From contig OY762463.1 in assembly GCA_963665815.1 (NCBI GenBank), positions 2,720,001-2,784,000 of the forward strand: DNA of 64,000 bases, read 5' to 3'. Positions 1 to 64,000 of this stretch are shown here, one piece after another; position 1 is the first letter of the stretch; each line of letters starts with the position of its first letter. This DNA comes from Candidatus Cloacimonadales bacterium (GTDB lineage: Bacteria > Cloacimonadota > Cloacimonadia > Cloacimonadales > JAIOQZ01). The position numbers and the translations under genes were made by a program. The notes under the pieces are model-generated. The model saw nothing but the letters and a program-made list of their open reading frames with translations. It did no database searches and was not told the origin of the DNA.

Positions 1-10
1 GTAATCGATT

Positions 11-457
11 TCATTTTCGATTCCTCCTTTTGTTTTTATTATCTCTGATTTTTTTATTAAATCTTTCATTGAAGAACTCTTTGGCTTGTTCAGCAGTCAT
101 TTCAGATCTGATTGTTATAAGATGTTCTCCAATACTTTTTTCCATTTCTGCTTGAATATTAAGTCCTTGCTGGAATATATATCTTGCTTTTTCAGGCGAA
201 AAGTTTTCAGATACAAGTTCTTTCATAAATTCTCGTTTTTGCTTTCGATATTCAATCATTCTTTGTCTCGCTTCATGTTTTCCTTCTTCCATCATTTTGT
301 CCAGACGCGGAGGGTGATGGTGATCTCTGAACTCGAAGCCATCCGGATGTCCAGGATGAGGTGGTCTGTTTTTAATGTGAATTATAGTTGATACGATAAA
401 TGCAGCATTAAAGCTGATTGATATCAATAGAATAGTGTATAATATTGTCTTTTTCAT
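11..457 (-). CDS. Periplasmic Spy/CpxP-like (heavy-metal sensor type) protein with N-terminal TM helix
   Basis: N-terminal hydrophobic helix, His/Pro-rich linker, helical body ending MTAEQAKEF; third gene after ECF sigma and anti-sigma. Confidence 0.6.
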   Translation of the reverse strand: MKKTILYTILLISISFNAAFIVSTIIHIKNRPPHPGHPDGFEFRDHHHPPRLDKMMEEGKHEARQRMIEYRKQKREFMKELVSENFSPEKARYIFQQGLNIQAEMEKSIGEHLITIRSEMTAEQAKEFFNERFNKKIRDNKNKRRNRK

Positions 458-843
458 TATTCTATTCCTCCAAGCAACGAAACATATGACTCTTGTCCAA
501 GTGCCAGTTCATAGGTTTCTGAATCTTCGGTAGTTCTTAAGTCACCGAAATATACGCCACCCAGCAAGGCAATCATAACTGAGGCTGCCACTGCCAGACG
601 ACTGAAAATATGGACTTTTCTTCTCGCTCCTGATGTCTGGGACAGTACTTTATTAACCAGAGAATCTGAGACAGCTTCAACTTCAAAATCATTAAGAAAC
701 GCATTTACAGAAAGTATTTCGCTGAGTTCCTGTTGACATGCCGAACAGGTTTTCAGATGATCCTGAACTTCTGATGATTGTTTTTCATCAAGTTCATGAT
801 CTGCGAATGCGTTTAATTTTTCTTTTACTTCTGAGCATCTCAT
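457..843 (-). CDS. Zinc-finger (zf-HC2) anti-sigma factor
   Basis: MRC...LNAFADHEL...HLKTCSAC (HxxxCxxC) plus one TM helix; start moved to 843 behind AGGAG. Confidence 0.9.
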   Translation of the reverse strand: MRCSEVKEKLNAFADHELDEKQSSEVQDHLKTCSACQQELSEILSVNAFLNDFEVEAVSDSLVNKVLSQTSGARRKVHIFSRLAVAASVMIALLGGVYFGDLRTTEDSETYELALGQESYVSLLGGIE

Positions 844-869
844 CGTTCTCTCCTTTTTCTTATTTATAC

Positions 870-1367
870 TCATACAGTTTGAATTTCCTGCGAAATAATT
901 TTCTTTAATTTCCTTTTTGCACGAATCAGCAAAGAATCTACGGCAGAAGCGGTTGAATCCATGATATCTGCTATTTCCTTATAGCTCTTCTTTTCGTAGA
1001 ACTGTAGATTAATTGCCTGACTTTCTCGTTCGGAAAGTTCCATCAGAGCTTTTCTTATTTTATCATTTTTGTTTTCTGCAACTCTTTCAGTATACATATC
1101 TTCATCTCCTGAAATGCTGTTATTGATAATATCCTGCTCTTTTTTCTTCTTTTTTGAAGAATGCTTATAGTAGTCAACAATTCTATTATGTGCAATTCTG
1201 TATATATAAGCTGACAGGGTCTTTTCGTCTACTTTGTCATATGACTTATACAAAGATACAAAAACGGATTGGAAGATATCTTCAGCATCTTCTCTATTCG
1301 ATACATTTCGGCTGATGTATCGGAAAATTTTGTTTTTGTATTCCTGAACAGCTTGCTCAAATTTCAT
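870..1367 (-). CDS. ECF RNA polymerase sigma-70 factor
   Basis: Region 2 (DAEDIFQ, YIYRIAHN) and region 4 (SYKEIADIM...RAKRKL); ATG at 1367 behind AGGAG. Confidence 0.92.
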   Translation of the reverse strand: MKFEQAVQEYKNKIFRYISRNVSNREDAEDIFQSVFVSLYKSYDKVDEKTLSAYIYRIAHNRIVDYYKHSSKKKKKEQDIINNSISGDEDMYTERVAENKNDKIRKALMELSERESQAINLQFYEKKSYKEIADIMDSTASAVDSLLIRAKRKLKKIISQEIQTV

Positions 1368-1472
1368 TCTTATATTACTCCTGCCGTGCATGAAAATACT
1401 CCAGAACACTGCAATTTTAAAAAACTTCAATATATAATACTTAATTTTTATTGATATCCTGCAATCTTTTAT

Positions 1473-1502
1473 TTGACAATTTTTGAAAATTTCAATTATA
1501 CT
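1473..1502 (+). promoter_or_regulatory. Putative sigma-70 promoter of the cNMP-histidine kinase
   Basis: TTGACA (1473-1478), 18 nt spacer, TATACT (1497-1502). Confidence 0.5.
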
Positions 1503-1509
1503 ATCTTCT

Positions 1510-1664
1510 GAGAGCTTTGCATAATTGCACAATCAAGCAGCCAGGGAAAAGTATCGATGAGATTTTTGAATTCATCAAGAAATGTCTTCAGAGAAGTTCA
1601 TCTTTGAGTCAGTATTTGATGAATTCAAAAATTGAGTCAGCTACCCCAATAATGCAAAGATCTC
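1510..1664. mobile_element. MITE-like element, copy 1
   Basis: Imperfect 18-bp terminal IR GAGAGCTTTGCATAATTG / CAATAATGCAAAGATCTC; internal perfect 17-bp IR (1562-1578/1616-1632); both ends homologous to 3219-3363. Confidence 0.7.
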
Positions 1665-1693
1665 CTTATGACCGACATTGACAAGGAGAAAAT

Positions 1694-2800
1694 ATGTTCG
1701 CTGAGATTCTTTCTAAAGTAGTCTTTTTTCAGGGGTTGAATCCCAAAGAAATTGAAGATATCACAAGATTTTTTGAGAATATTGATTTCAAAAAAGGAGA
1801 TACAATATTTTCTGAGGGTGATTCCGGAGAAAGTTTATTCATTATTGTTGACGGAACAGTTGAAATTGCACTTGACCTTGAATCTGATTCTAAGGAACGG
1901 GCTGAACTGAGAGAATTCTCTTCCGGTGAGTACTTTGGAGAGATGGCACTGATTGATGATAAACCGAGATCTGCTTCAGCTGTTGCAGTTACTGATGTTA
2001 AAATGTTTTGCCTTGATAAGAATGATTTTCAGGCAATTTGTGTGAAATACCCGAAAATTCTGAATAATCTTGTAAAAACCATGTCATTCAGATTGAGAAC
2101 AACTAATGATCAGGTCGCAGATGTATTCAGTAAACTTCTCCATAAAAACAGACTTGCCGCTTTAGGTGCAACTGCCGGTAAAATAGTGCATGATATGAAA
2201 AATCCTATAGCATCTATTGTACTAAATGCGGATTTCATTCTTCAGAAGTATCCGGAAACTCAAAAATACATTGCCAGAATAATTGGTCAGACAGAATTCA
2301 TGAATTGCTTTGTTCAGGAGATTCTGGAATATGCCAGAGGTAGAATGATTCACCTGCAGATTGATAAAGTGCATCTTGACGACTTCTTTGAAACAATTAA
2401 AAACAATCTCCTTTATATGACTGAAAGAACAAACATCAAGATAAATGTTGATAACAAGATCAATAAAACTATTGCATTTGATGTGATGCGTATGAACAGG
2501 ACAATAACCAATATAGTTAAAAATGGAATTGAAGCTATTGGCATTAATGGAGAAATCAATGTAACTGCTGAAGAAAAAGAAGGCTTTGCGTTAATAAGGA
2601 TTTCTGATAACGGTCCTGGAATAAGTGATGAAATTATTGATAAAATATTCGATCCGTTCGTTACTCAGGAGAAACCAGAAGGTACCGGACTGGGGCTTGC
2701 CATTGCAAGAAAAATTATAAAAGACCATGGTGGAGATCTTATAGGATATAACAGCGATATTGGTGCTGTATTTGAGATTACAATACCTTTGAATCTATAG
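1694..2800 (+). CDS. Cyclic-nucleotide-binding domain sensor histidine kinase (cytoplasmic)
   Basis: cNMP motif FGEMAL...PRSASA; H-box VHDMKNP; N box, DNGPG and GTGLGL boxes; no TM helix. Confidence 0.93.
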   Translation: MFAEILSKVVFFQGLNPKEIEDITRFFENIDFKKGDTIFSEGDSGESLFIIVDGTVEIALDLESDSKERAELREFSSGEYFGEMALIDDKPRSASAVAVTDVKMFCLDKNDFQAICVKYPKILNNLVKTMSFRLRTTNDQVADVFSKLLHKNRLAALGATAGKIVHDMKNPIASIVLNADFILQKYPETQKYIARIIGQTEFMNCFVQEILEYARGRMIHLQIDKVHLDDFFETIKNNLLYMTERTNIKINVDNKINKTIAFDVMRMNRTITNIVKNGIEAIGINGEINVTAEEKEGFALIRISDNGPGISDEIIDKIFDPFVTQEKPEGTGLGLAIARKIIKDHGGDLIGYNSDIGAVFEITIPLNL

Positions 2801-2945
2801 AGAACAAAGATAAATTACAATAAGTGTGTTAATTTTATGCTGCTTTAAGAAGGTTATTCCTATAAAGTTAAAGAAATTTCTTGCCATAAATGAGTTAGGT
2901 TTGTTTTTTGTCACAATTGAATAAACAAAAAAAAGAAGGTGAACC

Positions 2946-3137
2946 ATGTCAAGAGTATGTGATGTATGTGGAAAAGGCTCACAGGTTGGAAATCATAGAA
3001 GTCATGCAATGAATGCTAATAAAAGAAGATTTTATCCAAACCTTCAGAAAATTAAGGCAGAAATTGATGGTAAAGTTAAAGCTATCAAGATATGTACATC
3101 TTGCCTGAAAGCCAATAAAGTTAAAAAAGTTGTATAA
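2946..3137 (+). CDS. rpmB: 50S ribosomal protein L28
   Basis: [10 protein letters not shown]...GNHRSHA...RRFYPNLQ...CTSCLK. Confidence 0.97.
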
Positions 3138-3160
3138 ATATTAACTATCACACTATTTTT

Positions 3161-3189
3161 AGGCTGTTGAATCTCAACAGCCTTTTTTT
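3161..3189 (+). terminator. Intrinsic terminator of rpmB
   Basis: AGGCTGTTGA-ATC-TCAACAGCCT plus T run. Confidence 0.85.
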
Positions 3190-3218
3190 ATGCTTTCCTT
3201 ATCTCTTAAATTCAATAT

Positions 3219-3363
3219 GAGATCTTCACAAAATAGAATAATTAAGCAGCTTTAGCATAATGAAACAACTTTAAAAAACTATAAATGAGATTATAGACAT
3301 ACTTAACAGGATAGCCCTTTTTGGGTTAAATTGAATCAACTAAGCCAATCATGCAAAGATCTC
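3219..3363. mobile_element. MITE-like element, copy 2
   Basis: Ends GAGATCTT / AAGATCTC; last 36 nt match copy 1 at 31/36 positions; left end also aligns without gaps. Confidence 0.65.
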
Positions 3364-4371
3364 ATTATAAACTTTTTCCATTAATTCAAAAACATCCATT
3401 CCGCTTACATAATTTTTTCTAAGCTTATGCAAAACTTCCGGGAACCAGACAAATCCGTCTCCATCTTCAAGAATTATGCAGGTATACATTTCTGCAGTCA
3501 TTTCAGTGATCTGATAAAGTAGATTTTCGTCTACATCCTGATACTTTTCATAAAATTTATTCCTGAATGGTAGAATATATCTGATTAGAAGTTCGTGCAG
3601 GACAAAATGTCTGAGATCCTCGTTTCTCCTGTTGAAATAGTGAAGATTCTTATCATAACCTAAATCCATGGCATCTGGACCATTCTCAATTGAAGAACAT
3701 AAAGATATTCTGAATTTGTCCTCATCAAAATCTGTGGCCGTTAATTCTGAAATCCTGTCAAAAGGATAGAATTGATTCAGGAAGATATTTAATGAATCAG
3801 CTTTGGATTGCAGTATTGTTTCTTGTTCTTCCCAGATATTCGTCAGATAAGAGTCGTAATTGTTGAGGATAACATCACAGATTTTTACAGAGTTTTCAAT
3901 ATCTTTCTCTGGTGCCGAATTGATTAATTCTGCTAAGTAACTATGGAAATCACCAAATTGTTTTCTGGCATAATCCAGATCAGAACTGTATTTTTCCTCA
4001 AACTTCTTCCAGTCCTGGTGCTCAAATACACATTTTAACTCATGGAAGTATTCATGGAAATCTTCATCTTCGAGGTTCATATAGCTTGGGAAAAAGATAA
4101 ACATCCACGCAAAATTGTACTGATACTGCGAAGGAATTTCTATCAGTTGAGATGAATTCTTCAGTAATTCTCTATCTTCTGAGGAAAGGCAGCTCTTGTA
4201 CTTCTCTGAATAGGAGTTATCATAACCAATATTTGTCACAGACAGAAGATGGAACAGATAATTAGGTGTTGATTCAGCACATACCTCAAATGATTTATCA
4301 AGTGCATTGTTCTTAGTCATGCATCCTCCCAGCAATAACAGTATTGTTAACAAACATATAATGATTCTCAT
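3349..4371 (-). CDS. Hypothetical lipoprotein, possibly zincin-like
   Basis: Lipobox LGGC; long ORF; FVLHELL segment resembles a degenerate HExxH. Confidence 0.6.
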   Translation of the reverse strand: MRIIICLLTILLLLGGCMTKNNALDKSFEVCAESTPNYLFHLLSVTNIGYDNSYSEKYKSCLSSEDRELLKNSSQLIEIPSQYQYNFAWMFIFFPSYMNLEDEDFHEYFHELKCVFEHQDWKKFEEKYSSDLDYARKQFGDFHSYLAELINSAPEKDIENSVKICDVILNNYDSYLTNIWEEQETILQSKADSLNIFLNQFYPFDRISELTATDFDEDKFRISLCSSIENGPDAMDLGYDKNLHYFNRRNEDLRHFVLHELLIRYILPFRNKFYEKYQDVDENLLYQITEMTAEMYTCIILEDGDGFVWFPEVLHKLRKNYVSGMDVFELMEKVYNEIFA

Positions 4372-4510
4372 AATGTAGCCTCTTAGCCAGAGCAAAACAG
4401 GTTTAACTCATTTGTCAATCGTTATATCAAATCTTTGTATTGAACAAAAACTCCTTGACCATACAGACATGTATCGTAAGACTCCTTTATTAACAAGAAA
4501 AGGTGCACAG

Positions 4511-5698
4511 ATGAGTATTTTTGGAAAGAGGGCTTTAATGTCAATATTATGGCTTACCATTTTAATTCTATGCAATTGCAGTAAAGATGATACATGCAGA
4601 GTTATAGTAGATAATAATGGTGTTAAGCATTACTTGAATACAGGGATTCCGACTGACAAAAAGTTTAACGTGAAACTCAATAAAGTTGGAGAGATTAAAG
4701 GATATGATGAGTCAAATAATCCTGATACAACCTCATTCTATAATGTGAAGCAGATAATATTTGATGATATGGGATCAACTTATGTATCGGATAATTCTAC
4801 TCTGTCAATCAAGAAGTTTGACTCTGAGGGAAATATGTTAACGAGTTTTGTTAAATCAGGAAATGGTCCCGGTGAAGTCGATGGAGATATTGGGCATATT
4901 TACGTTGTGCAGGATACATTCTATCTGTCATTATTTTATGGAGTGATGAAGTTCACATTGGATGGAGAGTTTGTTAAAACCGACCAGGTTACAGGACTTT
5001 ACATTCCTGTTGCAACTTGTCTCAATGATTCTCTTTTATACGTTTCAGCTCTGGATCTTGATAAGAGAGGGGACGACAGACTAAAAGATAACTATTTAAT
5101 AGATAAGTGCATGATTACTGACAAAAATCTAAATGTCCGGGATACTCTGTTTTGCGGAGAACGAACTTTTTTGGAGGTTTTTGAGAAAGACACTGATCAG
5201 GGATTCTTTGCAGGAAAGATATCAACATTCAGTTCATCTGAGGTTTTTCTTGCTAAACGTAGTTTCAACAACTATGAAATTGATTGTTTTAATTTTAACG
5301 GCAGTCTGAAAAGTGTTATTGAGTTTCCTGCAAGCTTCTCTGAATATTCAGAATCAGAAAAAAACTATATAAAAACCAACTACGGCTATATTGCTCATAA
5401 TGATACCGGTAAACTTAATACTATGACAGAAAGTAAGGTTCAGATAGCCAGTTTGCATTATGATAAGGTGAATGATTACCTCTGGGTTGAGAAAGTTATG
5501 AATCTGGATGATCAGACAACAGAATTTGATATTTTCAAATCCGGTAAATACATTGGCAGTTTCACATATGGGATGACAGTAGAATCTTTTGAACCATTGA
5601 GAAACAAATCCTGGTTTATGATAAATGCTGGAAAACTGTATTTTTACGACAAAACGGAAAATGCAATTGATATATATGAGATAGGGTATCAATTGTAA
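4511..5698 (+). CDS. 6-bladed beta-propeller (NHL-like) lipoprotein
   Basis: Signal peptide with Cys; YVSDN...IKKFD...SGNGPGE motif. Confidence 0.75.
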   Translation: MSIFGKRALMSILWLTILILCNCSKDDTCRVIVDNNGVKHYLNTGIPTDKKFNVKLNKVGEIKGYDESNNPDTTSFYNVKQIIFDDMGSTYVSDNSTLSIKKFDSEGNMLTSFVKSGNGPGEVDGDIGHIYVVQDTFYLSLFYGVMKFTLDGEFVKTDQVTGLYIPVATCLNDSLLYVSALDLDKRGDDRLKDNYLIDKCMITDKNLNVRDTLFCGERTFLEVFEKDTDQGFFAGKISTFSSSEVFLAKRSFNNYEIDCFNFNGSLKSVIEFPASFSEYSESEKNYIKTNYGYIAHNDTGKLNTMTESKVQIASLHYDKVNDYLWVEKVMNLDDQTTEFDIFKSGKYIGSFTYGMTVESFEPLRNKSWFMINAGKLYFYDKTENAIDIYEIGYQL

Positions 5699-5930
5699 AT
5701 AAATATTTTAGAATATATTAATAGTTTGTAAGCAGATTGTTGATAAAAGCACTTTATGCTATCAGATCTATGTATTATTACTGATGATTAAATAAAATTG
5801 TAAAGCTCAATCTATAATTTAATTGACAAATACTTTTAAAAATGTGTGTAATAGTCCATTCAGTGTCGAAATGCTGAAATCTTACTGATATCAGAACTTC
5901 TTAACAATTTAACATTTGCAAGGAAAAATT

Positions 5931-6494
5931 ATGAGCTCAAAAAAAATTAAAATATTTGCGGTTGTCAGTATAGTTATATCAATAATTTCTTTTTTCTTAC
6001 CATGGATAGGTGCAAAAGCAAAATCATACGGTCCAAATATGTTGAAGATTTCGTTTAAGCACCTCGATTTTGGAGATTTATCTTCCGATTTCATCATACT
6101 TGGTGTTGCATACATTGTTATATTGTTATTACCAACATTATTGTGTATTTCTAACTTATTATGTGTATTTAATAAAAGATCTTTCAAAAAAGCTATTCCT
6201 ATTTTGGCACTGATTGTATGGTTTGGGCTGATTGTAACAGTTGTAGCTAATAGTAGAGGGGGCATCTTCTCAAATGGATTCGGAATGTCACATATCAGCT
6301 CTGGAATTATTGGATCTCTCGTCAGTATGCTGCTTGTTACCATAATGTCTATAATGGGAAGCAAGAAGGAAGTTATGGTAACAGAGGAGTCTAATGAATT
6401 AATGAAAAGATGTCATAACTGTAACACTGTTCTTGAGAATGGTGCCCGTTTTTGTGTTGAATGTGGAAAGGCTGTGGAGACTTCAAATGAATAA
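5931..6494 (+). CDS. Membrane protein with C-terminal zinc ribbon
   Basis: About 4 TM helices; CHNC...ARFCVECG. Confidence 0.8.
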   Translation: MSSKKIKIFAVVSIVISIISFFLPWIGAKAKSYGPNMLKISFKHLDFGDLSSDFIILGVAYIVILLLPTLLCISNLLCVFNKRSFKKAIPILALIVWFGLIVTVVANSRGGIFSNGFGMSHISSGIIGSLVSMLLVTIMSIMGSKKEVMVTEESNELMKRCHNCNTVLENGARFCVECGKAVETSNE

Positions 6495-6867
6495 GAATAA
6501 TATTGTTTTGGTTGTATTGCTAATCGTTATTGGTTCAGGCTTTATGATCATGAGTTTTGTTAGAATGCAGCCTACTAAAGCTGAAAGGACAATTGGTATG
6601 ATTAACGATGTTGCGGAAAGTTTTGTAGGGGAAAGAATTAACTATCGAAGCAATATTAGCGGATCATCAATACTCCTGATGGTAATCGGTGCAGTATTAG
6701 TAGTAGTTGGAATTTTATTTGCTGTCAAAAACAAAAAAAACATACCTGAGATAAGCATATCAGAGACACGAAAAGAATTTTGCCCAAATTGTGGAAAACC
6801 ATTATCGGAAAATAATAAGTTCTGTGCGGCCTGTGGAGCAAACTTAGTAAAGGAGCATTTGATATAA
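6487..6867 (+). CDS. Membrane protein with C-terminal zinc ribbon
   Basis: 2 TM helices; CPNCG...KFCAACG; start overlaps upstream gene end. Confidence 0.8.
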   Translation: MNKNNIVLVVLLIVIGSGFMIMSFVRMQPTKAERTIGMINDVAESFVGERINYRSNISGSSILLMVIGAVLVVVGILFAVKNKKNIPEISISETRKEFCPNCGKPLSENNKFCAACGANLVKEHLI

Positions 6868-6882
6868 TTTTATTAAAAGTAA

Positions 6883-7809
6883 TCACTCCAGCACATATTT
6901 ATAAACAATCTGCCAGTATGTTGATACATAAAGCTCATTATCAATCAGGCAAGCACAGTTTATTCCGCTTTGCATTGGAGCTATCAGTTTATAATCCCGA
7001 AGCAGTTCTCCTGTGTCTGTGAATTCCAGAGCAAAACTGTATGAATCGTCTTTCGCTTCGTTAAGGTAGTAACCTGTTATTAAAAATCCATTGACCGTTG
7101 CATCAATAGATCGTATGCTTTTGGAAGATATATCAATCCAGTCCGGGTATTGGCAGTTAACAAGACGATGCTGACCTTTTTCAAGAATGCTGCATGTCTG
7201 CATCTGTGTATGAGCAAGATAAACTTTTTGATTTTTGAAATCACTCAGGTATTCTATAGCATTCATTTCATCCGGATTGAATCCGATTGCATTCTGGAAA
7301 TTTTTGTAAGTATCAAGAGTGTCCAGTGTTTCTCCATTGATTTTCACGAGATTTACTTCCGGGAATCGCATGTGAGTAAGTCCATATAGATTGTTTTTGT
7401 ATGAATCAATTTCAACAAGAAATCTATCAAGTTTATAATCATGAACATACTCCAGGTCTTTGGTAAAAACAACCAGTTTTCTTTGAGCAATATCATTTAT
7501 GTAGATGGAATCATTAGACAGGGTGAAAGACAAAGCTGAAGTGAGTTCGCCCGGTCCATTACCTTCACTGCCAATTTTTCCGGTTGATTCCAGGGATTTT
7601 CTGTCATAAACAAGCACGCAGTATTGACTTGCATCAAGCAGGTATATATTGTTCAGATCAGCATTGATTTCCACAATTCCCTGTAAATAATATTCATCTT
7701 GCTCCTGCCATCCGAGGGAATCAACAGGATTCAGCGATACGGTCTTGTTGGAGTTACAACCGAACAGGAACAGAATAACATACGACAGGAACCAGTATTT
7801 TAACTTCAC
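6883..7809 (-). CDS. 6-bladed beta-propeller lipoprotein
   Basis: Lipobox LFGC; IYLLD...GSEGNGPGE. Confidence 0.75.
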   Translation of the reverse strand: MKLKYWFLSYVILFLFGCNSNKTVSLNPVDSLGWQEQDEYYLQGIVEINADLNNIYLLDASQYCVLVYDRKSLESTGKIGSEGNGPGELTSALSFTLSNDSIYINDIAQRKLVVFTKDLEYVHDYKLDRFLVEIDSYKNNLYGLTHMRFPEVNLVKINGETLDTLDTYKNFQNAIGFNPDEMNAIEYLSDFKNQKVYLAHTQMQTCSILEKGQHRLVNCQYPDWIDISSKSIRSIDATVNGFLITGYYLNEAKDDSYSFALEFTDTGELLRDYKLIAPMQSGINCACLIDNELYVSTYWQIVYKYVLE

Positions 7810-7812
7810 AAG

Positions 7813-8775
7813 TTAATCCTCCATTTTGAGTTTATAAACTACACTTGAAAATGCATCAGAAATTAATACGTAATCATCTCTGACATCAAGTACGGATAAT
7901 CCGGTAAGAATGTGGTCCGGAATATGGTATACCTTTACCAGATTCAGGTCATTGTCATAAACCTGCAGATATTCTACCATACCAAGGTGCTTTTTGTGTT
8001 CTGCAGAAGACTCTGTTTTAATAGCATCATCATTATCTTTATGCACTGCTATCAAATAGAGCTTGCATTCATATCCGTTGCAGGCAGAGATTTCGGAAAT
8101 ATCCTGATTTTTAACACATTTGAATGGTGTTAAACTACTGTCTGACACATTGAACATGTTGAATTCAGTATTATTCATCATTGTGAGGATGAGTTTATTG
8201 TCAAAAGCTCTGAAAAACTTGTAGTATTTTGACATTCCTTTATCTTCAATCATTTTCCCTATTTTTATGTCATGCAGTATACTGTCGTTTTTGATTTTGG
8301 ATATCTTCAGATCCGGTCTTTTGAAATAGTTCATCACATATAAGGTATCTTCCATAGACTGAATACAATATGGTAAAGGATATCTGAATGAATCTATGTA
8401 ATCGCCTTCAAGAGTGAACTTCTGGATTCTACTGTTTGCTGCATCACAGATATAGATTGTGTCGTTGGCAATACACAGATCAAATGCTACTTTGAATTCT
8501 CCCGGTCCACTGCCTTGCTTACCAAATGAACGAATATATTTAAAACTCTTGTAATCATATAAAGAAACACGTGATTGTTCAAGTATATAGATTATATTTT
8601 TATAAGATTTCACAGTTATAATATTCCCAATGACATTTTCTGCATTGTCATTCCAGTTCAGGGAGTCAACAAGCAGTATATTTCCCTCAAGTTTAGTTTC
8701 CTTTGAACAGGAAATGCACAAGCTTACTGTAAAAATGATTATTAAAGCAGTGGATAAAAGTATTGTTCTTTTCAT
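7813..8775 (-). CDS. 6-bladed beta-propeller (NHL) lipoprotein
   Basis: Lipobox CISC; FGKQGSGPGEF...IYICDAANSRIQKF. Confidence 0.8.
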   Translation of the reverse strand: MKRTILLSTALIIIFTVSLCISCSKETKLEGNILLVDSLNWNDNAENVIGNIITVKSYKNIIYILEQSRVSLYDYKSFKYIRSFGKQGSGPGEFKVAFDLCIANDTIYICDAANSRIQKFTLEGDYIDSFRYPLPYCIQSMEDTLYVMNYFKRPDLKISKIKNDSILHDIKIGKMIEDKGMSKYYKFFRAFDNKLILTMMNNTEFNMFNVSDSSLTPFKCVKNQDISEISACNGYECKLYLIAVHKDNDDAIKTESSAEHKKHLGMVEYLQVYDNDLNLVKVYHIPDHILTGLSVLDVRDDYVLISDAFSSVVYKLKMED

Positions 8776-9157
8776 ATATAATGTTCTCCTTACTATATAA
8801 TAGTTGTCAGGTACAACTTTTTGAAACGTTCTGGATGTGCAGTATACACTTGATTCTGCCCTTAATATAGACTTAAATTACCTTATAACCAGATATAAAA
8901 TATTGATATAATGAATATTCTGTCAATGTACTATTTTGTTTTTTGAATTTATACAGGATTCCATTAAAACAGCAGTAATAGCAACAATCAGATCAAATTA
9001 ACTAAATTTGATATTTCTTCATTTTACTAATGGCTTTAGTTTCTGAATATTGCACAGTATTAATATATAAAATATATTATTTCAATAAATAACACTTGCC
9101 ATGAAAAACTAATTATAATATATAAGTTTACCATATACCCATTAAAGGAGCACGTAC

Positions 9158-12100
9158 ATGAAACTAAAAAACATTCGTATCAGCATCAAGCTTCTTGTTG
9201 TCAGTCTCGTGCTGGTCGTCGCATCATTATTGATCTTAGGTTTTGTTAACCTGAAGCTTACCAGGGATAGCGTTTACGATCTTGTTGAATCCTCGTTGAA
9301 CGAACAGACGCAAACGGCAATGACATTGGCCAAGCATGGTCTGAATGCTGCATCAGTATCACTTGAAAAGAGTATTGACATGCTTAACAAGCTTGTGAAT
9401 GCACAAGGTGGATTTCAGATTAACACGAAAGCTGAAGTAAATGTGCGAGCTGTTAACCAGGTTACCAGAAAAGCATCTGATATTTCAATCCCAAGGATGC
9501 AGATTAACAAGCAACAGGTGTATAGAAATTACGATATAGTTGATGAAGTAAGAACGCTGAACAATGTCAGTGCAACAATTTTCCAGATTATTCCGGACGG
9601 TATGCTTCGCATATCAACCAATGTGGTTAAGGATAATCAGGAAAGGGCTGTAGACACATATATACCGACAGATTCACCAGTGTACAAAACCATAATGGAA
9701 GGAAAAACATATTCCGGTATTGCTACGATACTTGGAAAACCATACTTCACAATATACAGTCCTGTTAAAGATAATCAGAATCGAATTATCGGTGCATTAT
9801 ATGCAGGTAATCCTGTAAATTCTGCAATGATTGCAACAATTGAAATGGTTAATTCAGCCAAAGTAGGAAAAACAGGTTACATGTACATCATGGATAGTGA
9901 TGGAGTTCTATTACAGCATCCAACAAGTATTGGAAAGAGCATCCTTTCACATGATTTCACAAAGGAAATGGTGGAAAAGAAAAACGGAGTTATCGTTTAC
10001 GAATGGGAGGGACGTGACAAGATTACCTCATATAAGTATAACGAAGATCTCGACTGGATTATAGCTTCAGGTTCATACTTCGAAGATTACACCAGCATTC
10101 TTGGTAAAATTGGTGGAGCGATCATTATTGCGATCATTATTGCTTCTATTGTTGCATTAATTATGATGATGCTCTTGAGTCGACACATTAATACCGGTGT
10201 ACTGGACATCGTATCTCAAGTTTCTACACTCACTGAAAGTGTACAACTTGGTAAACTGGACCTTCGAGGTGAACCGGAAGAGACTTTTATAGATTTCCGG
10301 TCTATCATTTCAGGAATTAATGGTGTTATTGATGTGTTTGTAGAACCTATAAATCTTACTGCAGAGTATGTTGATAGAATCAGTAAGGGCGATCTTCCTC
10401 CAAAGATTACCGATACATATCATGGAGATTTTAATGAGATTAAAAATAATTTAAATCAGTGTATAGATGTTATCTCTGAATTGTTGAAAGAGACAGAGAG
10501 AATGATTGATTCTGCAAAACAAGGTCAGCTTGATCAACGTGGTGATGCAGATGCATATCAACATGGCTGGAAGGACCTGGTACGTGGTATTAACGAACTG
10601 GTTGATACTTTTGTTGCACCTATTAATCTTACTGCAGAGTATGTGGATCGTATCAGTAAGGGTGATCTACCTCCTAAAATTACTGAAACCTATTATGGTG
10701 ATTTCAATGAAATAAAAAACAATTTGAATCAGTGTATAGACGTGCTTAATAGTTTTGTGACTGATATGAAATATATGAGTGATCAACAGGATGAAGGGGA
10801 TATTGACGTATTTATGCCTGCTGAAAACTATTTCGGGGCATACAATGTGATGGCGCAAGGATCAAACGAAATGGTGAAATCCCACATTAATGCTGTTCTT
10901 GATATGATCCGTATCATTGGGGCCTTTGGAAATGGTGAATTCGATGTTCAAATGGACCAATACCCGGGTAAAAAACAGATTATAAATAACAGTGTAGAAG
11001 CAGTGCGTGCAAACCTGAAAAGCGTTAATGCTCAAGTACAGGAACTTATTGATGCAGTCAGGGAAGGAAAACTGGATATCCGTGGTGATGCAGAAAAATA
11101 TAAAGGTGACTGGAACAGGATGTTCTCAGGTTTAAATGAATTAGTAGACTCATTCGTAGCTCCTATCAATTTTACCGCAGAATATGTTGATCGCATCAGT
11201 AAAGGTAATCTACCGCCAAAGATTACTGATGTTTATTATGGTGACTTCAATGAAATTAAACATAACTTTAATCAGTTGATTGACGTATTAAATGATTTTA
11301 TCACTGACATGAAAAATATGAGTGATGAGCATGATGCTGGAGATATTGATATTGTTATGCCGGCCTCCAAGTATGACGGTGCATATCGACAAATGGCTCA
11401 GGGTGTAAATAATATGGTTGATGGTCACATAAGTATTATCAAGAAGGCAATGGCTTGTGTCAAAGCTTTTGGTGAAGGTAATTTTGATGCTTCAATCGAG
11501 CAATTTCCGGGTAAGAAAGCATTCATCAACGATATTATCGAAGCTGTTCGTTCAAACCTGAAGGGTATCAGTGAACAAGTTCAGGATCAGATAGATGCTG
11601 CTAAACAAGGTGACCTGAAAGACAGGGCTGATGTAGACGAATTCAGTGGTGGCTGGAAGGATATGGTGGCAGGCATCAACGATCTTCTCGACGCGATTGT
11701 CACACCAATAAATGAAGTAATGCATGTTATGGCGAGATTAGCCGACAAGGAATTAAGTGTACGAGTTTCCGGTAATTACAAAGGTGACCTGAACGAGTTT
11801 AAGCAGAATGTAAACAATGCAGCAGACAATCTGGATGATGCACTCAGTCAGGTTGATGCCGCAGTAGATCAGATTGGCAGTGCTGCTGAACAAATAGGTA
11901 GTGGTGGTCAGAGTCTGGCAGAGGGCACATCCGAGATGGCTAGTAGTCTTGAGGAGATTGCCAGCAGTCTGGAAGAGGTGAACAGTTTGACAGTTAATAA
12001 TGCAGATAATGCGAAAGCTGGTTTAAACTTGAGCAATCAGGTATTGATTAACGTTTCTAAAGGAAACGATGCCATGGGTTCAATGACAGAAGCAATGAAC

Positions 12101-12739
12101 AGTATCAGCAAGTCAGCTGAGGAAACAGGCAAAATTATCAAGACTATTGATGAGATAGCTTTCCAAACCAACCTGCTCGCACTGAATGCAGCAGTTGAGG
12201 CTGCTCACGCCGGTGAAGCAGGCAAAGGATTTGCTGTTGTGGCTGAAGAGGTGAAGAATCTTGCATTACGCAGTGCTGAGGCTGCTAAGAATACAAGTGA
12301 ACTCATTGCCGGCTCATTGAAGAACAGCGAGGTTGGAAGCAAGATTGTGCAACAGGTGACTGAATCATTCGATGAAATTCGCACAAGCTTTGAAAAGGTA
12401 AACAGTATAGTAAATGAAATCAGTGCATCGAGTGATGAGCAAGCCCAGGGTATAGGTCAAGTAAATACAGCAATTAACGAATTGAACAAGCTCACTCAAC
12501 GCAATGCAGCTAATGCTGAGGAATCAGCGAGTGCTGCAGAGGAACTGAATAGTCAGAGTGCTGAATTGGGCAATATGGTAGCCAAATTTACTCTGTCAAA
12601 GACAATGTCTTCAAAACGGCATAAACCGGGAAAAGATCGTCGTCAGCAAATGCAGATAACTGATAGACCGAAAGATTTATATGAAGTAGATCCCCGGGAG
12701 CAGTTACCTCTTGATGATGATGAATTTGGTGATTTCTAA
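9158..12739 (+). CDS. Methyl-accepting chemotaxis protein with Cache sensor and poly-HAMP array
   Basis: 2 TM helices around Cache domains ([10 protein letters not shown]); repeated HAMP blocks; signalling tip [33 protein letters not shown]. Confidence 0.95.
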
Positions 12740-12790
12740 TCCGAAAGTCACACATCATTTGTTGCCATTGATCATAGAATAATATATAAT

Positions 12791-12823
12791 GCCCCTTCTT
12801 TTAATAAGATGGGGCTTTTTTTT
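12791..12823 (+). terminator. Intrinsic terminator after MCP
   Basis: GCCCC...GGGGC stem plus T8. Confidence 0.75.
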
Positions 12824-12999
12824 GTTGAAGTTATTAAAACAGAACATAATGTTCTATTGGGACTGTTCACACTAACAGGTAAAAACGAGTATATCCTTTT
12901 TAAAATTGCTCAATCAAATAAACTTATCGACAAAAAATATATCTGCACTTAGATCATACGATACTTATATTCTATCTATATCAGTTATTTATTACCTAC

Positions 13000-13029
13000 A
13001 AAAAAAGGACTGCTAATTAAGCAGTCCTT
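13000..13029 (-). terminator. Intrinsic terminator for 15172-13053 gene pair
   Basis: AAGGACTGCT-AATTA-AGCAGTCCTT with A run on the + strand. Confidence 0.8.
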
Positions 13030-13052
13030 ATATATTTAACAAATCTGTATTA

Positions 13053-14561
13053 TTATTTAGAAAGCTTCATTACTTTCTTAACTGTACTTGTTCTTTTGAT
13101 AACATCTTTTTGAGTGCTGCTGGAAAATACCTGTGTATTTATTGATGATGGTGTATTTGAAGGTACTTGAGAGTCAGCAACTCCCGCTGAGAATAATGAA
13201 GCCCATAATGAATTATCTGAGCTGAGTACAGAAGCATCAAAGTTAAGGTCTTCTGTATGATAGCCATCAGAAACACCAGATGAGAAAGCGTTTACCCATT
13301 GAGTATTATCTGAGGAAACAAGGTATCCGTCACCATTGATATCTCCACAATAGATCGCCCAGACTCCGGTTTCAACTTCAACTACGGCTACAGGACCGGT
13401 TGTATAAGAATTGGCAGCTGCTATAGAGAAGTCAATCATATTAGCTGTTGCAGCAGAACCTGTGAATGAGACAATAGACGCAGACATGATGTCCATGTGG
13501 TTTCTATGACGGAGTACAATATAATAGTCTCCTGGAGTTGCACTGTCAAACTTCATGTAATCTACAGTATTATCTGTTGCGTATTCTATACCGACGATAG
13601 ATCCGTCGTCTTTTATAAGCATTGATTTCTGTTGTACTGTTACTCCGTCAACAGTTGCTCTGAGCTCAACTGAAATCCAGTCAACAACATCTGCCGGCAT
13701 AGCTGCAACAGTAGCAGCATCAGCGTATGGAGATGTAAGCGGAAGGTAATTGTTAGCATTGAGGGTCAGATTCATTGATTGTGAGCTTGTATATGCACCC
13801 TGAAGGAATGCTTTTGCTTTTACATAAGAAACCGTACTTCCCTGAAGTCCTTCACCGTTAACTTTAACATATCTTGTAGCTGCTGAAGATGTTGTAAGGT
13901 TGATATATCCTGAAGATTCACCAATAGTTGATGGTCTGAATCTAACATAAACTACAGTTTCTGCAATTTCACCGGCTGATGGTGTGATATTCAGAGTATT
14001 TGAAAAAGTTGTAAAATTATCAAGAGAGAATTCGTAACCGGCTGGTGCTGATATTACAACATCACTGCTTGTAAGGTCATATCCCTTGATAACAAATGTA
14101 TGTATTTCACTTGAGCTGCCTGTTTCAACCTGGCCATACTCGCTTGAATATCCATAAGGATTAACATAAATTCTTGGAGAAGTCGTATTGAGTGGGAAGG
14201 GATTAGCAGTATTATATACCGGAGACCCTGCTCCCTGAATCTGTACTGTCATTGTTCCGGCATAAACTCCATTATAGAAGAAATCTGCATCCATAAGATC
14301 ATCTTCTTCCCATGGGGTTTCAAAGTTACCGACATTCATACCAACAATTCCATAAGTACTGTTGTAGTGTGAACCGTATGAACTTTCAGTAAGAATTTCT
14401 GCCGGTCTGTCGATCATGTAACCGCGTGCAGTAATAGTACCGTCAGCAGGATAAACTCCACTGGAAATTTCTACAACAGTTCCGATATTTTTAGGCATTC
14501 CGGCTGCATAAACTGAAACAACTGCCAATAAAACTAATAATATAAGTATGTTTCTTTTCAT
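13053..14561 (-). CDS. Secreted surface protein with Ig-like domain and C-terminal dockerin/EF-hand-like region
   Basis: Signal peptide; VYVRFRP Ig-like block; KAFLQGAY...VDWISVELR...HRNH; GDINGDG and DLNFDA calcium-loop motifs. Confidence 0.65.
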   Translation of the reverse strand: MKRNILILLVLLAVVSVYAAGMPKNIGTVVEISSGVYPADGTITARGYMIDRPAEILTESSYGSHYNSTYGIVGMNVGNFETPWEEDDLMDADFFYNGVYAGTMTVQIQGAGSPVYNTANPFPLNTTSPRIYVNPYGYSSEYGQVETGSSSEIHTFVIKGYDLTSSDVVISAPAGYEFSLDNFTTFSNTLNITPSAGEIAETVVYVRFRPSTIGESSGYINLTTSSAATRYVKVNGEGLQGSTVSYVKAKAFLQGAYTSSQSMNLTLNANNYLPLTSPYADAATVAAMPADVVDWISVELRATVDGVTVQQKSMLIKDDGSIVGIEYATDNTVDYMKFDSATPGDYYIVLRHRNHMDIMSASIVSFTGSAATANMIDFSIAAANSYTTGPVAVVEVETGVWAIYCGDINGDGYLVSSDNTQWVNAFSSGVSDGYHTEDLNFDASVLSSDNSLWASLFSAGVADSQVPSNTPSSINTQVFSSSTQKDVIKRTSTVKKVMKLSK

Positions 14562-14563
14562 GA

Positions 14564-15172
14564 TTAATCTCCTTGAACAGTTGGCCATACAGTTTCTGAT
14601 GTAACAGTAACAACATAGCCCATACCGGTTGTGACGTTCCAGACAGTTTCTGAACCTGTGTATTCAACCCAGTCCTGTGCTGTCTTATCATATTGCATAA
14701 CGCTTGAACAACCAGGGATAGCATTCATTAACTGAGCACAGTCAGTGATATCGGATTGTTCGAAAGGAAGCATTATAAGATTTTTTCCTGATTTCAATGT
14801 ATAGCTTGCATTCTGCACCGGTTTACCATAAACATAGAATGAACTTCCTGCACTCACATGACACATGTAAGCAGTAGCAGGATCTACATTCCAGTCTGGT
14901 GTCCATGGCTGAGCATCGTAGGATTTCCACATTTGAGAATCAGGATTCCAGAAAGATACGTTTTCGCAATTTGTAATGTTATTGTAAATACTGCTTATGT
15001 TTGTTCCGGCTGTAACCTGAAAAGGAGTTGTAAAAACATTATAACCGGAAGAACCATCATTTCCAAGGTCGAATTTTACAAAACCGACAACCTCGGATGG
15101 ATCTGATTCAATTGCGCATAGAAGCAGGGGTACAATAAGTGTTAAGATAATAAGAAAGTACTTTTTTTTCAT
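14564..15172 (-). CDS. Secreted hypothetical protein with two internal repeats
   Basis: Signal peptide; duplicated G.N....PF...I..C..V..(W/Y)....Q.W..Y pattern. Confidence 0.6.
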   Translation of the reverse strand: MKKKYFLIILTLIVPLLLCAIESDPSEVVGFVKFDLGNDGSSGYNVFTTPFQVTAGTNISSIYNNITNCENVSFWNPDSQMWKSYDAQPWTPDWNVDPATAYMCHVSAGSSFYVYGKPVQNASYTLKSGKNLIMLPFEQSDITDCAQLMNAIPGCSSVMQYDKTAQDWVEYTGSETVWNVTTGMGYVVTVTSETVWPTVQGD

Positions 15173-15815
15173 ACACCATTCCTTTGTCTCTTTTTAGTGT
15201 AACAACCATAGTCTATTTGGGAGATGTATGTCAATAAAAAAATCTAATTTAGAATGTTACGACAATGATAGTTTTACAGATGAAAACATTTGCAGTCAAT
15301 AGTAACAGACTTTCAGCCCATGAAATCAGTTCTTCCATTTAGTATTTATGTTACAATTTTAGATACAATATTATACAACTTCATCATACAATAATAAACA
15401 TGTTAATTTATTCCATTAAGATATACTTTTTCTCAATCTTTTATAAAATACTATATAATCAAATATTAATTACAGACAAAAAAATGATATCGGCTTATTC
15501 TTATTAGCAAAAACTTTATAACTATATATTTTTAAAATAATTATTACACTTAAATGACTGTGTTTCGATATAAACACCTTCGTTTTCATATGGAATCTTC
15601 AGTTATTGATCTGTTATCAGGATAAACTTCTATTGTCAACTAAATCCAATATTAGAATAAGCTCTAAAATCATGTCATAATAACCAATAATAAATGATAC
15701 AATTATTATTCATAAATAGCTTGTTATATAAAAAAGGTTCATAATATTGAAAAATAATATTGACATAGAAAATTTAAATAATAGTATTTGTCTGTTTTTG
15801 GATAAAGGAGTTTAA

Positions 15816-16703
15816 ATGGTCGGATATTTATCATTAGCAAAAGCTGCTGATTATCTCGGTTTTCACCCCGAGGTTTTACGGAAAAAGGCATCCCATAACG
15901 AGATTCCTGCCCGTAAAGTTGGAAAGGGAAAGAAAGCACCCTGGCGTTTTGTTAAAGATGAACTTGATGAGTGGATTTCCAATAATCGTAAAATAGAACA
16001 GACTGTTTCAGAGTTCTCTCTGCATGAAAAACATATACTCAGCAATCTTAAGCATACTGATGATATTGAAAAGCAGGAAGAAATGGTCGATACTCTCGGC
16101 GTTGTCGGTTCCGAATTCTGTATAGATGAACTTGTGAAGTTTCTTCAATCACCTTTCGATAATTTAAGATGGCTGACTGTAAGGAGTATAATTTCTATTT
16201 TAAGAGACAAGTCAAAAGAGTACTTATATGATATGCAATTTACAGATCCTTATTTGAAAGTAAGAATATGGATTGCAGGTTACTTCGCAAAACAGGGTGA
16301 TAAGATATCTATACAGAACCTGAAGGATATCTATAATCACAGCAGTGGAAAATATAAACGCTATTGCGTTTACAAACTTGTTGATGTAGAACCGAATAAT
16401 CCTCAGGCTATACAGACAATTCGCGATGGATTGAAGAGTGACCAGCCGGTCATCAGATATAACAGCGTAAGACAATTAAAGGAAATGAATTATCCTGAAC
16501 TTGAGGATGATTTAGTAATGTTCATTTCAACAGAAAAAGAAGAAAAAATTTTGTTAAAAGGAATTGAAGTTGCCGGTCAGAAGAAAATTCAGAAATCTAT
16601 ACCATTTTTGCAGAAGATTATTCAGGAAAGCACAAATGATGTAGTAAAAAGGAAATCTGCTCTGGCAATTGCAGAAATGTTTTCAACTAAACAACAAACA
16701 TAA
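15816..16703 (+). CDS. Excisionase/MerR-type HTH (HTH_17) fused to HEAT repeats
   Basis: YLSLAKAADYLG...IPARKVG...WRF...LDEW followed by HEAT-like helical repeats; AAGGAG RBS. Confidence 0.85.
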   Translation: MVGYLSLAKAADYLGFHPEVLRKKASHNEIPARKVGKGKKAPWRFVKDELDEWISNNRKIEQTVSEFSLHEKHILSNLKHTDDIEKQEEMVDTLGVVGSEFCIDELVKFLQSPFDNLRWLTVRSIISILRDKSKEYLYDMQFTDPYLKVRIWIAGYFAKQGDKISIQNLKDIYNHSSGKYKRYCVYKLVDVEPNNPQAIQTIRDGLKSDQPVIRYNSVRQLKEMNYPELEDDLVMFISTEKEEKILLKGIEVAGQKKIQKSIPFLQKIIQESTNDVVKRKSALAIAEMFSTKQQT

Positions 16704-16719
16704 AACCAATGGAGGAATA

Positions 16720-17949
16720 ATGAGAGCAAGAATGATACTTTTATCAGCTTTGTTTTTAATTTGTCTCAGCAGTATGAATGCTGCAACTATAACTTATGAA
16801 GCCGTTACAGACGGAACAGTAGCAAGTCCTAACTATACTTTACTTCCTTGGCCTGATGGCTCTAATGAAACAGTTAACTTGCCTTTTTTTGATACCAGTA
16901 TGGGAACATTAACAAAAGTTGATATTACTGTATCAAATTATCTCAGACAATCTATTTCCGTAACTAATACCGGTGCAGCTCCTGCGAATACAAGAGTAAG
17001 AGCTGGTTGTGATGCCTACTGGAATGGTGTTAGAAATCAGGGTATTGACACTCCTGATATACTCATTCAATACAATACAGGTTATCAAGATTATGCAATT
17101 GGCGAAACAAAGGAATGGAACAACGTAGAAAGTAATAATTCTCAGATATTTGCTTATACTCAAACCAGCGACTTATTGTACTTTTCAAATTCCGGTACTT
17201 TCGATATGACAATATGGACAGAAGAAAATGTTACATTAGCAGGTACAACAAGCAATATCGAAGTTGTTCTCTCTGCAAATGCATATGCTTATGCAAAAGT
17301 TGTATATACCTATGACCCAAGTCTTCCTGTAGAACTTTCTTCCTTCAGTGCAATTCAAACATCAACAAACGATGCGGAAATTATCTGGGAAACTCAATCA
17401 GAAACAGATCATATTGGGTTTAACATCCTTAAAAACGAAACTGAAAATACAGAATCTTCACAGAAAGTTAATGCTGTTATTATCCCAAGTTCAGGTACAT
17501 CAAATGGTGGAGAATATTCATTTGTTGATGATGATGTTGATGAAGAAGTGACCTATTACTACTGGCTTGAAAGTGTTTCCTTCGGTGGAAATGTAGAACT
17601 TTACGGTCCTGTTTCAGTCAGGATTGATTTTAAAGAAGATGAAGAAGAAGATGCACCTAATGAAGCATATGCAATCAATGAAATTAAATCAGTCTATCCA
17701 AATCCATTTAATCCTTTAACAACTATAGAGTACAATATAGTTGAAGACAGTCACGTTAGCATTGAAGTATATAACCTTAAAGGTCAAAGAGTAACAACCC
17801 TTGTTAACGAATACAAGGATGCAAAAACTTATAATGTTACATGGAATGGTAAAACAGATTCAGGAACAGATGTTACTTCAGGTGTATACTTTGTGAAAAT
17901 GCAAACAGAAAACCAGGTTTACACAAAGAAAGTTGTACTAATGAAATAA
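16720..17949 (+). CDS. Secreted protein (choice-of-anchor-E-like N domain) with FlgD-Ig/T9SS-type C-terminal domain
   Basis: Signal peptide; LPFFDTSMGTLTKV; LPVELSSF; YPNPFNPLTTIEY...KKVVLMK; GGAGG RBS. Confidence 0.8.
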   Translation: MRARMILLSALFLICLSSMNAATITYEAVTDGTVASPNYTLLPWPDGSNETVNLPFFDTSMGTLTKVDITVSNYLRQSISVTNTGAAPANTRVRAGCDAYWNGVRNQGIDTPDILIQYNTGYQDYAIGETKEWNNVESNNSQIFAYTQTSDLLYFSNSGTFDMTIWTEENVTLAGTTSNIEVVLSANAYAYAKVVYTYDPSLPVELSSFSAIQTSTNDAEIIWETQSETDHIGFNILKNETENTESSQKVNAVIIPSSGTSNGGEYSFVDDDVDEEVTYYYWLESVSFGGNVELYGPVSVRIDFKEDEEEDAPNEAYAINEIKSVYPNPFNPLTTIEYNIVEDSHVSIEVYNLKGQRVTTLVNEYKDAKTYNVTWNGKTDSGTDVTSGVYFVKMQTENQVYTKKVVLMK

Positions 17950-17972
17950 ATTAAGATAAACTCCTATTTCTC

Positions 17973-17996
17973 AAGGCTGTCATATGACAGCCTTTT
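17973..17996 (+). terminator. Intrinsic terminator
   Basis: AAGGCTGTCA-TA-TGACAGCCTT-TT. Confidence 0.75.
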
Positions 17997-18065
17997 CTTA
18001 TGTCAAAAATCATTGACAAAATTTCATTATAAAATTCCATAAGAAAAATTATATATGAGGACAAT

Positions 18066-19355
18066 ATGTATAAAATAATACTACTTTCTATACTTCTAAT
18101 AGGAATAATGAGCTGTGATAATCCCTCTACAGGTATAAACTCAAATGCTGATGTCTCAGATGAAATAGTTTATAAGGATCTCAAGGGTACAGTAGTTGAC
18201 TGCATTACGTATGAAATATTCAGCAATGCAAAAGTAAAAATTAAGAACGATAAGTACACTTATGAAACTGTGACTGACAGTACAGGGCTTTTCCATTTCA
18301 CTGATATTGCTGCTGGTAACTATACAGTTTTCACCGAACTTGTATGGCAGGGAGTAACTTTCAAAGACTCATTAGAGGATTTTTCAACAGATGATGCCTT
18401 TAGTAAATTTGCATTATGCAAAGTTTCAAGCAGTATTGTGGGTAATATTCTTCATGAAATGCATAGTGCAAACAATTATTCTAATGAAGTAAGTATTATT
18501 GGTACAGATATTAAAAGAGTAGTAGCTTCAAGAACTGACTTCATGATCAACGGAATTATGCCGGGGGATAGGGAGTTTCTAATCATAAATGGAAGTGCTA
18601 CATCTCCTGACTATATCTGGTCAATAAACCTTAAACCAGGTGGAATTCTACCAATTGGGATCTTCGTTCCAAGTATCTTTGATACAGTAAGATACAATTA
18701 CAATGATTATGTATCAGTCAATGAATATAATGGAGAAGATATAGTATTTATCAACGATATATATTATTATGCAATTGATAAATCTCTTTTCAGCTATAAT
18801 CCTGCAACTGAGACTAAAACAGAAATATATAATGATGATAATTGGGCAAACTTCTCTATTTGTACAGATCATGATGACAAAATTTTCATTTCCGGATCTT
18901 ACAGAGATAACTCAGCTACATTTGAAAGAAAATGCTGTGTTTATTCCATTTCAGAGAGTGCTGTGACTGAAACTATTGAATTTGATTTTATTAATTACAG
19001 TACTGAACTGAGTTATTCTATTTTACATAACTCACTGATTCAGATATACGGTGAGACAATCAGAGTTTATGATGTTTCTTCCGGAGCTGCAAATACTACC
19101 TCTTTCGACTATCCTGGTTATCATTCTGACTGCGATTTTTATGTTTGTGAAAATAATAATGTTATTCTGTGGCAAGATGGATTATTCAATATTTACAATA
19201 GTATTGATGATATGACAATTATCAAATCTTTTAAAATCATAAATCCTCATGATCCGGACAAAAGGCTAAATGGAGATGTAAAAATAGTAGAACTGGATGG
19301 TTATTTATACTTAGTAAGTCACAACTGCTTCAGAAGATTGTATTTTGATGAGTGA
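18066..19355 (+). CDS. Lipoprotein with carboxypeptidase-regulatory-like Ig domain and probable beta-propeller
   Basis: Lipobox IMSC; LKGTVVD...TDSTGLFHF...GNYTV. Confidence 0.65.
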   Translation: MYKIILLSILLIGIMSCDNPSTGINSNADVSDEIVYKDLKGTVVDCITYEIFSNAKVKIKNDKYTYETVTDSTGLFHFTDIAAGNYTVFTELVWQGVTFKDSLEDFSTDDAFSKFALCKVSSSIVGNILHEMHSANNYSNEVSIIGTDIKRVVASRTDFMINGIMPGDREFLIINGSATSPDYIWSINLKPGGILPIGIFVPSIFDTVRYNYNDYVSVNEYNGEDIVFINDIYYYAIDKSLFSYNPATETKTEIYNDDNWANFSICTDHDDKIFISGSYRDNSATFERKCCVYSISESAVTETIEFDFINYSTELSYSILHNSLIQIYGETIRVYDVSSGAANTTSFDYPGYHSDCDFYVCENNNVILWQDGLFNIYNSIDDMTIIKSFKIINPHDPDKRLNGDVKIVELDGYLYLVSHNCFRRLYFDE

Positions 19356-19365
19356 TACTATAGAA

Positions 19366-19501
19366 TTGCAAATGAATACTACACTATCCCAATCCCCTTG
19401 CAAGTAATCACAGAAACTTTGCAATGGTGGACTTGAATGGTTCTAAAAGCTGTTATAGGAGTGCATTGATTGTGTCAATGCGAAGTCGACATAGTCGATT
19501 T
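19366..19501 (+). repeat. Structured intergenic repeat, copy A (paired arms, insert, double hairpin)
   Basis: 19421-19485 matches 24103-24167 at 58/65; collinear with the reverse copy 53816-53896. Confidence 0.85.
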
Positions 19502-19567
19502 GCTCCGATATTTAAGCCAACCCTACGATTGTCTCTACGCGGTGTATGAACAGCAGAGAGTTTTCAG

Positions 19568-19595
19568 ATGTAGAGACGTTGCATGCAACGTCTAA
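19568..19595 (+). repeat. GTAG-type REP palindrome, left flank of NLR-like gene
   Basis: ATGTAGAGACGTTGCATGCAACGTCTAA, the exact reverse complement of 23942-23969. Confidence 0.88.
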
Positions 19596-19695
19596 ATATA
19601 CTCCCTGAAGGAGGTTAATTGCATTTAAGCGAGCTCAAGTCTTTCCAAACTTCGTTTGTAACAACTCAAGTTCACGCATAGATTTTTCACCATGA

Positions 19696-22600
19696 TTATT
19701 GTTCCCTACTTTCCTGCTCCATATTATTTGTAACCTGCTCAAACAACTGCCACAGGGGTTCCTCTATAGAATCCTTTATCTCTATGGCAGGTGTACCATT
19801 TGCATAATTTATAAGAAACTGTGAAAACTGTTTTATCTCTGCCATTTCCTGTGGGATGCCTGCATGTATCTGCTGCAGTTGCTCCAATTTTTCTGCTCTA
19901 TCCACAGCCATAACAGGCATACTGGCAACACTATGCGCCATTTGTATCAATTGTACAAGTTGTTGTGTAAGATTATTTTGATTATTATCTTCTTCCTTGT
20001 AATTCGATACAATATGCTGCTCAATTTCCTCATAATCCAATCCCATTTTATCTGTAACTTTTCTTAGAAGTTCTATGCCTGTTTTCATTAAGAGATTAAC
20101 GCAATTATTGGCTACAATTTTTGCATTGGGTGATCTTAGATTAACAAAAATAAAGATAGCTTTAAGGTAATATTCCAATGCTTTTTCCGGTTGACCGATA
20201 TCATCAAAAATATTACCCATGTTGCCATAGGAGTTTGCCTGCCCCAGCAAATTTCCAATTTGTATTTTCAAATCTAAAGACTTTTTATGATATTCCAATG
20301 CTTTTTCCGGTTGACCGGTATCATCAAAAATATTACCCATGTTGCCATATTGATTCGCCTGTCCCTGCAGGTTTCCGAGTTTAACATTTATTTCAAGTGC
20401 TTTCTCATAATGTTCCAATGCCTTCTGAGGTTCACCTGTTCGATAGTAGATGCTTCCCATGTTGCCATAATCATCAGCCATTCCTCTAATATTTCCAAGT
20501 TTTTCATCTATCTCTAATGCTTTGCTATGATATTCCAATGCTTTCTGAGGTTGACCTGTATCAGCAAAAATCAAACCCATGTTGCCATATTGATTTGCCT
20601 GCCCCTGCAGATTTCCAAGACTGACATTTATTTCAAGTGCTTTCTCATAATACTCCAATGCTTTCTGAGGTTCACCTGTTCGATAGTAGATGCTTCCCAT
20701 GTTGCCATATAGAGTAGCCTGTCCCTGTAGATTTCCAAGCTTAGCATTTATTTCAAGTGCTTTCTCATAATATTCCAATGCTTTCTGAGGTTCACCAGTA
20801 TCAGCATAAATCAAACCCATGTTGCCATATTGAGCAGCCTGTCCTTGCAAATTTCCGAGCTTAACATTTATTTCAAGTGCTTTCTCATAATATTCCAATG
20901 CTTTCTGAGGTTCACCAGTATCAGCATAAATCAAACCCATGTTGCCATATTGAGCAGCCTGTCCCTGTAGATTTCCTAGGCTGATATTTATTTCAAGTGC
21001 TTTCTCAAAATATTCCAATGCTTTTCCCGGTTGACCGGTACGATAGTAGACGCTTCCTATGTTGCCATATTGGTTTGCCTGTCCCTGCAGGTTTCCGAGC
21101 TTAACATTTATATCAAGTGCTTTCTCATAATATTCCAATGCTTTCAGAGGTTCTCCTGTATTGAAATAAATATTACCCATGTTGCCATAGGAATTTGCCT
21201 GTCCCTGCAGATTTCCGAGCTTAACATTAATTTCAAGTGTTTTCTCATAATATTCCAATGCTTTCTGAGGTTCTCCTGTAACTAAATAAATAATGCCCAA
21301 TCTATTCATAACTTCAGCTCTGTATTCTTCCGAGATATTGGTTTCTAAGGATTCAAGATTCAGGTTTCTGGCAAACTCAACATACCCCCAAATTATCAAT
21401 TGGTCTTCAACAGACAAAGCTACTTCAACAGCCTTATCAAATTCCTCTGCAAGTAAATAGTGTGTTCTGACTGCAAGGTGATTATCAACAGTTCTGTTAT
21501 TCTCAAAAACAATATTGCAATACTCCGCAGCTTTTATGTTAAGCTGTTTAAACTCTAATTTTTTCATTGTATCATAGAAGAATTCTGCAGTGAGTCTATG
21601 GGTATAGAAAAGGTGTTTCTCATTTTCTCTTATGTGCACAACAAGGGAAAGGTTCAAGAGCTTTTCCATTAAATCCAATTCAAAATCTCCAATCAGGTGT
21701 GCAATTCCATCTGTTTCTACCGGGCTTTTGTATATGGAAAGTGCTTTTAATATGCGGTTCTGTTCTTCAGTCAGCAGGTTAGTTAGTTCCTGCAAAACAA
21801 ATGGAGCAAATTCTTCTTTACTGCCTGTTCTTAGTTTTGCTTTCAGTTTGTTAATTATCTTGTGGAACTTCTTTTTCTCAATCTCAAAGAGTTTAGTAAA
21901 TCTGCTTTCTCCGGGGAGCAGAGCATCCAGCAGATCAAGTGCACGCGGATTTTTCCCCACAGTCTTATAAATCTCTCTTAAATTCTTCTCATTCAACTGC
22001 TGCAAATTGTTACAGAAATACATTCTTTTATTAATATCGGTATCAGTATATTCCGGTACTTCTATAATGTGGTTTTCAAATTCCGGAACATTGTAGCGAG
22101 TGGACACCAGCAGAATGGATTTTTTACCATTAAACAGCCTTTCAATTATCTTGAGCAGTCCATAAGCCTCATCATGCACTTTGCAATCATCCTGCAGGTT
22201 CTGGTTATCTTCAAAGTTATCAAAAACAATTGTCCAGTTATGTTCATGCATATACTGATTATACAGATAAGTCAGCTTCTCTTTTGCATTGTTAAGCTTA
22301 GAGAGTTCATCTTCCATTTTTTTCGCTTCAGTATCATAAGTTTTGGCAATTTGCAGACAGAGCTTTTCCATAAAACCTGCCTGAGTTAACGGTCCCTGGA
22401 ATTCAATGATCTTATAGTTGTCTCTGGCACAGAACGAGAGTATTCTCGCTGTCAGAGTAGATTTTCCTATTCCTCCCGGACCTTTCAGGATCACCATTGG
22501 ATCGTGCTTTTTTACTCGGAAAATAATCTCCCGAATCTGTATACGCCTGCCGATAAACCCACGCGGTACTGTATTAGTCGTAAAAGTCTTTTTAGAAGCT

Positions 22601-23823
22601 GAAGATTCACCTTCTATTCTATGCTGAGAGAAATCTTTTCTGGAGATACCGGTTTCGGATGAGAAAAGTTCAGGGATATCAACTTCGGTTTTGTTTTGTC
22701 TTTTTTTATTGCTTTCCCATCTGGCAATAGCTTCTTTACCTGCTGAGAACGCTTCGGAAATAGTTTTGTCTTCTATAAGTGCATGGAATAATCCTATATT
22801 AAAAATCATGGAAGCATCATGTGAAATAGATTGTTTCATACCTATTACATAAGGGATACCGGATTTATGCAGTGTTTCTGCAATACTGAGATAAACCCCT
22901 TTTTCGTTTGCTTTGGCAGAATGGCAGGAGGACAGTATCACCAGTTTCAGGTCAACACCATCGGTTTTCAGTTTCTCCAGTTCCTGTGCCAGCTCTTCTC
23001 CTGATACAAATTTCTTTTCTACCGTATTATCCTCTGTAAGCTGTTCGAACAGGAGAAATGTTTTGCCGTCTTTGTCTTTTGTGCCATGGGCAGTAATCTG
23101 CAGAATATCGTGTTTACCGTTTTTCAGGTAGCCAGCCATATCATAGAGGGTAGAGTTAACCATATCGGGTATATCGAGGAACAGATCTGCCTGAGAGAAA
23201 TCACTGAGAGAGTCCAGCATAACCTGTTGTTCTTTCTCGTAGAAGATGTCGGAGTCCGGAGGACTGGCAGTAACCGAGAGGATTTTGATTTGGGGTGGGG
23301 TGGGTATAGCAGGGATGGAGTCTTCAACTAATTCTCGTATTCTACTCACAATGTCGTCATCTATTTCTTTCTTGCTATCCAGCTTATTCATTATTTGCAG
23401 TAAGAGATTTATCACAACTGCTATACTATTGCTGTCCTCAAGATACTTTATGTAATACTCTTTTAACTCCTCTATTCTATTATCCAAATCATTTATACTT
23501 ATCAGACTGTTTATAACATCAGGCATATGATCAAGTTTTCTGAGGTAATTAGATAATTCTGTTGTTGAGACTTGCAGACGTTCAATCTGTCTGCCTACCT
23601 CATATATATCCCATAAAAAATTTTGATCCTCCATAGTATACATAACAGATTTGAATGGAAACTCGAAAGCTTTTTCAAAGGCTTTCATATAAACAGCTAC
23701 TTTGTCAAGTGAGGCCTTGTTAAGTCCTGTTTGAATTGAATCTGCATATTTCTTAATATCGTTTACACTTACACCAAATATACTTGCTAAGCCTGCAGCA
23801 ATATCGAAAATAATCTTTGCCAT
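19696..23823 (-). CDS. NLR-like protein: N-terminal helical module + CHAT (caspase-like) protease + STAND/NB-ARC ATPase + TPR array
   Basis: CHAT dyad ITAHG / LSSCHS; FIGR, Walker A GPGGIGKST, Walker B IVFDNFE, GKNPRAL, YTHRL; ten 40-aa TPRs; AGGAGGTG RBS before ATG at 23823. Confidence 0.88.
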   Translation of the reverse strand: MAKIIFDIAAGLASIFGVSVNDIKKYADSIQTGLNKASLDKVAVYMKAFEKAFEFPFKSVMYTMEDQNFLWDIYEVGRQIERLQVSTTELSNYLRKLDHMPDVINSLISINDLDNRIEELKEYYIKYLEDSNSIAVVINLLLQIMNKLDSKKEIDDDIVSRIRELVEDSIPAIPTPPQIKILSVTASPPDSDIFYEKEQQVMLDSLSDFSQADLFLDIPDMVNSTLYDMAGYLKNGKHDILQITAHGTKDKDGKTFLLFEQLTEDNTVEKKFVSGEELAQELEKLKTDGVDLKLVILSSCHSAKANEKGVYLSIAETLHKSGIPYVIGMKQSISHDASMIFNIGLFHALIEDKTISEAFSAGKEAIARWESNKKRQNKTEVDIPELFSSETGISRKDFSQHRIEGESSASKKTFTTNTVPRGFIGRRIQIREIIFRVKKHDPMVILKGPGGIGKSTLTARILSFCARDNYKIIEFQGPLTQAGFMEKLCLQIAKTYDTEAKKMEDELSKLNNAKEKLTYLYNQYMHEHNWTIVFDNFEDNQNLQDDCKVHDEAYGLLKIIERLFNGKKSILLVSTRYNVPEFENHIIEVPEYTDTDINKRMYFCNNLQQLNEKNLREIYKTVGKNPRALDLLDALLPGESRFTKLFEIEKKKFHKIINKLKAKLRTGSKEEFAPFVLQELTNLLTEEQNRILKALSIYKSPVETDGIAHLIGDFELDLMEKLLNLSLVVHIRENEKHLFYTHRLTAEFFYDTMKKLEFKQLNIKAAEYCNIVFENNRTVDNHLAVRTHYLLAEEFDKAVEVALSVEDQLIIWGYVEFARNLNLESLETNISEEYRAEVMNRLGIIYLVTGEPQKALEYYEKTLEINVKLGNLQGQANSYGNMGNIYFNTGEPLKALEYYEKALDINVKLGNLQGQANQYGNIGSVYYRTGQPGKALEYFEKALEINISLGNLQGQAAQYGNMGLIYADTGEPQKALEYYEKALEINVKLGNLQGQAAQYGNMGLIYADTGEPQKALEYYEKALEINAKLGNLQGQATLYGNMGSIYYRTGEPQKALEYYEKALEINVSLGNLQGQANQYGNMGLIFADTGQPQKALEYHSKALEIDEKLGNIRGMADDYGNMGSIYYRTGEPQKALEHYEKALEINVKLGNLQGQANQYGNMGNIFDDTGQPEKALEYHKKSLDLKIQIGNLLGQANSYGNMGNIFDDIGQPEKALEYYLKAIFIFVNLRSPNAKIVANNCVNLLMKTGIELLRKVTDKMGLDYEEIEQHIVSNYKEEDNNQNNLTQQLVQLIQMAHSVASMPVMAVDRAEKLEQLQQIHAGIPQEMAEIKQFSQFLINYANGTPAIEIKDSIEEPLWQLFEQVTNNMEQESREQ
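20138..21320 (-). repeat. Intragenic tandem array of about ten 120-bp TPR-coding repeats
   Basis: GTTGCCATA recurs at 20221, 20341 and every 120 nt to 21181; 20745-20844 is identical to 20865-20964. Confidence 0.97.
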
Positions 23824-23941
23824 CTTCACCTCCTGAGAGTTGGTCAATTGCTGGCAGAAATTGAGAAAAAGGTCAATTCATTTTTTTGTGCTACGTTACA
23901 ACTACACCGGGGAAATCCGTAATATATTAAATTTTGTTTAC

Positions 23942-23969
23942 TTAGACGTTGCATGCAACGTCTCTACAT
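23942..23969 (-). repeat. GTAG-type REP palindrome, right flank
   Basis: TTAGACGTTGCATGCAACGTCTCTACAT; degenerate third copy at 24196-24219. Confidence 0.88.
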
Positions 23970-24010
23970 AGCGATGTGAAACATCGCTGTGCGTTGTTGA
24001 TTAAATGACC

Positions 24011-24167
24011 TTGCGAATGGTACTTAGACCCGTAGATGTTTTCGAAGAAATACATCCAGAATTGACGTAGATGTTTTCGAAGAAACACATCCAGTGAAGT
24101 TCGCAATGGTGGGCTTTAATGGTTCTAAGGGCTGTTTTGGGAGTGCATTGACTGTGTCAATGCGAAG
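24011..24167 (+). repeat. Structured intergenic repeat, copy B, containing a tandem 29-bp hairpin duplication
   Basis: Arms TTGCGAA (24011) / TTCGCAA (24100); CGTAGATGTTTTCGAAGAAA(T/C)ACATCCAG at 24031 and 24066. Confidence 0.85.
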
Positions 24168-24308
24168 AATAACTAATAATATTTGTTCAAAACAAAGATG
24201 TTGCATGCAATGTCTCTACGAAGTTGGGCGGATCCATCGATTATGTGAATAAACTCACCCCTGGCTAAATTATAACTACGCCTTAAACCTCAATCAATTA
24301 CTGAACTT

Positions 24309-25619
24309 TTACTTCCCGTTAAGCTGATTTTCCTTAAGCTTCTTCCACCATTTCAAACGTTTTTCTATATCTTTCTCAAATCCGAATTTGGAAGGTGTAT
24401 AATACTCTTTTTCGCTCATGTGTTCCGGGAAATACTTCTGATAGAAATATCTGTTATCATGGTCATGTGAGTATTGGTAATCTTTGCCGTAATCGAGGTC
24501 TTTCATCAATTTTGTGGGTGCATTTCTTATAACCAGCGGAACAGGTAAATGACTTGTTTTAATTGCGTCAGCAGCAGCCATCTTATATGCTGAGTAAACA
24601 GCATTGCTTTTGGGTGCTGTTGCCAGATAAACAACCAGCTGAGCCAGAGCTGTGTTTGCTTCCGGCATACCAAGTGTATGAATTGCCTCTTTAGCACTTA
24701 TTGCCTGGACAAGTGCCTGCGGATCAGCAAGTCCTACATCTTCTGAGGCAAAACGAATCAGCCTGCGAACAACATACATCGGGTCTTCTCCGGCTTCCAG
24801 CATACGAGCCAGCCAGTACAGACCGGCCTGAGTATCGCTGCCGCGCAGAGACTTATGCAGAGCTGATATCACATTATAATGCTCTTCTTTATTCTTGTCA
24901 TAATTGAGTGTTCTGGAGTTAATAATCCTTGCAGCAAACTCGGTAGTAATAACCTGATCTTTCATGGTGTAATTCAGGATCAGTTCAAGACTGTTAAGAG
25001 CTCTTCTGGCATCTCCCCCACACTGCATCATCAATAAATCAAGCACATCCTCAGGAAGCTCTCTATCAAGCTTTTTCAGAGCATTTTTCAGAATATCAGC
25101 AATAGAACCATCCGACAGTTTTTCCAGTACTATAACCTGACATCTCGACAATAAAGCAGGGATAACCTCAAAAGAAGGATTCTCTGTAGTTGCACCAATG
25201 AGAATGACAGCTCCGGTTTCGATATGATGCAGAAATGCATCCTGTTGAGCCTTGTTAAATCTATGTATCTCATCTATGAAAATTATTGTACGTTTATTCT
25301 GTTCTTTAAGGCTGTATTCAGCTTCCTGCATAACAGCTTTCACATCTTTTATACTGGAAAGCACAGCACTGAAAGCCACAAACCTTTCTTCGGAGTTTTT
25401 CTCAATATATCTGGCAATAGTTGTTTTACCGCATCCGGGAGGTCCCCACATAATAATCGACGAATACTTACCGGTAGAAATCATTCTTCTGAGCAAGGTA
25501 TTTTCTCCCAGAATCTTGTCCTGTCCGAGTATCTCTTTCAAGTCTGAGGGACGCATCTTTTCGGCAAGCGGGATGTTTGTACTCTGTTTTTCACTATCGA
25601 ATAATTCAAGCTGTTTCAT
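24309..25619 (-). CDS. rarA: Replication-associated recombination protein A (MgsA)
   Basis: PLAEKMRP, GPPGCGKTT, DEIHRFNKAQQD, ISALHKSLRGSD. Confidence 0.96.
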   Translation of the reverse strand: MKQLELFDSEKQSTNIPLAEKMRPSDLKEILGQDKILGENTLLRRMISTGKYSSIIMWGPPGCGKTTIARYIEKNSEERFVAFSAVLSSIKDVKAVMQEAEYSLKEQNKRTIIFIDEIHRFNKAQQDAFLHHIETGAVILIGATTENPSFEVIPALLSRCQVIVLEKLSDGSIADILKNALKKLDRELPEDVLDLLMMQCGGDARRALNSLELILNYTMKDQVITTEFAARIINSRTLNYDKNKEEHYNVISALHKSLRGSDTQAGLYWLARMLEAGEDPMYVVRRLIRFASEDVGLADPQALVQAISAKEAIHTLGMPEANTALAQLVVYLATAPKSNAVYSAYKMAAADAIKTSHLPVPLVIRNAPTKLMKDLDYGKDYQYSHDHDNRYFYQKYFPEHMSEKEYYTPSKFGFEKDIEKRLKWWKKLKENQLNGK

Positions 25620-25633
25620 GTCTGACTCCGAAT

Positions 25634-26554
25634 CTATACAACAATAGAAAGTTTTTTACATAAATTGTAGATTGATAAAATTTCATTGGGCTTTGTGCGG
25701 TATATCTCTCCATCATAATAAACAGGCAGAGCAAATTTGGATTTCACCTGAATAATGGATGACCTTTTCATAGTAACTTCCTTTTCCCGCATGTGTTCTG
25801 CCTTGAGAAGCTTTGGAAAGATAGAAAACAGTCTTTTGAAACTCACTTCCTGAGCCAGGCAGATATCAAATAGACCGTCATCACAAACTGCATCGGGGGT
25901 TAATTGAAATCCTCCACCGCAGTATCGAGTATTACCCACAGCCATAAGTAAAACCTTAGCTCTGAACAGATCATTATATGTCCTTATCGCAATAGGTATA
26001 TTTCTGAACTTGAATAATGCTATCACCAAAGCTGTCATATATCTGGCAATTCCTCTGAGAAAATGAATCTTCGAAGCTACAAGAGCTGTTTCAGCATCAA
26101 GCCCGATGCCAAAGCTGTTGATAAAAAAGCGAACTTCTTTGCAACAGGTTATTTTTCCAACATCAACTCTTTTCAACTCATTATCGAATAATTTCTGTAA
26201 CAATTTTTCAGGGCTGTCATTAATATTCAAGGCTTTGGCAAAATCGTTTCCGGAACCGCACGGGATAAGACACAACTTAATTCCACGCACATCTCTTTTG
26301 GACATAACTGCATTTACAACACAGTTCAAAGTACCGTCTCCACCTACAGCAATAAATGTCCTGATTCCTGCTTTTATGTCTTCTATAACAGAGTTGTAGG
26401 CTATTTCGTAAGTTGAAGATTTTAAAATCCGGCACTTCAGATTTCTGTTATGACAAAAATGGTTGATTGTCTTAAGATATGTGACAGATTTCCCTTTCCC
26501 TGCTTTGGGATTGGCAATAACTGACCAGGTTCCGGTTTTAACTTTCTTCTTCAT
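25634..26554 (-). CDS. Diacylglycerol kinase family lipid kinase (YegS/DgkB-like)
   Basis: NPKAG, GGDGT, GSGNDFA, GGG; ATGA overlap with upstream gene. Confidence 0.9.
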   Translation of the reverse strand: MKKKVKTGTWSVIANPKAGKGKSVTYLKTINHFCHNRNLKCRILKSSTYEIAYNSVIEDIKAGIRTFIAVGGDGTLNCVVNAVMSKRDVRGIKLCLIPCGSGNDFAKALNINDSPEKLLQKLFDNELKRVDVGKITCCKEVRFFINSFGIGLDAETALVASKIHFLRGIARYMTALVIALFKFRNIPIAIRTYNDLFRAKVLLMAVGNTRYCGGGFQLTPDAVCDDGLFDICLAQEVSFKRLFSIFPKLLKAEHMREKEVTMKRSSIIQVKSKFALPVYYDGEIYRTKPNEILSIYNLCKKLSIVV

Positions 26555-27294
26555 TTTTGTTGATATATATGCTTGAAGTACTGATTTGCACAAGCAGATC
26601 CGATATCTGCAATTCTATGCTTTGCAGCAAAATCTTTAAATTCACTCGAAGGTATAAATTTCACTTCTGTATGCTCATGATACTCTATTGCCATCTTCAT
26701 CTTGTCTGCAAACTCGTGCTCGGTGTGTTTTAAACGGCAGTAGAACAGGAACTCCGGTTTCATATTACTGAAGCTTCTTCCCATCCCCGTGCAGATCAAA
26801 GTATCAATATCATTTGTTTCAACATTCAGCTCTTCCACAAGTTCGTTGCGGATTGTCGTATAAGGGCTATCGTGATGCGGTTCCATGTTTCCACCGCAAA
26901 AATGCCAGATTCCTCTGGATTCAGCAACTTTGTGAGATCTCATACCAATAATAAGCTTATTATCAGCTGTTTCGACAACTACACAGGCGGCAATACAATT
27001 TGCCAGCTCATTATTATCCTTAATCTCACTGAGGTTTCTTATATTAGTACCAATATATGATTTATAGGTGGTTGTAATAGTTTCCACCAGAAGCATGACC
27101 CCTTCTATTCGTGAGCTGAGAAAACCGGTTACTTCTCCGTCCCAGAGATCAAGACCTTCACTCAGGGCTTTATTCCAGCCTTTATCAATCAGCTTTTTAG
27201 TATCCTCGGAGTATTTTTTGGGTCCTTCCTGAGGTAGAATATTGATGCTATTCTCACCGAACAATGAGTCATGCAAAATTTCGTATTTTGTCAT
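26551..27294 (-). CDS. NUDIX hydrolase
   Basis: Nudix-like box GGNME...IRNELVEELNV. Confidence 0.75.
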   Translation of the reverse strand: MTKYEILHDSLFGENSINILPQEGPKKYSEDTKKLIDKGWNKALSEGLDLWDGEVTGFLSSRIEGVMLLVETITTTYKSYIGTNIRNLSEIKDNNELANCIAACVVVETADNKLIIGMRSHKVAESRGIWHFCGGNMEPHHDSPYTTIRNELVEELNVETNDIDTLICTGMGRSFSNMKPEFLFYCRLKHTEHEFADKMKMAIEYHEHTEVKFIPSSEFKDFAAKHRIADIGSACANQYFKHIYQQK

Positions 27295-27297
27295 AAT

Positions 27298-27996
27298 TTA
27301 GTATTTATAACGTTTCTGTAATTTTTTGAGGATTATAACAAACTCACCTTTGGGTAGTTCAGAGGTCATTGTATCTAGCTCATCGAGGTTTCCCCAGAAG
27401 ATCTGTTCTTCAGGTTGAGTCAGTTTGTAGAAAAGCATTGCCTGCCTTTTCCCCCCAAGTATCATTTTCATATCTCTCAGAACCTGTTTCATTCTGTAAG
27501 GAGCTTCCAGGAATACAAGATCTATGTTATTGTTCAGTTTTCTAATTGCGTTGATTCGATTTTCCCTGTTTGGCGGGAGAAATCCATAATACTGAAAGTT
27601 ATCTAAAGGTAATCCTGAACACATTAAGGAAGCCATAATTGAGGATGGTCCGGGAATAGGTATTACAGGAATATTCATCTGATGGCATTGCCAGACAAGA
27701 TTATTGCCCGGATCAGCAAACAAAGGTGTTCCAGCATCGGAAATAAGAGCCAGAGCTTCTTTCTCATTCAGCAGGCGATTAATAATCTCCTTTGTGCTTT
27801 CTCTCTCGTTATGTTCGTTCAGAAGAATGAAGTCCTTCTTTATATCCAGAGCTCTCAACATACTGCAGCCCTGCTTTCTTTCTTCCATAATGACACAGTC
27901 ACATTCTTTAAGTACTCTTAAAGCTCTCAGAGTAATATCTTCCATATTGCCTATAGGCATGGCGACTATATAAAGTCCATATTTAAGTTTTTCCAT
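27298..27996 (-). CDS. rsmI: 16S rRNA (cytidine1402-2'-O)-methyltransferase
   Basis: LYIVAMPIGNMEDITLRAL, SDAGTP, IPGPSS, EAPYR, KGEF. Confidence 0.93.
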   Translation of the reverse strand: MEKLKYGLYIVAMPIGNMEDITLRALRVLKECDCVIMEERKQGCSMLRALDIKKDFILLNEHNERESTKEIINRLLNEKEALALISDAGTPLFADPGNNLVWQCHQMNIPVIPIPGPSSIMASLMCSGLPLDNFQYYGFLPPNRENRINAIRKLNNNIDLVFLEAPYRMKQVLRDMKMILGGKRQAMLFYKLTQPEEQIFWGNLDELDTMTSELPKGEFVIILKKLQKRYKY

Positions 27997-30208
27997 TTGA
28001 TCTCCATTTTTGTATCAGGCTTTTTACAGCAGTTTTAATCTTTTCGGCTTTCTCAGGGAAACAATATGCAAGATACTTAACCTTTGAAAACAAGATAAAT
28101 ATAATTGATAACAAAATCAAAATATTCTGTAGAAATGTCCACACCTTATTATCGTGATGTATAATTCTGAAATTAATATTATGATTACCGGGGTTAACAG
28201 GAAAACCTACCAGACAGTGATTAACAGGGATGTACCCTGAATTTTTTCCATCAACTCTCAACGAATATAATCCTTCAAAATAGTTTTTCGCCAGAACAAC
28301 AAATGCAGTGTCTTTAACATTTATCTCAAAGGAAACAGAATTTTCTACCAGCTTAATATCTTTAATATCTACACTGTCTGAATAACTTCTGCAGTATAAA
28401 GAATCATTCACAACAAAAGCTCTTTCGGCAATATTATCCGTAAAGACAAGACTATCGAGTACATCATCAACAGAATTACAGTTTACAAGCTCTGTAACTA
28501 TTCTTACAATAGGCAGTCTGTCCGTATTTTCATACATAATCAGTTCATTTTCTCTGTCATACTCAACATATTTCAGGTTTTGAAGTTTCAATTTCATGTT
28601 GAACAGGATATACTTCACATTTAGCATGTTTATAATATTCCAGTTGAAGGGGTCTCCGGTAATTCTTTGTTTATCAACCAGCTTTTCTGTTACTCTTCTG
28701 TATCGGGATGAAATAAAATCAGTATTACCATTCAACATTTTGAGATGATCAGCTCGAGGATCACTGTAAAAATCCTTTCCCGGATAAAAGAAATATCCAT
28801 CCTCTGTGTTATAGCCCTCAAGTTTACTGCTATGGAATACTAATTCTTCATCTCTTGAACTGTCCCTATTATCCAGATTGTAATTGACATTCATGAAAAG
28901 GAATTCAGAGAAGATTACAACTGCACACAATAAAAGAAGCAGAGATCCGGGTATTTTTCTGTGAATAAATGCAAACAATCCCAGAAGCATAATACATGAA
29001 ACCGGATAGAAAAAAAGTGAATTTCTGAATATCAAACCGTTTACCGTGGTTTCACTTACAAATAGATATGAAATCAGATTAAGTATGAAAAATCCAACAA
29101 TAACAGCTGCTGAGATAAGAATACTCATTGGCTTTGCGATAATCACATAGTTATTGCTGAGATCTGAAAACCAGTCATTGATATAAAATATCAGTAATAA
29201 ACCGCAAAATAGAAATAACTCACTTGCTGAATGACTTTCCGTTTTTATGTTAATAACAAAATTTACAACAATTAGTATCGAAATGTAAAGAAGTGGTTTT
29301 ACAGATTTCTTGAATGATGTCAGAGAATACACAAGCAGTAAAGTAAATAAAAGTAAAGATATTCCTACCCCTGAGGTTATACTGAATAGAGCTTTCAAGT
29401 TCAGAGGTAAATTGATCAGTGAATATACTTTCTCAGACATACTGTTAACCTGGTTAACTCCATTGAATACAAAATGTACTAATTCCAATTGTTTAATGGT
29501 TATAGAATTCTTTGACCATGTAATTATGAGATTAGGGAGAATAACCAATACCGACAGAAAATAGAAGCCCAGCTTTTTTAGATATACCTTCATTCTCTTT
29601 TTTCTCAGTGAATCGACAGAATTCCAGAGAATTGCAATCAGTGAAAAAGATATTGTGAATATTGAAATTCTGACGTTATTGGAATAAGCAGTTAAGATGA
29701 AATTGAACAGGAAGAACCCCATCCTCGTAAGTGAAAACTTACTTATATAAAGATAGAGAGAAAGAATAAACCATGGTAGAAAAGCAGCAGATTCAACCAG
29801 AATCATATTTTCCTGTTTTAATAGCGGAAGAACATAAAGAAGCAGATACATTATTCCCAGTAAAACAGCAATTACAGAATCCCTTGATTTCAGACTGACT
29901 ATTGTATAAACACCGAATACTGCCAATACCGGTAATATCCATTGAGCCCCAAAACAATTGATAATACCTGTTATTATCGAGTTGATTGACATCACCCCAT
30001 CATTAACACTTATTAAATCAGGAGTACCGAAAAAGGAATTATCATTCCAGTTACTGCTTGTTATGCTGTTGTCTGTATTCTGACAGCTGAACAGAATATT
30101 TTTATTGGTTTCAGAAGCAAAAAACAGAGTTATCGTCATCAGTATAAGAAGACATACTGCATGCTTTATTGATCTGTTTCTTACTTCCGAATCATAGATG
30201 AATTTCAT
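27983..30208 (-). CDS. YfhO-like polytopic membrane protein (GT-C type)
   Basis: Many TM helices; C-terminal MLNVKYI...YEN...PVNHCLVG...PGNH pattern. Confidence 0.6.
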   Translation of the reverse strand: MKFIYDSEVRNRSIKHAVCLLILMTITLFFASETNKNILFSCQNTDNSITSSNWNDNSFFGTPDLISVNDGVMSINSIITGIINCFGAQWILPVLAVFGVYTIVSLKSRDSVIAVLLGIMYLLLYVLPLLKQENMILVESAAFLPWFILSLYLYISKFSLTRMGFFLFNFILTAYSNNVRISIFTISFSLIAILWNSVDSLRKKRMKVYLKKLGFYFLSVLVILPNLIITWSKNSITIKQLELVHFVFNGVNQVNSMSEKVYSLINLPLNLKALFSITSGVGISLLLFTLLLVYSLTSFKKSVKPLLYISILIVVNFVINIKTESHSASELFLFCGLLLIFYINDWFSDLSNNYVIIAKPMSILISAAVIVGFFILNLISYLFVSETTVNGLIFRNSLFFYPVSCIMLLGLFAFIHRKIPGSLLLLLCAVVIFSEFLFMNVNYNLDNRDSSRDEELVFHSSKLEGYNTEDGYFFYPGKDFYSDPRADHLKMLNGNTDFISSRYRRVTEKLVDKQRITGDPFNWNIINMLNVKYILFNMKLKLQNLKYVEYDRENELIMYENTDRLPIVRIVTELVNCNSVDDVLDSLVFTDNIAERAFVVNDSLYCRSYSDSVDIKDIKLVENSVSFEINVKDTAFVVLAKNYFEGLYSLRVDGKNSGYIPVNHCLVGFPVNPGNHNINFRIIHHDNKVWTFLQNILILLSIIFILFSKVKYLAYCFPEKAEKIKTAVKSLIQKWRSNGKT

Positions 30209-30384
30209 AATTTGCGAATTATCCTGAATATAGTTTATATGTCAATAAACCATTAACAATTGCAAAAGCAAAGAAATTTCTTGAATAAAATAAATCATAA
30301 TTATTTATGACTTTAAGAGATCTTTAACGTGTGAGTAATTGATATTCTGCATTAGAAAGATCTTAATAAGAAACAGGAATACAG

Positions 30385-30879
30385 ATGAAAAAAGTCCTAA
30401 TTTTGATTTTTGTACTGTTATCAGTATATTGCTATAGTTTCGAAACAGGAAAGAATCCAAAACTTTCTGCCGTGTTGTCTCTCAGTTTACCGGGTGGAGG
30501 ACAATTCTATAATGAAAAACCGTGGAAAGGAGCTCTTGCCGTTGGTATAGAGTCTTTTCTGATATATAAGATGATTGATACGGGAAACTTTATTGATGAC
30601 TTGAAATCAGATATCAGAAAATATGAAAATATACTGGCAGAAGGTAATCTTTCCGATGATCAGATAACAATGTACAAAGTTATGATAGAAGGAAAAAGAG
30701 CTAAATATAATAGAAACAAAAACCGACAGGATAATCATTACTGGTGGATGGGAGGAACAATATTCCTTTCAGTAATTGATGCTTATGTTGATGCTCATTT
30801 GTACAACTACAACGAAAAAAAGAGAAATCTCCGGTTGAACTTTTCAGCAAACTCCGTTAGTTTATCTTATAGTTTCTGA
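30385..30879 (+). CDS. DUF5683-like secreted/membrane protein
   Basis: Signal peptide; SAVLSLSLPGGGQFYN...SVIDAYVDAHL. Confidence 0.7.
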   Translation: MKKVLILIFVLLSVYCYSFETGKNPKLSAVLSLSLPGGGQFYNEKPWKGALAVGIESFLIYKMIDTGNFIDDLKSDIRKYENILAEGNLSDDQITMYKVMIEGKRAKYNRNKNRQDNHYWWMGGTIFLSVIDAYVDAHLYNYNEKKRNLRLNFSANSVSLSYSF

Positions 30880-30955
30880 CTCAGTAGCTAAGATGGAATA
30901 CTTTTTGCTTTAATAAACGTTAAATAACACAAAAATAACATATATGGGGAAGGAT

Positions 30956-33268
30956 ATGAAACGTTATTTACTATTAATAGTGGCAATTGCTGTATCAACA
31001 GCATTATTTTCTGCTTATTTCGAGAACATACCAAAAACGCTTGAGCAGCCGGATGGTACAAAATTCAAATGTTTTATTTCAGGAGACGAGTTTTTTAACA
31101 GATACCATGATGAAAATGGTTACACAATAATCAGAGGAAAAGAAGGCTTCTTCTGTTATGCTGTTAAAAATGGAGAAAATATTGTGGCATCCGATTATAT
31201 TGTTGGTTCTGTAAATCCGCAATCTGTTGGAATATCACCTGATGTAATTATTTCGCCTGAAGAGTATCAAGCCAGACGTGACAGATTTTATGCACCAACC
31301 ATAATTGAAAGAAATGAGCGTCCGGCAGATGATCACATTAACAATATCGTTGTATTTATCAGATTCAGCGATCAGACAGAATTTGATACACCATTATCTA
31401 CATTCGACACAAATTTCAATGATACAACTACTGTTTCTTTAAGAGATTACTATCGTGAAGTTACTTATGGACAGCTTGAAGTTACCAGTACATATTATCC
31501 TGTACCGACAGGCAGTACAGTATTGTCTTACCAGGATACACATTCCAGAGATTACTTTATGCCTTATGATTCCAATACAAACACAAATGGATACCAGAAT
31601 GATCAAGAAAAGACATCGCGAGAGCACAATCTTCTCAGGGATGCTGTTAATACTGTAAGTTCTCAGATTCCAACCAGCTTGAATCTGGATTATAATAATG
31701 ATAATCTTGTAGATAATGTCTGCTTCATCGTCAGAGGTGATCAGGAAGGTTGGGCAGATCTTCTTTGGGCTCACAGATGGTCACTGTACTCCCATGATGT
31801 ATTTATCAATGGAAAGAGAGTTTTTGACTATACATTCCAGCCTGAGCCTCAATCATCTGTAAATACACTTTGTCATGAGATGTTCCATGTACTATCAGCA
31901 CCCGATCTTTATCATTATAATTATGATGGATTTACTCCTGTTGGACCATGGGATTTGATGTCCAGCGGTTTCGGTCATATGATGGCATATATGAAATACA
32001 GATACGGTGGATGGATTGACAATATTCCTGTAATAAACTCTGGCACACACACATTATACCCACTTACATCTGAAACAAATAATTGTTTCAGAATTAACAA
32101 TGAATTTGACAGCAATGAGTACTTCATTGTAGAATACAGATCTGAGCTTCCGGGTACATACGAGCAGAATTGTCCTCAATCCGGTATGCTTGTTTACAGA
32201 ATCGATACTGATCACGATGGAGATGGTAATGCCTATGGTGGCGATGAAGTATATGTATTCAGATACAACGGAACAACAAATGATGATGGTAATATTTATG
32301 ATGCAGTACTCTCAACTGATAATGGAAGAACTGAAATTCATAATACAACTAATCCGAATATGTATCTTTCATATGGACTGCCTTCCGGTATACATATATA
32401 CAACGTTCAGGATTATGGAGATTCACTGACTTTCATACTGAATCCTTCAACATCTAACATCTCCGGAACAGTCTCAGTGGACAGTAATCTCGGAAATCTT
32501 TCGGATGTTGAACTTCATATTGGTTCATACACTGTTCCTGTACAGCCTAACGGTTCATATTCCTGTGATGTATACACAGGGAACTATAATATAATTGCAT
32601 CTCTTAATGGTTTTGCTACTTTTTCAACCAGCGTTGATGTCGCTCCATCACAGCAGGTTACACAGGATATTACAATGAACATTCTACCTTATCCTGATCA
32701 GTTTAACCATTACATAGATAATGGAACTCTGAGAATTGAATGGACGATGTCAGATGTAATGCCGGATGATTTTACAAATTACTTTGCAGTTATTTATATG
32801 AATGATATGGGCGAAACATTGAGATCAAACATTTATGATCAATTTCTGGAATTCAATGTTTCAACATCTTTCTTTGACAGTATTTCTGTTGAAATAAAAG
32901 CTCAATACACTACCGGAGACAGTTATTTTTCTGACAGATACTCCTGGTATCTTTTAACAGATAATAATCAGAGCAATGTTCCTGTGTATAAAACAGGACT
33001 AATTTCAAACTATCCGAATCCGTTTAATCCGGAAACAACAATTAAGTATTCCTTGGCAGAGAAAAGCAATGCTACTATAGATATTTACAATATCATCGGT
33101 CAGAAAGTAAAATCCTTTGACAAAGGAACACTTAAAGCCGGAGAACATGAAGTTAAATGGATGGGTGATAACTCAAACGGAAAATCAGTTTCCAGTGGAA
33201 TGTACTTCTATAAACTGAATGTTGACGGGAAAACAAAAGACATAAAGAAAATGATGCTACTTAAATAG
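30956..33268 (+). CDS. M6 family (immune inhibitor A-like) metalloprotease with FlgD-Ig/T9SS-type CTD
   Basis: QPDG propeptide, HEMFH...PDLY, WDLMSSG, EYFIVEYR; NYPNPFNPET...KMMLLK. Confidence 0.9.
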   Translation: MKRYLLLIVAIAVSTALFSAYFENIPKTLEQPDGTKFKCFISGDEFFNRYHDENGYTIIRGKEGFFCYAVKNGENIVASDYIVGSVNPQSVGISPDVIISPEEYQARRDRFYAPTIIERNERPADDHINNIVVFIRFSDQTEFDTPLSTFDTNFNDTTTVSLRDYYREVTYGQLEVTSTYYPVPTGSTVLSYQDTHSRDYFMPYDSNTNTNGYQNDQEKTSREHNLLRDAVNTVSSQIPTSLNLDYNNDNLVDNVCFIVRGDQEGWADLLWAHRWSLYSHDVFINGKRVFDYTFQPEPQSSVNTLCHEMFHVLSAPDLYHYNYDGFTPVGPWDLMSSGFGHMMAYMKYRYGGWIDNIPVINSGTHTLYPLTSETNNCFRINNEFDSNEYFIVEYRSELPGTYEQNCPQSGMLVYRIDTDHDGDGNAYGGDEVYVFRYNGTTNDDGNIYDAVLSTDNGRTEIHNTTNPNMYLSYGLPSGIHIYNVQDYGDSLTFILNPSTSNISGTVSVDSNLGNLSDVELHIGSYTVPVQPNGSYSCDVYTGNYNIIASLNGFATFSTSVDVAPSQQVTQDITMNILPYPDQFNHYIDNGTLRIEWTMSDVMPDDFTNYFAVIYMNDMGETLRSNIYDQFLEFNVSTSFFDSISVEIKAQYTTGDSYFSDRYSWYLLTDNNQSNVPVYKTGLISNYPNPFNPETTIKYSLAEKSNATIDIYNIIGQKVKSFDKGTLKAGEHEVKWMGDNSNGKSVSSGMYFYKLNVDGKTKDIKKMMLLK

Positions 33269-33298
33269 AAGAATCTGATTCAAAACTTATAATAAACT

Positions 33299-33328
33299 AA
33301 GGCTGTTGATTGTATCTTCAGCCTTTTT
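33299..33328 (+). terminator. Intrinsic terminator
   Basis: AAGGCTG...CAGCCTT plus T run. Confidence 0.7.
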
Positions 33329-33482
33329 CTTTTTGTTTCCAAACACATATTAGTATTCACAAAGCCAGTTCGTACACCATATTGCAGTGAAATAGGATTA
33401 TCTTTGAACTATACAATTTTTTTCGAAGGTTATGGCAGTTTTCAATGTATTACATAGTAAATGAAGAAAACAGGAGATTATT

Positions 33483-35069
33483 ATGATACAAGAAAAAATC
33501 AAAATTTTAACATTGGCTGCGATGATACTGCTTTTCTCACTACTGTATGCAGAGAGACCGGTTAACCTTTCTTATCCCATTGTAGATACAGGGCAAACGT
33601 TATGCTATAATGATACAGATGAAATAGCTTCTCCTGTTGCCGGAAGTGCTTTCTATGGTCAAGATGCTCAATACTCAGGCAATCAACCATCATATACGGA
33701 CAATAATGATGGAACTACAACTGATAATATTACCGGTTTAATGTGGACAAAGAGCCCTGATATAAATCATGATGGTTTGATAAATGTGTCAGATAAACTT
33801 ACTCAGCCGGAAGCTGTTGCCAGTGCGGATACTCTGACAGCTTCAGGATATACTGACTGGAGACTGCCAACAATTAAAGAACTGTATTCTTTGATATTGT
33901 TCAGCGGATTGGATTGCAGCGGATATAATGGAAATAATCAAGACGATTTAACTCCTTTTATTGATACTAACTATTTCGATTTCGGATATGGAGATGAAAA
34001 TTCAGGAGAGAGAATTATTGATGCTCAATTTGCTACATCTACAATATATACAGGCACAACCATGGGGGGAAATCAGACAATGTTTGGAGTTAACTTTGCA
34101 GATGGCAGAATCAAGGGATATCCGGTTTACGTAGCTCAGGAAAATGAATACAAAACTTTTTATGTATATTATGTTCGAGGTGATTCTACATATGGAACTA
34201 ATAATTACAATGACAATGGAAATGGCACTGTAACAGATGTCGCAACAGGACTGATGTGGCAGCAGAATGACAGTGGAACAGGAATGAACTGGGAAGATGC
34301 ACTTGAATGGGTACAGACAAAAAATAGTGAAAACTATCTGGGATATAATGACTGGAGATTACCTGATGTAAAAGAATTGCAGAGTATTGTGGATTATTCA
34401 AGATCTCTCAGTGAAACTAATTCTGCAGCAATTGACACAATGTTTAATTGTACGGCAATCACAGATGAAGGAAACACCCAGAACTATCCTTTTTATTGGA
34501 GCAGTACAACTCATGCGAATATGATAAACGGTGGTTATGCAGCCTATGTAGCATTTGGAGAAGCTCTCGGATTCATGGAAATGCCTCCAAACTCAGGGAA
34601 TTATCAACTTATGGATGTTCATGGAGCAGGGGCTCAGAGAAGTGACCCTAAAACCGGTAATCCTGATGATTATCCATTTGGACATGGACCTCAGGGAGAT
34701 GTAATCAGAATCAATAACTATGTTCGCTTAGTTAGAAATACAGACAATACTGAAATTGATGGCACTAAGTATGAAACTCCTTCATACCAAGGAGAAGCTT
34801 ATTTAGAAAAATGCTATCCGAATCCATTTAATCCGGAAACAAGTATAGAATATTCTGTAAAGAACAATACTGAAGTGGAAATTTATATCTTCAATATAAA
34901 AGGTCAAAAGGTTAAGACTCTGGTTGAAAAATCAGCTTCAGCAGGTGATCACAAAGTTGTGTGGCATGGGAAATCTGATTCCGGCAAAGCAGTTTCTTCC
35001 GGAGTATATTTTGTAAAGTTAGTGACAGGAAACCATATAGAAACACGCAAGATCGTTCTCATGAAATAA
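33483..35069 (+). CDS. DUF1566 (Lcl C-lectin-like) tandem-domain secreted protein with FlgD-Ig/T9SS-type CTD
   Basis: Two DNxDGTxTDxxTGLMW...GYxDWRLPxxKEL blocks; YPNPFNPET. Confidence 0.88.
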   Translation: MIQEKIKILTLAAMILLFSLLYAERPVNLSYPIVDTGQTLCYNDTDEIASPVAGSAFYGQDAQYSGNQPSYTDNNDGTTTDNITGLMWTKSPDINHDGLINVSDKLTQPEAVASADTLTASGYTDWRLPTIKELYSLILFSGLDCSGYNGNNQDDLTPFIDTNYFDFGYGDENSGERIIDAQFATSTIYTGTTMGGNQTMFGVNFADGRIKGYPVYVAQENEYKTFYVYYVRGDSTYGTNNYNDNGNGTVTDVATGLMWQQNDSGTGMNWEDALEWVQTKNSENYLGYNDWRLPDVKELQSIVDYSRSLSETNSAAIDTMFNCTAITDEGNTQNYPFYWSSTTHANMINGGYAAYVAFGEALGFMEMPPNSGNYQLMDVHGAGAQRSDPKTGNPDDYPFGHGPQGDVIRINNYVRLVRNTDNTEIDGTKYETPSYQGEAYLEKCYPNPFNPETSIEYSVKNNTEVEIYIFNIKGQKVKTLVEKSASAGDHKVVWHGKSDSGKAVSSGVYFVKLVTGNHIETRKIVLMK

Positions 35070-35074
35070 TATCT

Positions 35075-35099
35075 TAAATACCTTTCGCATACACTCTCC
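35075..35099 (-). repeat. 25-bp duplicate of the RBS and first codons of the TonB-domain gene (paralog remnant)
   Basis: TAAATACCTTTCGCATACACTCTCC is identical at 35075-35099 and 36088-36112. Confidence 0.85.
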
Positions 35100-35248
35100 G
35101 TTAGTGATAATACATATGTTTTTCTCAACATACTGAAAATCATAGAAAAAGATTTTAAATACGTAACAATGATTATTGTTCCCTACAGATTAACATCCTT
35201 GATGTTCAGCCAATATATGCCCCCGACATGAATCGGGGGACTAATTAT

Positions 35249-36103
35249 CTATTTCAGGGAAAAAAACAGGGCAAATTCTAACCAGACGGCTACTGGTTCC
35301 CCTTTGAACTTAGCAGGAGTATATTTAAACTGCTTAACTGCTTTTACAGCTGCCTGATCTATGCCTTCAGGTCCCGGCATAAGTGATTTTATTACTTTAA
35401 CTTCTCCAACAGTACCATCTTCGCATATTTCAACTCTTAATCCAACAGATCCCTCTATCCCTAACTCTTTAGCCAGCTTTGGATATTCAGATTTAACATG
35501 ATGTACCAGTTTTGGAGGATCTTCATCCATTACATTTCCGGATGTTTTTTTTCTATGCAGTCTTACATCAACTATTGCCCACCCATTCACGGGTACATTC
35601 AATACTGTTACAGGCTTGAATTCATATTTTTTTACAGCTTCTATTGCTTTCTCATCAATTCCACCAGGGCTGTTATCTACTGATTCTTTAACCAGAACTC
35701 GTTCTATTTTACCGGTTTTCATTACTTCTACCTGAAGCTTTACTATAGTATCTTTTGAATAGTTATCAATTGATTCAGGAAAATCGGGTATAATTTTTTT
35801 GGTAATTACTGCTGCTTTCCCATAAGATTTCAGATTTGAGTCAGTATTGAATAAAAGGGCTACTAATTCATCAAAGCTTCTGTCTTTAAGTTCTTCATCG
35901 GAAAACTTACTTGATAATTCATTTTTGATAATTTTTTTTAACATTTCTTCTTTTGCTGCAGTATCATACTTCTGTGGTCGTTTCTGTAGCTGTGACATCA
36001 TTTTTTTACACTCGGATTTTTGCTTTTCCTGCGGTGTTGAAGCACAAGCTGTTAATAAAGCAAACAGCCAAAGAATTGCAAAAATTCTAAATACCTTTCG
36101 CAT
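35249..36103 (-). CDS. Lipoprotein with two TonB C-terminal domains
   Basis: Lipobox LTAC; two repeats of V...G.(I/V)..V.V..S...GID..A..AVK...F/Y.P...PV..W. Confidence 0.85.
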   Translation of the reverse strand: MRKVFRIFAILWLFALLTACASTPQEKQKSECKKMMSQLQKRPQKYDTAAKEEMLKKIIKNELSSKFSDEELKDRSFDELVALLFNTDSNLKSYGKAAVITKKIIPDFPESIDNYSKDTIVKLQVEVMKTGKIERVLVKESVDNSPGGIDEKAIEAVKKYEFKPVTVLNVPVNGWAIVDVRLHRKKTSGNVMDEDPPKLVHHVKSEYPKLAKELGIEGSVGLRVEICEDGTVGEVKVIKSLMPGPEGIDQAAVKAVKQFKYTPAKFKGEPVAVWLEFALFFSLK

Positions 36104-36233
36104 ACACTCTCCTTTTACATTATATCTTTAACACATTATAATTAGTACTATTCAAATTTATAGACAACCCTTGCGAAGGTCTTTCGACCACTCACAAGGG
36201 TTTTAGTGCCCCCTTTTTTAAGGGGCAAATATT

Positions 36234-38267
36234 TTATTCAGGCACAGTCATTCCAAGCTGATCCATAACAAATGCCATTTCCTCAGCATGCTGTTTAAAC
36301 ATTATAGTCTGAGTTGTACCACCACCATGACCTGATGAATCTTTCACAAGCAGATAGATCGGATTATCCGAAGTATTCTTTTCCTGCAGAAGAGCTGTCA
36401 GTTTTCTGGCATGGAACGGATCCACTCTGGCATCGTTGATACCTGTTGTAATCATTGTTGCAGGATATTTCTCGTTATCTCTCACATTGTGGTATGGGGA
36501 ATATTTAAGGATATACTCGAATTGCTCCGGATTGTCTGCATTTCCGTATTCCTCTGTCCATATATTAGCAATACTGGAATGGTGATAACGGATCATATCA
36601 AGAAGAGGTACAGCACATAAAGCAGCCTTCATAAGATCAGGTCGCTGAGTAACAATTGCACCGATCAGCAGACCTCCGTTACTGCCACCATGAACAGCAA
36701 GTTTTTCAGGACAGGTGTACTTGTTTTCTATCAGCCATTCTGCTGCTGCAATAAAGTCATCGAATACATTCTGCTTTTTATCATGCATTCCGGCTCTATG
36801 CCATTCTTCTCCGAATTCTCCACCCCCACGCAGATTTGCCACAACGTATACTCCACCAGCCTGCAGCCAGAGAGCTTTAGAAGTTGAGAAGCCCGGTTCA
36901 AGACTTACGTTAAATCCACCATACCCGTATAGTTGGGTGGGATTATTTCCATTCAGAACAATATCTTTGTTATGAATGATAAACATTGGGATTTCTGTTC
37001 CGTCTTTAGATTTATACCATATCTGTTTTGTTGTCATATTAGAATAATCAATCTTGATATCAGGCTGGAAGAATACTTCGAGTTTATTCGAGTCAAAATT
37101 ATATTCAAAAGTTGTTCCGGGGTAAGTGAATGATGAGAACCATACCCAGATTGTTCCTCCGTCAGGTTTTCCCCAGACAGACGCTGCTCCGGTATCCGGC
37201 AGTGCAATATTCTTAATGAAAGTTCCATCAAGCTCATAAATCCGGATCTCTGTCTGTACATTCTTCATGTAAGTAACGTACAGTTTTCCATTGATGATAG
37301 CGAAAGAATCAATCTTGAATTTTTTCTCAGGTATCAATTCTTTCCAGTTTTCTTTTCCAGGATTTGCCGTAGAAGTAACAAATACTTTCCTGTTTGGAGC
37401 ATTTTTATTTGTAACAATATAGAGTTTATCCTCGAAATAGTAAACACCATACTCACAATCGAAATCATCTGAAACAGCCATTTTGTTTCCGGAGTTAAAC
37501 TCTTCGATCCAGACTGCATTTTTATAGAATACACCTTTGTTATAGAAAAGATACTTATTGTCATGAGAGAGACTTACACTGCACCAGGTTTCTTTTACAT
37601 CATCTTTGAAAATCTCAATATCCTCAGAGGAATCTGTACCGAGTTTATGCAGATATACTTTTCTCCAGTAGAACTCCTCTCCGGCAGGAACTTCACCCTT
37701 AAGAGGATTAGATACATAGTAGAAACCACTATTATCAGGCAGCCAGCTCGTAATATACTGCTTCCATCCCTTTACCGTGTCGCTGTGGTGATTTCCGTCA
37801 GCAATATCCATAATCTTGATAACCGGAGCTTCATTACCCCCTTTGGCTACACCATAGGCAAGCATTGTTCCATCCTGAGTCGGAACCCAGAATGCCAGTG
37901 TTTCGTCTTCTGCCCAGTCGTTCGGATTGATCAGAATACGCATTTCCGCTTCACTATTGTCTGCTGTATAGAGCACCCATTTCTCTTCGTCTTTTTTCTT
38001 TTGTGACTGGAAAATTCTGTCACTTTTTCTCAGTGTTCTTAAGGAACTCACCTGATCGTATTTTGCATTTTCATTCAGTTTATGAAAAAGCCATTCATTC
38101 TGTGGGAGCTTTGAAGTGTATTCTTTTGTAAAATCGTTCTGAGCCTTATCCCAGGCTTTTACTTCTTCGCTGTTATTGTCTTCAAGCCATCTGTAGTTAT
38201 CAACCAGTTCTACACCATGAAGTACATCTTTTACAGCCTCTTTGCGAGTGTTTGGATATTTATACAT
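36234..38267 (-). CDS. Prolyl oligopeptidase (S9A)
   Basis: DNYRWLE, YGYGGF, GGSNGG nucleophile, NDARV, SGHG. Confidence 0.95.
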   Translation of the reverse strand: MYKYPNTRKEAVKDVLHGVELVDNYRWLEDNNSEEVKAWDKAQNDFTKEYTSKLPQNEWLFHKLNENAKYDQVSSLRTLRKSDRIFQSQKKKDEEKWVLYTADNSEAEMRILINPNDWAEDETLAFWVPTQDGTMLAYGVAKGGNEAPVIKIMDIADGNHHSDTVKGWKQYITSWLPDNSGFYYVSNPLKGEVPAGEEFYWRKVYLHKLGTDSSEDIEIFKDDVKETWCSVSLSHDNKYLFYNKGVFYKNAVWIEEFNSGNKMAVSDDFDCEYGVYYFEDKLYIVTNKNAPNRKVFVTSTANPGKENWKELIPEKKFKIDSFAIINGKLYVTYMKNVQTEIRIYELDGTFIKNIALPDTGAASVWGKPDGGTIWVWFSSFTYPGTTFEYNFDSNKLEVFFQPDIKIDYSNMTTKQIWYKSKDGTEIPMFIIHNKDIVLNGNNPTQLYGYGGFNVSLEPGFSTSKALWLQAGGVYVVANLRGGGEFGEEWHRAGMHDKKQNVFDDFIAAAEWLIENKYTCPEKLAVHGGSNGGLLIGAIVTQRPDLMKAALCAVPLLDMIRYHHSSIANIWTEEYGNADNPEQFEYILKYSPYHNVRDNEKYPATMITTGINDARVDPFHARKLTALLQEKNTSDNPIYLLVKDSSGHGGGTTQTIMFKQHAEEMAFVMDQLGMTVPE

Positions 38268-38469
38268 AGATTCTCCTTTGTTTCGATAAAATTTTCCTAT
38301 TATCTGACTTTTTGAGTGAATTGAAAATAGTTGTCAATGTTTCATTTATTGACACAAAATACTATCACAACAGCATGTGTGTTGTGTACTAAATTTAAAA
38401 ATTATTGTCTTAATGAAAAAACAATGACTACAATTGATTATCCAGTATATTCTTTAAATAGGAGCATGA

Positions 38470-39042
38470 ATGAAAATTAAAAATATTAACCTTGATATTC
38501 ATAAGGAAAATCCGTTAATGAATCTGTTTCTGGATTTTTCCGGACTTAAACGACTTTACAGACAAGGGTGGTTGCAGAATGGTATCAATGAAAATATATG
38601 TGAATCTGTAGCCGAACATTCCTTTTCCACAGCTCTTACCGCGTGGATGCTTGCTACAGAATACTTCCCGAAGCTTGACAGCAATAAAGTGCTTCAGCTT
38701 GCTATTGTACATGATCTGGGAGAGATCCATGCCGGTGATTTCACACCATCTCACAATATTGATGCAAAAGATAAATCAAGTCGTGAACAGGAATCTGTAA
38801 AAAAAACATTTCAGCATATGAAGACTGGCAGAATGTTTATTGATCTCTGGAAAGAATATGAGGAAGAAAGCAGTCCTGAAGCTGTCTTCGTCAAACAGAT
38901 TGATAAAATCGAGATGATCTTACAGGCAGTAGTTTATGAGCACACAACCGGAATTAATTTAAGCAGTTTCAAAGATAGTATCGACCTGATAAAAAATAGT
39001 AATTTGAGAAAAATGATACGTGAAATTCTGGATAGCCTGTAA
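38470..39042 (+). CDS. HD-domain phosphohydrolase (YfbR/HDDC2-like 5'-deoxynucleotidase)
   Basis: LKRLYRQGW, ESVAEHS, VHDLGE, GD, DKIE. Confidence 0.88.
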   Translation: MKIKNINLDIHKENPLMNLFLDFSGLKRLYRQGWLQNGINENICESVAEHSFSTALTAWMLATEYFPKLDSNKVLQLAIVHDLGEIHAGDFTPSHNIDAKDKSSREQESVKKTFQHMKTGRMFIDLWKEYEEESSPEAVFVKQIDKIEMILQAVVYEHTTGINLSSFKDSIDLIKNSNLRKMIREILDSL

Positions 39043-39187
39043 TCAGAAATAGCTGTTTTCTGAAAAATATAATTGTCAAAAAGTTTGAAAATACTGTTAA
39101 TGTCCTTTACGATATTTTTTATAAAATAATGATAGCTGTGCACTATCTGAGAATTTTGCATAGCTTCACAACATATTTGGAGATATT

Positions 39188-40156
39188 ATGAAAATAATAG
39201 TAATCGGTTCTGGTAACTGGGGGACTACACTCGCGATGTGTTTCTGTAAAAAGCATCCGGTACATCTGTGGACACTGACCGAAGATGAAGCCGCTGAGAT
39301 GAACGAGAAACGTGAGAATACTGCCCATCTTCCGGGTATAAAACTGCCGGAAGAATTGACAATTGAAAAAAAATATTCTTCTTCGATAGATAAAGACGAT
39401 ATAATTCTGACAGTAGTACCTTCCCGTGTACTTGCAAATGTATTCAAAGAGCTTTATGATAATGGAGTCAGAACAAATATAATCGTGAATGCCTCAAAAG
39501 GTGTAAAACACAGTACAATTAAAACTGCTCATCAGATTGCCAGAGAAATACTGCCAGATGCAGGATTTGCTGCGATAAGCGGTCCGAATATTGCTGTTGA
39601 GATTGCTCATGGACTACCTGCCAAAACTGTACTGGCCTGTTATGATGTGGGTGTTCTTGTGGCTCTTCAGGAAGCCTTGACAAATGATCTGTTATACTTT
39701 GAGTTCAGTCGAGATATATCAGGCATTGAGCTTTGTGCCGCACTTAAAGGTCTGATTGCAATAGCTGTCGGCTTTGCAGATGGTCTTGGTTACAAAACAA
39801 ATATATTCGGGTTGATAATCACCAAAGGTCTGCAGGAATTTAAAACTGTTGTGGAATTTCTCGGTGTTTCAATTGAGACTGTATACGGAATTGCCGGAGT
39901 TGGTGATCTTGTTACAACCTGTTTGTCAGAAGACAGTAGAAACAGGAGATTCGGCAAGTATCTGGCTCAGGGTTACTCAACAGATGATGCATTAAAGAAA
40001 GTAGGAATGGAAGTAGAAGGTGTATCAATGGCAAAAACTGTAAGGAAATTTGCACAATTCAATCTGAATATTCCACTTATTTCCATGGTTGCTAAGATTA
40101 TATTCGAGGGATCAGACGACGTTGAAGAGGATTTCAAAAATACATTACTCATATAG
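39188..40156 (+). CDS. gpsA: NAD(P)H-dependent glycerol-3-phosphate dehydrogenase
   Basis: GSGNWGT, SKG, SGPNIAVE, GDLVTTC..SRNRRFG, VEGV. Confidence 0.93.
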   Translation: MKIIVIGSGNWGTTLAMCFCKKHPVHLWTLTEDEAAEMNEKRENTAHLPGIKLPEELTIEKKYSSSIDKDDIILTVVPSRVLANVFKELYDNGVRTNIIVNASKGVKHSTIKTAHQIAREILPDAGFAAISGPNIAVEIAHGLPAKTVLACYDVGVLVALQEALTNDLLYFEFSRDISGIELCAALKGLIAIAVGFADGLGYKTNIFGLIITKGLQEFKTVVEFLGVSIETVYGIAGVGDLVTTCLSEDSRNRRFGKYLAQGYSTDDALKKVGMEVEGVSMAKTVRKFAQFNLNIPLISMVAKIIFEGSDDVEEDFKNTLLI

Positions 40157-40168
40157 AGAGGATTACTG

Positions 40169-41695
40169 ATGCAATACATGATGCCTGTTATTGGAGCACT
40201 TATAGGTCTGATTACTAATCATATAGCAATTGTTATGCTGTTCAGACCGTATAAACCTGTAAAAATAGGTGGTGTAAAAATATTCGGTGAAGGTGTAATT
40301 CCTAAGAACAAAGCAAAATTAGCACGTAAGATAGGTGAAACCGTACAGAATGATCTACTTCAGCCTGAAGACTTTGTCAGAAGAATCAACAGTAAGGAAG
40401 TGGAGTCTTTTATCGAAGAAAGCTCTGCAAAAATCATTGATGATATTATGAACAGGGAAATTCCTTCTTTGAATGATTTCATTCCGGACTGCAGCAATGA
40501 ATTACAGGTTATCAGCAATCTCATCTGCAATAAGATATGTCGTTTTCTTGAGACTGACAAAGGCAGGGAAATGCTTTCTGAACTGACTGATCTAATTCTA
40601 CAGAAAATTGGAGAGAAATCATTTTCGGAACTTGTATCAGATAAAATCGAAGCTCAGGTTACATCGAGAATTATTAATTTCGTTATTCTCAATTCAGATA
40701 AAAGCCGAATTGAACAGTTTATTAAGGGTTCTCTACAGTCAAAACTGGATGAGCTTTTTACATCCGAGAAATCAATATCAGATTTAAGTGGGGAAAAATG
40801 GAAGTCTGTAACTGACTCTACGATTGAATCCATAAGTGTAATTCTGGCAGAGAGAGTTCCGGATTTTCTGGAGAACGAAGAACTGAGCAATGCAATCAAG
40901 GAGATTCTTACAGACAGAATCAAAGATTCCATAAAGAGCAATCCTCAGCTCTCCCTGTTCAGTAGTTTTATATCTGATCAAATGCTGAATGATATTTTAG
41001 GTCCGACCTTTGAACAGATAATGCCGGAATTGAGACAGTATCTGCAAAGTGAAAGTGTTCAGGAAATCATCTCCAATGGTATCAGAAAGGAGTTCTCCAC
41101 ATTAATCGCAACACCTGTGAATAACTTGGTGAGTACATTCGCACAAGAGCCGGAAGCACTGAAAGAAGCTCTTTTATCCACTATTAGCGATAAAATACTT
41201 TATCTTATTGCAGACAAAGAAGTTATATCAAGCTTGAACAATTGGTTGCATACTCTTTTTTCTATGAAAATCAATGATTTAGCAAGTGTGGATAACTTTG
41301 TGGATATCTCAGGGATGATTGTGGAAAACTTGCAAAAATCTCTCACGGGAGAAGAAGGAAAGACTCGACTGAATAAGGCAATTTCCGGCTTATTAACATA
41401 CTTGTCCACACAACCACTCGGCAGGCTGAGCAGTTATGTTTCGGGTGGAATTCTGGAAGTTATCCACAGAACTGTACACAAGTTTATCATGGATATTTTG
41501 AACAGGGAATTTCCTGTTATTCTCAAGCAAATTAATCTTAAAAAGATCGTTGAAGAAAAAATATTAGAATTCCCCTTGATTAAATTAGAGCAGATTATTA
41601 GAAATGTCGCATCGAAAGAACTTAAATATATAACTGTATTTGGTGGAATTCTGGGATTTGCCATCGGATTCATTCAAATGCTTCTTACATTGTAA
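40169..41695 (+). CDS. DUF445 family membrane-anchored protein
   Basis: GLITNHIAIVMLFRP...GVIPK; ELKYITVFGGILGFAIG. Confidence 0.9.
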   Translation: MQYMMPVIGALIGLITNHIAIVMLFRPYKPVKIGGVKIFGEGVIPKNKAKLARKIGETVQNDLLQPEDFVRRINSKEVESFIEESSAKIIDDIMNREIPSLNDFIPDCSNELQVISNLICNKICRFLETDKGREMLSELTDLILQKIGEKSFSELVSDKIEAQVTSRIINFVILNSDKSRIEQFIKGSLQSKLDELFTSEKSISDLSGEKWKSVTDSTIESISVILAERVPDFLENEELSNAIKEILTDRIKDSIKSNPQLSLFSSFISDQMLNDILGPTFEQIMPELRQYLQSESVQEIISNGIRKEFSTLIATPVNNLVSTFAQEPEALKEALLSTISDKILYLIADKEVISSLNNWLHTLFSMKINDLASVDNFVDISGMIVENLQKSLTGEEGKTRLNKAISGLLTYLSTQPLGRLSSYVSGGILEVIHRTVHKFIMDILNREFPVILKQINLKKIVEEKILEFPLIKLEQIIRNVASKELKYITVFGGILGFAIGFIQMLLTL

Positions 41696-41727
41696 TTAAT
41701 GAATAATAAATATACCCCGGAGGAACG

Positions 41728-42048
41728 ATGTCTGAAAATGGATTTAATATTAATTTTGACAGTTTACTAAAACAGGGACTGGCTGTTATTGATGCCAGAT
41801 ACAGAAAATATGAAGTAACTAATAATAAGTACAAGCTTGTTATAACACAAATTGAAGGTGACAGAGATTCTTTCTATCCAGATATGATGAAAGAATACTT
41901 CGGAACTGATTTCGAAACTAAAGGACGTAATCTTTTTGATTTATGGACTCGCATTCTGATCCACAAACTTAAAATGAGTGATCTGCTTAACAGAGACATA
42001 TCCATCAAAGTAGCAGCTCTGGACTTCTTTGAGACTCAGGAGATCTGA
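41728..42048 (+). CDS. DUF4032-like protein
   Basis: LWTRILIHK..MS....RDI..KVAALDF. Confidence 0.6.
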   Translation: MSENGFNINFDSLLKQGLAVIDARYRKYEVTNNKYKLVITQIEGDRDSFYPDMMKEYFGTDFETKGRNLFDLWTRILIHKLKMSDLLNRDISIKVAALDFFETQEI

Positions 42049-42467
42049 TGAATCATACTCTTATGCTTATCAAACCCAATGCAACTGAGAAACACAAGAT
42101 CGGTGAAATTTTAAAGATTGTTGAAGATGACGGATTCATTATTGAAAGAATGAGAATGATTAGAATGACAAAGGAATTCGCAGAAACATTTTATTCTGTT
42201 CACAGAGGAAAACCATTTTTCGAAAGACTGATAAAATTTATGACTTCCGGTAAAACAGTGGCAGTTGTACTTGGTAGAGAAAACGCAGTTACAGAGTTGA
42301 GAAGAATAGTTGGAGCAACAGATCCGGCAAAAGCAGAAACCGGCACAATCAGAGCATTGTATGGAGAAACTGTTACTTTTAATGCTGTCCATGCTTCAGA
42401 TTCCATTGAGCACGGTATGGACGAAATCCAGATTTTGTTCCCGGGCTATCCGGCACTATCTATTTAG
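42048..42467 (+). CDS. ndk: Nucleoside diphosphate kinase
   Basis: TLMLIKPNA, HRGKPFF, GATDP, NAVHASDS. Confidence 0.96.
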   Translation: MNHTLMLIKPNATEKHKIGEILKIVEDDGFIIERMRMIRMTKEFAETFYSVHRGKPFFERLIKFMTSGKTVAVVLGRENAVTELRRIVGATDPAKAETGTIRALYGETVTFNAVHASDSIEHGMDEIQILFPGYPALSI

Positions 42468-42493
42468 AACTTTCAGTACAGATATATTATAAT

Positions 42494-42524
42494 AGATCAC
42501 TCATCAGCGAGTGGTCTTTTTTTT
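42494..42524 (+). terminator. Intrinsic terminator of the gpsA-ndk operon
   Basis: AGATCACTC...GAGTGGTCT plus T run. Confidence 0.75.
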
Positions 42525-42612
42525 GTCCGAAAGCATGGAACTAAAACTGAATGTTTATGCTATCAGCAATCTTGTGTGGATATTTTACTCCATTTCAGCT
42601 CAATTCCTCATT

Positions 42613-42629
42613 TTGGAATGATTTCTGCA
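42613..42629 (+). promoter_or_regulatory. Possible sigma-54 promoter
   Basis: TTGGAATGATTTCTGCA: GG-N10-GC spacing. Confidence 0.4.
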
Positions 42630-43029
42630 AGATAGATTAACTGAAGGACAGACAGCTGTTAAGTAATTAGATCTTTATTCAATATATTAAGATGACAAAA
42701 GAGTGAATTGATGAGACTCCAGTGTTTATCCGTAAAGCTATAACGTACCGGAAACAGTAGATCAAATACAAGCAATTAATGATTTCCTGTACATTTATTC
42801 ACTTTACATTAACATATTTTCAGGGATATCTGATGTACAAATTTTGTTTCTTTATATACTAAAAGATTTATTAATATTACAGTTGTGAGAATTTTCTTGA
42901 CAGAAATTCCTTTTCATCTATGTTAATATAGTAATATCAAAGATTGAGATATCTCATGGATGAATATCAGGGCAATACGATTTCAGTCATGAAAATTCAT
43001 TAATCTATAAATTAAAAAAAGGAGAGAGT

Positions 43030-45603
43030 ATGAAAAGATTATTATTAATACTCATGATTGCTGTTGCAGCAGTCTCTATTTTTGCAACAATCGATGCTCC
43101 GTCTACAGTTACTTATGCTGTACAGAACGAGAATATCGGTTTATATTGGGATAACCCGGAAGCTGCCGGTACAATAAGCTGGGATAACGGTGAAATGGGA
43201 CCTGGCGGTATCGGATTCGGCACTGCTGAGTTCGACGTTGATACTGCTATCATGTTTGAACCTGCTGATCTCGTTGGATACAATAACTATGTATTTGATT
43301 ATTTAGCATTTTATCATCAGGATGCAGGCTGTACTTATACTTTAACAGTATATCAAGGTGGAGACTCAAATGCACCGGATTCAACTAACATGTTGTCTAC
43401 TCAGACAATTGCTCCGGGATCTCTTACTCTTAATGCAGTGAACTACATTCAGCTTGCTAATGCAGTTACTATCAATGCAAGTCAGCATTTATGGATCGTT
43501 CTTGCTTATGATTGTACTACTACCGGTTCATATCCTGCAAAGATGGACACATCTGATCTTGCAGGAACATACGATGGAAAAGGTAACCTTATTAACAGTG
43601 GTGGATGGGTTGGACTTTATACTGCAACTGTCAATTCAGCTCAAATTACAGGTAACTGGTTCATGAGAGCTTATATTACAGCTCCTGCTACAAGAGAAAG
43701 TATTCCTCTTACACATTATGTACCAGCTGATCATTCTCCAGTAGTTAACAATGCTTCTCCTGTTGTAGATGCATCTCTTATCGAACGTGGATACTTCAGA
43801 GATTCACATAGTGAAGTATTTGTTGAAGAAAACTCAAGAGCGGAAGTTATTGCCGGTTACAAAATCTACAAAGATGGTAATCTTATAGAAACACTTAACT
43901 GGAATAGTGATGAGCAACAACATTACTTCTTCACAACTGAAGATGTAGGACAATACACATTTAACGTAACTACTCTTTCAGAAGACCTTGCTTCAGGCAG
44001 TGTTACAGAATCTTCATATTCAAGTGATGTTAACGTTACTGTAGCAACTGTTTCAGTTGATGGACCTCCTCGTGGTATTTCTTTCACAGTTGATAATGGT
44101 AATGAACCTACAATCAACTGGGTATATCCTGGTGAAGCACTTGGTGATACAAGACTTGCTCTTCCTGGTGACATGGAAAGACATCCACAAGGTATGAGCA
44201 GAGGTTATGGTTCTTTTGCAGTTTACGAATTTGGTATCAGATTCACAGCTCAAGAATTACAAGACTACGCAGGACAATCAATTACTAACATCAGAACAGT
44301 AATCCCTGATACACTTTGTACATACACTCTTAAAATCTATGAAGGTGGAAGTGTAGTTTGGGATAATGTTGATTCATCTTACGTTTACACAGAAGGTTCA
44401 CTTGTTCATGAGCAACCTGTTGTAAATCCTGTATTATACAGAGTAAACATTATTGACCTTGATACTCCTGTACAAATTCAGGCTAACAATGAATACTGGA
44501 TTGCATTCAAAGTAATTCAACATGCTAACAATATATTCCCAATGCCACAAGCTGGTAATGATGGTGAAATTAATAACAGACAAGGTAATTTAATTAAATT
44601 CACATCTTGGAGTTCAATGTACACTGAAGGTGAAGATATGTCAGATGAAACTGACCACTATATTCAAATGTATGTTTCAGACCTTACAACAAGATCTAAC
44701 AATGTAACAGTTCTTTCTTCTGAAACTTATCCTGAATGTGATGGACCTCTCGTTGCTGCTGCAACTAAACAAGCTCCTGTTGCTACACTTAATGATGTTA
44801 GAACAAACGATAGAGCTGACTTAGCAGGTTGGGAAGTTAACTGGAACCTTAACACTCCAGATGCAGAATCTTACACAGTAGACTTACAGTATACCGGTCT
44901 TATTCTTGGTGGATATGATGAAGGTGATTACGATTACAGTGTTTCTGCTGTATATGATGATCAAAATGTTGTAACTTCAGATGAAGCAGTATGTTCAATA
45001 GTGCTTCCTAATCCAGACAGTCTTAAAGCTGAAAAAGTTAATCCTAACTCAGATTATTGGAGATTAACATGGCTTCCACCAAACCTTGATGCTTATTCAC
45101 GTGGATTCCAGAAATATAATGTATACTCTGGTGCAGACGAAGATAACTGTGACACATTTGTTGCAGAAGCTGATGCTGAATTCCTTATTACTGCTACATT
45201 CGACAGTACTCTTACATATAAAGTAGTTGCTGTATACGGTGGCGGTGATAATGAAACATTTGAATCATCAGGTACTTTCTGGTCACTACCGATACAAGGT
45301 ACTTATGACAACGATATTGACTTCAATGCAACAAGAATCATTGGTGCTTATCCTAATCCATTCAACCCAAAAACAACTATCAAATATAACATTGCAAAAG
45401 ATTCAAACGTTGAGTTAGTAATTTACAACATTAAAGGACAAAAAGTTCGTACACTCGTAAATGAAAGAAAAACTCAAGGTGAACATTCAATCGTTTGGAA
45501 TGGTCAAGATGACAACGGACATAATTCTGCTACAGGTGTATACTTCTACAGACTTAAATCCGGAACTCATACTTCTACACAAAAACTCATGATGATTAAA
45601 TAA
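43030..45603 (+). CDS. Large secreted surface protein with duplicated beta-sandwich/FN3-like domains and FlgD-Ig/T9SS-type CTD
   Basis: Signal peptide; two homologous (M/R)F...(D/E)L..Y...CTYTL..Y.GG...GNLI blocks; YPNPFNPKTT...KLMMIK. Confidence 0.75.
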   Translation: MKRLLLILMIAVAAVSIFATIDAPSTVTYAVQNENIGLYWDNPEAAGTISWDNGEMGPGGIGFGTAEFDVDTAIMFEPADLVGYNNYVFDYLAFYHQDAGCTYTLTVYQGGDSNAPDSTNMLSTQTIAPGSLTLNAVNYIQLANAVTINASQHLWIVLAYDCTTTGSYPAKMDTSDLAGTYDGKGNLINSGGWVGLYTATVNSAQITGNWFMRAYITAPATRESIPLTHYVPADHSPVVNNASPVVDASLIERGYFRDSHSEVFVEENSRAEVIAGYKIYKDGNLIETLNWNSDEQQHYFFTTEDVGQYTFNVTTLSEDLASGSVTESSYSSDVNVTVATVSVDGPPRGISFTVDNGNEPTINWVYPGEALGDTRLALPGDMERHPQGMSRGYGSFAVYEFGIRFTAQELQDYAGQSITNIRTVIPDTLCTYTLKIYEGGSVVWDNVDSSYVYTEGSLVHEQPVVNPVLYRVNIIDLDTPVQIQANNEYWIAFKVIQHANNIFPMPQAGNDGEINNRQGNLIKFTSWSSMYTEGEDMSDETDHYIQMYVSDLTTRSNNVTVLSSETYPECDGPLVAAATKQAPVATLNDVRTNDRADLAGWEVNWNLNTPDAESYTVDLQYTGLILGGYDEGDYDYSVSAVYDDQNVVTSDEAVCSIVLPNPDSLKAEKVNPNSDYWRLTWLPPNLDAYSRGFQKYNVYSGADEDNCDTFVAEADAEFLITATFDSTLTYKVVAVYGGGDNETFESSGTFWSLPIQGTYDNDIDFNATRIIGAYPNPFNPKTTIKYNIAKDSNVELVIYNIKGQKVRTLVNERKTQGEHSIVWNGQDDNGHNSATGVYFYRLKSGTHTSTQKLMMIK

Positions 45604-45617
45604 TCATCAGATTATAC

Positions 45618-45649
45618 AAAAGGCTGTACTTTGTGCAGCCTTTTTTTTT
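45618..45649 (+). terminator. Intrinsic terminator
   Basis: AAAAGGCTGTAC-TTT-GTGCAGCCTTTT plus T run. Confidence 0.8.
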
Positions 45650-45726
45650 GTCTAAATACATATTTACTTCATTGAAATCTCGAAATTTTAAAGTTTATTT
45701 GACTGTAATGCAATAATATTTTTGGA

Positions 45727-45918
45727 AGTGATGTTTCAACATCACAGTTTGTACAGCTAAAGCAGTACTTCCTCTCTGTGGAAACCGCGTAGAGAAACGC
45801 AGAAGGTAGTCTTACTCAAATAGCCATTGTGCATGGCTGAAAGCCCCTGCAATGGTTGTCTTGCAGAAAACATTCTCTATATAAACAGCTTTTGAGACAC
45901 AAAATGTTGAGTCTCTAC
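45727..45918. repeat. Cluster of short palindromic REP-like elements
   Basis: GTGATGTTTCAACATCAC (compare GCGATGTGAAACATCGC at 23971); CCATTG...GGCTGAAAGCC...CAATGG; GAGACAC...GTCTCTAC. Confidence 0.6.
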
Positions 45919-45960
45919 GAAACTTGAAATATAAAGGATTTATCCGTTGCAGTTGTAATG

Positions 45961-45989
45961 AAAAAAGACTGTCAAAAAATGACAGCCTT
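45961..45989 (-). terminator. Intrinsic terminator of the PHP-GT gene
   Basis: AAGGCTGTCA...TGACAGTCTT-TTTT on the - strand. Confidence 0.7.
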
Positions 45990-46013
45990 CTTTGTACTAT
46001 TAATGAGTCTACA

Positions 46014-48362
46014 CTATCTAAACATTATATCTATGAATGATTCCCAGTTAGCAAAATCTCTGACATGAGTCACTGCCGCATCACTCATTTTACGGAGTTC
46101 ATCGCTTGGAGATTTGAGTATCATTTCTTCCATTTTATTTTTCCACTTTTCTGCTTCATTTTCTTTGATTATGTATCCTGTTTCATTATTAACAATAACT
46201 TCCTTAGGACCACCAACATTACTTACGAGAGCAGGTAATCCGCATGCTTGTGCTTCGAGAAGAGACATCCCGAATGTATCTGTCTCACTTGGGAACAGGA
46301 ATAAATCTGATCCGGAATAATAGTCTATCAGATATTCTCTCTCAATTCTTCCTGTATAAATTATATTCTTATTCGAGTATTGATTTTTATACTCTTCCTT
46401 ATCAGGACCATCACCTACTATAAACAGATAAATATCCTTATATTTTCGTGTAAGTTCTGTAAAAGCTGAAAGAATTACATCAAGAGATTTATCTTTGGAA
46501 ACTCTTCCGGTGTAAATAAAATAGAATCCTGATTTTACATTATATTTGTTCTGCAGGAAGAGGTCAGAGTGTTTTCTTGGATGGAAAGTATTGAAATCAA
46601 GTCCCCTTGGGAATAAATCCATTTTTGATCTATCTAGACCGCAGTTCTCCAGAACATCCATATAGGCTGTCGAAGGAACTCTGATATAATCAAGATTTCT
46701 ATAGAACCATAAGCAGTAGTTTTCTATCAAAGTAGCCAGATTTTCATCCGGATACATTGCATAAGCCTGATTCCTGAAGTCAGTATGATAAACTCCTGTA
46801 ACAGGTATATTGAAAAGTTTACCAGCCAGCAACCCGATAAGCCCTACAGGTCCCGGAGTAGAGACAATAATATTATCAGGTTTAAATTCATATATCTTCT
46901 TTATTGCTTTCAGTGATGAAGGAATGTTAATAGAAATAGTTGAGTAATAGGGAAGACTGAATTTATGTATTGTATCAAGTTGCATAAGGTAATCTGTTTC
47001 TCCGACAGACGGTTCGGAATGAACAACTTTTGCATTAATTTCATGTTCTTTAATTTTTTCCAGTACTTTCAGCACAGTTACTGCAACTCCATTCAGGTCT
47101 GTAATTGTATCTGTAAACCATAGCGTTCTTTTCTGTTTCTTCTTCTTATCAATACTGAACCTGCTTTGAGCTTCCTTGATAATGTTTCTATTCTTGAACA
47201 TAACATGAATACTGCTGAAAAAAGGCAACGACAGAAAAATACCCGGGAAAATGGAAGATATATTCTTTATCAGCTTCAGAATGTTACCATTCATTAGATC
47301 CTTTTCTAATGACTGAAACACGGCTTTAAAGAATGAATCAGCAATATCAGCTATTCTGTTAAAAGTAATCTGTAGTCTTATATCTGTAGTCTGTGTTCTA
47401 TCTTTCTGGAGCTCTGCAACCAGATCCGTGACTCTCTGTTTGAACTCTTCATCGGCATTCTTATTAGAATCGTTTTTGAGCTTCTGAAGTTTTAATCTGT
47501 TGGTAAAACTCATTTTCTTTTTATCAAATATGAAGTCTGTCAACTGAGCCAACATTGATTTAGATATAACCTTACTCTTTGTTTTGTAATGATCTATACC
47601 TATTTTGTAAATTGCAAAAACAAGAGAGTAAAAATCGTTATGACGCCCATTTCCGGTTGTTTTCCCAGCTTTTATCTGTTCTAATACCTCATCTGTTGTT
47701 TTAGCCTCGCAATATGTCCAGGTCTGACCGAGAAATAAACCGGCGTGATCATCTGACCCTCCTGTGTGACCTTTAATCCATGGAGTAGCTCCAAAAGGCT
47801 CAATACAATGCTTTTTTCTGAGTTCTTTGATTTTAGTTTTGTTTAGACTCGAGATAATTTCAAGCCAGGAATCATTATTGAAATCGTTCCTGCCACCATT
47901 GATGACTTCAAACACATCGAACAATAGTATCAGTTTTTCCAAGTGGTCAGTAGTTAATTTCCCATTAACAGAATACGTTGCATGAGCAACCGAATATGCC
48001 AGATTATGTTCTTTGATGTAGTCTCTCAGGTGGTATATGTTAGTTCTTTTCTTCTGAATTTCACAAAACTGCTCTTCATTAATACCATATATCAGAACAT
48101 GAATTTTACAGCTGTCTTCCGGAAAATATGCTGTGGCTTCAACTCCGACAATAACTTCGTCCGGATACTTTGATTTAAGAATTAAAGCTCCATCAATTTT
48201 GTTATGATCTGTTATGGTAACAAAGTCCATACCGCGACTTTTCTGTTCCCTGTAAATATATTCGGGATCAGTATAAGATTCTCCTGCACCAAGTCTCTGC
48301 AGGAACCATTCTGAAGGGTGTTCAGAATATTTAGAATGAACATGCAAATCAATCTTCGCCAT
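46014..48362 (-). CDS. PHP-domain / GT4 glycosyltransferase fusion
   Basis: DLHVHS, TDHN, AHA, GGSDDH; C-terminal GRVSKDK, DTFGMSLLEAQACGLP. Confidence 0.9.
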   Translation of the reverse strand: MAKIDLHVHSKYSEHPSEWFLQRLGAGESYTDPEYIYREQKSRGMDFVTITDHNKIDGALILKSKYPDEVIVGVEATAYFPEDSCKIHVLIYGINEEQFCEIQKKRTNIYHLRDYIKEHNLAYSVAHATYSVNGKLTTDHLEKLILLFDVFEVINGGRNDFNNDSWLEIISSLNKTKIKELRKKHCIEPFGATPWIKGHTGGSDDHAGLFLGQTWTYCEAKTTDEVLEQIKAGKTTGNGRHNDFYSLVFAIYKIGIDHYKTKSKVISKSMLAQLTDFIFDKKKMSFTNRLKLQKLKNDSNKNADEEFKQRVTDLVAELQKDRTQTTDIRLQITFNRIADIADSFFKAVFQSLEKDLMNGNILKLIKNISSIFPGIFLSLPFFSSIHVMFKNRNIIKEAQSRFSIDKKKKQKRTLWFTDTITDLNGVAVTVLKVLEKIKEHEINAKVVHSEPSVGETDYLMQLDTIHKFSLPYYSTISINIPSSLKAIKKIYEFKPDNIIVSTPGPVGLIGLLAGKLFNIPVTGVYHTDFRNQAYAMYPDENLATLIENYCLWFYRNLDYIRVPSTAYMDVLENCGLDRSKMDLFPRGLDFNTFHPRKHSDLFLQNKYNVKSGFYFIYTGRVSKDKSLDVILSAFTELTRKYKDIYLFIVGDGPDKEEYKNQYSNKNIIYTGRIEREYLIDYYSGSDLFLFPSETDTFGMSLLEAQACGLPALVSNVGGPKEVIVNNETGYIIKENEAEKWKNKMEEMILKSPSDELRKMSDAAVTHVRDFANWESFIDIMFR

Positions 48363-48617
48363 TCTACCTCCTCAATTAATACATAAAATTAGTATTCGGG
48401 ATTTTCTGTTTATTATAAGCTAATTGTTTAGAAATGGTTAAAACACGCCGGGCAATCAACATAAATTACATAGATGCAACTCATAATATTTCATATGTTT
48501 CCATTGAAATATACAGATAACATATACATTAATCCTGATATATATTTTCTCTGCAGAAATTTTAAAAGTTGACATCTACTCATTTTTCAACCTCTTTTGG
48601 CTATCAAAGGAGGAAGT

Positions 48618-49931
48618 ATGAAAACACTAGTGACATTACTATTGATTACCTGTATGTTTTCAGCACTATTCGGAAGTATTGGTATACCCAATGACAAACT
48701 GCATATAATCAAGAATTACAGGCTGAAGAACTGGGATAGTTCTAAGACTGATCTCAATCTGACAGCAAGAGGAGATATTGACAATAGTGTTGTTGAATCA
48801 AAAAGTCTGTATTTGGGGCTGACGCCAATTTATGAGAGAACTATGGAAACAGAGACTATGCAGACTAACATATTCAATACAGCCAATGGAATTCTTGATA
48901 TATCTAATAGAGAAACCAGTTCAACAGAAATAGACAAGAGGGATATTTATCTGGATGACGGATTTCTCAGCACTTCAAAAATGTATTTTTCAGGTGAATC
49001 ATATTATACTGTGCAATTGAACTTGGATATAAATTATTATAACAAGCACACTGATGATGGAATATCTCTTGTTAAGGACAAAAATATGTTAGTGGAAGGG
49101 CAGGTATTTCTGGGAGTCGGAACCGGTAGAATTTACAAAGTTTCTTCTGTGATCAGAGCATTGAGAATTAATGAGAGAATGAAAAAAATTGGCAAAGGAA
49201 GCTTATCGGATGATGAGATAGACAAAATAGCATACTTGATATCTAAAGAAGACGATTATTCTTCATTTTATTCCAGACCTGACAAATACCTCTGGGGTGA
49301 CATTGCAAAAAGCTCAGGAGGAAAACTTGATCAGCTTAGTGTTTATGTTTATGAATATCTGAAAGAAGCAATGTTTGAGAATATTGGCTACAGAGCTCAG
49401 GGACATACTCTGGAAATTGGACTAATGTTGTATGACAGTCATCAAAAAAGAGAATATGATTCAGTTGAGACTGAAGGTGACATGTTCATGCTTGGTCCAC
49501 AGCTAAGATTCAGTTATTACAATAACATAACAACCTCATTTCAAGTAAGTGTTGATTATGATGCAGCAGTTACTTTTATTCTTGAACCCGATTTGATAAT
49601 GGATAAAAGCTTTAATAATAATCTCAGTTTTATGACTCTATATAATATAACGGACAGGCTGTTGCTGGCAAACGAACTTCAATATACATACAGTTTACAG
49701 AATGATGATTTCTTTGCAGATGACAGAGTGACAATATCTGAATTTTCAATTGGTTCCTATCTGAACTATATGATTCTTGATAAGGTAGATTTGTATTTTG
49801 ACTTTAATCTGTCAAACATGGATACTGATAACTTCAATCCTGATTATGTCCAGAACCTTTATAAATTTGAAACAAGTGTTTCAACCGGCATCAAAATTTA
49901 TTTGTTCGATAGAATTTACAGGGGGAGATAA
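48618..49931 (+). CDS. Putative outer-membrane beta-barrel protein (paralog 1)
   Basis: Signal peptide; alternating beta-strand pattern; C-terminal GIKIYLF; homologous to next gene. Confidence 0.6.
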   Translation: MKTLVTLLLITCMFSALFGSIGIPNDKLHIIKNYRLKNWDSSKTDLNLTARGDIDNSVVESKSLYLGLTPIYERTMETETMQTNIFNTANGILDISNRETSSTEIDKRDIYLDDGFLSTSKMYFSGESYYTVQLNLDINYYNKHTDDGISLVKDKNMLVEGQVFLGVGTGRIYKVSSVIRALRINERMKKIGKGSLSDDEIDKIAYLISKEDDYSSFYSRPDKYLWGDIAKSSGGKLDQLSVYVYEYLKEAMFENIGYRAQGHTLEIGLMLYDSHQKREYDSVETEGDMFMLGPQLRFSYYNNITTSFQVSVDYDAAVTFILEPDLIMDKSFNNNLSFMTLYNITDRLLLANELQYTYSLQNDDFFADDRVTISEFSIGSYLNYMILDKVDLYFDFNLSNMDTDNFNPDYVQNLYKFETSVSTGIKIYLFDRIYRGR

Positions 49932-51214
49932 TGCGTAGAATAATATTTTTTATAATAACAGCAATGCTGGCTTCAACCCTCCTGGCTGAGTCTACTGGGA
50001 TACCAGAAAGTAAGTTAGAGCTTTTCAAGAACTATAAACTTGGAAGCTGGGGCTACCATTCTCTGGATGCGCACTTCAGATTTGACGGAACGATCAGAAA
50101 CTCGGAATACCAGAGTAATGAAACCGGATTATTCACTAATACGAACTATTATTACTATAAAGAATCAGATGAATTTATATTATACTATGACAATTACAAT
50201 AGTTATGGATTCAGCTACAATTATTTTGATCATTCCACCGATATTTTCAGTAATAGCCTCAGAACGGATAATATTGCAGATATTAAGTATTACTTAATGG
50301 GGAAATTATTCATTGAGGCTTCTACTGATATTGATCTGTTATATCTTAATGATATTACAGATACAAAGAGCTCAGAACGTATACTTGAAGAATCTTCTAC
50401 TTTTGAAAGTACATCTTTTTTGGGATTCGGTTTTGGTAAACTACATGATATTGCTCCAATGATTAGAGCTCTGAGAATGAATGAAAGACTTCAATATATT
50501 GGTGGAGAAAGATATCTGAGCAATGCTGAGATACAGAAAGTCTCAGAAGTAATTTCAAGAAACTACTCCAATGTATATGCTAGAACAGATTTACCATACT
50601 GGTCAGATTTATCTGCAGCTGCCGGAGGAAAACTTGATGATCTGAAAGTTCATGAATATGAATACATTAAAGAAGCTTTGTTTGAGAACATTCACCAAAG
50701 ATTTCAGGGATATGATGTTTCTTTGGGGATGAATGTTCTCAGAAGAGCCCAAAAAAGATATGATGAACAACCTGAACCTGAGACAATTAAGATCAATGAC
50801 TTTGATTTGTGTCCGATTTTAACTTTCAGATGGTATAATAACTTCTCCACATCACTAATGGCTGGATTTGAACAATATGTTCAATATGATTTCCAGAATG
50901 TAAATGATGATAACAATAACATTGAGACTGTGACTTCTCTATCTCAGCTGAACTTACTATATAATATCACAGACAGGATTTTATTCGTTAATCAAACCAG
51001 CTTTATGTATGAAAATGAGCTGCTTAATGACAAAGATGATAAAGAGGAAAGTTCACAAGTTGCAAACAATTCACGGTTTGAATATCAAGTGATCGAAAAG
51101 CTGACATTTAACCTGGATCTGATAATGTCCAACAATAATACGGAAAATGTTGATAGATTCAAAACAAGCTTATATGCTGGTTTCAGGGTGAATCTATTCA
51201 AGAATAGAAGATAA
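49931..51214 (+). CDS. Putative outer-membrane beta-barrel protein (paralog 2)
   Basis: Shares GIP..KL...KNY.L..W, IRALR.NER, GGKLD.L.V..YEY.KEA.FENI with paralog 1. Confidence 0.6.
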   Translation: MRRIIFFIITAMLASTLLAESTGIPESKLELFKNYKLGSWGYHSLDAHFRFDGTIRNSEYQSNETGLFTNTNYYYYKESDEFILYYDNYNSYGFSYNYFDHSTDIFSNSLRTDNIADIKYYLMGKLFIEASTDIDLLYLNDITDTKSSERILEESSTFESTSFLGFGFGKLHDIAPMIRALRMNERLQYIGGERYLSNAEIQKVSEVISRNYSNVYARTDLPYWSDLSAAAGGKLDDLKVHEYEYIKEALFENIHQRFQGYDVSLGMNVLRRAQKRYDEQPEPETIKINDFDLCPILTFRWYNNFSTSLMAGFEQYVQYDFQNVNDDNNNIETVTSLSQLNLLYNITDRILFVNQTSFMYENELLNDKDDKEESSQVANNSRFEYQVIEKLTFNLDLIMSNNNTENVDRFKTSLYAGFRVNLFKNRR

Positions 51215-51241
51215 AAAACACAATCAGATTAAATTAATCTT

Positions 51242-51264
51242 AGCGGACTCGTGTCCGCTTTTTT
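51242..51264 (+). terminator. Intrinsic terminator
   Basis: AGCGGAC-TCGT-GTCCGCT plus T run. Confidence 0.8.
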
Positions 51265-51691
51265 CTATTATAACCACTTTTTGAGGCAATATACAAATCT
51301 GAGACTCTGAATATTATATATCATATTAACAAATGATTTTGCCCGAACTTGAATAGATGCTGATGAAATCCGTAAATCCCTGAGTTCGATGTGTAATTTA
51401 TATTGAGATATATCAGAACAACATTGATTATATTGCAAAATTTATCCGGGTTAGCTTTAATCTAGACGGAAACCACCCTGCAAATGAATATTTGGTATAC
51501 TTGTATCCCCTTAACACTACAGATGGGTATTATATCCTGCAGAATTGCGCAAGACTTCTGCTGTTCACAACCTGTGTAGAATCAAAATTTATCATAAATT
51601 TTAGTAATTTATGTAGCAGATTCCTGCATAATGTTTCATTTTATACTAATATCAGGAGTTCAACTTCACATCCTCAATAAGTTACGAGTAA

Positions 51692-52558
51692 TCAGAAATT
51701 TACTTTTTTCAGAAAGTTAACAGCTATTTTTACTGCTTTATCAGGATCATTCTCAAATCCATGGTTTTCTCCCTCAAGAAGATTGAGTTCGCTGCCTTCA
51801 TATATTTTGTGATATTTTTCTGCATAGGCATACGGCACAACCCTGTCAGCTACACCTTGAATTATACAGGCTGGTCCCGTATATGCAGATGCTCTCTCAT
51901 AAATCATCAGATCGCGTCCTTCCAGAATGTAGTTTCTTCCGACTTTATGGTTAAACACTTCAATATACTCAGGTACATTTTCAGTGTCGAAAGGAATTCC
52001 TAATACTGTTCCACCACTCAGTTCATCTTTGAGAACAGCAGCCGGGGCAAACAGAACAATACTGTTGACAGCACTTTCAAGCTCTCCTGCCGCAAGTGAA
52101 GTAACAACACCACCCTGAGAATGTACCACAAGATTTATATTTGTTGTATAAGGCAAAGTTTGAACATATTTGATGATGCCTTTTGCATCTTCCAGCTCGG
52201 AAAGAACTGTCATGTCCTGAAAGTTTCCGTAACTTTCCCCATGACCGTTAAAATCGAATCTTACTGTTGCAAAACCCTTAGCAACAAGTTTATCTGCAAT
52301 ATTTGCAATAAGTGGGTATTCCTTGTTTGCCATAAATCCATGCATTATGATAGCCACAGGACATTTTTCTCCGTCTTTCAGGTTCGGTGTCTGTACAATT
52401 ACAGGTAACATTCCATCTGCTCCCTTAACTTCTACGGCTTTGGTTGTATAGCCGGTTGATTTATTTTCTGAGCCGTTTTTTCCTTCTGTTGAACATGCCG
52501 AAAGCATCATAAGAATACTGCAGACAACAAGAACATTTATTAGTTTGCTCATAAACAT
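51692..52558 (-). CDS. Alpha/beta hydrolase lipoprotein (feruloyl/cinnamoyl esterase-like)
   Basis: Lipobox LSAC; MHGF, RFDFNGHGES, VHSQGG, QG..D.VVP, NHGF. Confidence 0.85.
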   Translation of the reverse strand: MFMSKLINVLVVCSILMMLSACSTEGKNGSENKSTGYTTKAVEVKGADGMLPVIVQTPNLKDGEKCPVAIIMHGFMANKEYPLIANIADKLVAKGFATVRFDFNGHGESYGNFQDMTVLSELEDAKGIIKYVQTLPYTTNINLVVHSQGGVVTSLAAGELESAVNSIVLFAPAAVLKDELSGGTVLGIPFDTENVPEYIEVFNHKVGRNYILEGRDLMIYERASAYTGPACIIQGVADRVVPYAYAEKYHKIYEGSELNLLEGENHGFENDPDKAVKIAVNFLKKVNF

Positions 52559-52707
52559 TCGATTACTCCTCTAAACTGATATGCAGTAATATAATACACG
52601 AAAAATAAGATGAACAAAGGGAAAAAATATTTCTCGACTCAGATATCGAAACTTTCTCAGTCCATTTCTATGTCAATTTTTATCCGAAGTATATGCTTTT
52701 ACAGCAT

Positions 52708-52739
52708 AAAAAAGACCATCCCTTGTCAGAATGGTCTTT
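52708..52739 (-). terminator. Terminator-like hairpin with no adjacent upstream gene
   Basis: AAAGACCAT...ATGGTCTTT with A run on the left. Confidence 0.55.
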
Positions 52740-52778
52740 CAAAAAAATAATGATCTATTTTAACAGAATCATTTTCCT

Positions 52779-53729
52779 TTGACTGTAGAAAAGCAACCTA
52801 AAGAGTATTTGCGGGAATTGGATGAGGCTATAGCAGAAGATAGAGAAACCCATGGCAGGAAACCATTGCCACCCAAGGATAAAGACGATGATAAAGATAA
52901 TACTAAGGAAATAAAATCCAGCACAACTGATCCTGACAGTGGCTATTTAACACGTGAAGGTAAACCTCAGGGATTTTATTATCTTGATCATCGAACAGTG
53001 GACGAGAAATGTAATTTTGTAACTGATATATTTGTTTCCGCAGCTAATCAGAACGATAGTGTTCCTTATTTATCTCGCCTGAAACATCAAATTGAATTGT
53101 TTGGATTTGAAGTATTAGCAGTTGGTCTTGATGCTGGTTATTATACTCATTATATATGTAAAAGATTAATAGAACAAGGGATAGCAGGAGTTATCGGATA
53201 CCGTAGACCATCAGGTAAGAAAGGTCTAATGAAAAAGAGAAAATTCAAATACAACACCGAAAATGACGTTCATATCTGTCCCAATAATGAGGAGTTACGT
53301 TATAGAACAACAAATAGATCTGGGTTCAGGGAATATGCATCTAATCCTAAAAAATGTATAAATTGTCCATTTCTTGATAAATGTACTAATAGTAAGAATA
53401 ATTTGAAAATAGTATCTCGTCATGTGTGGGAAGACTATAGAGAGACTATTGAATACTATAGATTAATGTTCTACGGGAAAGAGATTTATAAGAGAAGAAA
53501 GAAAACCATTGAAAGGAGTTTTGCAAATGCAAAACAGCTTCATGGTTACCGATATGCAAAATATAGAGGATTAGAACGAGTAAAAGAACAATCTTACATG
53601 ACTGCAATTGTGCAAAATATCAAGAAAATGGTTAAGTTTAAAGATAAATCTTCATTATTTACATATTTTTATGAAATCTATCTAAAAATAGTTAATTACT
53701 CACAATTTAAGTTAATCATTATGAGATAA
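52779..53729 (+). pseudogene. IS1182-family transposase, 5'-truncated
   Basis: STTDPDSG, YLDHRTVD, LDAGY, ICPN, YKRRKKTIERSFANAKQLHGYRYAKYRG; lacks the N-terminal part and an RBS. Confidence 0.85.
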
Positions 53730-53815
53730 GGTTATTTATGTAAATGCCTTTGAGATCACATGAAAGAAAAAAAAACGAACCTAATAATTATAATATCAAG
53801 TTCGTCAACAGTCTG
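52781..53815 (+). mobile_element. IS1182-family element remnant
   Basis: Transposase fragment; probable right end ...TTCGTCAACAGTCTG at 53815. Confidence 0.7.
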
Positions 53816-54056
53816 AAATCGACTATGTCGATTTTGCATTGACACAGTCTATACACTCCAAAGATAGCTATTAGAGTCAGTAAACTCCACCATTGCGAAT
53901 GACTTTGGTCCATTGTATATTGACATCAATTACTTCAAGTAAATAATAAAACAAAGAAAATGGAAGGGATAAAGCTTGAACGACCATAAGGTTACGAGCC
54001 TGGTGCGAATGTTAAGCCCCCTTCCACTTAAGTCTGAATAGTACATTCGCAATGGT
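53816..54056 (-). repeat. Structured intergenic repeat, copy C (reverse orientation)
   Basis: Reverse complement of 53816-53896 is collinear with 19421-19501; perfect 13-bp IR 53889-53901/54044-54056. Confidence 0.85.
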
Positions 54057-54137
54057 ACTACGCCAACAACGTGCAGCGTTGTATAATTCTCCTTTGTGGA
54101 GGAGTACTTTTCGTAAGAAACGGGAGGTGGTATACAT

Positions 54138-54167
54138 AAAAAAACTGCCCAGAGTTAACCAGGCAGT
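54138..54167 (-). terminator. Intrinsic terminator of the oxidoreductase operon
   Basis: ACTGCCTGG...CTGGGCAGT plus T run on the - strand. Confidence 0.75.
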
Positions 54168-54196
54168 CTCTATTTGTGAGTTCCTTCAAGAAAATC

Positions 54197-54225
54197 TATT
54201 TAAATGCTTCCATTCGTGAGAATGA
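54197..54225 (-). repeat. Displaced duplicate of the last codons of the FAD oxidoreductase gene
   Basis: 27/29 identical to 54346-54374. Confidence 0.85.
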
Positions 54226-54344
54226 ATATTCTCATTTAAAAGAAGCAATCTTTTATCATATTTTTTACCAAAATATGTAGTTGACTCGATTTGATTTCAT
54301 CAAATCTCATCGATACTTCAGCCAGGTACAAAACTCTAAATATC

Positions 54345-55499
54345 TTATTTAAATGCTTCCATTCCTGAAAATGATCGATAGAAATCGAAGCTCTTCAGAA
54401 TTCTATCATCATCATCATTTTTATTGTTGTTCACGAGTCTGGCGATCAGTTCACCCATACCGGGTCCTAACATGAATCCTTGTCCGCACATACCGTTTGC
54501 GTTAACATAGTTCGGTATTTCTTTTGTAATTCCAACTATCGGGAATCCGTCCGGAGTCATAGGGTATTGTCCTCTCCAGGTTCTTCTTACTTTGAGGTTG
54601 GCAAGTCTTGGATACAGGTCTACCATTCTTTTTGCTACTTTAGGCAGGAACCATGAGCAGGCATCGCTGTCTGTACCGATAAAAGGAGGATTAGGAGTTA
54701 TGCAGAACACAACCTGCCCTTCATTACTCTGATAGAAATAGTAGTTTGCAGAATCGTCTGTTGATCTCATATCTACAATCATTGGTTTGAAGAATCTTTT
54801 TACAGGTTCTGTAATAGCTGCTTCATGAGAATCCGGTGTTATAGGCAGGTTTATTTTAACTTTGGCAGCAACAGCTTTAGCATTGTTACCGGCAGCATTT
54901 ACAACCCAGTCTGTTTTGTAAGTTCCTTTATCTGTAATTATTTCTGTAATTTTGCCGTCAGTCATTTTCATGTCTTTAACAGCTTCTTTAAACTTGTATT
55001 CCGCACCATACTCAATTGATTTGAAATACATGGCATTAAGAGCCAGCATTGGGGAAGCAGACCCATCTCCCGGTGAATATGTAGCACCACGCAGACCGTC
55101 AGTATTGATTCCCGGAACCAGTTCGAGATATTCATCAGGTGTTACCCAGTCGATATCCAAACCATATTCCTGTTGAATTTTAAGCAGATCCTTCAGTTTT
55201 TTCTCAAGCTCTTCAGTATAAACGGGAAAGCTGTATCCATTTTGGTACCAGCCGATATCATCGCCGTGTTTTTCTTCCCAGGTTGAGAATATTTCCAGAC
55301 TTCTCTTACAAATCTGAATTTTACCGTAATCGGAGTGAGTAGCTCTGATACCGCCGATAGCTTTCTTATTGTTACCTTGTCCCGGAGAAGCTTTTTCGTC
55401 TATCACAAGTACTTTTTTACCGGATTCAGCGATTGCCATTGCAGTTGGTACACCAATTGAGCCTGCTCCGACAATAATTACATCATATTTTGTACTCAT
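54345..55499 (-). CDS. FAD-dependent oxidoreductase, DAO family (proline dehydrogenase / sarcosine oxidase beta-like)
   Basis: GAGSIG, VVNAAG, RTWRG.YPMTPDGFP, GMCGQGFMLGP. Confidence 0.9.
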   Translation of the reverse strand: MSTKYDVIIVGAGSIGVPTAMAIAESGKKVLVIDEKASPGQGNNKKAIGGIRATHSDYGKIQICKRSLEIFSTWEEKHGDDIGWYQNGYSFPVYTEELEKKLKDLLKIQQEYGLDIDWVTPDEYLELVPGINTDGLRGATYSPGDGSASPMLALNAMYFKSIEYGAEYKFKEAVKDMKMTDGKITEIITDKGTYKTDWVVNAAGNNAKAVAAKVKINLPITPDSHEAAITEPVKRFFKPMIVDMRSTDDSANYYFYQSNEGQVVFCITPNPPFIGTDSDACSWFLPKVAKRMVDLYPRLANLKVRRTWRGQYPMTPDGFPIVGITKEIPNYVNANGMCGQGFMLGPGMGELIARLVNNNKNDDDDRILKSFDFYRSFSGMEAFK

Positions 55500-57592
55500 T
55501 ATTCTTCTCCTTTACCTTTTGCGAAAACACCAAGAGGAACTTCCACAAAAACAGGTCTGATAGTATTAGGTGTAATATCATCCATTGTTACACCTTCTTC
55601 ACGGAAAATTCTTTTCACGAGCATATCACAGGTTTTGCTGCCGCAAGGACCCATTCCGGCTCTGGTAATAGCCTTAATCTGGTTAAGGTCATGAATACCT
55701 TCGCGAACAAGCTTTCTGACTTCACCGGCTGTTACTCTTTCACAGAGACATACCATTGCATCATCGGCAGTGTATTCAGGTAAAACAGCTTCTGCGAGCG
55801 GTGCGGAAACCTCAGGTGCCTGAATTTTGAAAGATACTACTCTCTTGGCAATATCAGCTTTGTTTTCTATAGAATCTGTAGCGATCATCTTCACAAGCTG
55901 AGTCTTATTCTGCTTATAATCAACAATCTGAACTACTTTGTATTTTCCAATATCGTCACCGTCAATGTTCACTGCATCAACAAGATCATCAACTTTAACG
56001 CTGTGATTCATTACTTCATAAGGTACGGTCACAATTGGGTTTTCACTGTCTTTGCGGTAATCAACGAGAGTGATTGCCAGTCCCGGACAGATTGCTACAC
56101 ATTTTCCACAGCCAATACAGCTTCCTTCGTATTTTGGGATACCCATCATGGTTTCGCCATCAATGTTAATGGAGTTTGTAGGGCATACGGAGCTGCATGG
56201 ATTACATGGTATTTCCTGAATACAATGGATTACAGGGATCACTCCTTCTTTATCTTTCGGGAATTCCTGTTCTACAACTTTCCCCGGGTGAGATTTGAGA
56301 ATTTCAGCTTTATCGTGCCAGCTTTGAGGAATTTCTTCAACGTCTGCTGCCAGATCGCGCGCTATACCCAGTCCGGTAATTTTTCCGTTGAACATAGCTG
56401 AGGAAGCTTCTGCAATTTCAGATGCGTCACCTGCGGAATAAACTTTGATTCCTGCAACTTCTGCCTGTTTTGAAAGCTCATCTACTGAACTGAGTCCAAC
56501 AGCTATAAGGATTGTATCGCACTTGAATGTCTTTTCTGTTCCGGCAATAACCCTGAAGTTTTCGTCAACCTGAGCGATAGTGACAGAATCAACGCTTTCT
56601 TCACCGTTTGCAGAAACAATTGTATGAGATGTATAGATCGGAACACCGAGTCTTTTGAGTTTATCAGCATGGACTTTATAACCACCGCACATTGGGAGTG
56701 CTTCAACGAGCCCCACAACTTCGATATCTGCCTGAAGAGCGTGATAACCGGCGATAAGTCCGACATTACCACCACCGACAATGAACAGTCTGTCGGTAGG
56801 TCTTACCAGATCCCTGTTTACGAGAGTCTGGAATGCACCTGCACCGTAAATACCTGAAAGAGTGTTACCGGCGAATTGCAGGAACTTTTCACGGGCACCG
56901 GCAGTATTAAGAATCACTTTTGGTTTAACGAGTTGATAAACACCGTCTTTAAGGATTCCTACTTTTTTATCTTTGAAAATATAGAGAACAGTACTTTCCA
57001 GCCAGACATCAACGTTGTCATAGCTTGTAATGTTTTCTGCGAGAAGTTTACCAATGTCGTTTCCTCTGGTACCGGCGAAGGAATCTTCAACAGAACCGAA
57101 GAATTTATGTGTCTGGAGAACGAGTTTTCCGCCGAGTACATCTTTATCATCGATTATGATTGTACTGATACCTCTTTTGGCAATTTCGAGACCGGCAGAA
57201 AGTCCGGCAGGTCCACCACCGATAATAAGCACGTCTGTTTCGCAGACATCAACATCGGCAATAACTGCTTTTTCATTAACTTCCGGAAGTTCAGGGAGAC
57301 CGTTAACGCTTTCCACAACCATATTTTCGGCTACTTTAGTCATACATGATTTTACGGGAATACCATTAGCGATAACCGTACATTTAGCACATTGACCGTT
57401 TGCACAGAATATACCCTGAGCAGATTCATCTTTGTGGTGATGTCCGAAAATTCTGATATTATTGGCAATAAGAGCAGATGATATTACCTCTCCTCTTTTA
57501 GCCTTATACGGAGTACCATCCCAGTAAAAAGTTATTTCCTCTCGTTGTTCAACGGGCAGGACGGGATGTTCTACAATTCTGTTGTCATTCAT
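55499..57592 (-). CDS. Fused 2Fe-2S / pyridine-nucleotide-disulfide oxidoreductase / 4Fe-4S / BFD-like 2Fe-2S subunit (alpha-like)
   Basis: CANGQCAKC..SC; GGGPAG; GGGNVG; CNPCSSVCP, CIGCGKCVAICP; CLCERV...GMGPCGSKTC; start moved to 57592 behind AGGAG. Confidence 0.9.
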   Translation of the reverse strand: MNDNRIVEHPVLPVEQREEITFYWDGTPYKAKRGEVISSALIANNIRIFGHHHKDESAQGIFCANGQCAKCTVIANGIPVKSCMTKVAENMVVESVNGLPELPEVNEKAVIADVDVCETDVLIIGGGPAGLSAGLEIAKRGISTIIIDDKDVLGGKLVLQTHKFFGSVEDSFAGTRGNDIGKLLAENITSYDNVDVWLESTVLYIFKDKKVGILKDGVYQLVKPKVILNTAGAREKFLQFAGNTLSGIYGAGAFQTLVNRDLVRPTDRLFIVGGGNVGLIAGYHALQADIEVVGLVEALPMCGGYKVHADKLKRLGVPIYTSHTIVSANGEESVDSVTIAQVDENFRVIAGTEKTFKCDTILIAVGLSSVDELSKQAEVAGIKVYSAGDASEIAEASSAMFNGKITGLGIARDLAADVEEIPQSWHDKAEILKSHPGKVVEQEFPKDKEGVIPVIHCIQEIPCNPCSSVCPTNSINIDGETMMGIPKYEGSCIGCGKCVAICPGLAITLVDYRKDSENPIVTVPYEVMNHSVKVDDLVDAVNIDGDDIGKYKVVQIVDYKQNKTQLVKMIATDSIENKADIAKRVVSFKIQAPEVSAPLAEAVLPEYTADDAMVCLCERVTAGEVRKLVREGIHDLNQIKAITRAGMGPCGSKTCDMLVKRIFREEGVTMDDITPNTIRPVFVEVPLGVFAKGKGEE

Positions 57593-57962
57593 CAGTAACT
57601 CCTGATCTATATTTTTTTCTTTAATTTTCAGGTTTTTAACTGTTATTATAACAGTACGATACAGTCGTCCATCTAATTTGTCTGTTCTTAGATGTGTCAA
57701 GAAAAACTCGGATAAGATTGACGTAATATAAGTAAAGCAGAGTTTTTGGCTCAATAATAGCCTTGTATCTGTTGTATTGCAGGTACATTCTATATTCAAA
57801 AAGCTCATCCAAGATTAATAATTATCTTGACGCTTAAGGTTAAATGTAGTAAATTTTAAAAGCTATATGTATAAATACTTAACAGATACATATAAGGCTA
57901 ATATCACTGATGAACTTTGAAATTCACCAGGAAAATAAATTAAACAGTATTCTGGAGGTATA

Positions 57963-58937
57963 ATGTTTTTTTACGGCAATAAAATGAAAGATGTTTTTCT
58001 TAAAGCGAAGAAAAACCGTTTTGGAATCATTGCTTCAAACGTTGTGTTTGACAGTGTAATTCGTGGAATTGTTCAAGGTTATAACGCTCAGAAATCTGAC
58101 GGTTTGCTTCAGATGAGTGCCGGTGCATGTAAATTTGCAGCCGGAGAAACTGCCGACATGAAAGTCGGAGCTCAACTGATTTCACAAATGATAAAGATTA
58201 TAGCTTCTCAACATAAAAATTCAGGTGTTGGTCTTCATATTGACCATGCTACACCAAATTACTTCGATTTTGTAGTTTACTGCATCGAAAACAAACTTGT
58301 TTCATCAGTAATGATTGATGCTTCTAAAGAAGAATTTGCAGAAAACATCAGAATATCAAAAGAAGTTGTAGATGTTGCTCATAAGCATGGTGTTCTCGTT
58401 GAAGGAGAAATCGGTTACATTAAAGGTACAGAAGACGAAATCGTTTCTGATACCGAACTATACACTCAACCTGAGGAAGCTCTTGAGTATGTTCAGAAAA
58501 CCGGTGTTGACCTCTTTGCTGCATCAGTTGGTACAAACCATGGTGTCACTAAAGGAAGCCATGTAACGTTGAAACTTGATCTGATTAAAGAAATTGATGA
58601 TCTGCTGATTAAAAACAATGTTGAAACCGGTATCGTACTCCACGGAGCATCCGGACTTACAGCAGAACAACAAACAAACGCTATAAAAAACGGTGTTGTT
58701 AAAATCAATAAAGACACCAGATATCAAATAGATATTGCAGCTGCAGTTCAGGAATACTGGGCTGATAATGCTGATGCAATAGTCTGTCCTGCAGGAATGG
58801 ACCCTGAACAATACTTCCCTGACAAGAAAAGATTCGATCCTAGAAAATGGATGGTTAAAGGGGAAAACAGGATTCAGAAGGCCGTAGAAGAACTTGTTAA
58901 TATTTCAGGTTCCGCAGGAAATTCAATCTTAATTTAA
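57963..58937 (+). CDS. fba: Class II fructose-bisphosphate aldolase
   Basis: HIDH, SSVMIDAS, VEGEIG, GTNHG, VLHGASG, KINKDT, DPRK. Confidence 0.92.
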   Translation: MFFYGNKMKDVFLKAKKNRFGIIASNVVFDSVIRGIVQGYNAQKSDGLLQMSAGACKFAAGETADMKVGAQLISQMIKIIASQHKNSGVGLHIDHATPNYFDFVVYCIENKLVSSVMIDASKEEFAENIRISKEVVDVAHKHGVLVEGEIGYIKGTEDEIVSDTELYTQPEEALEYVQKTGVDLFAASVGTNHGVTKGSHVTLKLDLIKEIDDLLIKNNVETGIVLHGASGLTAEQQTNAIKNGVVKINKDTRYQIDIAAAVQEYWADNADAIVCPAGMDPEQYFPDKKRFDPRKWMVKGENRIQKAVEELVNISGSAGNSILI

Positions 58938-58968
58938 CAGTTACTTTATTTCATTCATATACGAATAA

Positions 58969-60027
<1,059 letters not shown>

Positions 60028-60052
60028 TCGAACAAGTTACATATATTTTTGC

Positions 60053-60082
60053 ACCGTTCCGGATTCTGGGACGGTTTTTTTT
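60053..60082 (+). terminator. Intrinsic terminator of fba-gap
   Basis: ACCGTTCC...GGGACGGT plus T run. Confidence 0.8.
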
Positions 60083-60213
60083 ATTTTGCCTCTAATGCTT
60101 TAGATGTTCTTCCTGCTTCACATTTCAAGCCAGCAAATATATTTTCCTTTATTATCTTTGTGAGTAATATTTTGATGGGGACAGACTTCTATTTTTATAA
60201 AGAGTACAAAATG

Positions 60214-60243
60214 AAAAAGGGCAGGAAAATCCTGCCCTTTTTT
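60214..60243 (-). terminator. Bidirectional terminator downstream of the pilin cluster
   Basis: AAAAAGGGCAGGA-AAA-TCCTGCCCTTTTT. Confidence 0.85.
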
Positions 60244-60306
60244 GCATACGGAACCAGAGTCTAAATTTCTCCCCCCATTTAAACAAGCGGTTCCGTATTA
60301 CAAAGA

Positions 60307-60996
60307 TTAAAAATTACTGGCGTCCAAAGGACGACTTACATATGTAGTGAATTTAACTTCACGTTTATTATTGTTTGCTCTGTTTATGTATATTTCTGCC
60401 CACAGATCTAATCTGTAGAAATATGTTGTTGCATCAGATACACCCATCTGCATAGGATCACTGGCGTCTGTTGCATTTACACGTGAAATTTTAAACTCCC
60501 TTACTACAATATCATTTGCTGAAGAACGTGGGAATATTGGGTAAGGATAAGTTTTACCGGGTACTCTGATAGCTGAAGATACATCGCAGTATATTTTACC
60601 GTTGGATGTATTCCAGTAATATTTTACATATTCACCGGATTCTGAACTGTTTTCATTGCTCTGACTGTCCCGGCTTGGAACCGACATACGAGCTCCACCA
60701 TAATTACCTATTCCGGATGCCAGATCATGTGTCAATCTGACTTTGTATGCTCCGTTAAAACCCATATATGCTTTATCGGAAGAATTGGTTTCCGGATCTC
60801 TGATAAGTTCTCCATAACGAACTGTTTCCATAAGCTGCATTGCCTGCTCCTGAAGTAAGGAAAAAGCACGAAGTTCGTTAAACTCATTGATAAATGCAGA
60901 TATTCCAACAGTTGCAATTACAGTTATCAAGCCAACTAATGATGCACTTACAAGAAGATCAGTAAATGTGAATCCTGATTTATTCCTTAAAAACAT
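60307..60996 (-). CDS. Type IV minor pilin / pseudopilin (PilW/GspJ-like)
   Basis: Class III signal NKSG|FTFTDLLV followed by a hydrophobic helix. Confidence 0.75.
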   Translation of the reverse strand: MFLRNKSGFTFTDLLVSASLVGLITVIATVGISAFINEFNELRAFSLLQEQAMQLMETVRYGELIRDPETNSSDKAYMGFNGAYKVRLTHDLASGIGNYGGARMSVPSRDSQSNENSSESGEYVKYYWNTSNGKIYCDVSSAIRVPGKTYPYPIFPRSSANDIVVREFKISRVNATDASDPMQMGVSDATTYFYRLDLWAEIYINRANNNKREVKFTTYVSRPLDASNF

Positions 60997-61496
60997 TATT
61001 CCCCTCCTGTATTCTTATAGAAGCTGTAGAAATCTTCCTGCATTTTTATTGTTTTGGTTCGTTCAGCCGCACCGTATTTATAGGTAGGATCAGTCCATTT
61101 CACGGTTGCTGTAACCTGTACAAACTGAAGAGCCGTACCATTACATTGGTCAATACCGGTCTTGTATGAAGTTTTTACAGTAGGAATTATCTGTTGTTCT
61201 CCGTTATCAACAATGTAAATATCATCATCATCCCAGTTTTGATATCCAAGACCTGAAGCCATAAGATAAATAGATCGGACATTTTGATCAACATTCTGGT
61301 TATTCATTTTCTGCTGGCAAAGCTCAAGCTGACCTGATGCCAGAAGATAAGCTTTTCTTTCATGGTAGTTTCTTACCATCTGAGTCTCGGCGTAAAGAAG
61401 ACTGATATGAAGCCCTAACATTGCAACTGACACTATTATTGCCATCACAATTACTTCTACAAGAGTTACACCTTTGTTATTCATTATAGCTTTCAT
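60996..61496 (-). CDS. Type IV minor pilin / pseudopilin (PilV/GspI-like)
   Basis: NNKG|VTLVEVIV, A..LA...LE, C-terminal VTATVKW. Confidence 0.8.
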   Translation of the reverse strand: MKAIMNNKGVTLVEVIVMAIIVSVAMLGLHISLLYAETQMVRNYHERKAYLLASGQLELCQQKMNNQNVDQNVRSIYLMASGLGYQNWDDDDIYIVDNGEQQIIPTVKTSYKTGIDQCNGTALQFVQVTATVKWTDPTYKYGAAERTKTIKMQEDFYSFYKNTGGE

Positions 61497-61505
61497 CTCA
61501 ACTCC

Positions 61506-63401
61506 TTAAAATACATCATTTGCAGGTGGTTTCTTAAAGATGATCACACCATTCAAGTTACTGCCTCCACCACTTGTCAGGTTAACTTCCGGATAATCTG
61601 GTGGCGGTATTGAATTAAATCTATTATCAAAATGATATCTTTTACCATAACCTGTTGAGTTAGCACAGTTAGATCCAAACCACGGGCTAACCGGATCACT
61701 TAAGTCCCAGTGTCCTGTATCAAGAATGTCGCTGCCTGATCTGTGAACAAATCCACGTCTTGACTGAGATACTGAACCGAACAGGTGTATCTGACCACGT
61801 TCATAGAACATCACAGTTGATGGGAATACAGGATTATACCATGGATAATCCGGTGCTCCTGCTGTTCTCCAAGCCATTCCCTGCCATGCAGCAGGATATT
61901 GGAATCCACCGGCAGCAGCATTGTTTGCAGGCCATGGCCAATAGTGAGTACTTTCACTTGGTGGGTATTTACCAAGGTGTAAGTCAGGATACATAAAGTC
62001 TTCATCTGTATTCATCCAGTCATAAGCATGTGGAGTTGATGGGTGAGGATAATGGTATTCGTAAGAGAAGTTACCATCTTCCCAGCCTTCACCATGTCCA
62101 AGAGCAGCCATGGCTGCATAAATGTAAATACCTGATTCTTCAACATTCTCGCTTCCACAATTATCCCAGTGAATAAGTGTATCAACAGGATTTTCGTAAG
62201 CATACTTTATAAAAATTCTTCTTTCAGAAACTAAACCTACAAAATCTGACCTGTTTACTGGTCCGGTGTAGGCATCCTGAGCTTCATTATATCCATCAGG
62301 TGGATCACCGACAGGAGTATTTACAAGCGTAATATCTCCAACAAGGTACAAGTCATCTTCACTTCCCCAGGTTTGTTTACCTCCGAAGTTACCTTTTATC
62401 CAGAGTACGGAATGAGCAAAAATTGATCCGTCGCTGAGAGAACCGGTTACCGGTGATGTCCAGGAAGTATCCTGAAGCACAATAACACTGCTCATAAGAG
62501 AATCTCCAACTGGTCCGTAAGGAGGGAATGAATTATATATATCAAAAACTTCAGCAGGCAAATCATTGATTGTGGCCTTACACATAACATTATTTGGTCC
62601 GTCAACATCTACATAAAGAATATCCTGACCTTCAATGTGTCTACCGTTCATACGAATTGTTACTGCAACAGGATCATAGTCAATAAACGGAACTTCCTGT
62701 TCTGCACCATCTTCAAAGATAGATGTATTATTTAACGGTGCAGGGTTACCATTCTCCATATTAATTTCCCCGGCACAAGAAACAAAATCGTGGAATGTAG
62801 GCTGACTTGAACTCTGAAGAATAATATCAGTGTTACTGTGAACACGTCCCCAGATTTCATCACGTCCCCAGAATTTTACAGGGTCATCATTAACAGAAAT
62901 ATCTGAATTTGTGAAATACATGAAACCTGCGAAAGTCTGCTTTCTGATGTTACGTTCTCCGTATTTCTTGAAACGAGATGTGTAATTATAATCTTGACTT
63001 GTGAAAGCAACATAACGCTTTGGCTTTTTAAAAGCTTTAACAAGAGCTTTTACACCTCTCTTGGCAACAATAATCTGATTTTCCTGTTCCGGTAAACCAG
63101 TTGATACCTTTGTCTTTACTCCGTATGTTGTAAGCGATCTGCCGCTTTTTATCTCATAAAGTCTTACTCCGAGATTTGCTACAGCAAGATCCATAACATT
63201 ATCACCGGAAGTCATGAAATTCTGACCACGGTCAATACCGGTACGAAGAAAGTGAGTTTCCTGCATTTTGATAAAAGAAGTTTCTGCGTTGGCAGCATCT
63301 CCCATTACCAATACAGTAAGTGCTAAACCTGAGAAAACAGCAATTAAACTTAGCACAATTGCTGATGCGAGATTACCATTCTGGTTAATTCGAAATTCCA
63401 T
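61506..63401 (-). CDS. Large PilX/GspK-like pilin with extended C-terminal domain (DUF4900-like)
   Basis: NQNG|NLASAIVL hydrophobic helix lacking E5; GRVHSN; GSVSQ..RG...GYGKRYHFDNRF..PPP. Confidence 0.65.
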   Translation of the reverse strand: MEFRINQNGNLASAIVLSLIAVFSGLALTVLVMGDAANAETSFIKMQETHFLRTGIDRGQNFMTSGDNVMDLAVANLGVRLYEIKSGRSLTTYGVKTKVSTGLPEQENQIIVAKRGVKALVKAFKKPKRYVAFTSQDYNYTSRFKKYGERNIRKQTFAGFMYFTNSDISVNDDPVKFWGRDEIWGRVHSNTDIILQSSSQPTFHDFVSCAGEINMENGNPAPLNNTSIFEDGAEQEVPFIDYDPVAVTIRMNGRHIEGQDILYVDVDGPNNVMCKATINDLPAEVFDIYNSFPPYGPVGDSLMSSVIVLQDTSWTSPVTGSLSDGSIFAHSVLWIKGNFGGKQTWGSEDDLYLVGDITLVNTPVGDPPDGYNEAQDAYTGPVNRSDFVGLVSERRIFIKYAYENPVDTLIHWDNCGSENVEESGIYIYAAMAALGHGEGWEDGNFSYEYHYPHPSTPHAYDWMNTDEDFMYPDLHLGKYPPSESTHYWPWPANNAAAGGFQYPAAWQGMAWRTAGAPDYPWYNPVFPSTVMFYERGQIHLFGSVSQSRRGFVHRSGSDILDTGHWDLSDPVSPWFGSNCANSTGYGKRYHFDNRFNSIPPPDYPEVNLTSGGGSNLNGVIIFKKPPANDVF

Positions 63402-63483
63402 TAGGTTCTCCTCTATTGTTTTTTTAATTTATTCTTCAAATAATTCTTATAAATTAATCTATCTATTTCACATTTCAATATTA

Positions 63484-63500
63484 TACATTTTTCATGCCAA
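63484..63500 (-). promoter_or_regulatory. Possible sigma-54 promoter of the pilin cluster
   Basis: - strand TTGGCATGAAAAATGT: good -24 box, GT instead of GC at -12. Confidence 0.35.
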
Positions 63501-63732
63501 TATAATATTACACTTAAATGACGAAATATCAAAGAACTATAAAGAGTGTCAAGAACTATGAATTTCACTATTATCATATATGAGAATTAAATAATAAGTA
63601 TTTAATGCCAGTAATTACTTAGTTATTGCAATGAAAGTTGTTAGGTCTTATTCATATATGAATCAAATTTGATAAAACACGTAAAATTGTATCAAAAAAG
63701 TACATTTTTCCGATATAGTTAACTAATAAATA

Positions 63733-64000
63733 TCAGAAATGTTCCGGTACTTTCTTAAACCTCATGAATCCGTTCCTGTAAGGTGTTGTACCCTCACGTA
63801 TTTTTACTTCCGGATAATCAGGAGGAGGATTTGTCATAAATCTGTGATCATAGTGATAATCTTTTCCATAACCTGAGCTTCCATTAGGTATCGGTCCAAA
63901 CTTAGGTAATGACATATCCCAGTACCCTCCGTCAGAAGAGCTGTTTCCGCTTCTGTGAACAAATCCTCTTCTATGCTGAGCTACAGATCCAAAAAGGTGA
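63733..64000 (-). CDS. 3' end of a paralog of the PilX-like gene (partial, starts beyond the window)
   Basis: HLFGSVAQHRRGFVHRSG...GYGKDYHYDHRF..PPPDYPEV aligns with the C-terminus of 61506-63401. Confidence 0.85.
   Translation of the reverse strand, partial: HLFGSVAQHRRGFVHRSGNSSSDGGYWDMSLPKFGPIPNGSSGYGKDYHYDHRFMTNPPPDYPEVKIREGTTPYRNGFMRFKKVPEHF

What the first reader, a model, noticed from the sequence alone, without database searches (positions are those of the whole stretch)
19696..23823. Single-gene NLR-like receptor with built-in caspase-like protease and no adjacent substrate gene
Seen: the order is a ~170-aa helical N-module, a Pro-rich linker (IPAIPTPP), CHAT with an intact His (TAHG) / Cys (SSCHS) dyad, a STAND/NB-ARC ATPase (Walker A/B, GxP-like and MHD-like motifs), ten TPRs and a helical tail. 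Known: STAND-TPR proteins (Avs, bacterial NLRs) sense phage proteins, and CHAT proteases cleave partners such as bacterial gasdermins or Csx30. No such partner is encoded next to it; the neighbours are a lipoprotein and rarA, separated by repeat clusters. Inference: a one-component sensor-protease defence or cell-death switch, acting in cis on its own N-module or on a host target.
Basis: partly seen in the sequence, partly recalled or inferred. Interest (0 to 1): 0.85.

Follow-up and report, generated by a model that had tools for sequence, protein, structure and literature searches.

The report
Caspase-like NLR with swappable head
This is an intact, accessory bacterial gene that fuses a caspase-like protease to an Apaf-1-like ATPase switch and a repeat sensor, a known but untested kind of immune-type protein, here carrying a rare, uncatalogued N-terminal module that is shuffled among such proteins.

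Summary
Window 19696-23823 (-) encodes one intact 1375-aa protein. In order it has a helical N-module, a Pro-rich linker, a CHAT protease, a STAND ATPase, about ten 40-aa TPR units and a tail.

- **CHAT protease:** caspase fold, Z 21.6 to SAVED-CHAT. The His246/Cys300 dyad is kept in 47 of 50 and 49 of 50 relatives.
- **ATPase:** NB-ARC/Apaf-1-type STAND with invariant nucleotide-binding motifs.
- **Distribution:** accessory. The core was found in 1 of 40 related genomes, and the gene is missing from the syntenic slot of a same-genus genome.
- **Substrate:** no gasdermin-like or other partner gene lies next to it.

The new point is modularity. CHAT-STAND-TPR is a conserved chassis that begins exactly at the linker. 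Close relatives carry unrelated modules in front of it (TIR in 16 of 38). This gene's N-module matches no Pfam family. It also heads NACHT, NB-ARC and TPR-PIN proteins that have no CHAT.

Most likely this is a one-gene NLR-type abortive-infection switch. Trigger binding would drive oligomerisation, which activates the protease, with the N-module as a second output. Cis-release of the N-module is possible but untested.

It is a new variant of a known, functionally untested kind. Interest is moderate.

The parts
19696..23823 (-). Whole gene, 1375 aa plus stop (stop codon 19696-19698)
   Evidence: ORF list and translation. The product is an exact match to a catalogued protein seen on one 3.96-Mb contig.
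23829..23834 (-). Shine-Dalgarno-like AGGAGG, 5 nt upstream of the ATG at 23823
   Evidence: Read directly from the sequence.
23317..23823 (-). N-module, residues 1-169: all-helical, starts with a short hydrophobic helix, matches no Pfam family
   Evidence: AF2 predicts 10 helices at pLDDT 42-77. All Pfam hits have E > 0.02 and are below cut-off. Profile relatives head NACHT, NB-ARC, TPR-PIN and unknown proteins.
23293..23316 (-). Pro-rich linker IPAIPTPP (residues 170-177); marks the boundary between the variable head and the conserved chassis
   Evidence: Homolog alignments start at query residues 174-183 in most relatives. Junction listing.
22624..23292 (-). CHAT caspase-fold protease, residues 178-400; His246 codon at 23086-23088, Cys300 codon at 22924-22926
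   Evidence: Pfam CHAT 50 bits. AF2 pLDDT about 90-98. VIA Z 21.6 to SAVED-CHAT 8tl0_A. Foldseek hits to Csx29, CED-3, separase and MALT1. Dyad kept in 47 of 50 (His) and 49 of 50 (Cys) relatives.
21424..22566 (-). NB-ARC/AP-ATPase-type STAND NTPase module, residues 420-800; Walker A at 22459-22482
   Evidence: Motifs located and invariant or nearly so in 47 rows. AF2 pLDDT 84.9. Apaf-1, PH0952, CED-4, MalT and plant NLR matches. Profile hit to 6mfv, E 5e-33.
20134..21411 (-). TPR sensor array, residues about 805-1230; strict 40-aa units
   Evidence: Pfam TPR_1 in 10 stretches. TRF: 120 nt x 9.4 copies, 79% match, with a 360-nt higher-order period. Variability is concentrated at unit positions 9, 10, 16, 19, 20, 25, 31, 39 and 40.
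19699..20133 (-). C-terminal tail, residues 1231-1375
   Evidence: Sequence only. Its first part aligns to a conserved cap in the family consensus. Not folded here.
19421..19485 (.). 65-nt direct repeat, downstream copy (partner at 24103-24167, 89% identical)
   Evidence: Only 3 near-full copies exist in the 3.96-Mb genome, and two of them bracket this gene.
24103..24167 (.). 65-nt direct repeat, upstream copy; synteny with the same-genus genome resumes here
19568..19595 (.). 28-nt palindromic element, inverted partner at 23942-23969; REP/MITE-like
   Evidence: Of 24 hits in the genome, 20 cover at least 70% of its length.

Best explanation
This is an accessory, single-polypeptide NLR-type conflict sensor, in effect an apoptosome in one chain.

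**Proposed mechanism:**
1. The TPR array binds a trigger, most likely a protein of a phage or other invader.
2. That releases the NB-ARC-type STAND NTPase to exchange nucleotide and oligomerise.
3. Oligomerisation brings the CHAT domains together and switches on the protease. Oligomerisation also activates the closest solved relative, SAVED-CHAT.
4. The active protease cuts cellular proteins (and possibly the protein itself), stopping growth or killing the infected cell.

**The N-module.** The 170-aa helical head is a separately shuffled cassette. It occupies the place that TIR holds in many close relatives. It also sits directly on other STAND NTPases. I read it as a second, proximity-activated output module. 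Its chemistry is unknown; a membrane-active helical bundle is my leading guess.

**What is shown:** domain identities and folds, intact and conserved catalytic and NTPase residues, cassette swapping, accessory status, and the lack of an adjacent partner gene.

**What is inferred:** the trigger, oligomerisation, protease activation, the substrates, the role in defence, and the N-module's function.
For: **Protease**
- The fold model has pLDDT 90-98 over residues 178-400.
- It aligns to SAVED-CHAT 8tl0_A at Z 21.6, rmsd 2.7 A, 193 residues. Other clan-CD proteases score Z 9-13. Foldseek gives E 7.6e-10 to 8tl0.
- His246 is kept in 47 of 50 and Cys300 in 49 of 50 core-bearing rows. Five further rows of the 55 are N-module-only pieces.

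**Switch**
- The model of residues 410-830 matches Apaf-1, the PH0952 STAND, CED-4, MalT, NRC2, ZAR1, RPP1 and Avs3.
- The Walker A G/G/G/K and the GxP Pro are invariant. Walker B Asp, sensor-1 Arg and His-Arg of the MHD-like motif are at least 90% conserved in 47 rows.

**Sensor**
- The array consists of homogenised 40-aa TPR units with a few variable positions.

**Family size**
- 3228 cluster representatives match at E<=1e-3, 410 at <=1e-10 and 46 at <=1e-30. Nearly all align from query residue about 165-180 onward.

**Cassette swapping**
- Of 38 near-subfamily members with an N-extension: 16 TIR, 11 P0021-type, 3 P0005-type, 2 P0013-type, 2 this type, 4 singletons.
- hhalign probability is below 1% between all types. 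The positive control scores 100%.

**N-module on other bodies**
- N-module plus NACHT in G190 and G158; N-module plus NB-ARC(-TPR) in G002.
- N-module plus TPR-PIN in P0177.
- N-module heading long proteins with no Pfam family in G001 and G163.

**Accessory status**
- The core was found in 1 of 40 related genomes, and the N-module alone in 1 more.
- The stretch 18001-24100 is absent from the same-genus genome G001, between flanks that are 81-85% identical.

**Defence association elsewhere**
- The G006 chassis homolog sits two genes from a Drt8 reverse transcriptase (E 5.8e-123).
- The G190 N-module-NACHT protein matches PADLOC candidate PDC-M54A (E 9e-20) and lies next to a CARF protein (E 2.6e-107).

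**Precedents (passages read)**
- SAVED-CHAT is activated by filament formation (10.1101/2023.06.23.546230).
- A caspase-like defence effector cleaves EF-Tu and many other proteins without a dedicated substrate gene (10.1101/2024.10.24.620036).
Against: **No defence context here.** The window itself shows no defence island or mobile element. The neighbours are rarA, a lipid kinase, rsmI, T9SS cargo proteins, an MCP and an ECF sigma factor. No window neighbour hits PADLOC specifically.

**Not caught by defence models.** On the protein itself, PADLOC v2 gives only generic TPR hits and a weak SAVED_CHAT hit (6.3e-5). No Avs or NLR model matches.

**No sign of recent transfer.** GC is 37.8% against 36.0% for the genome.

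**Specificity may point elsewhere.** The closest solved CHAT is substrate-specific: it cleaves one partner, PCaspase. A dedicated substrate encoded elsewhere therefore cannot be excluded.

**Nothing functional was tested.** No trigger, oligomer, cleavage or phenotype was examined, and no RNA data were available.

**The effector reading of the N-module is weak.**
- The fold model is low-confidence.
- The module has no family match.
- Only 7 aligned members are in alignment A3 (9 proteins carry the module in all).
- P0177 already carries a PIN effector, which fits an adaptor or regulatory role as well.
Confidence: 0.6

Rival explanations
1. Effector release in cis. The constant CHAT is a processing enzyme rather than the killer. 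After assembly it cuts the low-complexity linker and frees or unmasks the variable N-terminal cassette (TIR in relatives, the helical module here), which is the real effector.
For: - The variable-head, constant-protease layout starts exactly at a Lys/Pro-rich low-complexity linker before a conserved Q[IV]K[IV]L strand.
- Kaur et al. proposed autopeptidase activation by a 'constant caspase' next to variable modules in EACC1/EACC2 systems (PMC8195603, passage read).
- The closest solved CHAT is a specific processing protease, not a promiscuous one (10.1101/2023.06.23.546230, passages read).
Against: - The same N-module works at the head of NACHT or NB-ARC proteins with no protease present.
- TIR heads on STANDs are known to act through proximity without cleavage (established knowledge, recalled).
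- At least 4 near-subfamily proteins start with M and have no more than 11 residues before the first CHAT strand (P0027, P0043, P0051, P0055), so CHAT can be the only head. Those start sites are gene calls on metagenome contigs and were not checked.
- No conserved residue pattern in the linker is shared across cassette types, apart from the frequent basic residue before the Q.
Confidence: 0.2
2. The N-module is an adaptor rather than an effector. Like death-fold or EAD domains, it would recruit a separate partner through homotypic contacts, and the protease would be the only enzymatic output.
For: - It occurs on proteins that already have an effector: CHAT here, PIN in P0177.
- It is promiscuously fused to different STAND bodies, as EADs are (PMC7159879 and PMC8195603, passages read).
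- One weak sub-threshold CARD_2 hit was seen on the G158 copy (E 0.11), which is not evidence by itself.
Against: - The EAD principle needs two or more copies per genome. This genome has exactly one copy, even at E<10 in a six-frame profile search.
- G001 also shows one match.
- No small stand-alone N-module protein was found in 232 genomes of the phylum. The 'shorter' length class of the large protein catalogue was not searched.
Confidence: 0.1
3. It is not a conflict system. Instead it is a regulatory STAND (MalT/AfsR-like), or a signalling protease in the manner of the CHAT-bearing anti-sigma factor DdvA, serving a physiological response of the host.
For: - Ordinary chromosomal neighbourhood.
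- MalT (8bob) and DdvA (8rot/8rw5) are among the structural matches.
- No PADLOC system call on the protein.
Against: - No DNA-binding or transmembrane domain was detected.
- Patchy distribution: the core was found in 1 of 40 relatives.
- Absent from the syntenic slot of a same-genus genome.
- The head swaps with TIR.
- Two related loci are associated with defence genes.
Confidence: 0.07

Closest known systems
'All-in-one' bacterial NLR-like proteins with an N-terminal CHAT/caspase-like head (Dyrka et al., 10.1101/2020.01.06.895854; Kaur et al., PMC7159879 and PMC8195603; bacterial Apaf-1 orthologues with a caspase-like head, PMC13581612). Passages read.
   Same: A caspase-fold protease sits directly N-terminal to an AP-ATPase/NB-ARC-type STAND, with a C-terminal repeat sensor. 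A cell-death or immunity role is predicted but untested.
   Different: - This protein carries an additional, uncatalogued 170-aa module in front of the protease.
- The sensor is TPR, not WD40.
- The host is a Cloacimonadales bacterium rather than the filamentous or multicellular taxa those papers emphasise.
SAVED-CHAT of the Haliangium type III-B CRISPR/CBASS hybrid (PDB 8tl0; 10.1101/2023.06.23.546230, abstract and passages read)
   Same: It is the closest solved protease domain (Z 21.6). Its activity is switched on by oligomerisation of a fused sensor module.
   Different: - The sensor there is a cA3-binding SAVED domain forming filaments, not a STAND-TPR module.
- SAVED-CHAT has a dedicated, co-encoded substrate (PCaspase). 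None lies next to this gene.
Type IV Thoeris, TIR plus caspase-like ThsE (10.1101/2024.10.24.620036, passages read)
   Same: - A caspase-like protease is the abortive-infection effector and needs no dedicated substrate gene.
- TIR and caspase-like domains are functionally paired there, as they are physically paired in 16 of 38 close relatives of this gene.
   Different: - It is a two-gene system driven by a small-molecule signal.
- It has no STAND or TPR module.
- This gene has no TIR at all.
Avs / AVAST antiviral STANDs and bNACHT proteins (Avs recalled from Gao et al. 2022, not read here; bNACHT 10.1101/2022.07.19.500537, passages read)
   Same: - Tripartite logic: N-terminal output, central STAND, C-terminal repeat sensor.
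- Single-gene systems.
- Some bNACHT proteins have N-terminal helical domains of unknown function (NNH).
- Avs3 (8dgc) is among the fold matches.
   Different: - No PADLOC Avs or NLR model matches.
- The NTPase resembles the NB-ARC/Apaf-1 type rather than scoring as NACHT (20.2 bits against a cut-off of 26.7).
- The N-module matches no Pfam family, so no catalogued NNH family was detected.
- Two stacked head domains are present instead of one.
Bell / HeLo / MLKL / CC-type helical death domains (10.1101/2020.01.06.895854, passages read)
   Same: - A helical domain of about 100-170 aa at the extreme N-terminus of NLR-type proteins.
- It starts with a short hydrophobic helix, often with an acidic residue near the start.
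   Different: - No sequence or profile similarity was detected.
- The fold model is low-confidence and was not searched on its own.
- The best 15-residue Kyte-Doolittle mean for the first helix is only 0.9-2.1 across 7 members.
- This is resemblance only.

Membership tests
CHAT / clan CD caspase-fold cysteine protease (PF12770) | Profile match above the curated threshold | tested here: met
   50.0 bits against a cut-off of 24, E 3.8e-13, residues 234-368. The match covers only positions 140-268 of the 289-position profile.
CHAT / clan CD caspase-fold cysteine protease (PF12770) | Caspase-hemoglobinase fold | tested here: met
   Z 21.6, rmsd 2.7 A, 193 residues aligned to 8tl0_A. Csx29, DdvA, caspases, metacaspases, legumain and gingipains score Z 9-13. 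Foldseek results.
CHAT / clan CD caspase-fold cysteine protease (PF12770) | Catalytic His-Gly and Ser/Ala-Cys dyad present and conserved | tested here: met
   TAHG (His246) and SSCHS (Cys300). His is kept in 47 of 50 and Cys in 49 of 50 relatives.
CHAT / clan CD caspase-fold cysteine protease (PF12770) | Proteolytic activity and P1 specificity | not testable with these tools
   Needs biochemistry.
STAND NTPase, AP-ATPase/NB-ARC type | Walker A, Walker B, sensor-1 Arg, GxP and MHD-like His present and conserved | tested here: met
   Positions located. The Walker A G/G/G/K and the GxP Pro are invariant; Walker B Asp, sensor-1 Arg and His-Arg of the MHD-like motif are at least 90% conserved in 47 rows.
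STAND NTPase, AP-ATPase/NB-ARC type | NBD-HD1-WHD(-HD2) fold as in Apaf-1/CED-4 | tested here: met
   Model pLDDT 84.9. Apaf-1 3sfz E 7e-11, TMq 0.61; 6mfv TMq 0.62; CED-4, MalT and plant NLRs also match.
STAND NTPase, AP-ATPase/NB-ARC type | Curated-threshold match to one named STAND clade (NB-ARC, NACHT or nSTAND1) | tested here: not met
   NB-ARC 20.9 bits against 23.5; NACHT 20.2 against 26.7; nSTAND1 26.7 against 27.1. Only generic AAA_22 passes, at 28.8 against 27. The clade assignment therefore stays open; superfamily membership does not.
Avs (antiviral STAND) defence systems | Match to an Avs or NLR model of a defence-system library | tested here: not met
   PADLOC v2 gives only TPR, C3a156 and a weak SAVED_CHAT hit. 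DefenseFinder was not available.
Avs (antiviral STAND) defence systems | Defence-island association | tested here: inconclusive
   None in this window. The one chassis homolog with context (G006) lies near Drt8. That is a single locus, and a wider survey was not possible.
Avs (antiviral STAND) defence systems | Phage-protein sensing and protection from phage | not testable with these tools
   Needs experiment.
CHAT/protease-gasdermin systems | Gasdermin or other substrate gene adjacent to the protease gene | tested here: not met
   The neighbours are a lipoprotein-like gene (convergent) and rarA. The whole-genome Pfam Gasdermin search was silent, but so were all of its controls, so it is uninformative.
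Type IV Thoeris | Separate TIR gene producing a signal, plus a caspase-like effector with a signal-binding domain | tested here: not met
   The protein has no TIR, and no TIR gene is adjacent. TIR is fused in 16 of 38 close relatives.
Bell/HeLo-like helical death domain | Profile similarity to HeLo, HeLo-like, SesA, Rx_N, RPW8 or MLKL families | tested here: not met
   No such family was listed at E<=10 for 6 N-modules of this type. To my recollection the Bell domain itself has no Pfam model.
Bell/HeLo-like helical death domain | Helical bundle with a hydrophobic N-terminal helix; membrane permeabilisation | tested here: inconclusive
   The module is all-helical but pLDDT is 42-77. A hydrophobic start is seen in 7 of 7 members, with a Kyte-Doolittle mean of 0.9-2.1. 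Activity cannot be tested here.
Effector-associated (adaptor) domains, EAD/bDLD principle | Two or more copies per genome, one on the core protein and one on an effector | tested here: not met
   One copy in this genome at E<10. One match in G001.

The most novel reading that the evidence does not exclude
[quoted passage not shown] After trigger-driven assembly, CHAT would cut the Lys/Pro-rich linker and release the N-module. That module would be a previously unrecognised family of membrane-attacking helical death domains. This would be gasdermin/HeLo logic compressed into one polypeptide. The variable-head chassis would then be a general 'protease-launched effector' platform, with TIR, this module and at least three other unknown heads as interchangeable warheads.
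Probability: 0.12. Interest if true: 0.8.

Novelty: new variant of a known kind. Interest (0 to 1): 0.45.

Why it matters
Caspase-like proteases fused to STAND/NLR switches are common in bacteria. The Thoeris IV paper states that their roles in Avs-type proteins are unknown.

This family offers a compact one-gene test bed for three questions:
- Does oligomerisation switch on a caspase-like domain in a bacterial 'apoptosome'?
- What does the protease cut?
- Why is a second, interchangeable head (TIR or one of several unknown helical modules) stacked in front of it?

The N-module is a small, uncatalogued domain family that travels between different immune-type bodies. That behaviour is the usual signature of an effector or signalling module worth characterising.

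Tried and rejected
**A result of mine that was wrong**
- The first clustering of N-extensions gave one cluster of 104, which I took to be TIR. This was a single-linkage chaining artefact.
- A TIR profile seeded from 9 Pfam-annotated members hits only 19 of 128.
- Coverage-filtered clustering gave the figures used in this report.

**Searches for more N-module relatives that gave little**
- Word-index search of residues 1-178: self only.
- Profile search with 'longer' lengths: self plus P0177.
- Genome-contig scan: only the G001 locus.
- Metagenome-contig scans with A2 and A5: none.
- ESM Atlas: best score 0.78, below the useful range.

**Other searches that came back empty**
- Viral-contig scan with the NTPase alignment: none.
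- Single-sequence PDB search of the NTPase segment: nothing below E 0.06. The profile and the fold search did succeed.
- Pfam Gasdermin in the own genome: no match, but the control genomes were silent too, so it is uninformative.
- Relatives of the G006 downstream 313-aa ORF in this genome: none at 1e-3.
- The search of earlier findings by sequence and by place: nothing.

- Sequencing runs: no RNA holder was listed, and read laying was not run.
In the VIA search of the 420-residue model nearly all matches lie on the CHAT part, so the N-module's fold remains untested.

**Literature**
- Term searches found no paper naming this N-module or the variable-head CHAT-STAND-TPR pattern. One search found 1 paper, which was unrelated.
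- These searches cover open-access text only. Supplementary tables of the STAND surveys were not examined and may list the family.

Full report
**1. The observation**

The window holds a 1383-codon open frame at 19696-23847 on the minus strand, starting from a TTG.

Pfam gives these matches:

| Family | Residues | Score vs cut-off |
|---|---|---|
| CHAT | 234-368 | 50 bits vs 24 (E 3.8e-13) |
| TPR_1 | ten stretches | passes |
| AAA_22 | 439-539 | 28.8 vs 27 |
| nSTAND1 | 422-594 | 26.7 vs 27.1 |
| NACHT | 443-578 | 20.2 vs 26.7 |

- the linker IPAIPTPP at 170-177
- TAHG (His246) and SSCHS (Cys300)
- Walker A GPGGIGKS at 448-455 and Walker B IVFDNFE at 532-538
- sensor-1 LVSTR at 572-576
- GKNPRAL at 623-629
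- YTHRL at 740-744

The TPR region is a DNA tandem array of 9.4 copies of 120 nt, 79% matching, with a 360-nt higher-order period. At protein level eight units are spaced exactly 40 residues apart. Variation is concentrated at unit positions 9, 10, 16, 19, 20, 25, 31, 39 and 40.

**2. Folds**

- **Residues 1-420.** A model built on a 55-row alignment has mean pLDDT 77.8. Residues 178-400 score about 90-98. The N-module is predicted as ten helices at only 42-77.
- **CHAT part.** It aligns to SAVED-CHAT 8tl0_A at Z 21.6 (rmsd 2.7 A, 193 residues). This is far above DdvA (12.9), Csx29 (12.1), and caspases, metacaspases, legumain, gingipains and separase (about 9-11). Foldseek agrees, with E 7.6e-10 to 8tl0.
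- **Residues 410-830.** This model has pLDDT 84.9 and pTM 0.81. It matches Apaf-1 (3sfz, E 7e-11, TMq 0.61), the archaeal STAND-TPR protein PH0952 (6mfv, TMq 0.62), CED-4, MalT, NRC2, ZAR1, RPP1, Roq1 and Avs3.
- **Sequence-level check.** A profile of the family also hits 6mfv by sequence over the NTPase part (E 5e-33). The single sequence hits nothing.

The ATPase is therefore an NB-ARC/AP-ATPase-like STAND. No single named clade passes its Pfam threshold.

**3. Conservation**

- Among 50 core-bearing rows, His246 is kept in 47 and Cys300 in 49.
- In a 47-row alignment of the NTPase segment, the Walker A glycines and lysine and the GxP proline are invariant.
- In the same alignment, Walker B Asp, sensor-1 Arg and the His-Arg of the MHD-like motif are at least 90% conserved.

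Both enzymatic modules look active.

**4. The family and its swappable head**

An exhaustive search with residues 1-800 found 3228 cluster representatives at E<=1e-3, 410 at <=1e-10 and 46 at <=1e-30. Almost all align from query residue about 165-180 onward. In pairwise BLAST most relatives start aligning at query 174-183, which is the Pro-rich linker. The conserved chassis is therefore CHAT-STAND-TPR, and what lies in front of it varies.

My first clustering of these N-extensions was wrong. A 104-member 'TIR' cluster arose by single-linkage chaining. A TIR profile seeded from nine Pfam-annotated members hits 19 of 128 N-extensions.

With coverage-filtered clustering, the 38 near-subfamily members (core starting Q[ILV]K[ILV]L) divide as follows:

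| N-module type | Count (of 38) |
|---|---|
| TIR | 16 |
| P0021-type | 11 |
| P0005-type | 3 |
| P0013-type | 2 |
| this gene's type (with P0004) | 2 |
| singletons | 4 |

- The 90 more distant members mostly share one of two conserved non-TIR extensions (clusters of 66 and 20). Three have TIR in front.
- Profile-profile comparison finds no relationship between any two head types (all probabilities below 1%). The positive control P0004 scores 100%.
- At least four near-subfamily proteins begin with M and have no more than 11 residues before the first CHAT strand. These may be bare chassis proteins, although their gene starts were not verified.

**5. The N-module**

- It matches no Pfam family. 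All hits have E > 0.02 and are below cut-off, for six members of this type and for two other head types.
- A profile of it finds 6 of 232 genomes of the phylum, the own genome included.
- In those genomes it sits at the extreme N-terminus of different bodies:
  - directly on a NACHT-type NTPase in G190, and on a weak, sub-threshold NACHT match in G158
  - on an NB-ARC start followed by a separate TPR frame in G002
  - on long proteins with no Pfam family in G001 and G163
- It also heads P0177, a TPR protein with a PIN domain of the TPR-GreABC-PIN kind.
- It also heads P0079, another CHAT-core protein.
- This genome has exactly one copy, even at E<10.
- All seven aligned members start with a short hydrophobic helix. 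The best 15-residue Kyte-Doolittle mean is 0.9-2.1.
- Two metagenome scans and one genome-collection scan added nothing further.

**6. Genomic context**

- The genome is one 3.96-Mb contig. A same-genus record is titled as a Candidatus Cloacimonadales MAG.
- The neighbourhood is ordinary: ECF sigma/anti-sigma factors, a histidine kinase, an MCP, T9SS cargo proteins, rarA, a lipid kinase, a Nudix protein, rsmI, gpsA and ndk.
- No window neighbour hits PADLOC, apart from generic AAA+ hits on rarA.
- GC is unremarkable, at 37.8% against 36.0% for the genome.

The gene is nevertheless accessory:
- The core was found in only 1 of 40 related genomes (G006). The N-module alone was found in 1 more (G001).
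- Against G001, the flanks 13000-18001 and 24100-30877 are conserved at about 81-85% identity.
- The stretch 18001-24100 has no counterpart there. It holds the lipoprotein-like gene and this gene. G001 carries about 22 kb of other DNA in that slot.
- G001's own N-module gene is likewise missing from the syntenic slot of this genome.

The gene is bracketed by small dispersed repeats:
- a 65-nt direct repeat at 19421-19485 and 24103-24167, with only three near-full copies in the genome
- a 28-nt palindromic element at 19568-19595 and 23942-23969, with about 20 copies genome-wide

Two related loci do show defence company:
- The G006 chassis homolog lies two genes from a Drt8 reverse transcriptase (E 5.8e-123).
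- The G190 N-module-NACHT protein matches candidate system PDC-M54A (E 9e-20) and sits beside a CARF protein (E 2.6e-107).
- In G006 a 313-aa ORF of unknown family follows the homolog after 16 nt. It has no relative in this genome.

**7. How it most likely works**

Shown here:
- the domain identities
- the intact, conserved catalytic and nucleotide-binding residues
- cassette swapping
- accessory status
- the absence of an adjacent partner gene

Inferred:
1. The TPR array binds an invader-derived trigger.
2. The NB-ARC module oligomerises.
3. Proximity activates CHAT, and proteolysis arrests or kills the cell.

Two read precedents support the last steps.
- SAVED-CHAT, the nearest solved relative, is activated by oligomerisation (10.1101/2023.06.23.546230).
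- The same paper says the roles of caspase-like proteases on Avs and CBASS are unknown.

The N-module also works on STAND bodies without a protease, and bare chassis proteins seem to exist. The simplest reading is therefore two stacked, independently competent heads. Release of the N-module by cleavage in cis remains possible (about 0.2). An adaptor role is less likely because the module is single-copy in this genome.

**8. Comparison with what is known**

- CHAT and TIR as heads of bacterial 'all-in-one' NLRs are described (10.1101/2020.01.06.895854).
- Caspase heads on bacterial Apaf-1 orthologues are noted (PMC13581612).
- The 'constant caspase plus variable modules' idea is discussed for EACC systems (PMC8195603).
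- N-terminal helical domains of unknown function (NNH) are catalogued for bNACHT proteins (10.1101/2022.07.19.500537).
- Earlier notes of this scan describe TIR-CHAT-STAND-TPR genes as widespread but untested. Those are AI notes and serve only as leads.

I read passages of these papers, not their supplements. My term searches found nothing naming this N-module or the variable-head pattern.

**9. Verdict**

The gene is real, intact and accessory. It is a new variant of a known, functionally untested kind. What is new is an uncatalogued, mobile N-terminal module and the clear chassis/cassette boundary. The sensor-protease design itself is not new. Interest is 0.45.

Noticed in passing
window 19356-19695 and 23824-24308: Both intergenic regions flanking the gene are mosaics of small dispersed repeats. 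They include a 65-nt direct repeat (3 near-full copies in the genome, two of them here), a 28-nt palindromic element (about 20 copies genome-wide), a 29-nt tandem pair at 24031-24094 and a related palindrome at 24196-24219. A partial inverted copy of the 65-nt unit lies at 53816-53859.
   Followed up: partly
window 54278-60082 versus G001:C13:908991-914796: In the same-genus genome this 5.8-kb block lies inverted and next to rarA. It is 96.7% identical, while the surrounding syntenic DNA is 77-85% identical. This suggests a rearrangement at the repeat elements, or a recent exchange of the block.
   Followed up: partly
L005:6467-9712 (G001): A 1081-aa protein carries the same N-module (34% identity over residues 8-145) on a body with no Pfam family and no P-loop motif seen by eye. 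It follows two paralogous 550-aa genes that are conserved in this genome at 2416779-2420087. The N-module gene itself is absent from this genome.
   Followed up: partly
L014:1497-7439 (G190): An N-module-NACHT protein of 1442 aa matches PADLOC candidate PDC-M54A. It lies directly downstream of a CARF-family gene (E 2.6e-107).
   Followed up: partly
L006:7493-14825 (G006): The chassis homolog is followed after 16 nt by a 313-aa ORF of unknown family. Upstream lie a 265-aa unknown ORF and a Drt8-type defence reverse transcriptase.
   Followed up: partly
G000:C1:~98953-101142 (outside the window; L028): This is a second caspase-fold plus STAND-like protein in the same genome. Peptidase_C14 matches at residues 58-230, followed by a weak nSTAND3 match at 304-405, in an open frame of about 1005 aa.
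   Followed up: partly
G000:C1 432276, 786916, 2476435, 3310599, 3869655 (outside the window): Other long open frames carry NACHT (2), NB-ARC (1) or TIR_2 (2) matches above cut-off. The genome therefore has a small repertoire of NLR-like or TIR proteins.
   Followed up: no
window 15816-16703 (+): A 295-aa protein combines an excisionase-type HTH_17 domain with HEAT repeats. It gives a weak hit to a PADLOC HEAT-ARM model (E 5e-4).
   Followed up: no
window 24024-24206 (-): A 60-codon ATG ORF lies upstream of the gene on the same strand. It sits entirely within the repeat elements and is probably not a gene.
   Followed up: no
window 20168-21299: The TPR-coding DNA is a 120-nt tandem array with a 360-nt higher-order period. 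Two adjacent 40-aa units (residues 949-988 and 989-1028) differ at a single position, which points to recent repeat duplication or homogenisation.
   Followed up: partly

Follow-up and report, generated by a model that had tools for sequence, protein, structure and literature searches.

A solitary NLR-like protein is encoded in the window, the 64,000-nt stretch of a Candidatus Cloacimonadales contig that was analyzed here, and its array of ten TPR units is probably the ligand-sensing arm of that protein, with a fixed scaffold, a variable groove and units that have been reshuffled. The order of the predicted domains, an effector followed by a STAND NTPase and by repeats, corresponds to an NLR-like layout (Table 1). 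The true start of the gene is likely the ATG at 23823, which yields the 1375-aa copy found in the database (P0002).

Table 1. Features of the NLR-like gene and its surroundings (positions within the window)
Feature	Positions	Strand	Basis or remark
65-nt dispersed repeat, downstream of the gene	19421..19485	+	Direct repeat with 24103-24167, 89% identity
Whole gene	19696..23847	-	Single ORF, 1383 aa counted from TTG
C-terminal helical domain, aa 1234-1383	19699..20148	-	No family match; 68% identical to closest homologue
TPR array, ten 40-aa (120-nt) units	20149..21348	-	Tandem Repeats Finder (TRF), in-register alignment, model
Units 2-10, full, aa 874-1233	20149..21228	-	Variable slots at unit columns 12-13 and 19, 22-23
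Partner copy of 100-nt tract, unit 5 into unit 6	20745..20844	-	Identical to 20865-20964
100-nt tract, unit 4	20865..20964	-	Identical to 20745-20844; sole long identical run of the array
Unit 1, degenerate, aa 834-873	21229..21348	-	In-register alignment
P-loop STAND-type NTPase and helical region, aa 426-833	21349..22572	-	Walker A GPGGIGKST
CHAT (caspase-like) protease domain, aa 181-425	22573..23307	-	PF12770, E 3.8e-13
N-terminal region, about aa 1-180	23308..23847	-	All-helical by prediction, low confidence; no family match
65-nt dispersed repeat, upstream of the gene	24103..24167	+	Direct repeat with 19421-19485, 89% identity

The place of an N-terminal effector in NLR-like proteins is taken by the CHAT domain, which scored 50 bits against a Pfam cut-off of 24. 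Its His254/Cys308 dyad is kept in at least 90% of 39 aligned sequences, and its modelled fold matches SAVED-CHAT 8tl0 (E 6.5e-11), Csx29, MALT1 and caspases. The P-loop NTPase sits between effector and repeats, with its Walker A motif at about residue 455 and the pattern G..GGxGKST invariant in 39 aligned sequences. It matched AAA_22 of Pfam at 28.8 bits (cut-off 27), and its scores for nSTAND1 (26.7 bits, cut-off 27.1), AAA_16 (25.7, cut-off 32.6) and NACHT (20.1, cut-off 26.7) lay below the respective cut-offs; homologues bear precomputed NB-ARC, nSTAND1 or NACHT matches. The repeats matched TPR_12 (E 3.7e-77) and TPR_1 (E 1.1e-82) and lie C-terminal to both domains, the sensor's place in NLR-like proteins, in agreement with an earlier note that had read them as a TPR sensor. 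Pfam searches of the N-terminal 190 and C-terminal 150 residues at E values up to 10 yielded chance-level matches only, and a protein atlas search returned no usable match for the N-terminus. With 22% identity, the N-terminal region is unrelated to its counterpart in the closest homologue, and in other homologues its place is occupied by a TIR domain.

The gene is absent from a same-genus genome, which gives it accessory status, and conservation with that genome picks up again near the upstream copy of the 65-nt repeat. The corresponding same-genus interval between conserved flanks was considered as a defence island and rejected, since its content is an IS transposase and metabolic genes, with no defence genes among them. 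The neighbourhood of the gene itself consists of housekeeping genes and type IX secretion cargo, with no defence island, and the adjacent ORFs encode a CarboxypepD_reg protein and MgsA/RarA. No member of the gasdermin family, which would be the substrate in a gasdermin-activating caspase-like protease operon, was detected among 19 neighbouring ORFs, 5 of which lack any Pfam match, and neither CRISPR or CBASS genes nor a Bell-type neighbour were seen near the gene. PADLOC returned only generic TPR, C3a156 and weak SAVED_CHAT (E 6.3e-5) matches, and no Avs/AVAST family model.

The repeat array was delimited by Tandem Repeats Finder at 20168-21299 with a period of 120 nt (9.4 copies, 79% matches, score 1153), and a second repeat search retrieved 9 copies at exactly 120-nt spacing. 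The array is in frame within the minus-strand ORF, whose frame remains open through all ten units. The earlier note had described near-identical 120-bp units: the array and its period are real, but DNA identity among units 2-10 averages 75.8% (range 59–93%, 36 pairs) and protein identity 71.7% (range 50–95%), with only one of the 36 pairs above 85% in protein. Likewise, 100 bp are identical between adjacent units in the case of units 4 and 5 and of no other pair, the next in-register exact runs being 47, 33 and 33 nt. The framework GNLQGQAxxYGNMGxxxxxTGxPxKALEY, said to be nearly fixed, is so, with every named residue present in 7–9 of the 9 units and 15 of 40 columns invariant. A period of 360 was also reported by TRF, and identity at an offset of three units is 84–85% for the first three pairs and 71–77% for the others, so that a three-unit higher-order period is at best weakly suggested, as the trace of a single block duplication.

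The residues listed earlier for the two variable slots (NS/NQ/AQ/AQ/TL/NQ/DD/NQ/NS and NIYFN/SVYYR/LIYAD/LIYAD/SIYYR/LIFAD/SIYYR/NIFDD/NIFDD) were reproduced letter for letter, as were their pairings, SxYYR occurring with NQ, TL and DD, and NIFDD with NQ and NS. The statement that variation concentrates in these slots must be widened, because columns 2, 3, 28, 34 and 35 vary too. Alignment to consensus TPR proteins (E 1.4e-86) equated unit column p with TPR position p-10 and thereby placed columns 12, 13, 19, 22 and 23 at positions 2, 3, 9, 12 and 13, in helix A. Positions 2, 5, 9, 12, 13, 33 and 34 are, according to Magliery & Regan, concave, ligand-contacting and the most variable ones. In the AF2 model (mean pLDDT 84.3; array blocks 88–97) helix A covers unit columns 7–23, so that columns 12, 16, 19 and 23 would share one helical face. 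Judged by alignment, helix geometry and the concave positions known from the literature rather than by exposure values, all five slot columns correspond to groove-lining TPR positions, so that the slots appear to line the concave face of helix A, as the earlier note had expected.

The modelled array forms a regular two-helix solenoid. The best solved matches retrieved by Foldseek were LGN/GPSM2/Pins structures (6hc2, 3sf4 and 4wne; TM 0.75–0.85 on the target), phmmer aligned the protein with GPSM2 at E 1.9e-29, and both the period of exactly 40 residues and the superhelix are those of LGN-type TPRs. These repeats are reported to hold extended peptides in their inner groove, where the backbone of the peptide is bound by helix A Asn residues (PMC3438535). 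LGN/GPSM2/Pins shares the 40-residue period with the array and, on the model, is its closest structural match, with a groove of presumably the same type. Yet it acts in the polarity of eukaryotic cells, its eight repeats are non-identical and it lacks NTPase and protease, which makes it a counterpart in fold and mode of binding but no member of the same family.

Codon comparisons separated slots from framework. The five slot codons gave a pN/pS of 0.543/0.492 (dN/dS 1.21) and the remaining 35 codons 0.128/0.472 (dN/dS 0.19); the per-position analysis proposed in the earlier note thus bore out the constraint on the framework, whereas the slot value of about 1.2, resting on five codons, is indistinguishable from 1 or from relaxed constraint. 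Synonymous divergence between units (pS) is about 0.45 per site, which attributes the fixed framework to purifying selection and not to recent or continual homogenisation. Taken as a pattern of substitution, these values indicate a TPR scaffold held by purifying selection in which five groove-lining positions of helix A change freely. In 33 other proteins with at least five units, columns 12, 23, 19 and 22 ranked among the eight most variable columns in 94%, 91%, 76% and 64% of cases, respectively, and convex-face columns were not among the most variable.

The ancestry of the units was then read from the distribution of informative sites, 356 of 780 pairs of which were incompatible. Compatibility of neighbouring sites was higher than in all 5000 permutations (all-site PHI), a statistic that multi-nucleotide codon differences and convergent selection can inflate. 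Restricted to synonymous markers (13 codon columns), the comparison gave 24 incompatible pairs out of 78 and a non-significant spatial PHI signal (P 0.46, 0.59, 0.20). Segments of particular pairs were discordant: between units 6 and 8, all 19 differences over 120 nt lie outside the 36-nt middle segment (P 0.0003); the pair of units 9 and 10 shows one middle-nt difference versus 8.6 expected (0 of 20000 draws); and units 3 and 9 show three left-segment differences versus 10.5 expected (P 0.0001). Seven pair/segment combinations, picked after inspection, were assessed in this way, of which three remain significant under a Bonferroni bound for 108 possible tests, whereas the other four do not (P 0.04–0.27). 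For 9 of the 10 units the closest unit lies in the same protein (0.68–0.95), compared with 0.48–0.60 in 563 units of 81 other proteins. These comparisons indicate that the units stem from one lineage-specific unit type and have swapped segments among themselves by duplication and short-tract conversion. Since pS between units is about 0.45, most exchanges are old, and the reshuffling in this gene is mostly ancient, units 4 and 5 alone looking recent. The description of the array as recombination-diversified holds in that its units are mosaic and close relatives vary in unit number, though the exchanges mostly lie far back; continual homogenisation of the fungal kind is contradicted by the age of the units.

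Turnover is most evident among relatives. Compared with its closest homologue (P0003), the protein is 87% identical in CHAT and 77% in the NTPase, but 46% in the array, with 8 versus 10 units. Unit number differs in all 8 family pairs with at least 90% identical cores and in 24 of 27 pairs with at least 85% identical cores, and array sequence differs as well, which answers in the affirmative the earlier call to look for repeat-number variants in related sequences. Family-wide, unit number and groove residues thus turn over far faster than the protease–NTPase core. A relative from the same order, L012, has five units that are 87–98% identical in DNA; its codon 12 is ACT or CAA, its codon 22 GCT or GAT, and all four combinations occur. 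The L012 array consists of truly near-identical units with shuffled slots.

For the gene in the window, a whole-protein search of genome contigs confirmed none of 23 pattern matches as relatives, no second allele was found, and its database cluster has one member. The sequencing data containing the stretch come from one sample (three runs); a fourth run of the same species label held next to none of the stretch's words, with spurious short cover only, and is uninformative on absence. No variant or joint inside the array was found in contigs of the sole sample, which does not amount to invariance, as contigs drop rare variants and cannot show repeat-number variants. With one allele only on record, ongoing diversification of this gene is conjectural.

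Related systems were compared. Fungal NLRs, such as Podospora anserina Pa_2_10340, carry highly internally conserved (HIC) repeats of TPR, ANK or WD type; by definition these span 100 aa or more and exceed 85% identity to one another (Dyrka et al. 2014, PMC4986451). In the TPRs among them, polymorphic, positively selected sites are described on the concave helix face and repeat number varies; reshuffling is proposed there as the diversifying process, and ongoing concerted evolution as keeping identity above 85% (PMC4986451). The array studied here resembles them in having an NTPase followed by TPRs, a constant scaffold and variability on the concave face, the latter by alignment. It differs in falling below the HIC identity threshold, at a mean protein identity of 72% and a pS of about 0.45, and in its CHAT effector, bacterial host and single allele. 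For bacterial NLRs, too, a preprint (Dyrka et al. 2020, 10.1101/2020.01.06.895854, which cites Marold 2015 and Hu 2017) reports WD and TPR repeats of high internal conservation and suggests that they diversify in the fungal manner. Those NB-ARC/TPR and NACHT/WD proteins likewise combine STAND domains with internally conserved repeats; as described in that preprint, they come from Actinobacteria, Cyanobacteria and Chloroflexi, have units 80–90% identical and are associated with amyloid/Bell partners, whereas the gene analyzed here has a fused CHAT effector, an NTPase class below cut-offs and more diverged units. Avs proteins (PMC13581612), likewise the products of solitary genes, unite an effector with a STAND NTPase and a TPR-like sensor, and their activation logic may, by analogy, hold here too. 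Unlike the characterised Avs sensors, described as irregular helical repeats enveloping a folded phage protein (PMC13581612), the present one forms a regular solenoid of 40-residue units whose groove is of the peptide type, and the Avs models of PADLOC were unmatched. SAVED-CHAT (8tl0) and TPR-CHAT/Csx29 of type III-E CRISPR (8eex), both defence proteases, have in common with it the caspase-like fold, the His/Cys dyad and coupling to a sensor, but they respond to cyclic oligoadenylate or an RNA-guided complex, whereas here CHAT is fused upstream of a STAND NTPase.

The mechanism that we favour starts from a single chain in which an N-terminal module that varies is followed by the CHAT protease, the STAND NTPase, the ten 40-residue TPRs of LGN type and, last, the helical tail. 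The groove would take up an extended segment, peptide or protein, that stems from an invader or from a guarded protein of the host; ligand binding would release the NTPase switch, and the protein would then oligomerise and activate its CHAT protease in a response of the abortive-infection type. New specificities would arise by unit reshuffling. A stricter version, to which we attach a rather low probability, makes the array a modular peptide reader with a small alphabet of helix A cassettes, of which three types (columns 19, 22 and 23) would be present here, and with a second slot (columns 12-13) that assorts freely with them. Per unit, one or two residues of an extended peptide would be read, cassettes would be exchanged across the short invariant blocks between slots to give new specificities, and the same cassette types would recur across family members. 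If true, this would give bacterial immunity, outside the classical multicellular lineages, a recognition code that is natural and can be rewritten.

Other explanations were weighed against a diversified sensing arm. There is a small chance that the slots merely drift, being solvent-exposed positions of an amplified TPR solenoid whose cassettes are duplication leftovers, with no selection for specificity. The slot dN/dS fits neutrality, and the age of the units, the non-significant synonymous-only PHI and a sole sample without variation in the array are in line with it. Drift accounts poorly for the repeated choice of the same four helix A columns, and not convex-face ones, in 64–94% of 33 relatives, for unit numbers that differ in all 8 pairs with nearly constant cores, for the three-nucleotide codon swap of L012, which occurs in four combinations with the second slot among scarcely diverged units, and for a segment discordance that survives multiple-test correction in three pairs. 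A sensor for one fixed ligand is also unlikely: in this case a STAND ATPase of the MalT/AfsR kind with protease output would offer its groove to one endogenous peptide, and the array would be stable within the species. Old, individually distinct units would then each contact a different ligand residue, as LGN-type TPRs are reported to bind defined cellular peptides (PMC3438535), and the housekeeping setting, the unmatched defence-system models and an NCBIfam search of the protein, which returned only sub-threshold similarities to regulatory TPR proteins, would suit such a role. Against it stand the absence of the gene from the same-genus genome, a closest homologue with another array and another N-terminal module on a 77–87% identical core, the fluid unit number across the family and the description of CHAT-STAND-repeat architectures in the literature as conflict systems.

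Technical and mutational sources of the pattern are far less probable. That misassembly made the repeat number, the order or the identical tract is highly improbable: the 100-nt tract exceeds the short-read word size and short contigs do break within the array, but the genome consists of a single closed contig of 3.96 Mb, all ten units lie in an open frame and differ in a codon-structured way, and independent contigs from three runs of one sample, possibly the assembly's own source, showed no differences over 19571-20348, 20440-20692 and 20935-24036, unit junctions included. Mutation of the slots by a diversity-generating retroelement has practically no probability. Some variable codons are AAY and diversified STAND sensors of this kind have been published (PMC10907252), but variation extends beyond adenine-templated positions, and the closed genome (98.66% complete) gave no RVT_1 match in a search that was positive in control genomes, a lack of reverse transcriptase that excludes the mechanism.

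A constant scaffold with a variable groove has already been published for fungi (Dyrka 2014) and bacteria (Dyrka 2020). The pattern claimed as a diversified ligand-binding surface in a bacterium is thus present, though the idea is not new, being that of the 2020 preprint, and a new principle is not established by the array. It provides a worked example among bacterial NLR-like receptors of a variable groove lining, quick turnover of unit number and segment exchange between units. It also reveals two states within one bacterial order, the near-identical shuffling array of L012 and an older array under purifying selection. The family of CHAT protease–STAND NTPase–40-residue TPR proteins is large in metagenomes and without a characterised member, which makes it a reasonable target in the search for sensor ligands and a possible source of natural regular peptide-binding scaffolds.

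The longest ORF of the receptor gene opens with a TTG, and the database copy of its protein begins at an ATG eight codons later (1375 aa), which is more likely than the TTG to be the true start (window 23823–23847). The features of the gene and its flanks are collected in the table. In an alignment with 38 homologues, the protease dyad H254/C308 and the Walker A motif were kept in at least 90% of sequences. The AlphaFold model of residues 1–430 (mean pLDDT 71; CHAT part 80–98) matched the structures of SAVED-CHAT (8tl0, E 6.5e-11), Csx29, MALT1 and caspases. The order of effector, STAND NTPase and repeats is the layout of an NLR-like receptor; its sensor function, ligand binding, protease substrate and immune role are putative. 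Pfam gave no family match for the N-terminal 180 and the C-terminal 150 residues; the N-terminal module (window 23308–23847, aa 1–180) opens with a hydrophobic, glycine-containing helix.

Coordinates of the receptor gene, its domains and the repeats in its intergenic flanks
Feature	Position	Strand	Description
Receptor ORF	window 19696–23847	minus	1383 aa from TTG
CHAT caspase-like protease	aa 242–376	minus	Pfam, 50 bits (cut-off 24)
P-loop NTPase	about aa 430–600	minus	Pfam: AAA_22 above cut-off; nSTAND1, AAA_16 and NACHT just below cut-off
TPR signal, strong	about aa 834 to 1233	minus	Pfam
65-nt repeat pair bracketing the receptor gene	19421–19485 and 24103–24167		direct orientation, 89% identical
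Further short dispersed repeats	19489–19569 and 24016–24135		intergenic flanks

Tandem Repeats Finder reported a period of 120, 9.4 copies and 79% matches at window 20168–21299, and a second repeat search of the window returned nine copies spaced by exactly 120 nt. In the protein register the array consists of one degenerate unit followed by nine full 40-residue units (window 21228–20149). With the units so placed, the fixed framework and the two lists of residues that an earlier note had read in the variable slots (unit columns 12–13 and 19, 22–23) were correct to the letter, and its slot pairings held. The same note had called the units near-identical, with 100 bp shared by adjacent units. 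Identity among units 2–10 was 59–93% in DNA (mean 75.8%) and 50–95% in protein (mean 71.7%), exceeding 85% in protein in only one of the 36 pairs, and the 100-nt identical run (20865–20964 = 20745–20844) links units 4 and 5 but no other pair, the next longest in-register runs being of 47 and 33 nt. The observation stands, but the note overstated it. Units spaced by three (2/5, 3/6 and 4/7; window 21228–20509) were 84–85% identical, more than most adjacent pairs, and Tandem Repeats Finder also gave a 360-nt period, which together hint at one duplication of a three-unit block within units 2–7.

The source genome is a single closed 3.96-Mb contig. Independent contigs from three runs of one sample, possibly the source of the assembly itself, showed no differences from the window over 19571–20348, 20440–20692 and 20935–24036, unit junctions included, which argues against misassembly of the array; being short, they cannot verify unit number, and they say nothing on population variation. 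No variant or joint inside the array was present in these contigs, which drop rare variants.

Nei–Gojobori counts from all 36 pairs of units were used to compare selection on slots and scaffold. For the five slot codons of helix A, pN was 0.543 and pS 0.492, with a dN/dS of 1.21 that over five codons is not distinguishable from 1, whereas the other 35 codons gave pN 0.128, pS 0.472 and dN/dS 0.19. It follows that the slots evolve at least neutrally and that the scaffold is under strong constraint. Since synonymous divergence between units is high, purifying selection, rather than continual homogenisation, maintains the fixed framework, which is the main correction to the picture first proposed.

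Exchange between units was assessed by site compatibility and by segment comparisons. Among 40 parsimony-informative sites of the 120, 356 of 780 site pairs were incompatible, and neighbouring-site compatibility exceeded that in any of 5000 permutations, although codons that differ at several nucleotides can inflate this all-site test. Restricting the markers to synonymous ones (13 codon columns) still left 24 incompatible pairs out of 78, but no significant spatial signal (P 0.46, 0.59 and 0.20). Segment comparisons gave clearer evidence. Between units 6 and 8, all 19 differences (of 120 nt) lie outside the middle 36 nt, where 5.6 were expected (P 0.0003). Of the 29 differences between units 9 and 10, one lies in the middle segment, against an expectation of 8.6 (0 of 20000 draws), and of the 27 between units 3 and 9, three lie in the left 39 nt, against 10.5 (P 0.0001). 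All seven pair-segment combinations were picked after inspection; these three pass a Bonferroni bound for the 108 possible pair-segment tests, and the four others fail it (P 0.04–0.27). Because linked synonymous codons were carried along, the shared cassettes are identical by descent. The units are mosaics, and most of the exchange is old. A diversity-generating retroelement is excluded, since no reverse transcriptase was found in the closed genome.

The single-sequence AlphaFold model of residues 780–1383 (mean 84.3; array blocks 88–97) is confident over the array and shows a regular helix-turn-helix solenoid there. Helix A spans unit columns 7–23; helix B starts at column 27 and runs into the following unit as far as its column 4. 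Its best matches among solved structures were the 40-residue TPRs of LGN/GPSM2/Pins (TM 0.75–0.85 on target) and designed consensus TPRs. In LGN complexes the inner groove holds extended peptides, and helix A Asn residues contact the peptide backbone (PMC3438535). Alignment to consensus TPR proteins (E 1.4e-86) equated unit column p with canonical position p-10 and placed a six-residue insertion behind position 34, so that the slots correspond to TPR positions 2–3 and 9, 12–13. Magliery and Regan report positions 2, 5, 9, 12, 13, 33 and 34, all on the concave face, as the most variable in TPRs, and positions 2, 5, 6, 9, 12 and 13 as those that contact the ligand in HOP (PMC1261162). Helix geometry would place columns 12, 16, 19 and 23 within a sector of about 60 degrees on a helical wheel.

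A protein search returned 141 relatives. Among the best 120 of these, most share the CHAT-NTPase-TPR layout, some carry an N-terminal TIR domain, and several are labelled Aminicenantes or Acidobacteriota by their sources. Searched with a unit HMM, 83 of 118 proteins contained four or more 40-residue units in register. Identity within an array averaged from 0.10 to 0.88 across the family, and 0.66 over the ten units here. Among 33 other proteins with five or more units and a mean identity of 0.5 or higher, 94% had column 12 among their eight most variable columns; the figure was 91% for columns 1 and 23, 76% for column 19 and 64% for column 22. The same helix-A combinations at columns 19, 22 and 23 (for example N with YL; M with QD, QY or EE) recur across many members, which suggests that unit types in the family come from a restricted set.

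The closest homologue, P0003 (57% identical overall), is 87% identical over CHAT, 77% over the NTPase region and 68% over the tail, against only 46% over the array, which has eight units there and ten here. Its N-terminal module is 22% identical, next to a CHAT domain at 87%; judged against P0003 and two other homologues (P0007 and P0011), the module at aa 1–180 is exchanged between close relatives, and other homologues have a TIR domain in its place. For nine of the ten units the nearest unit lies within the same protein (0.68–0.95, versus 0.48–0.60 among 563 units of 81 other proteins), so the array arose by lineage-specific amplification. In family pairs with 650-aa cores at least 90% identical, unit number differed in eight of eight and array identity was lower in all; with cores at least 85% identical, the counts were 24 and 26 of 27. 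The pairs at both cut-offs are interdependent, and some of the proteins may be truncated. A homologue of the same layout in a same-order genome (L012 of G036; L012:3571–4170), 25% identical to the receptor, has five 120-nt units that are 87–98% identical in DNA, with 14 of 18 variable sites in nonsynonymous codons. Codon 12 alternates there between two codons differing at all three bases, codon 22 also between two, and all four combinations occur. This is a clean form of the slot-shuffling model, in a relative.

The receptor gene has no close paralogue in its own genome and is located at a synteny break. The same-genus genome G001 lacks it in the corresponding region (contig 13, 892102–920009; L022–L024, L028 and L029), where the flanks match at 82% and 93% identity; between them lie 21.7 kb of other genes, versus 6.1 kb here, including an rve (IS) transposase, C5-epimerase-like genes, an aldehyde ferredoxin oxidoreductase and glycolytic/metabolic genes. 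The neighbourhood in the window (a chemoreceptor, type IX secretion cargo proteins, MgsA/RarA and metabolic genes) is not a defence island, and PADLOC, apart from generic TPR and a weak SAVED_CHAT hit, matched no defence family. A chemoreceptor in the window (9158–12739, plus strand, 1193 aa) combines a Cache_3-Cache_2 sensor with at least four tandem HAMP_2 domains and, in addition, HAMP_N3 domains, a long poly-HAMP array.

Both intergenic flanks of the receptor gene hold short dispersed repeats, present at many other places in the genome, one of them a palindromic element; contig depth rises 5- to 8-fold at 23791–24107. In all three runs of the one sample, contigs join 24168 to 19692 with 7 other letters between, at depths of 8.1, 11.3 and 5.7 versus 11–14 for the receptor gene. 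The joint would correspond to a form that lacks the gene in full, together with the spacer upstream of it. The assembled genome does not contain the junction, both sides of which are single-copy there, and because flank depth lacks the rise expected of a co-existing gene-less strain, the joint may come from a related organism.

Fungal NLRs with highly internally conserved (HIC) TPR, ANK and WD repeats are described by Dyrka et al. 2014 (PMC4986451), with repeat-number polymorphism and with selected sites on the concave TPR face. A preprint by Dyrka et al. 2020 (10.1101/2020.01.06.895854), citing Marold 2015 and Hu 2017, holds that bacterial NLR WD/TPR repeats with 80–90% internal identity might diversify likewise. 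Bacterial conflict systems with caspase, STAND and repeat modules are treated by Kaur et al. 2020, and according to a 2026 survey (PMC13581612) most Avs sensors are TPR-like, but envelop folded phage proteins. The reading of the array as a recombination-diversified surface is right in outline. The array falls below the HIC threshold (>85% identity) and resembles an HIC array that has aged. It adds a member to an already known kind.
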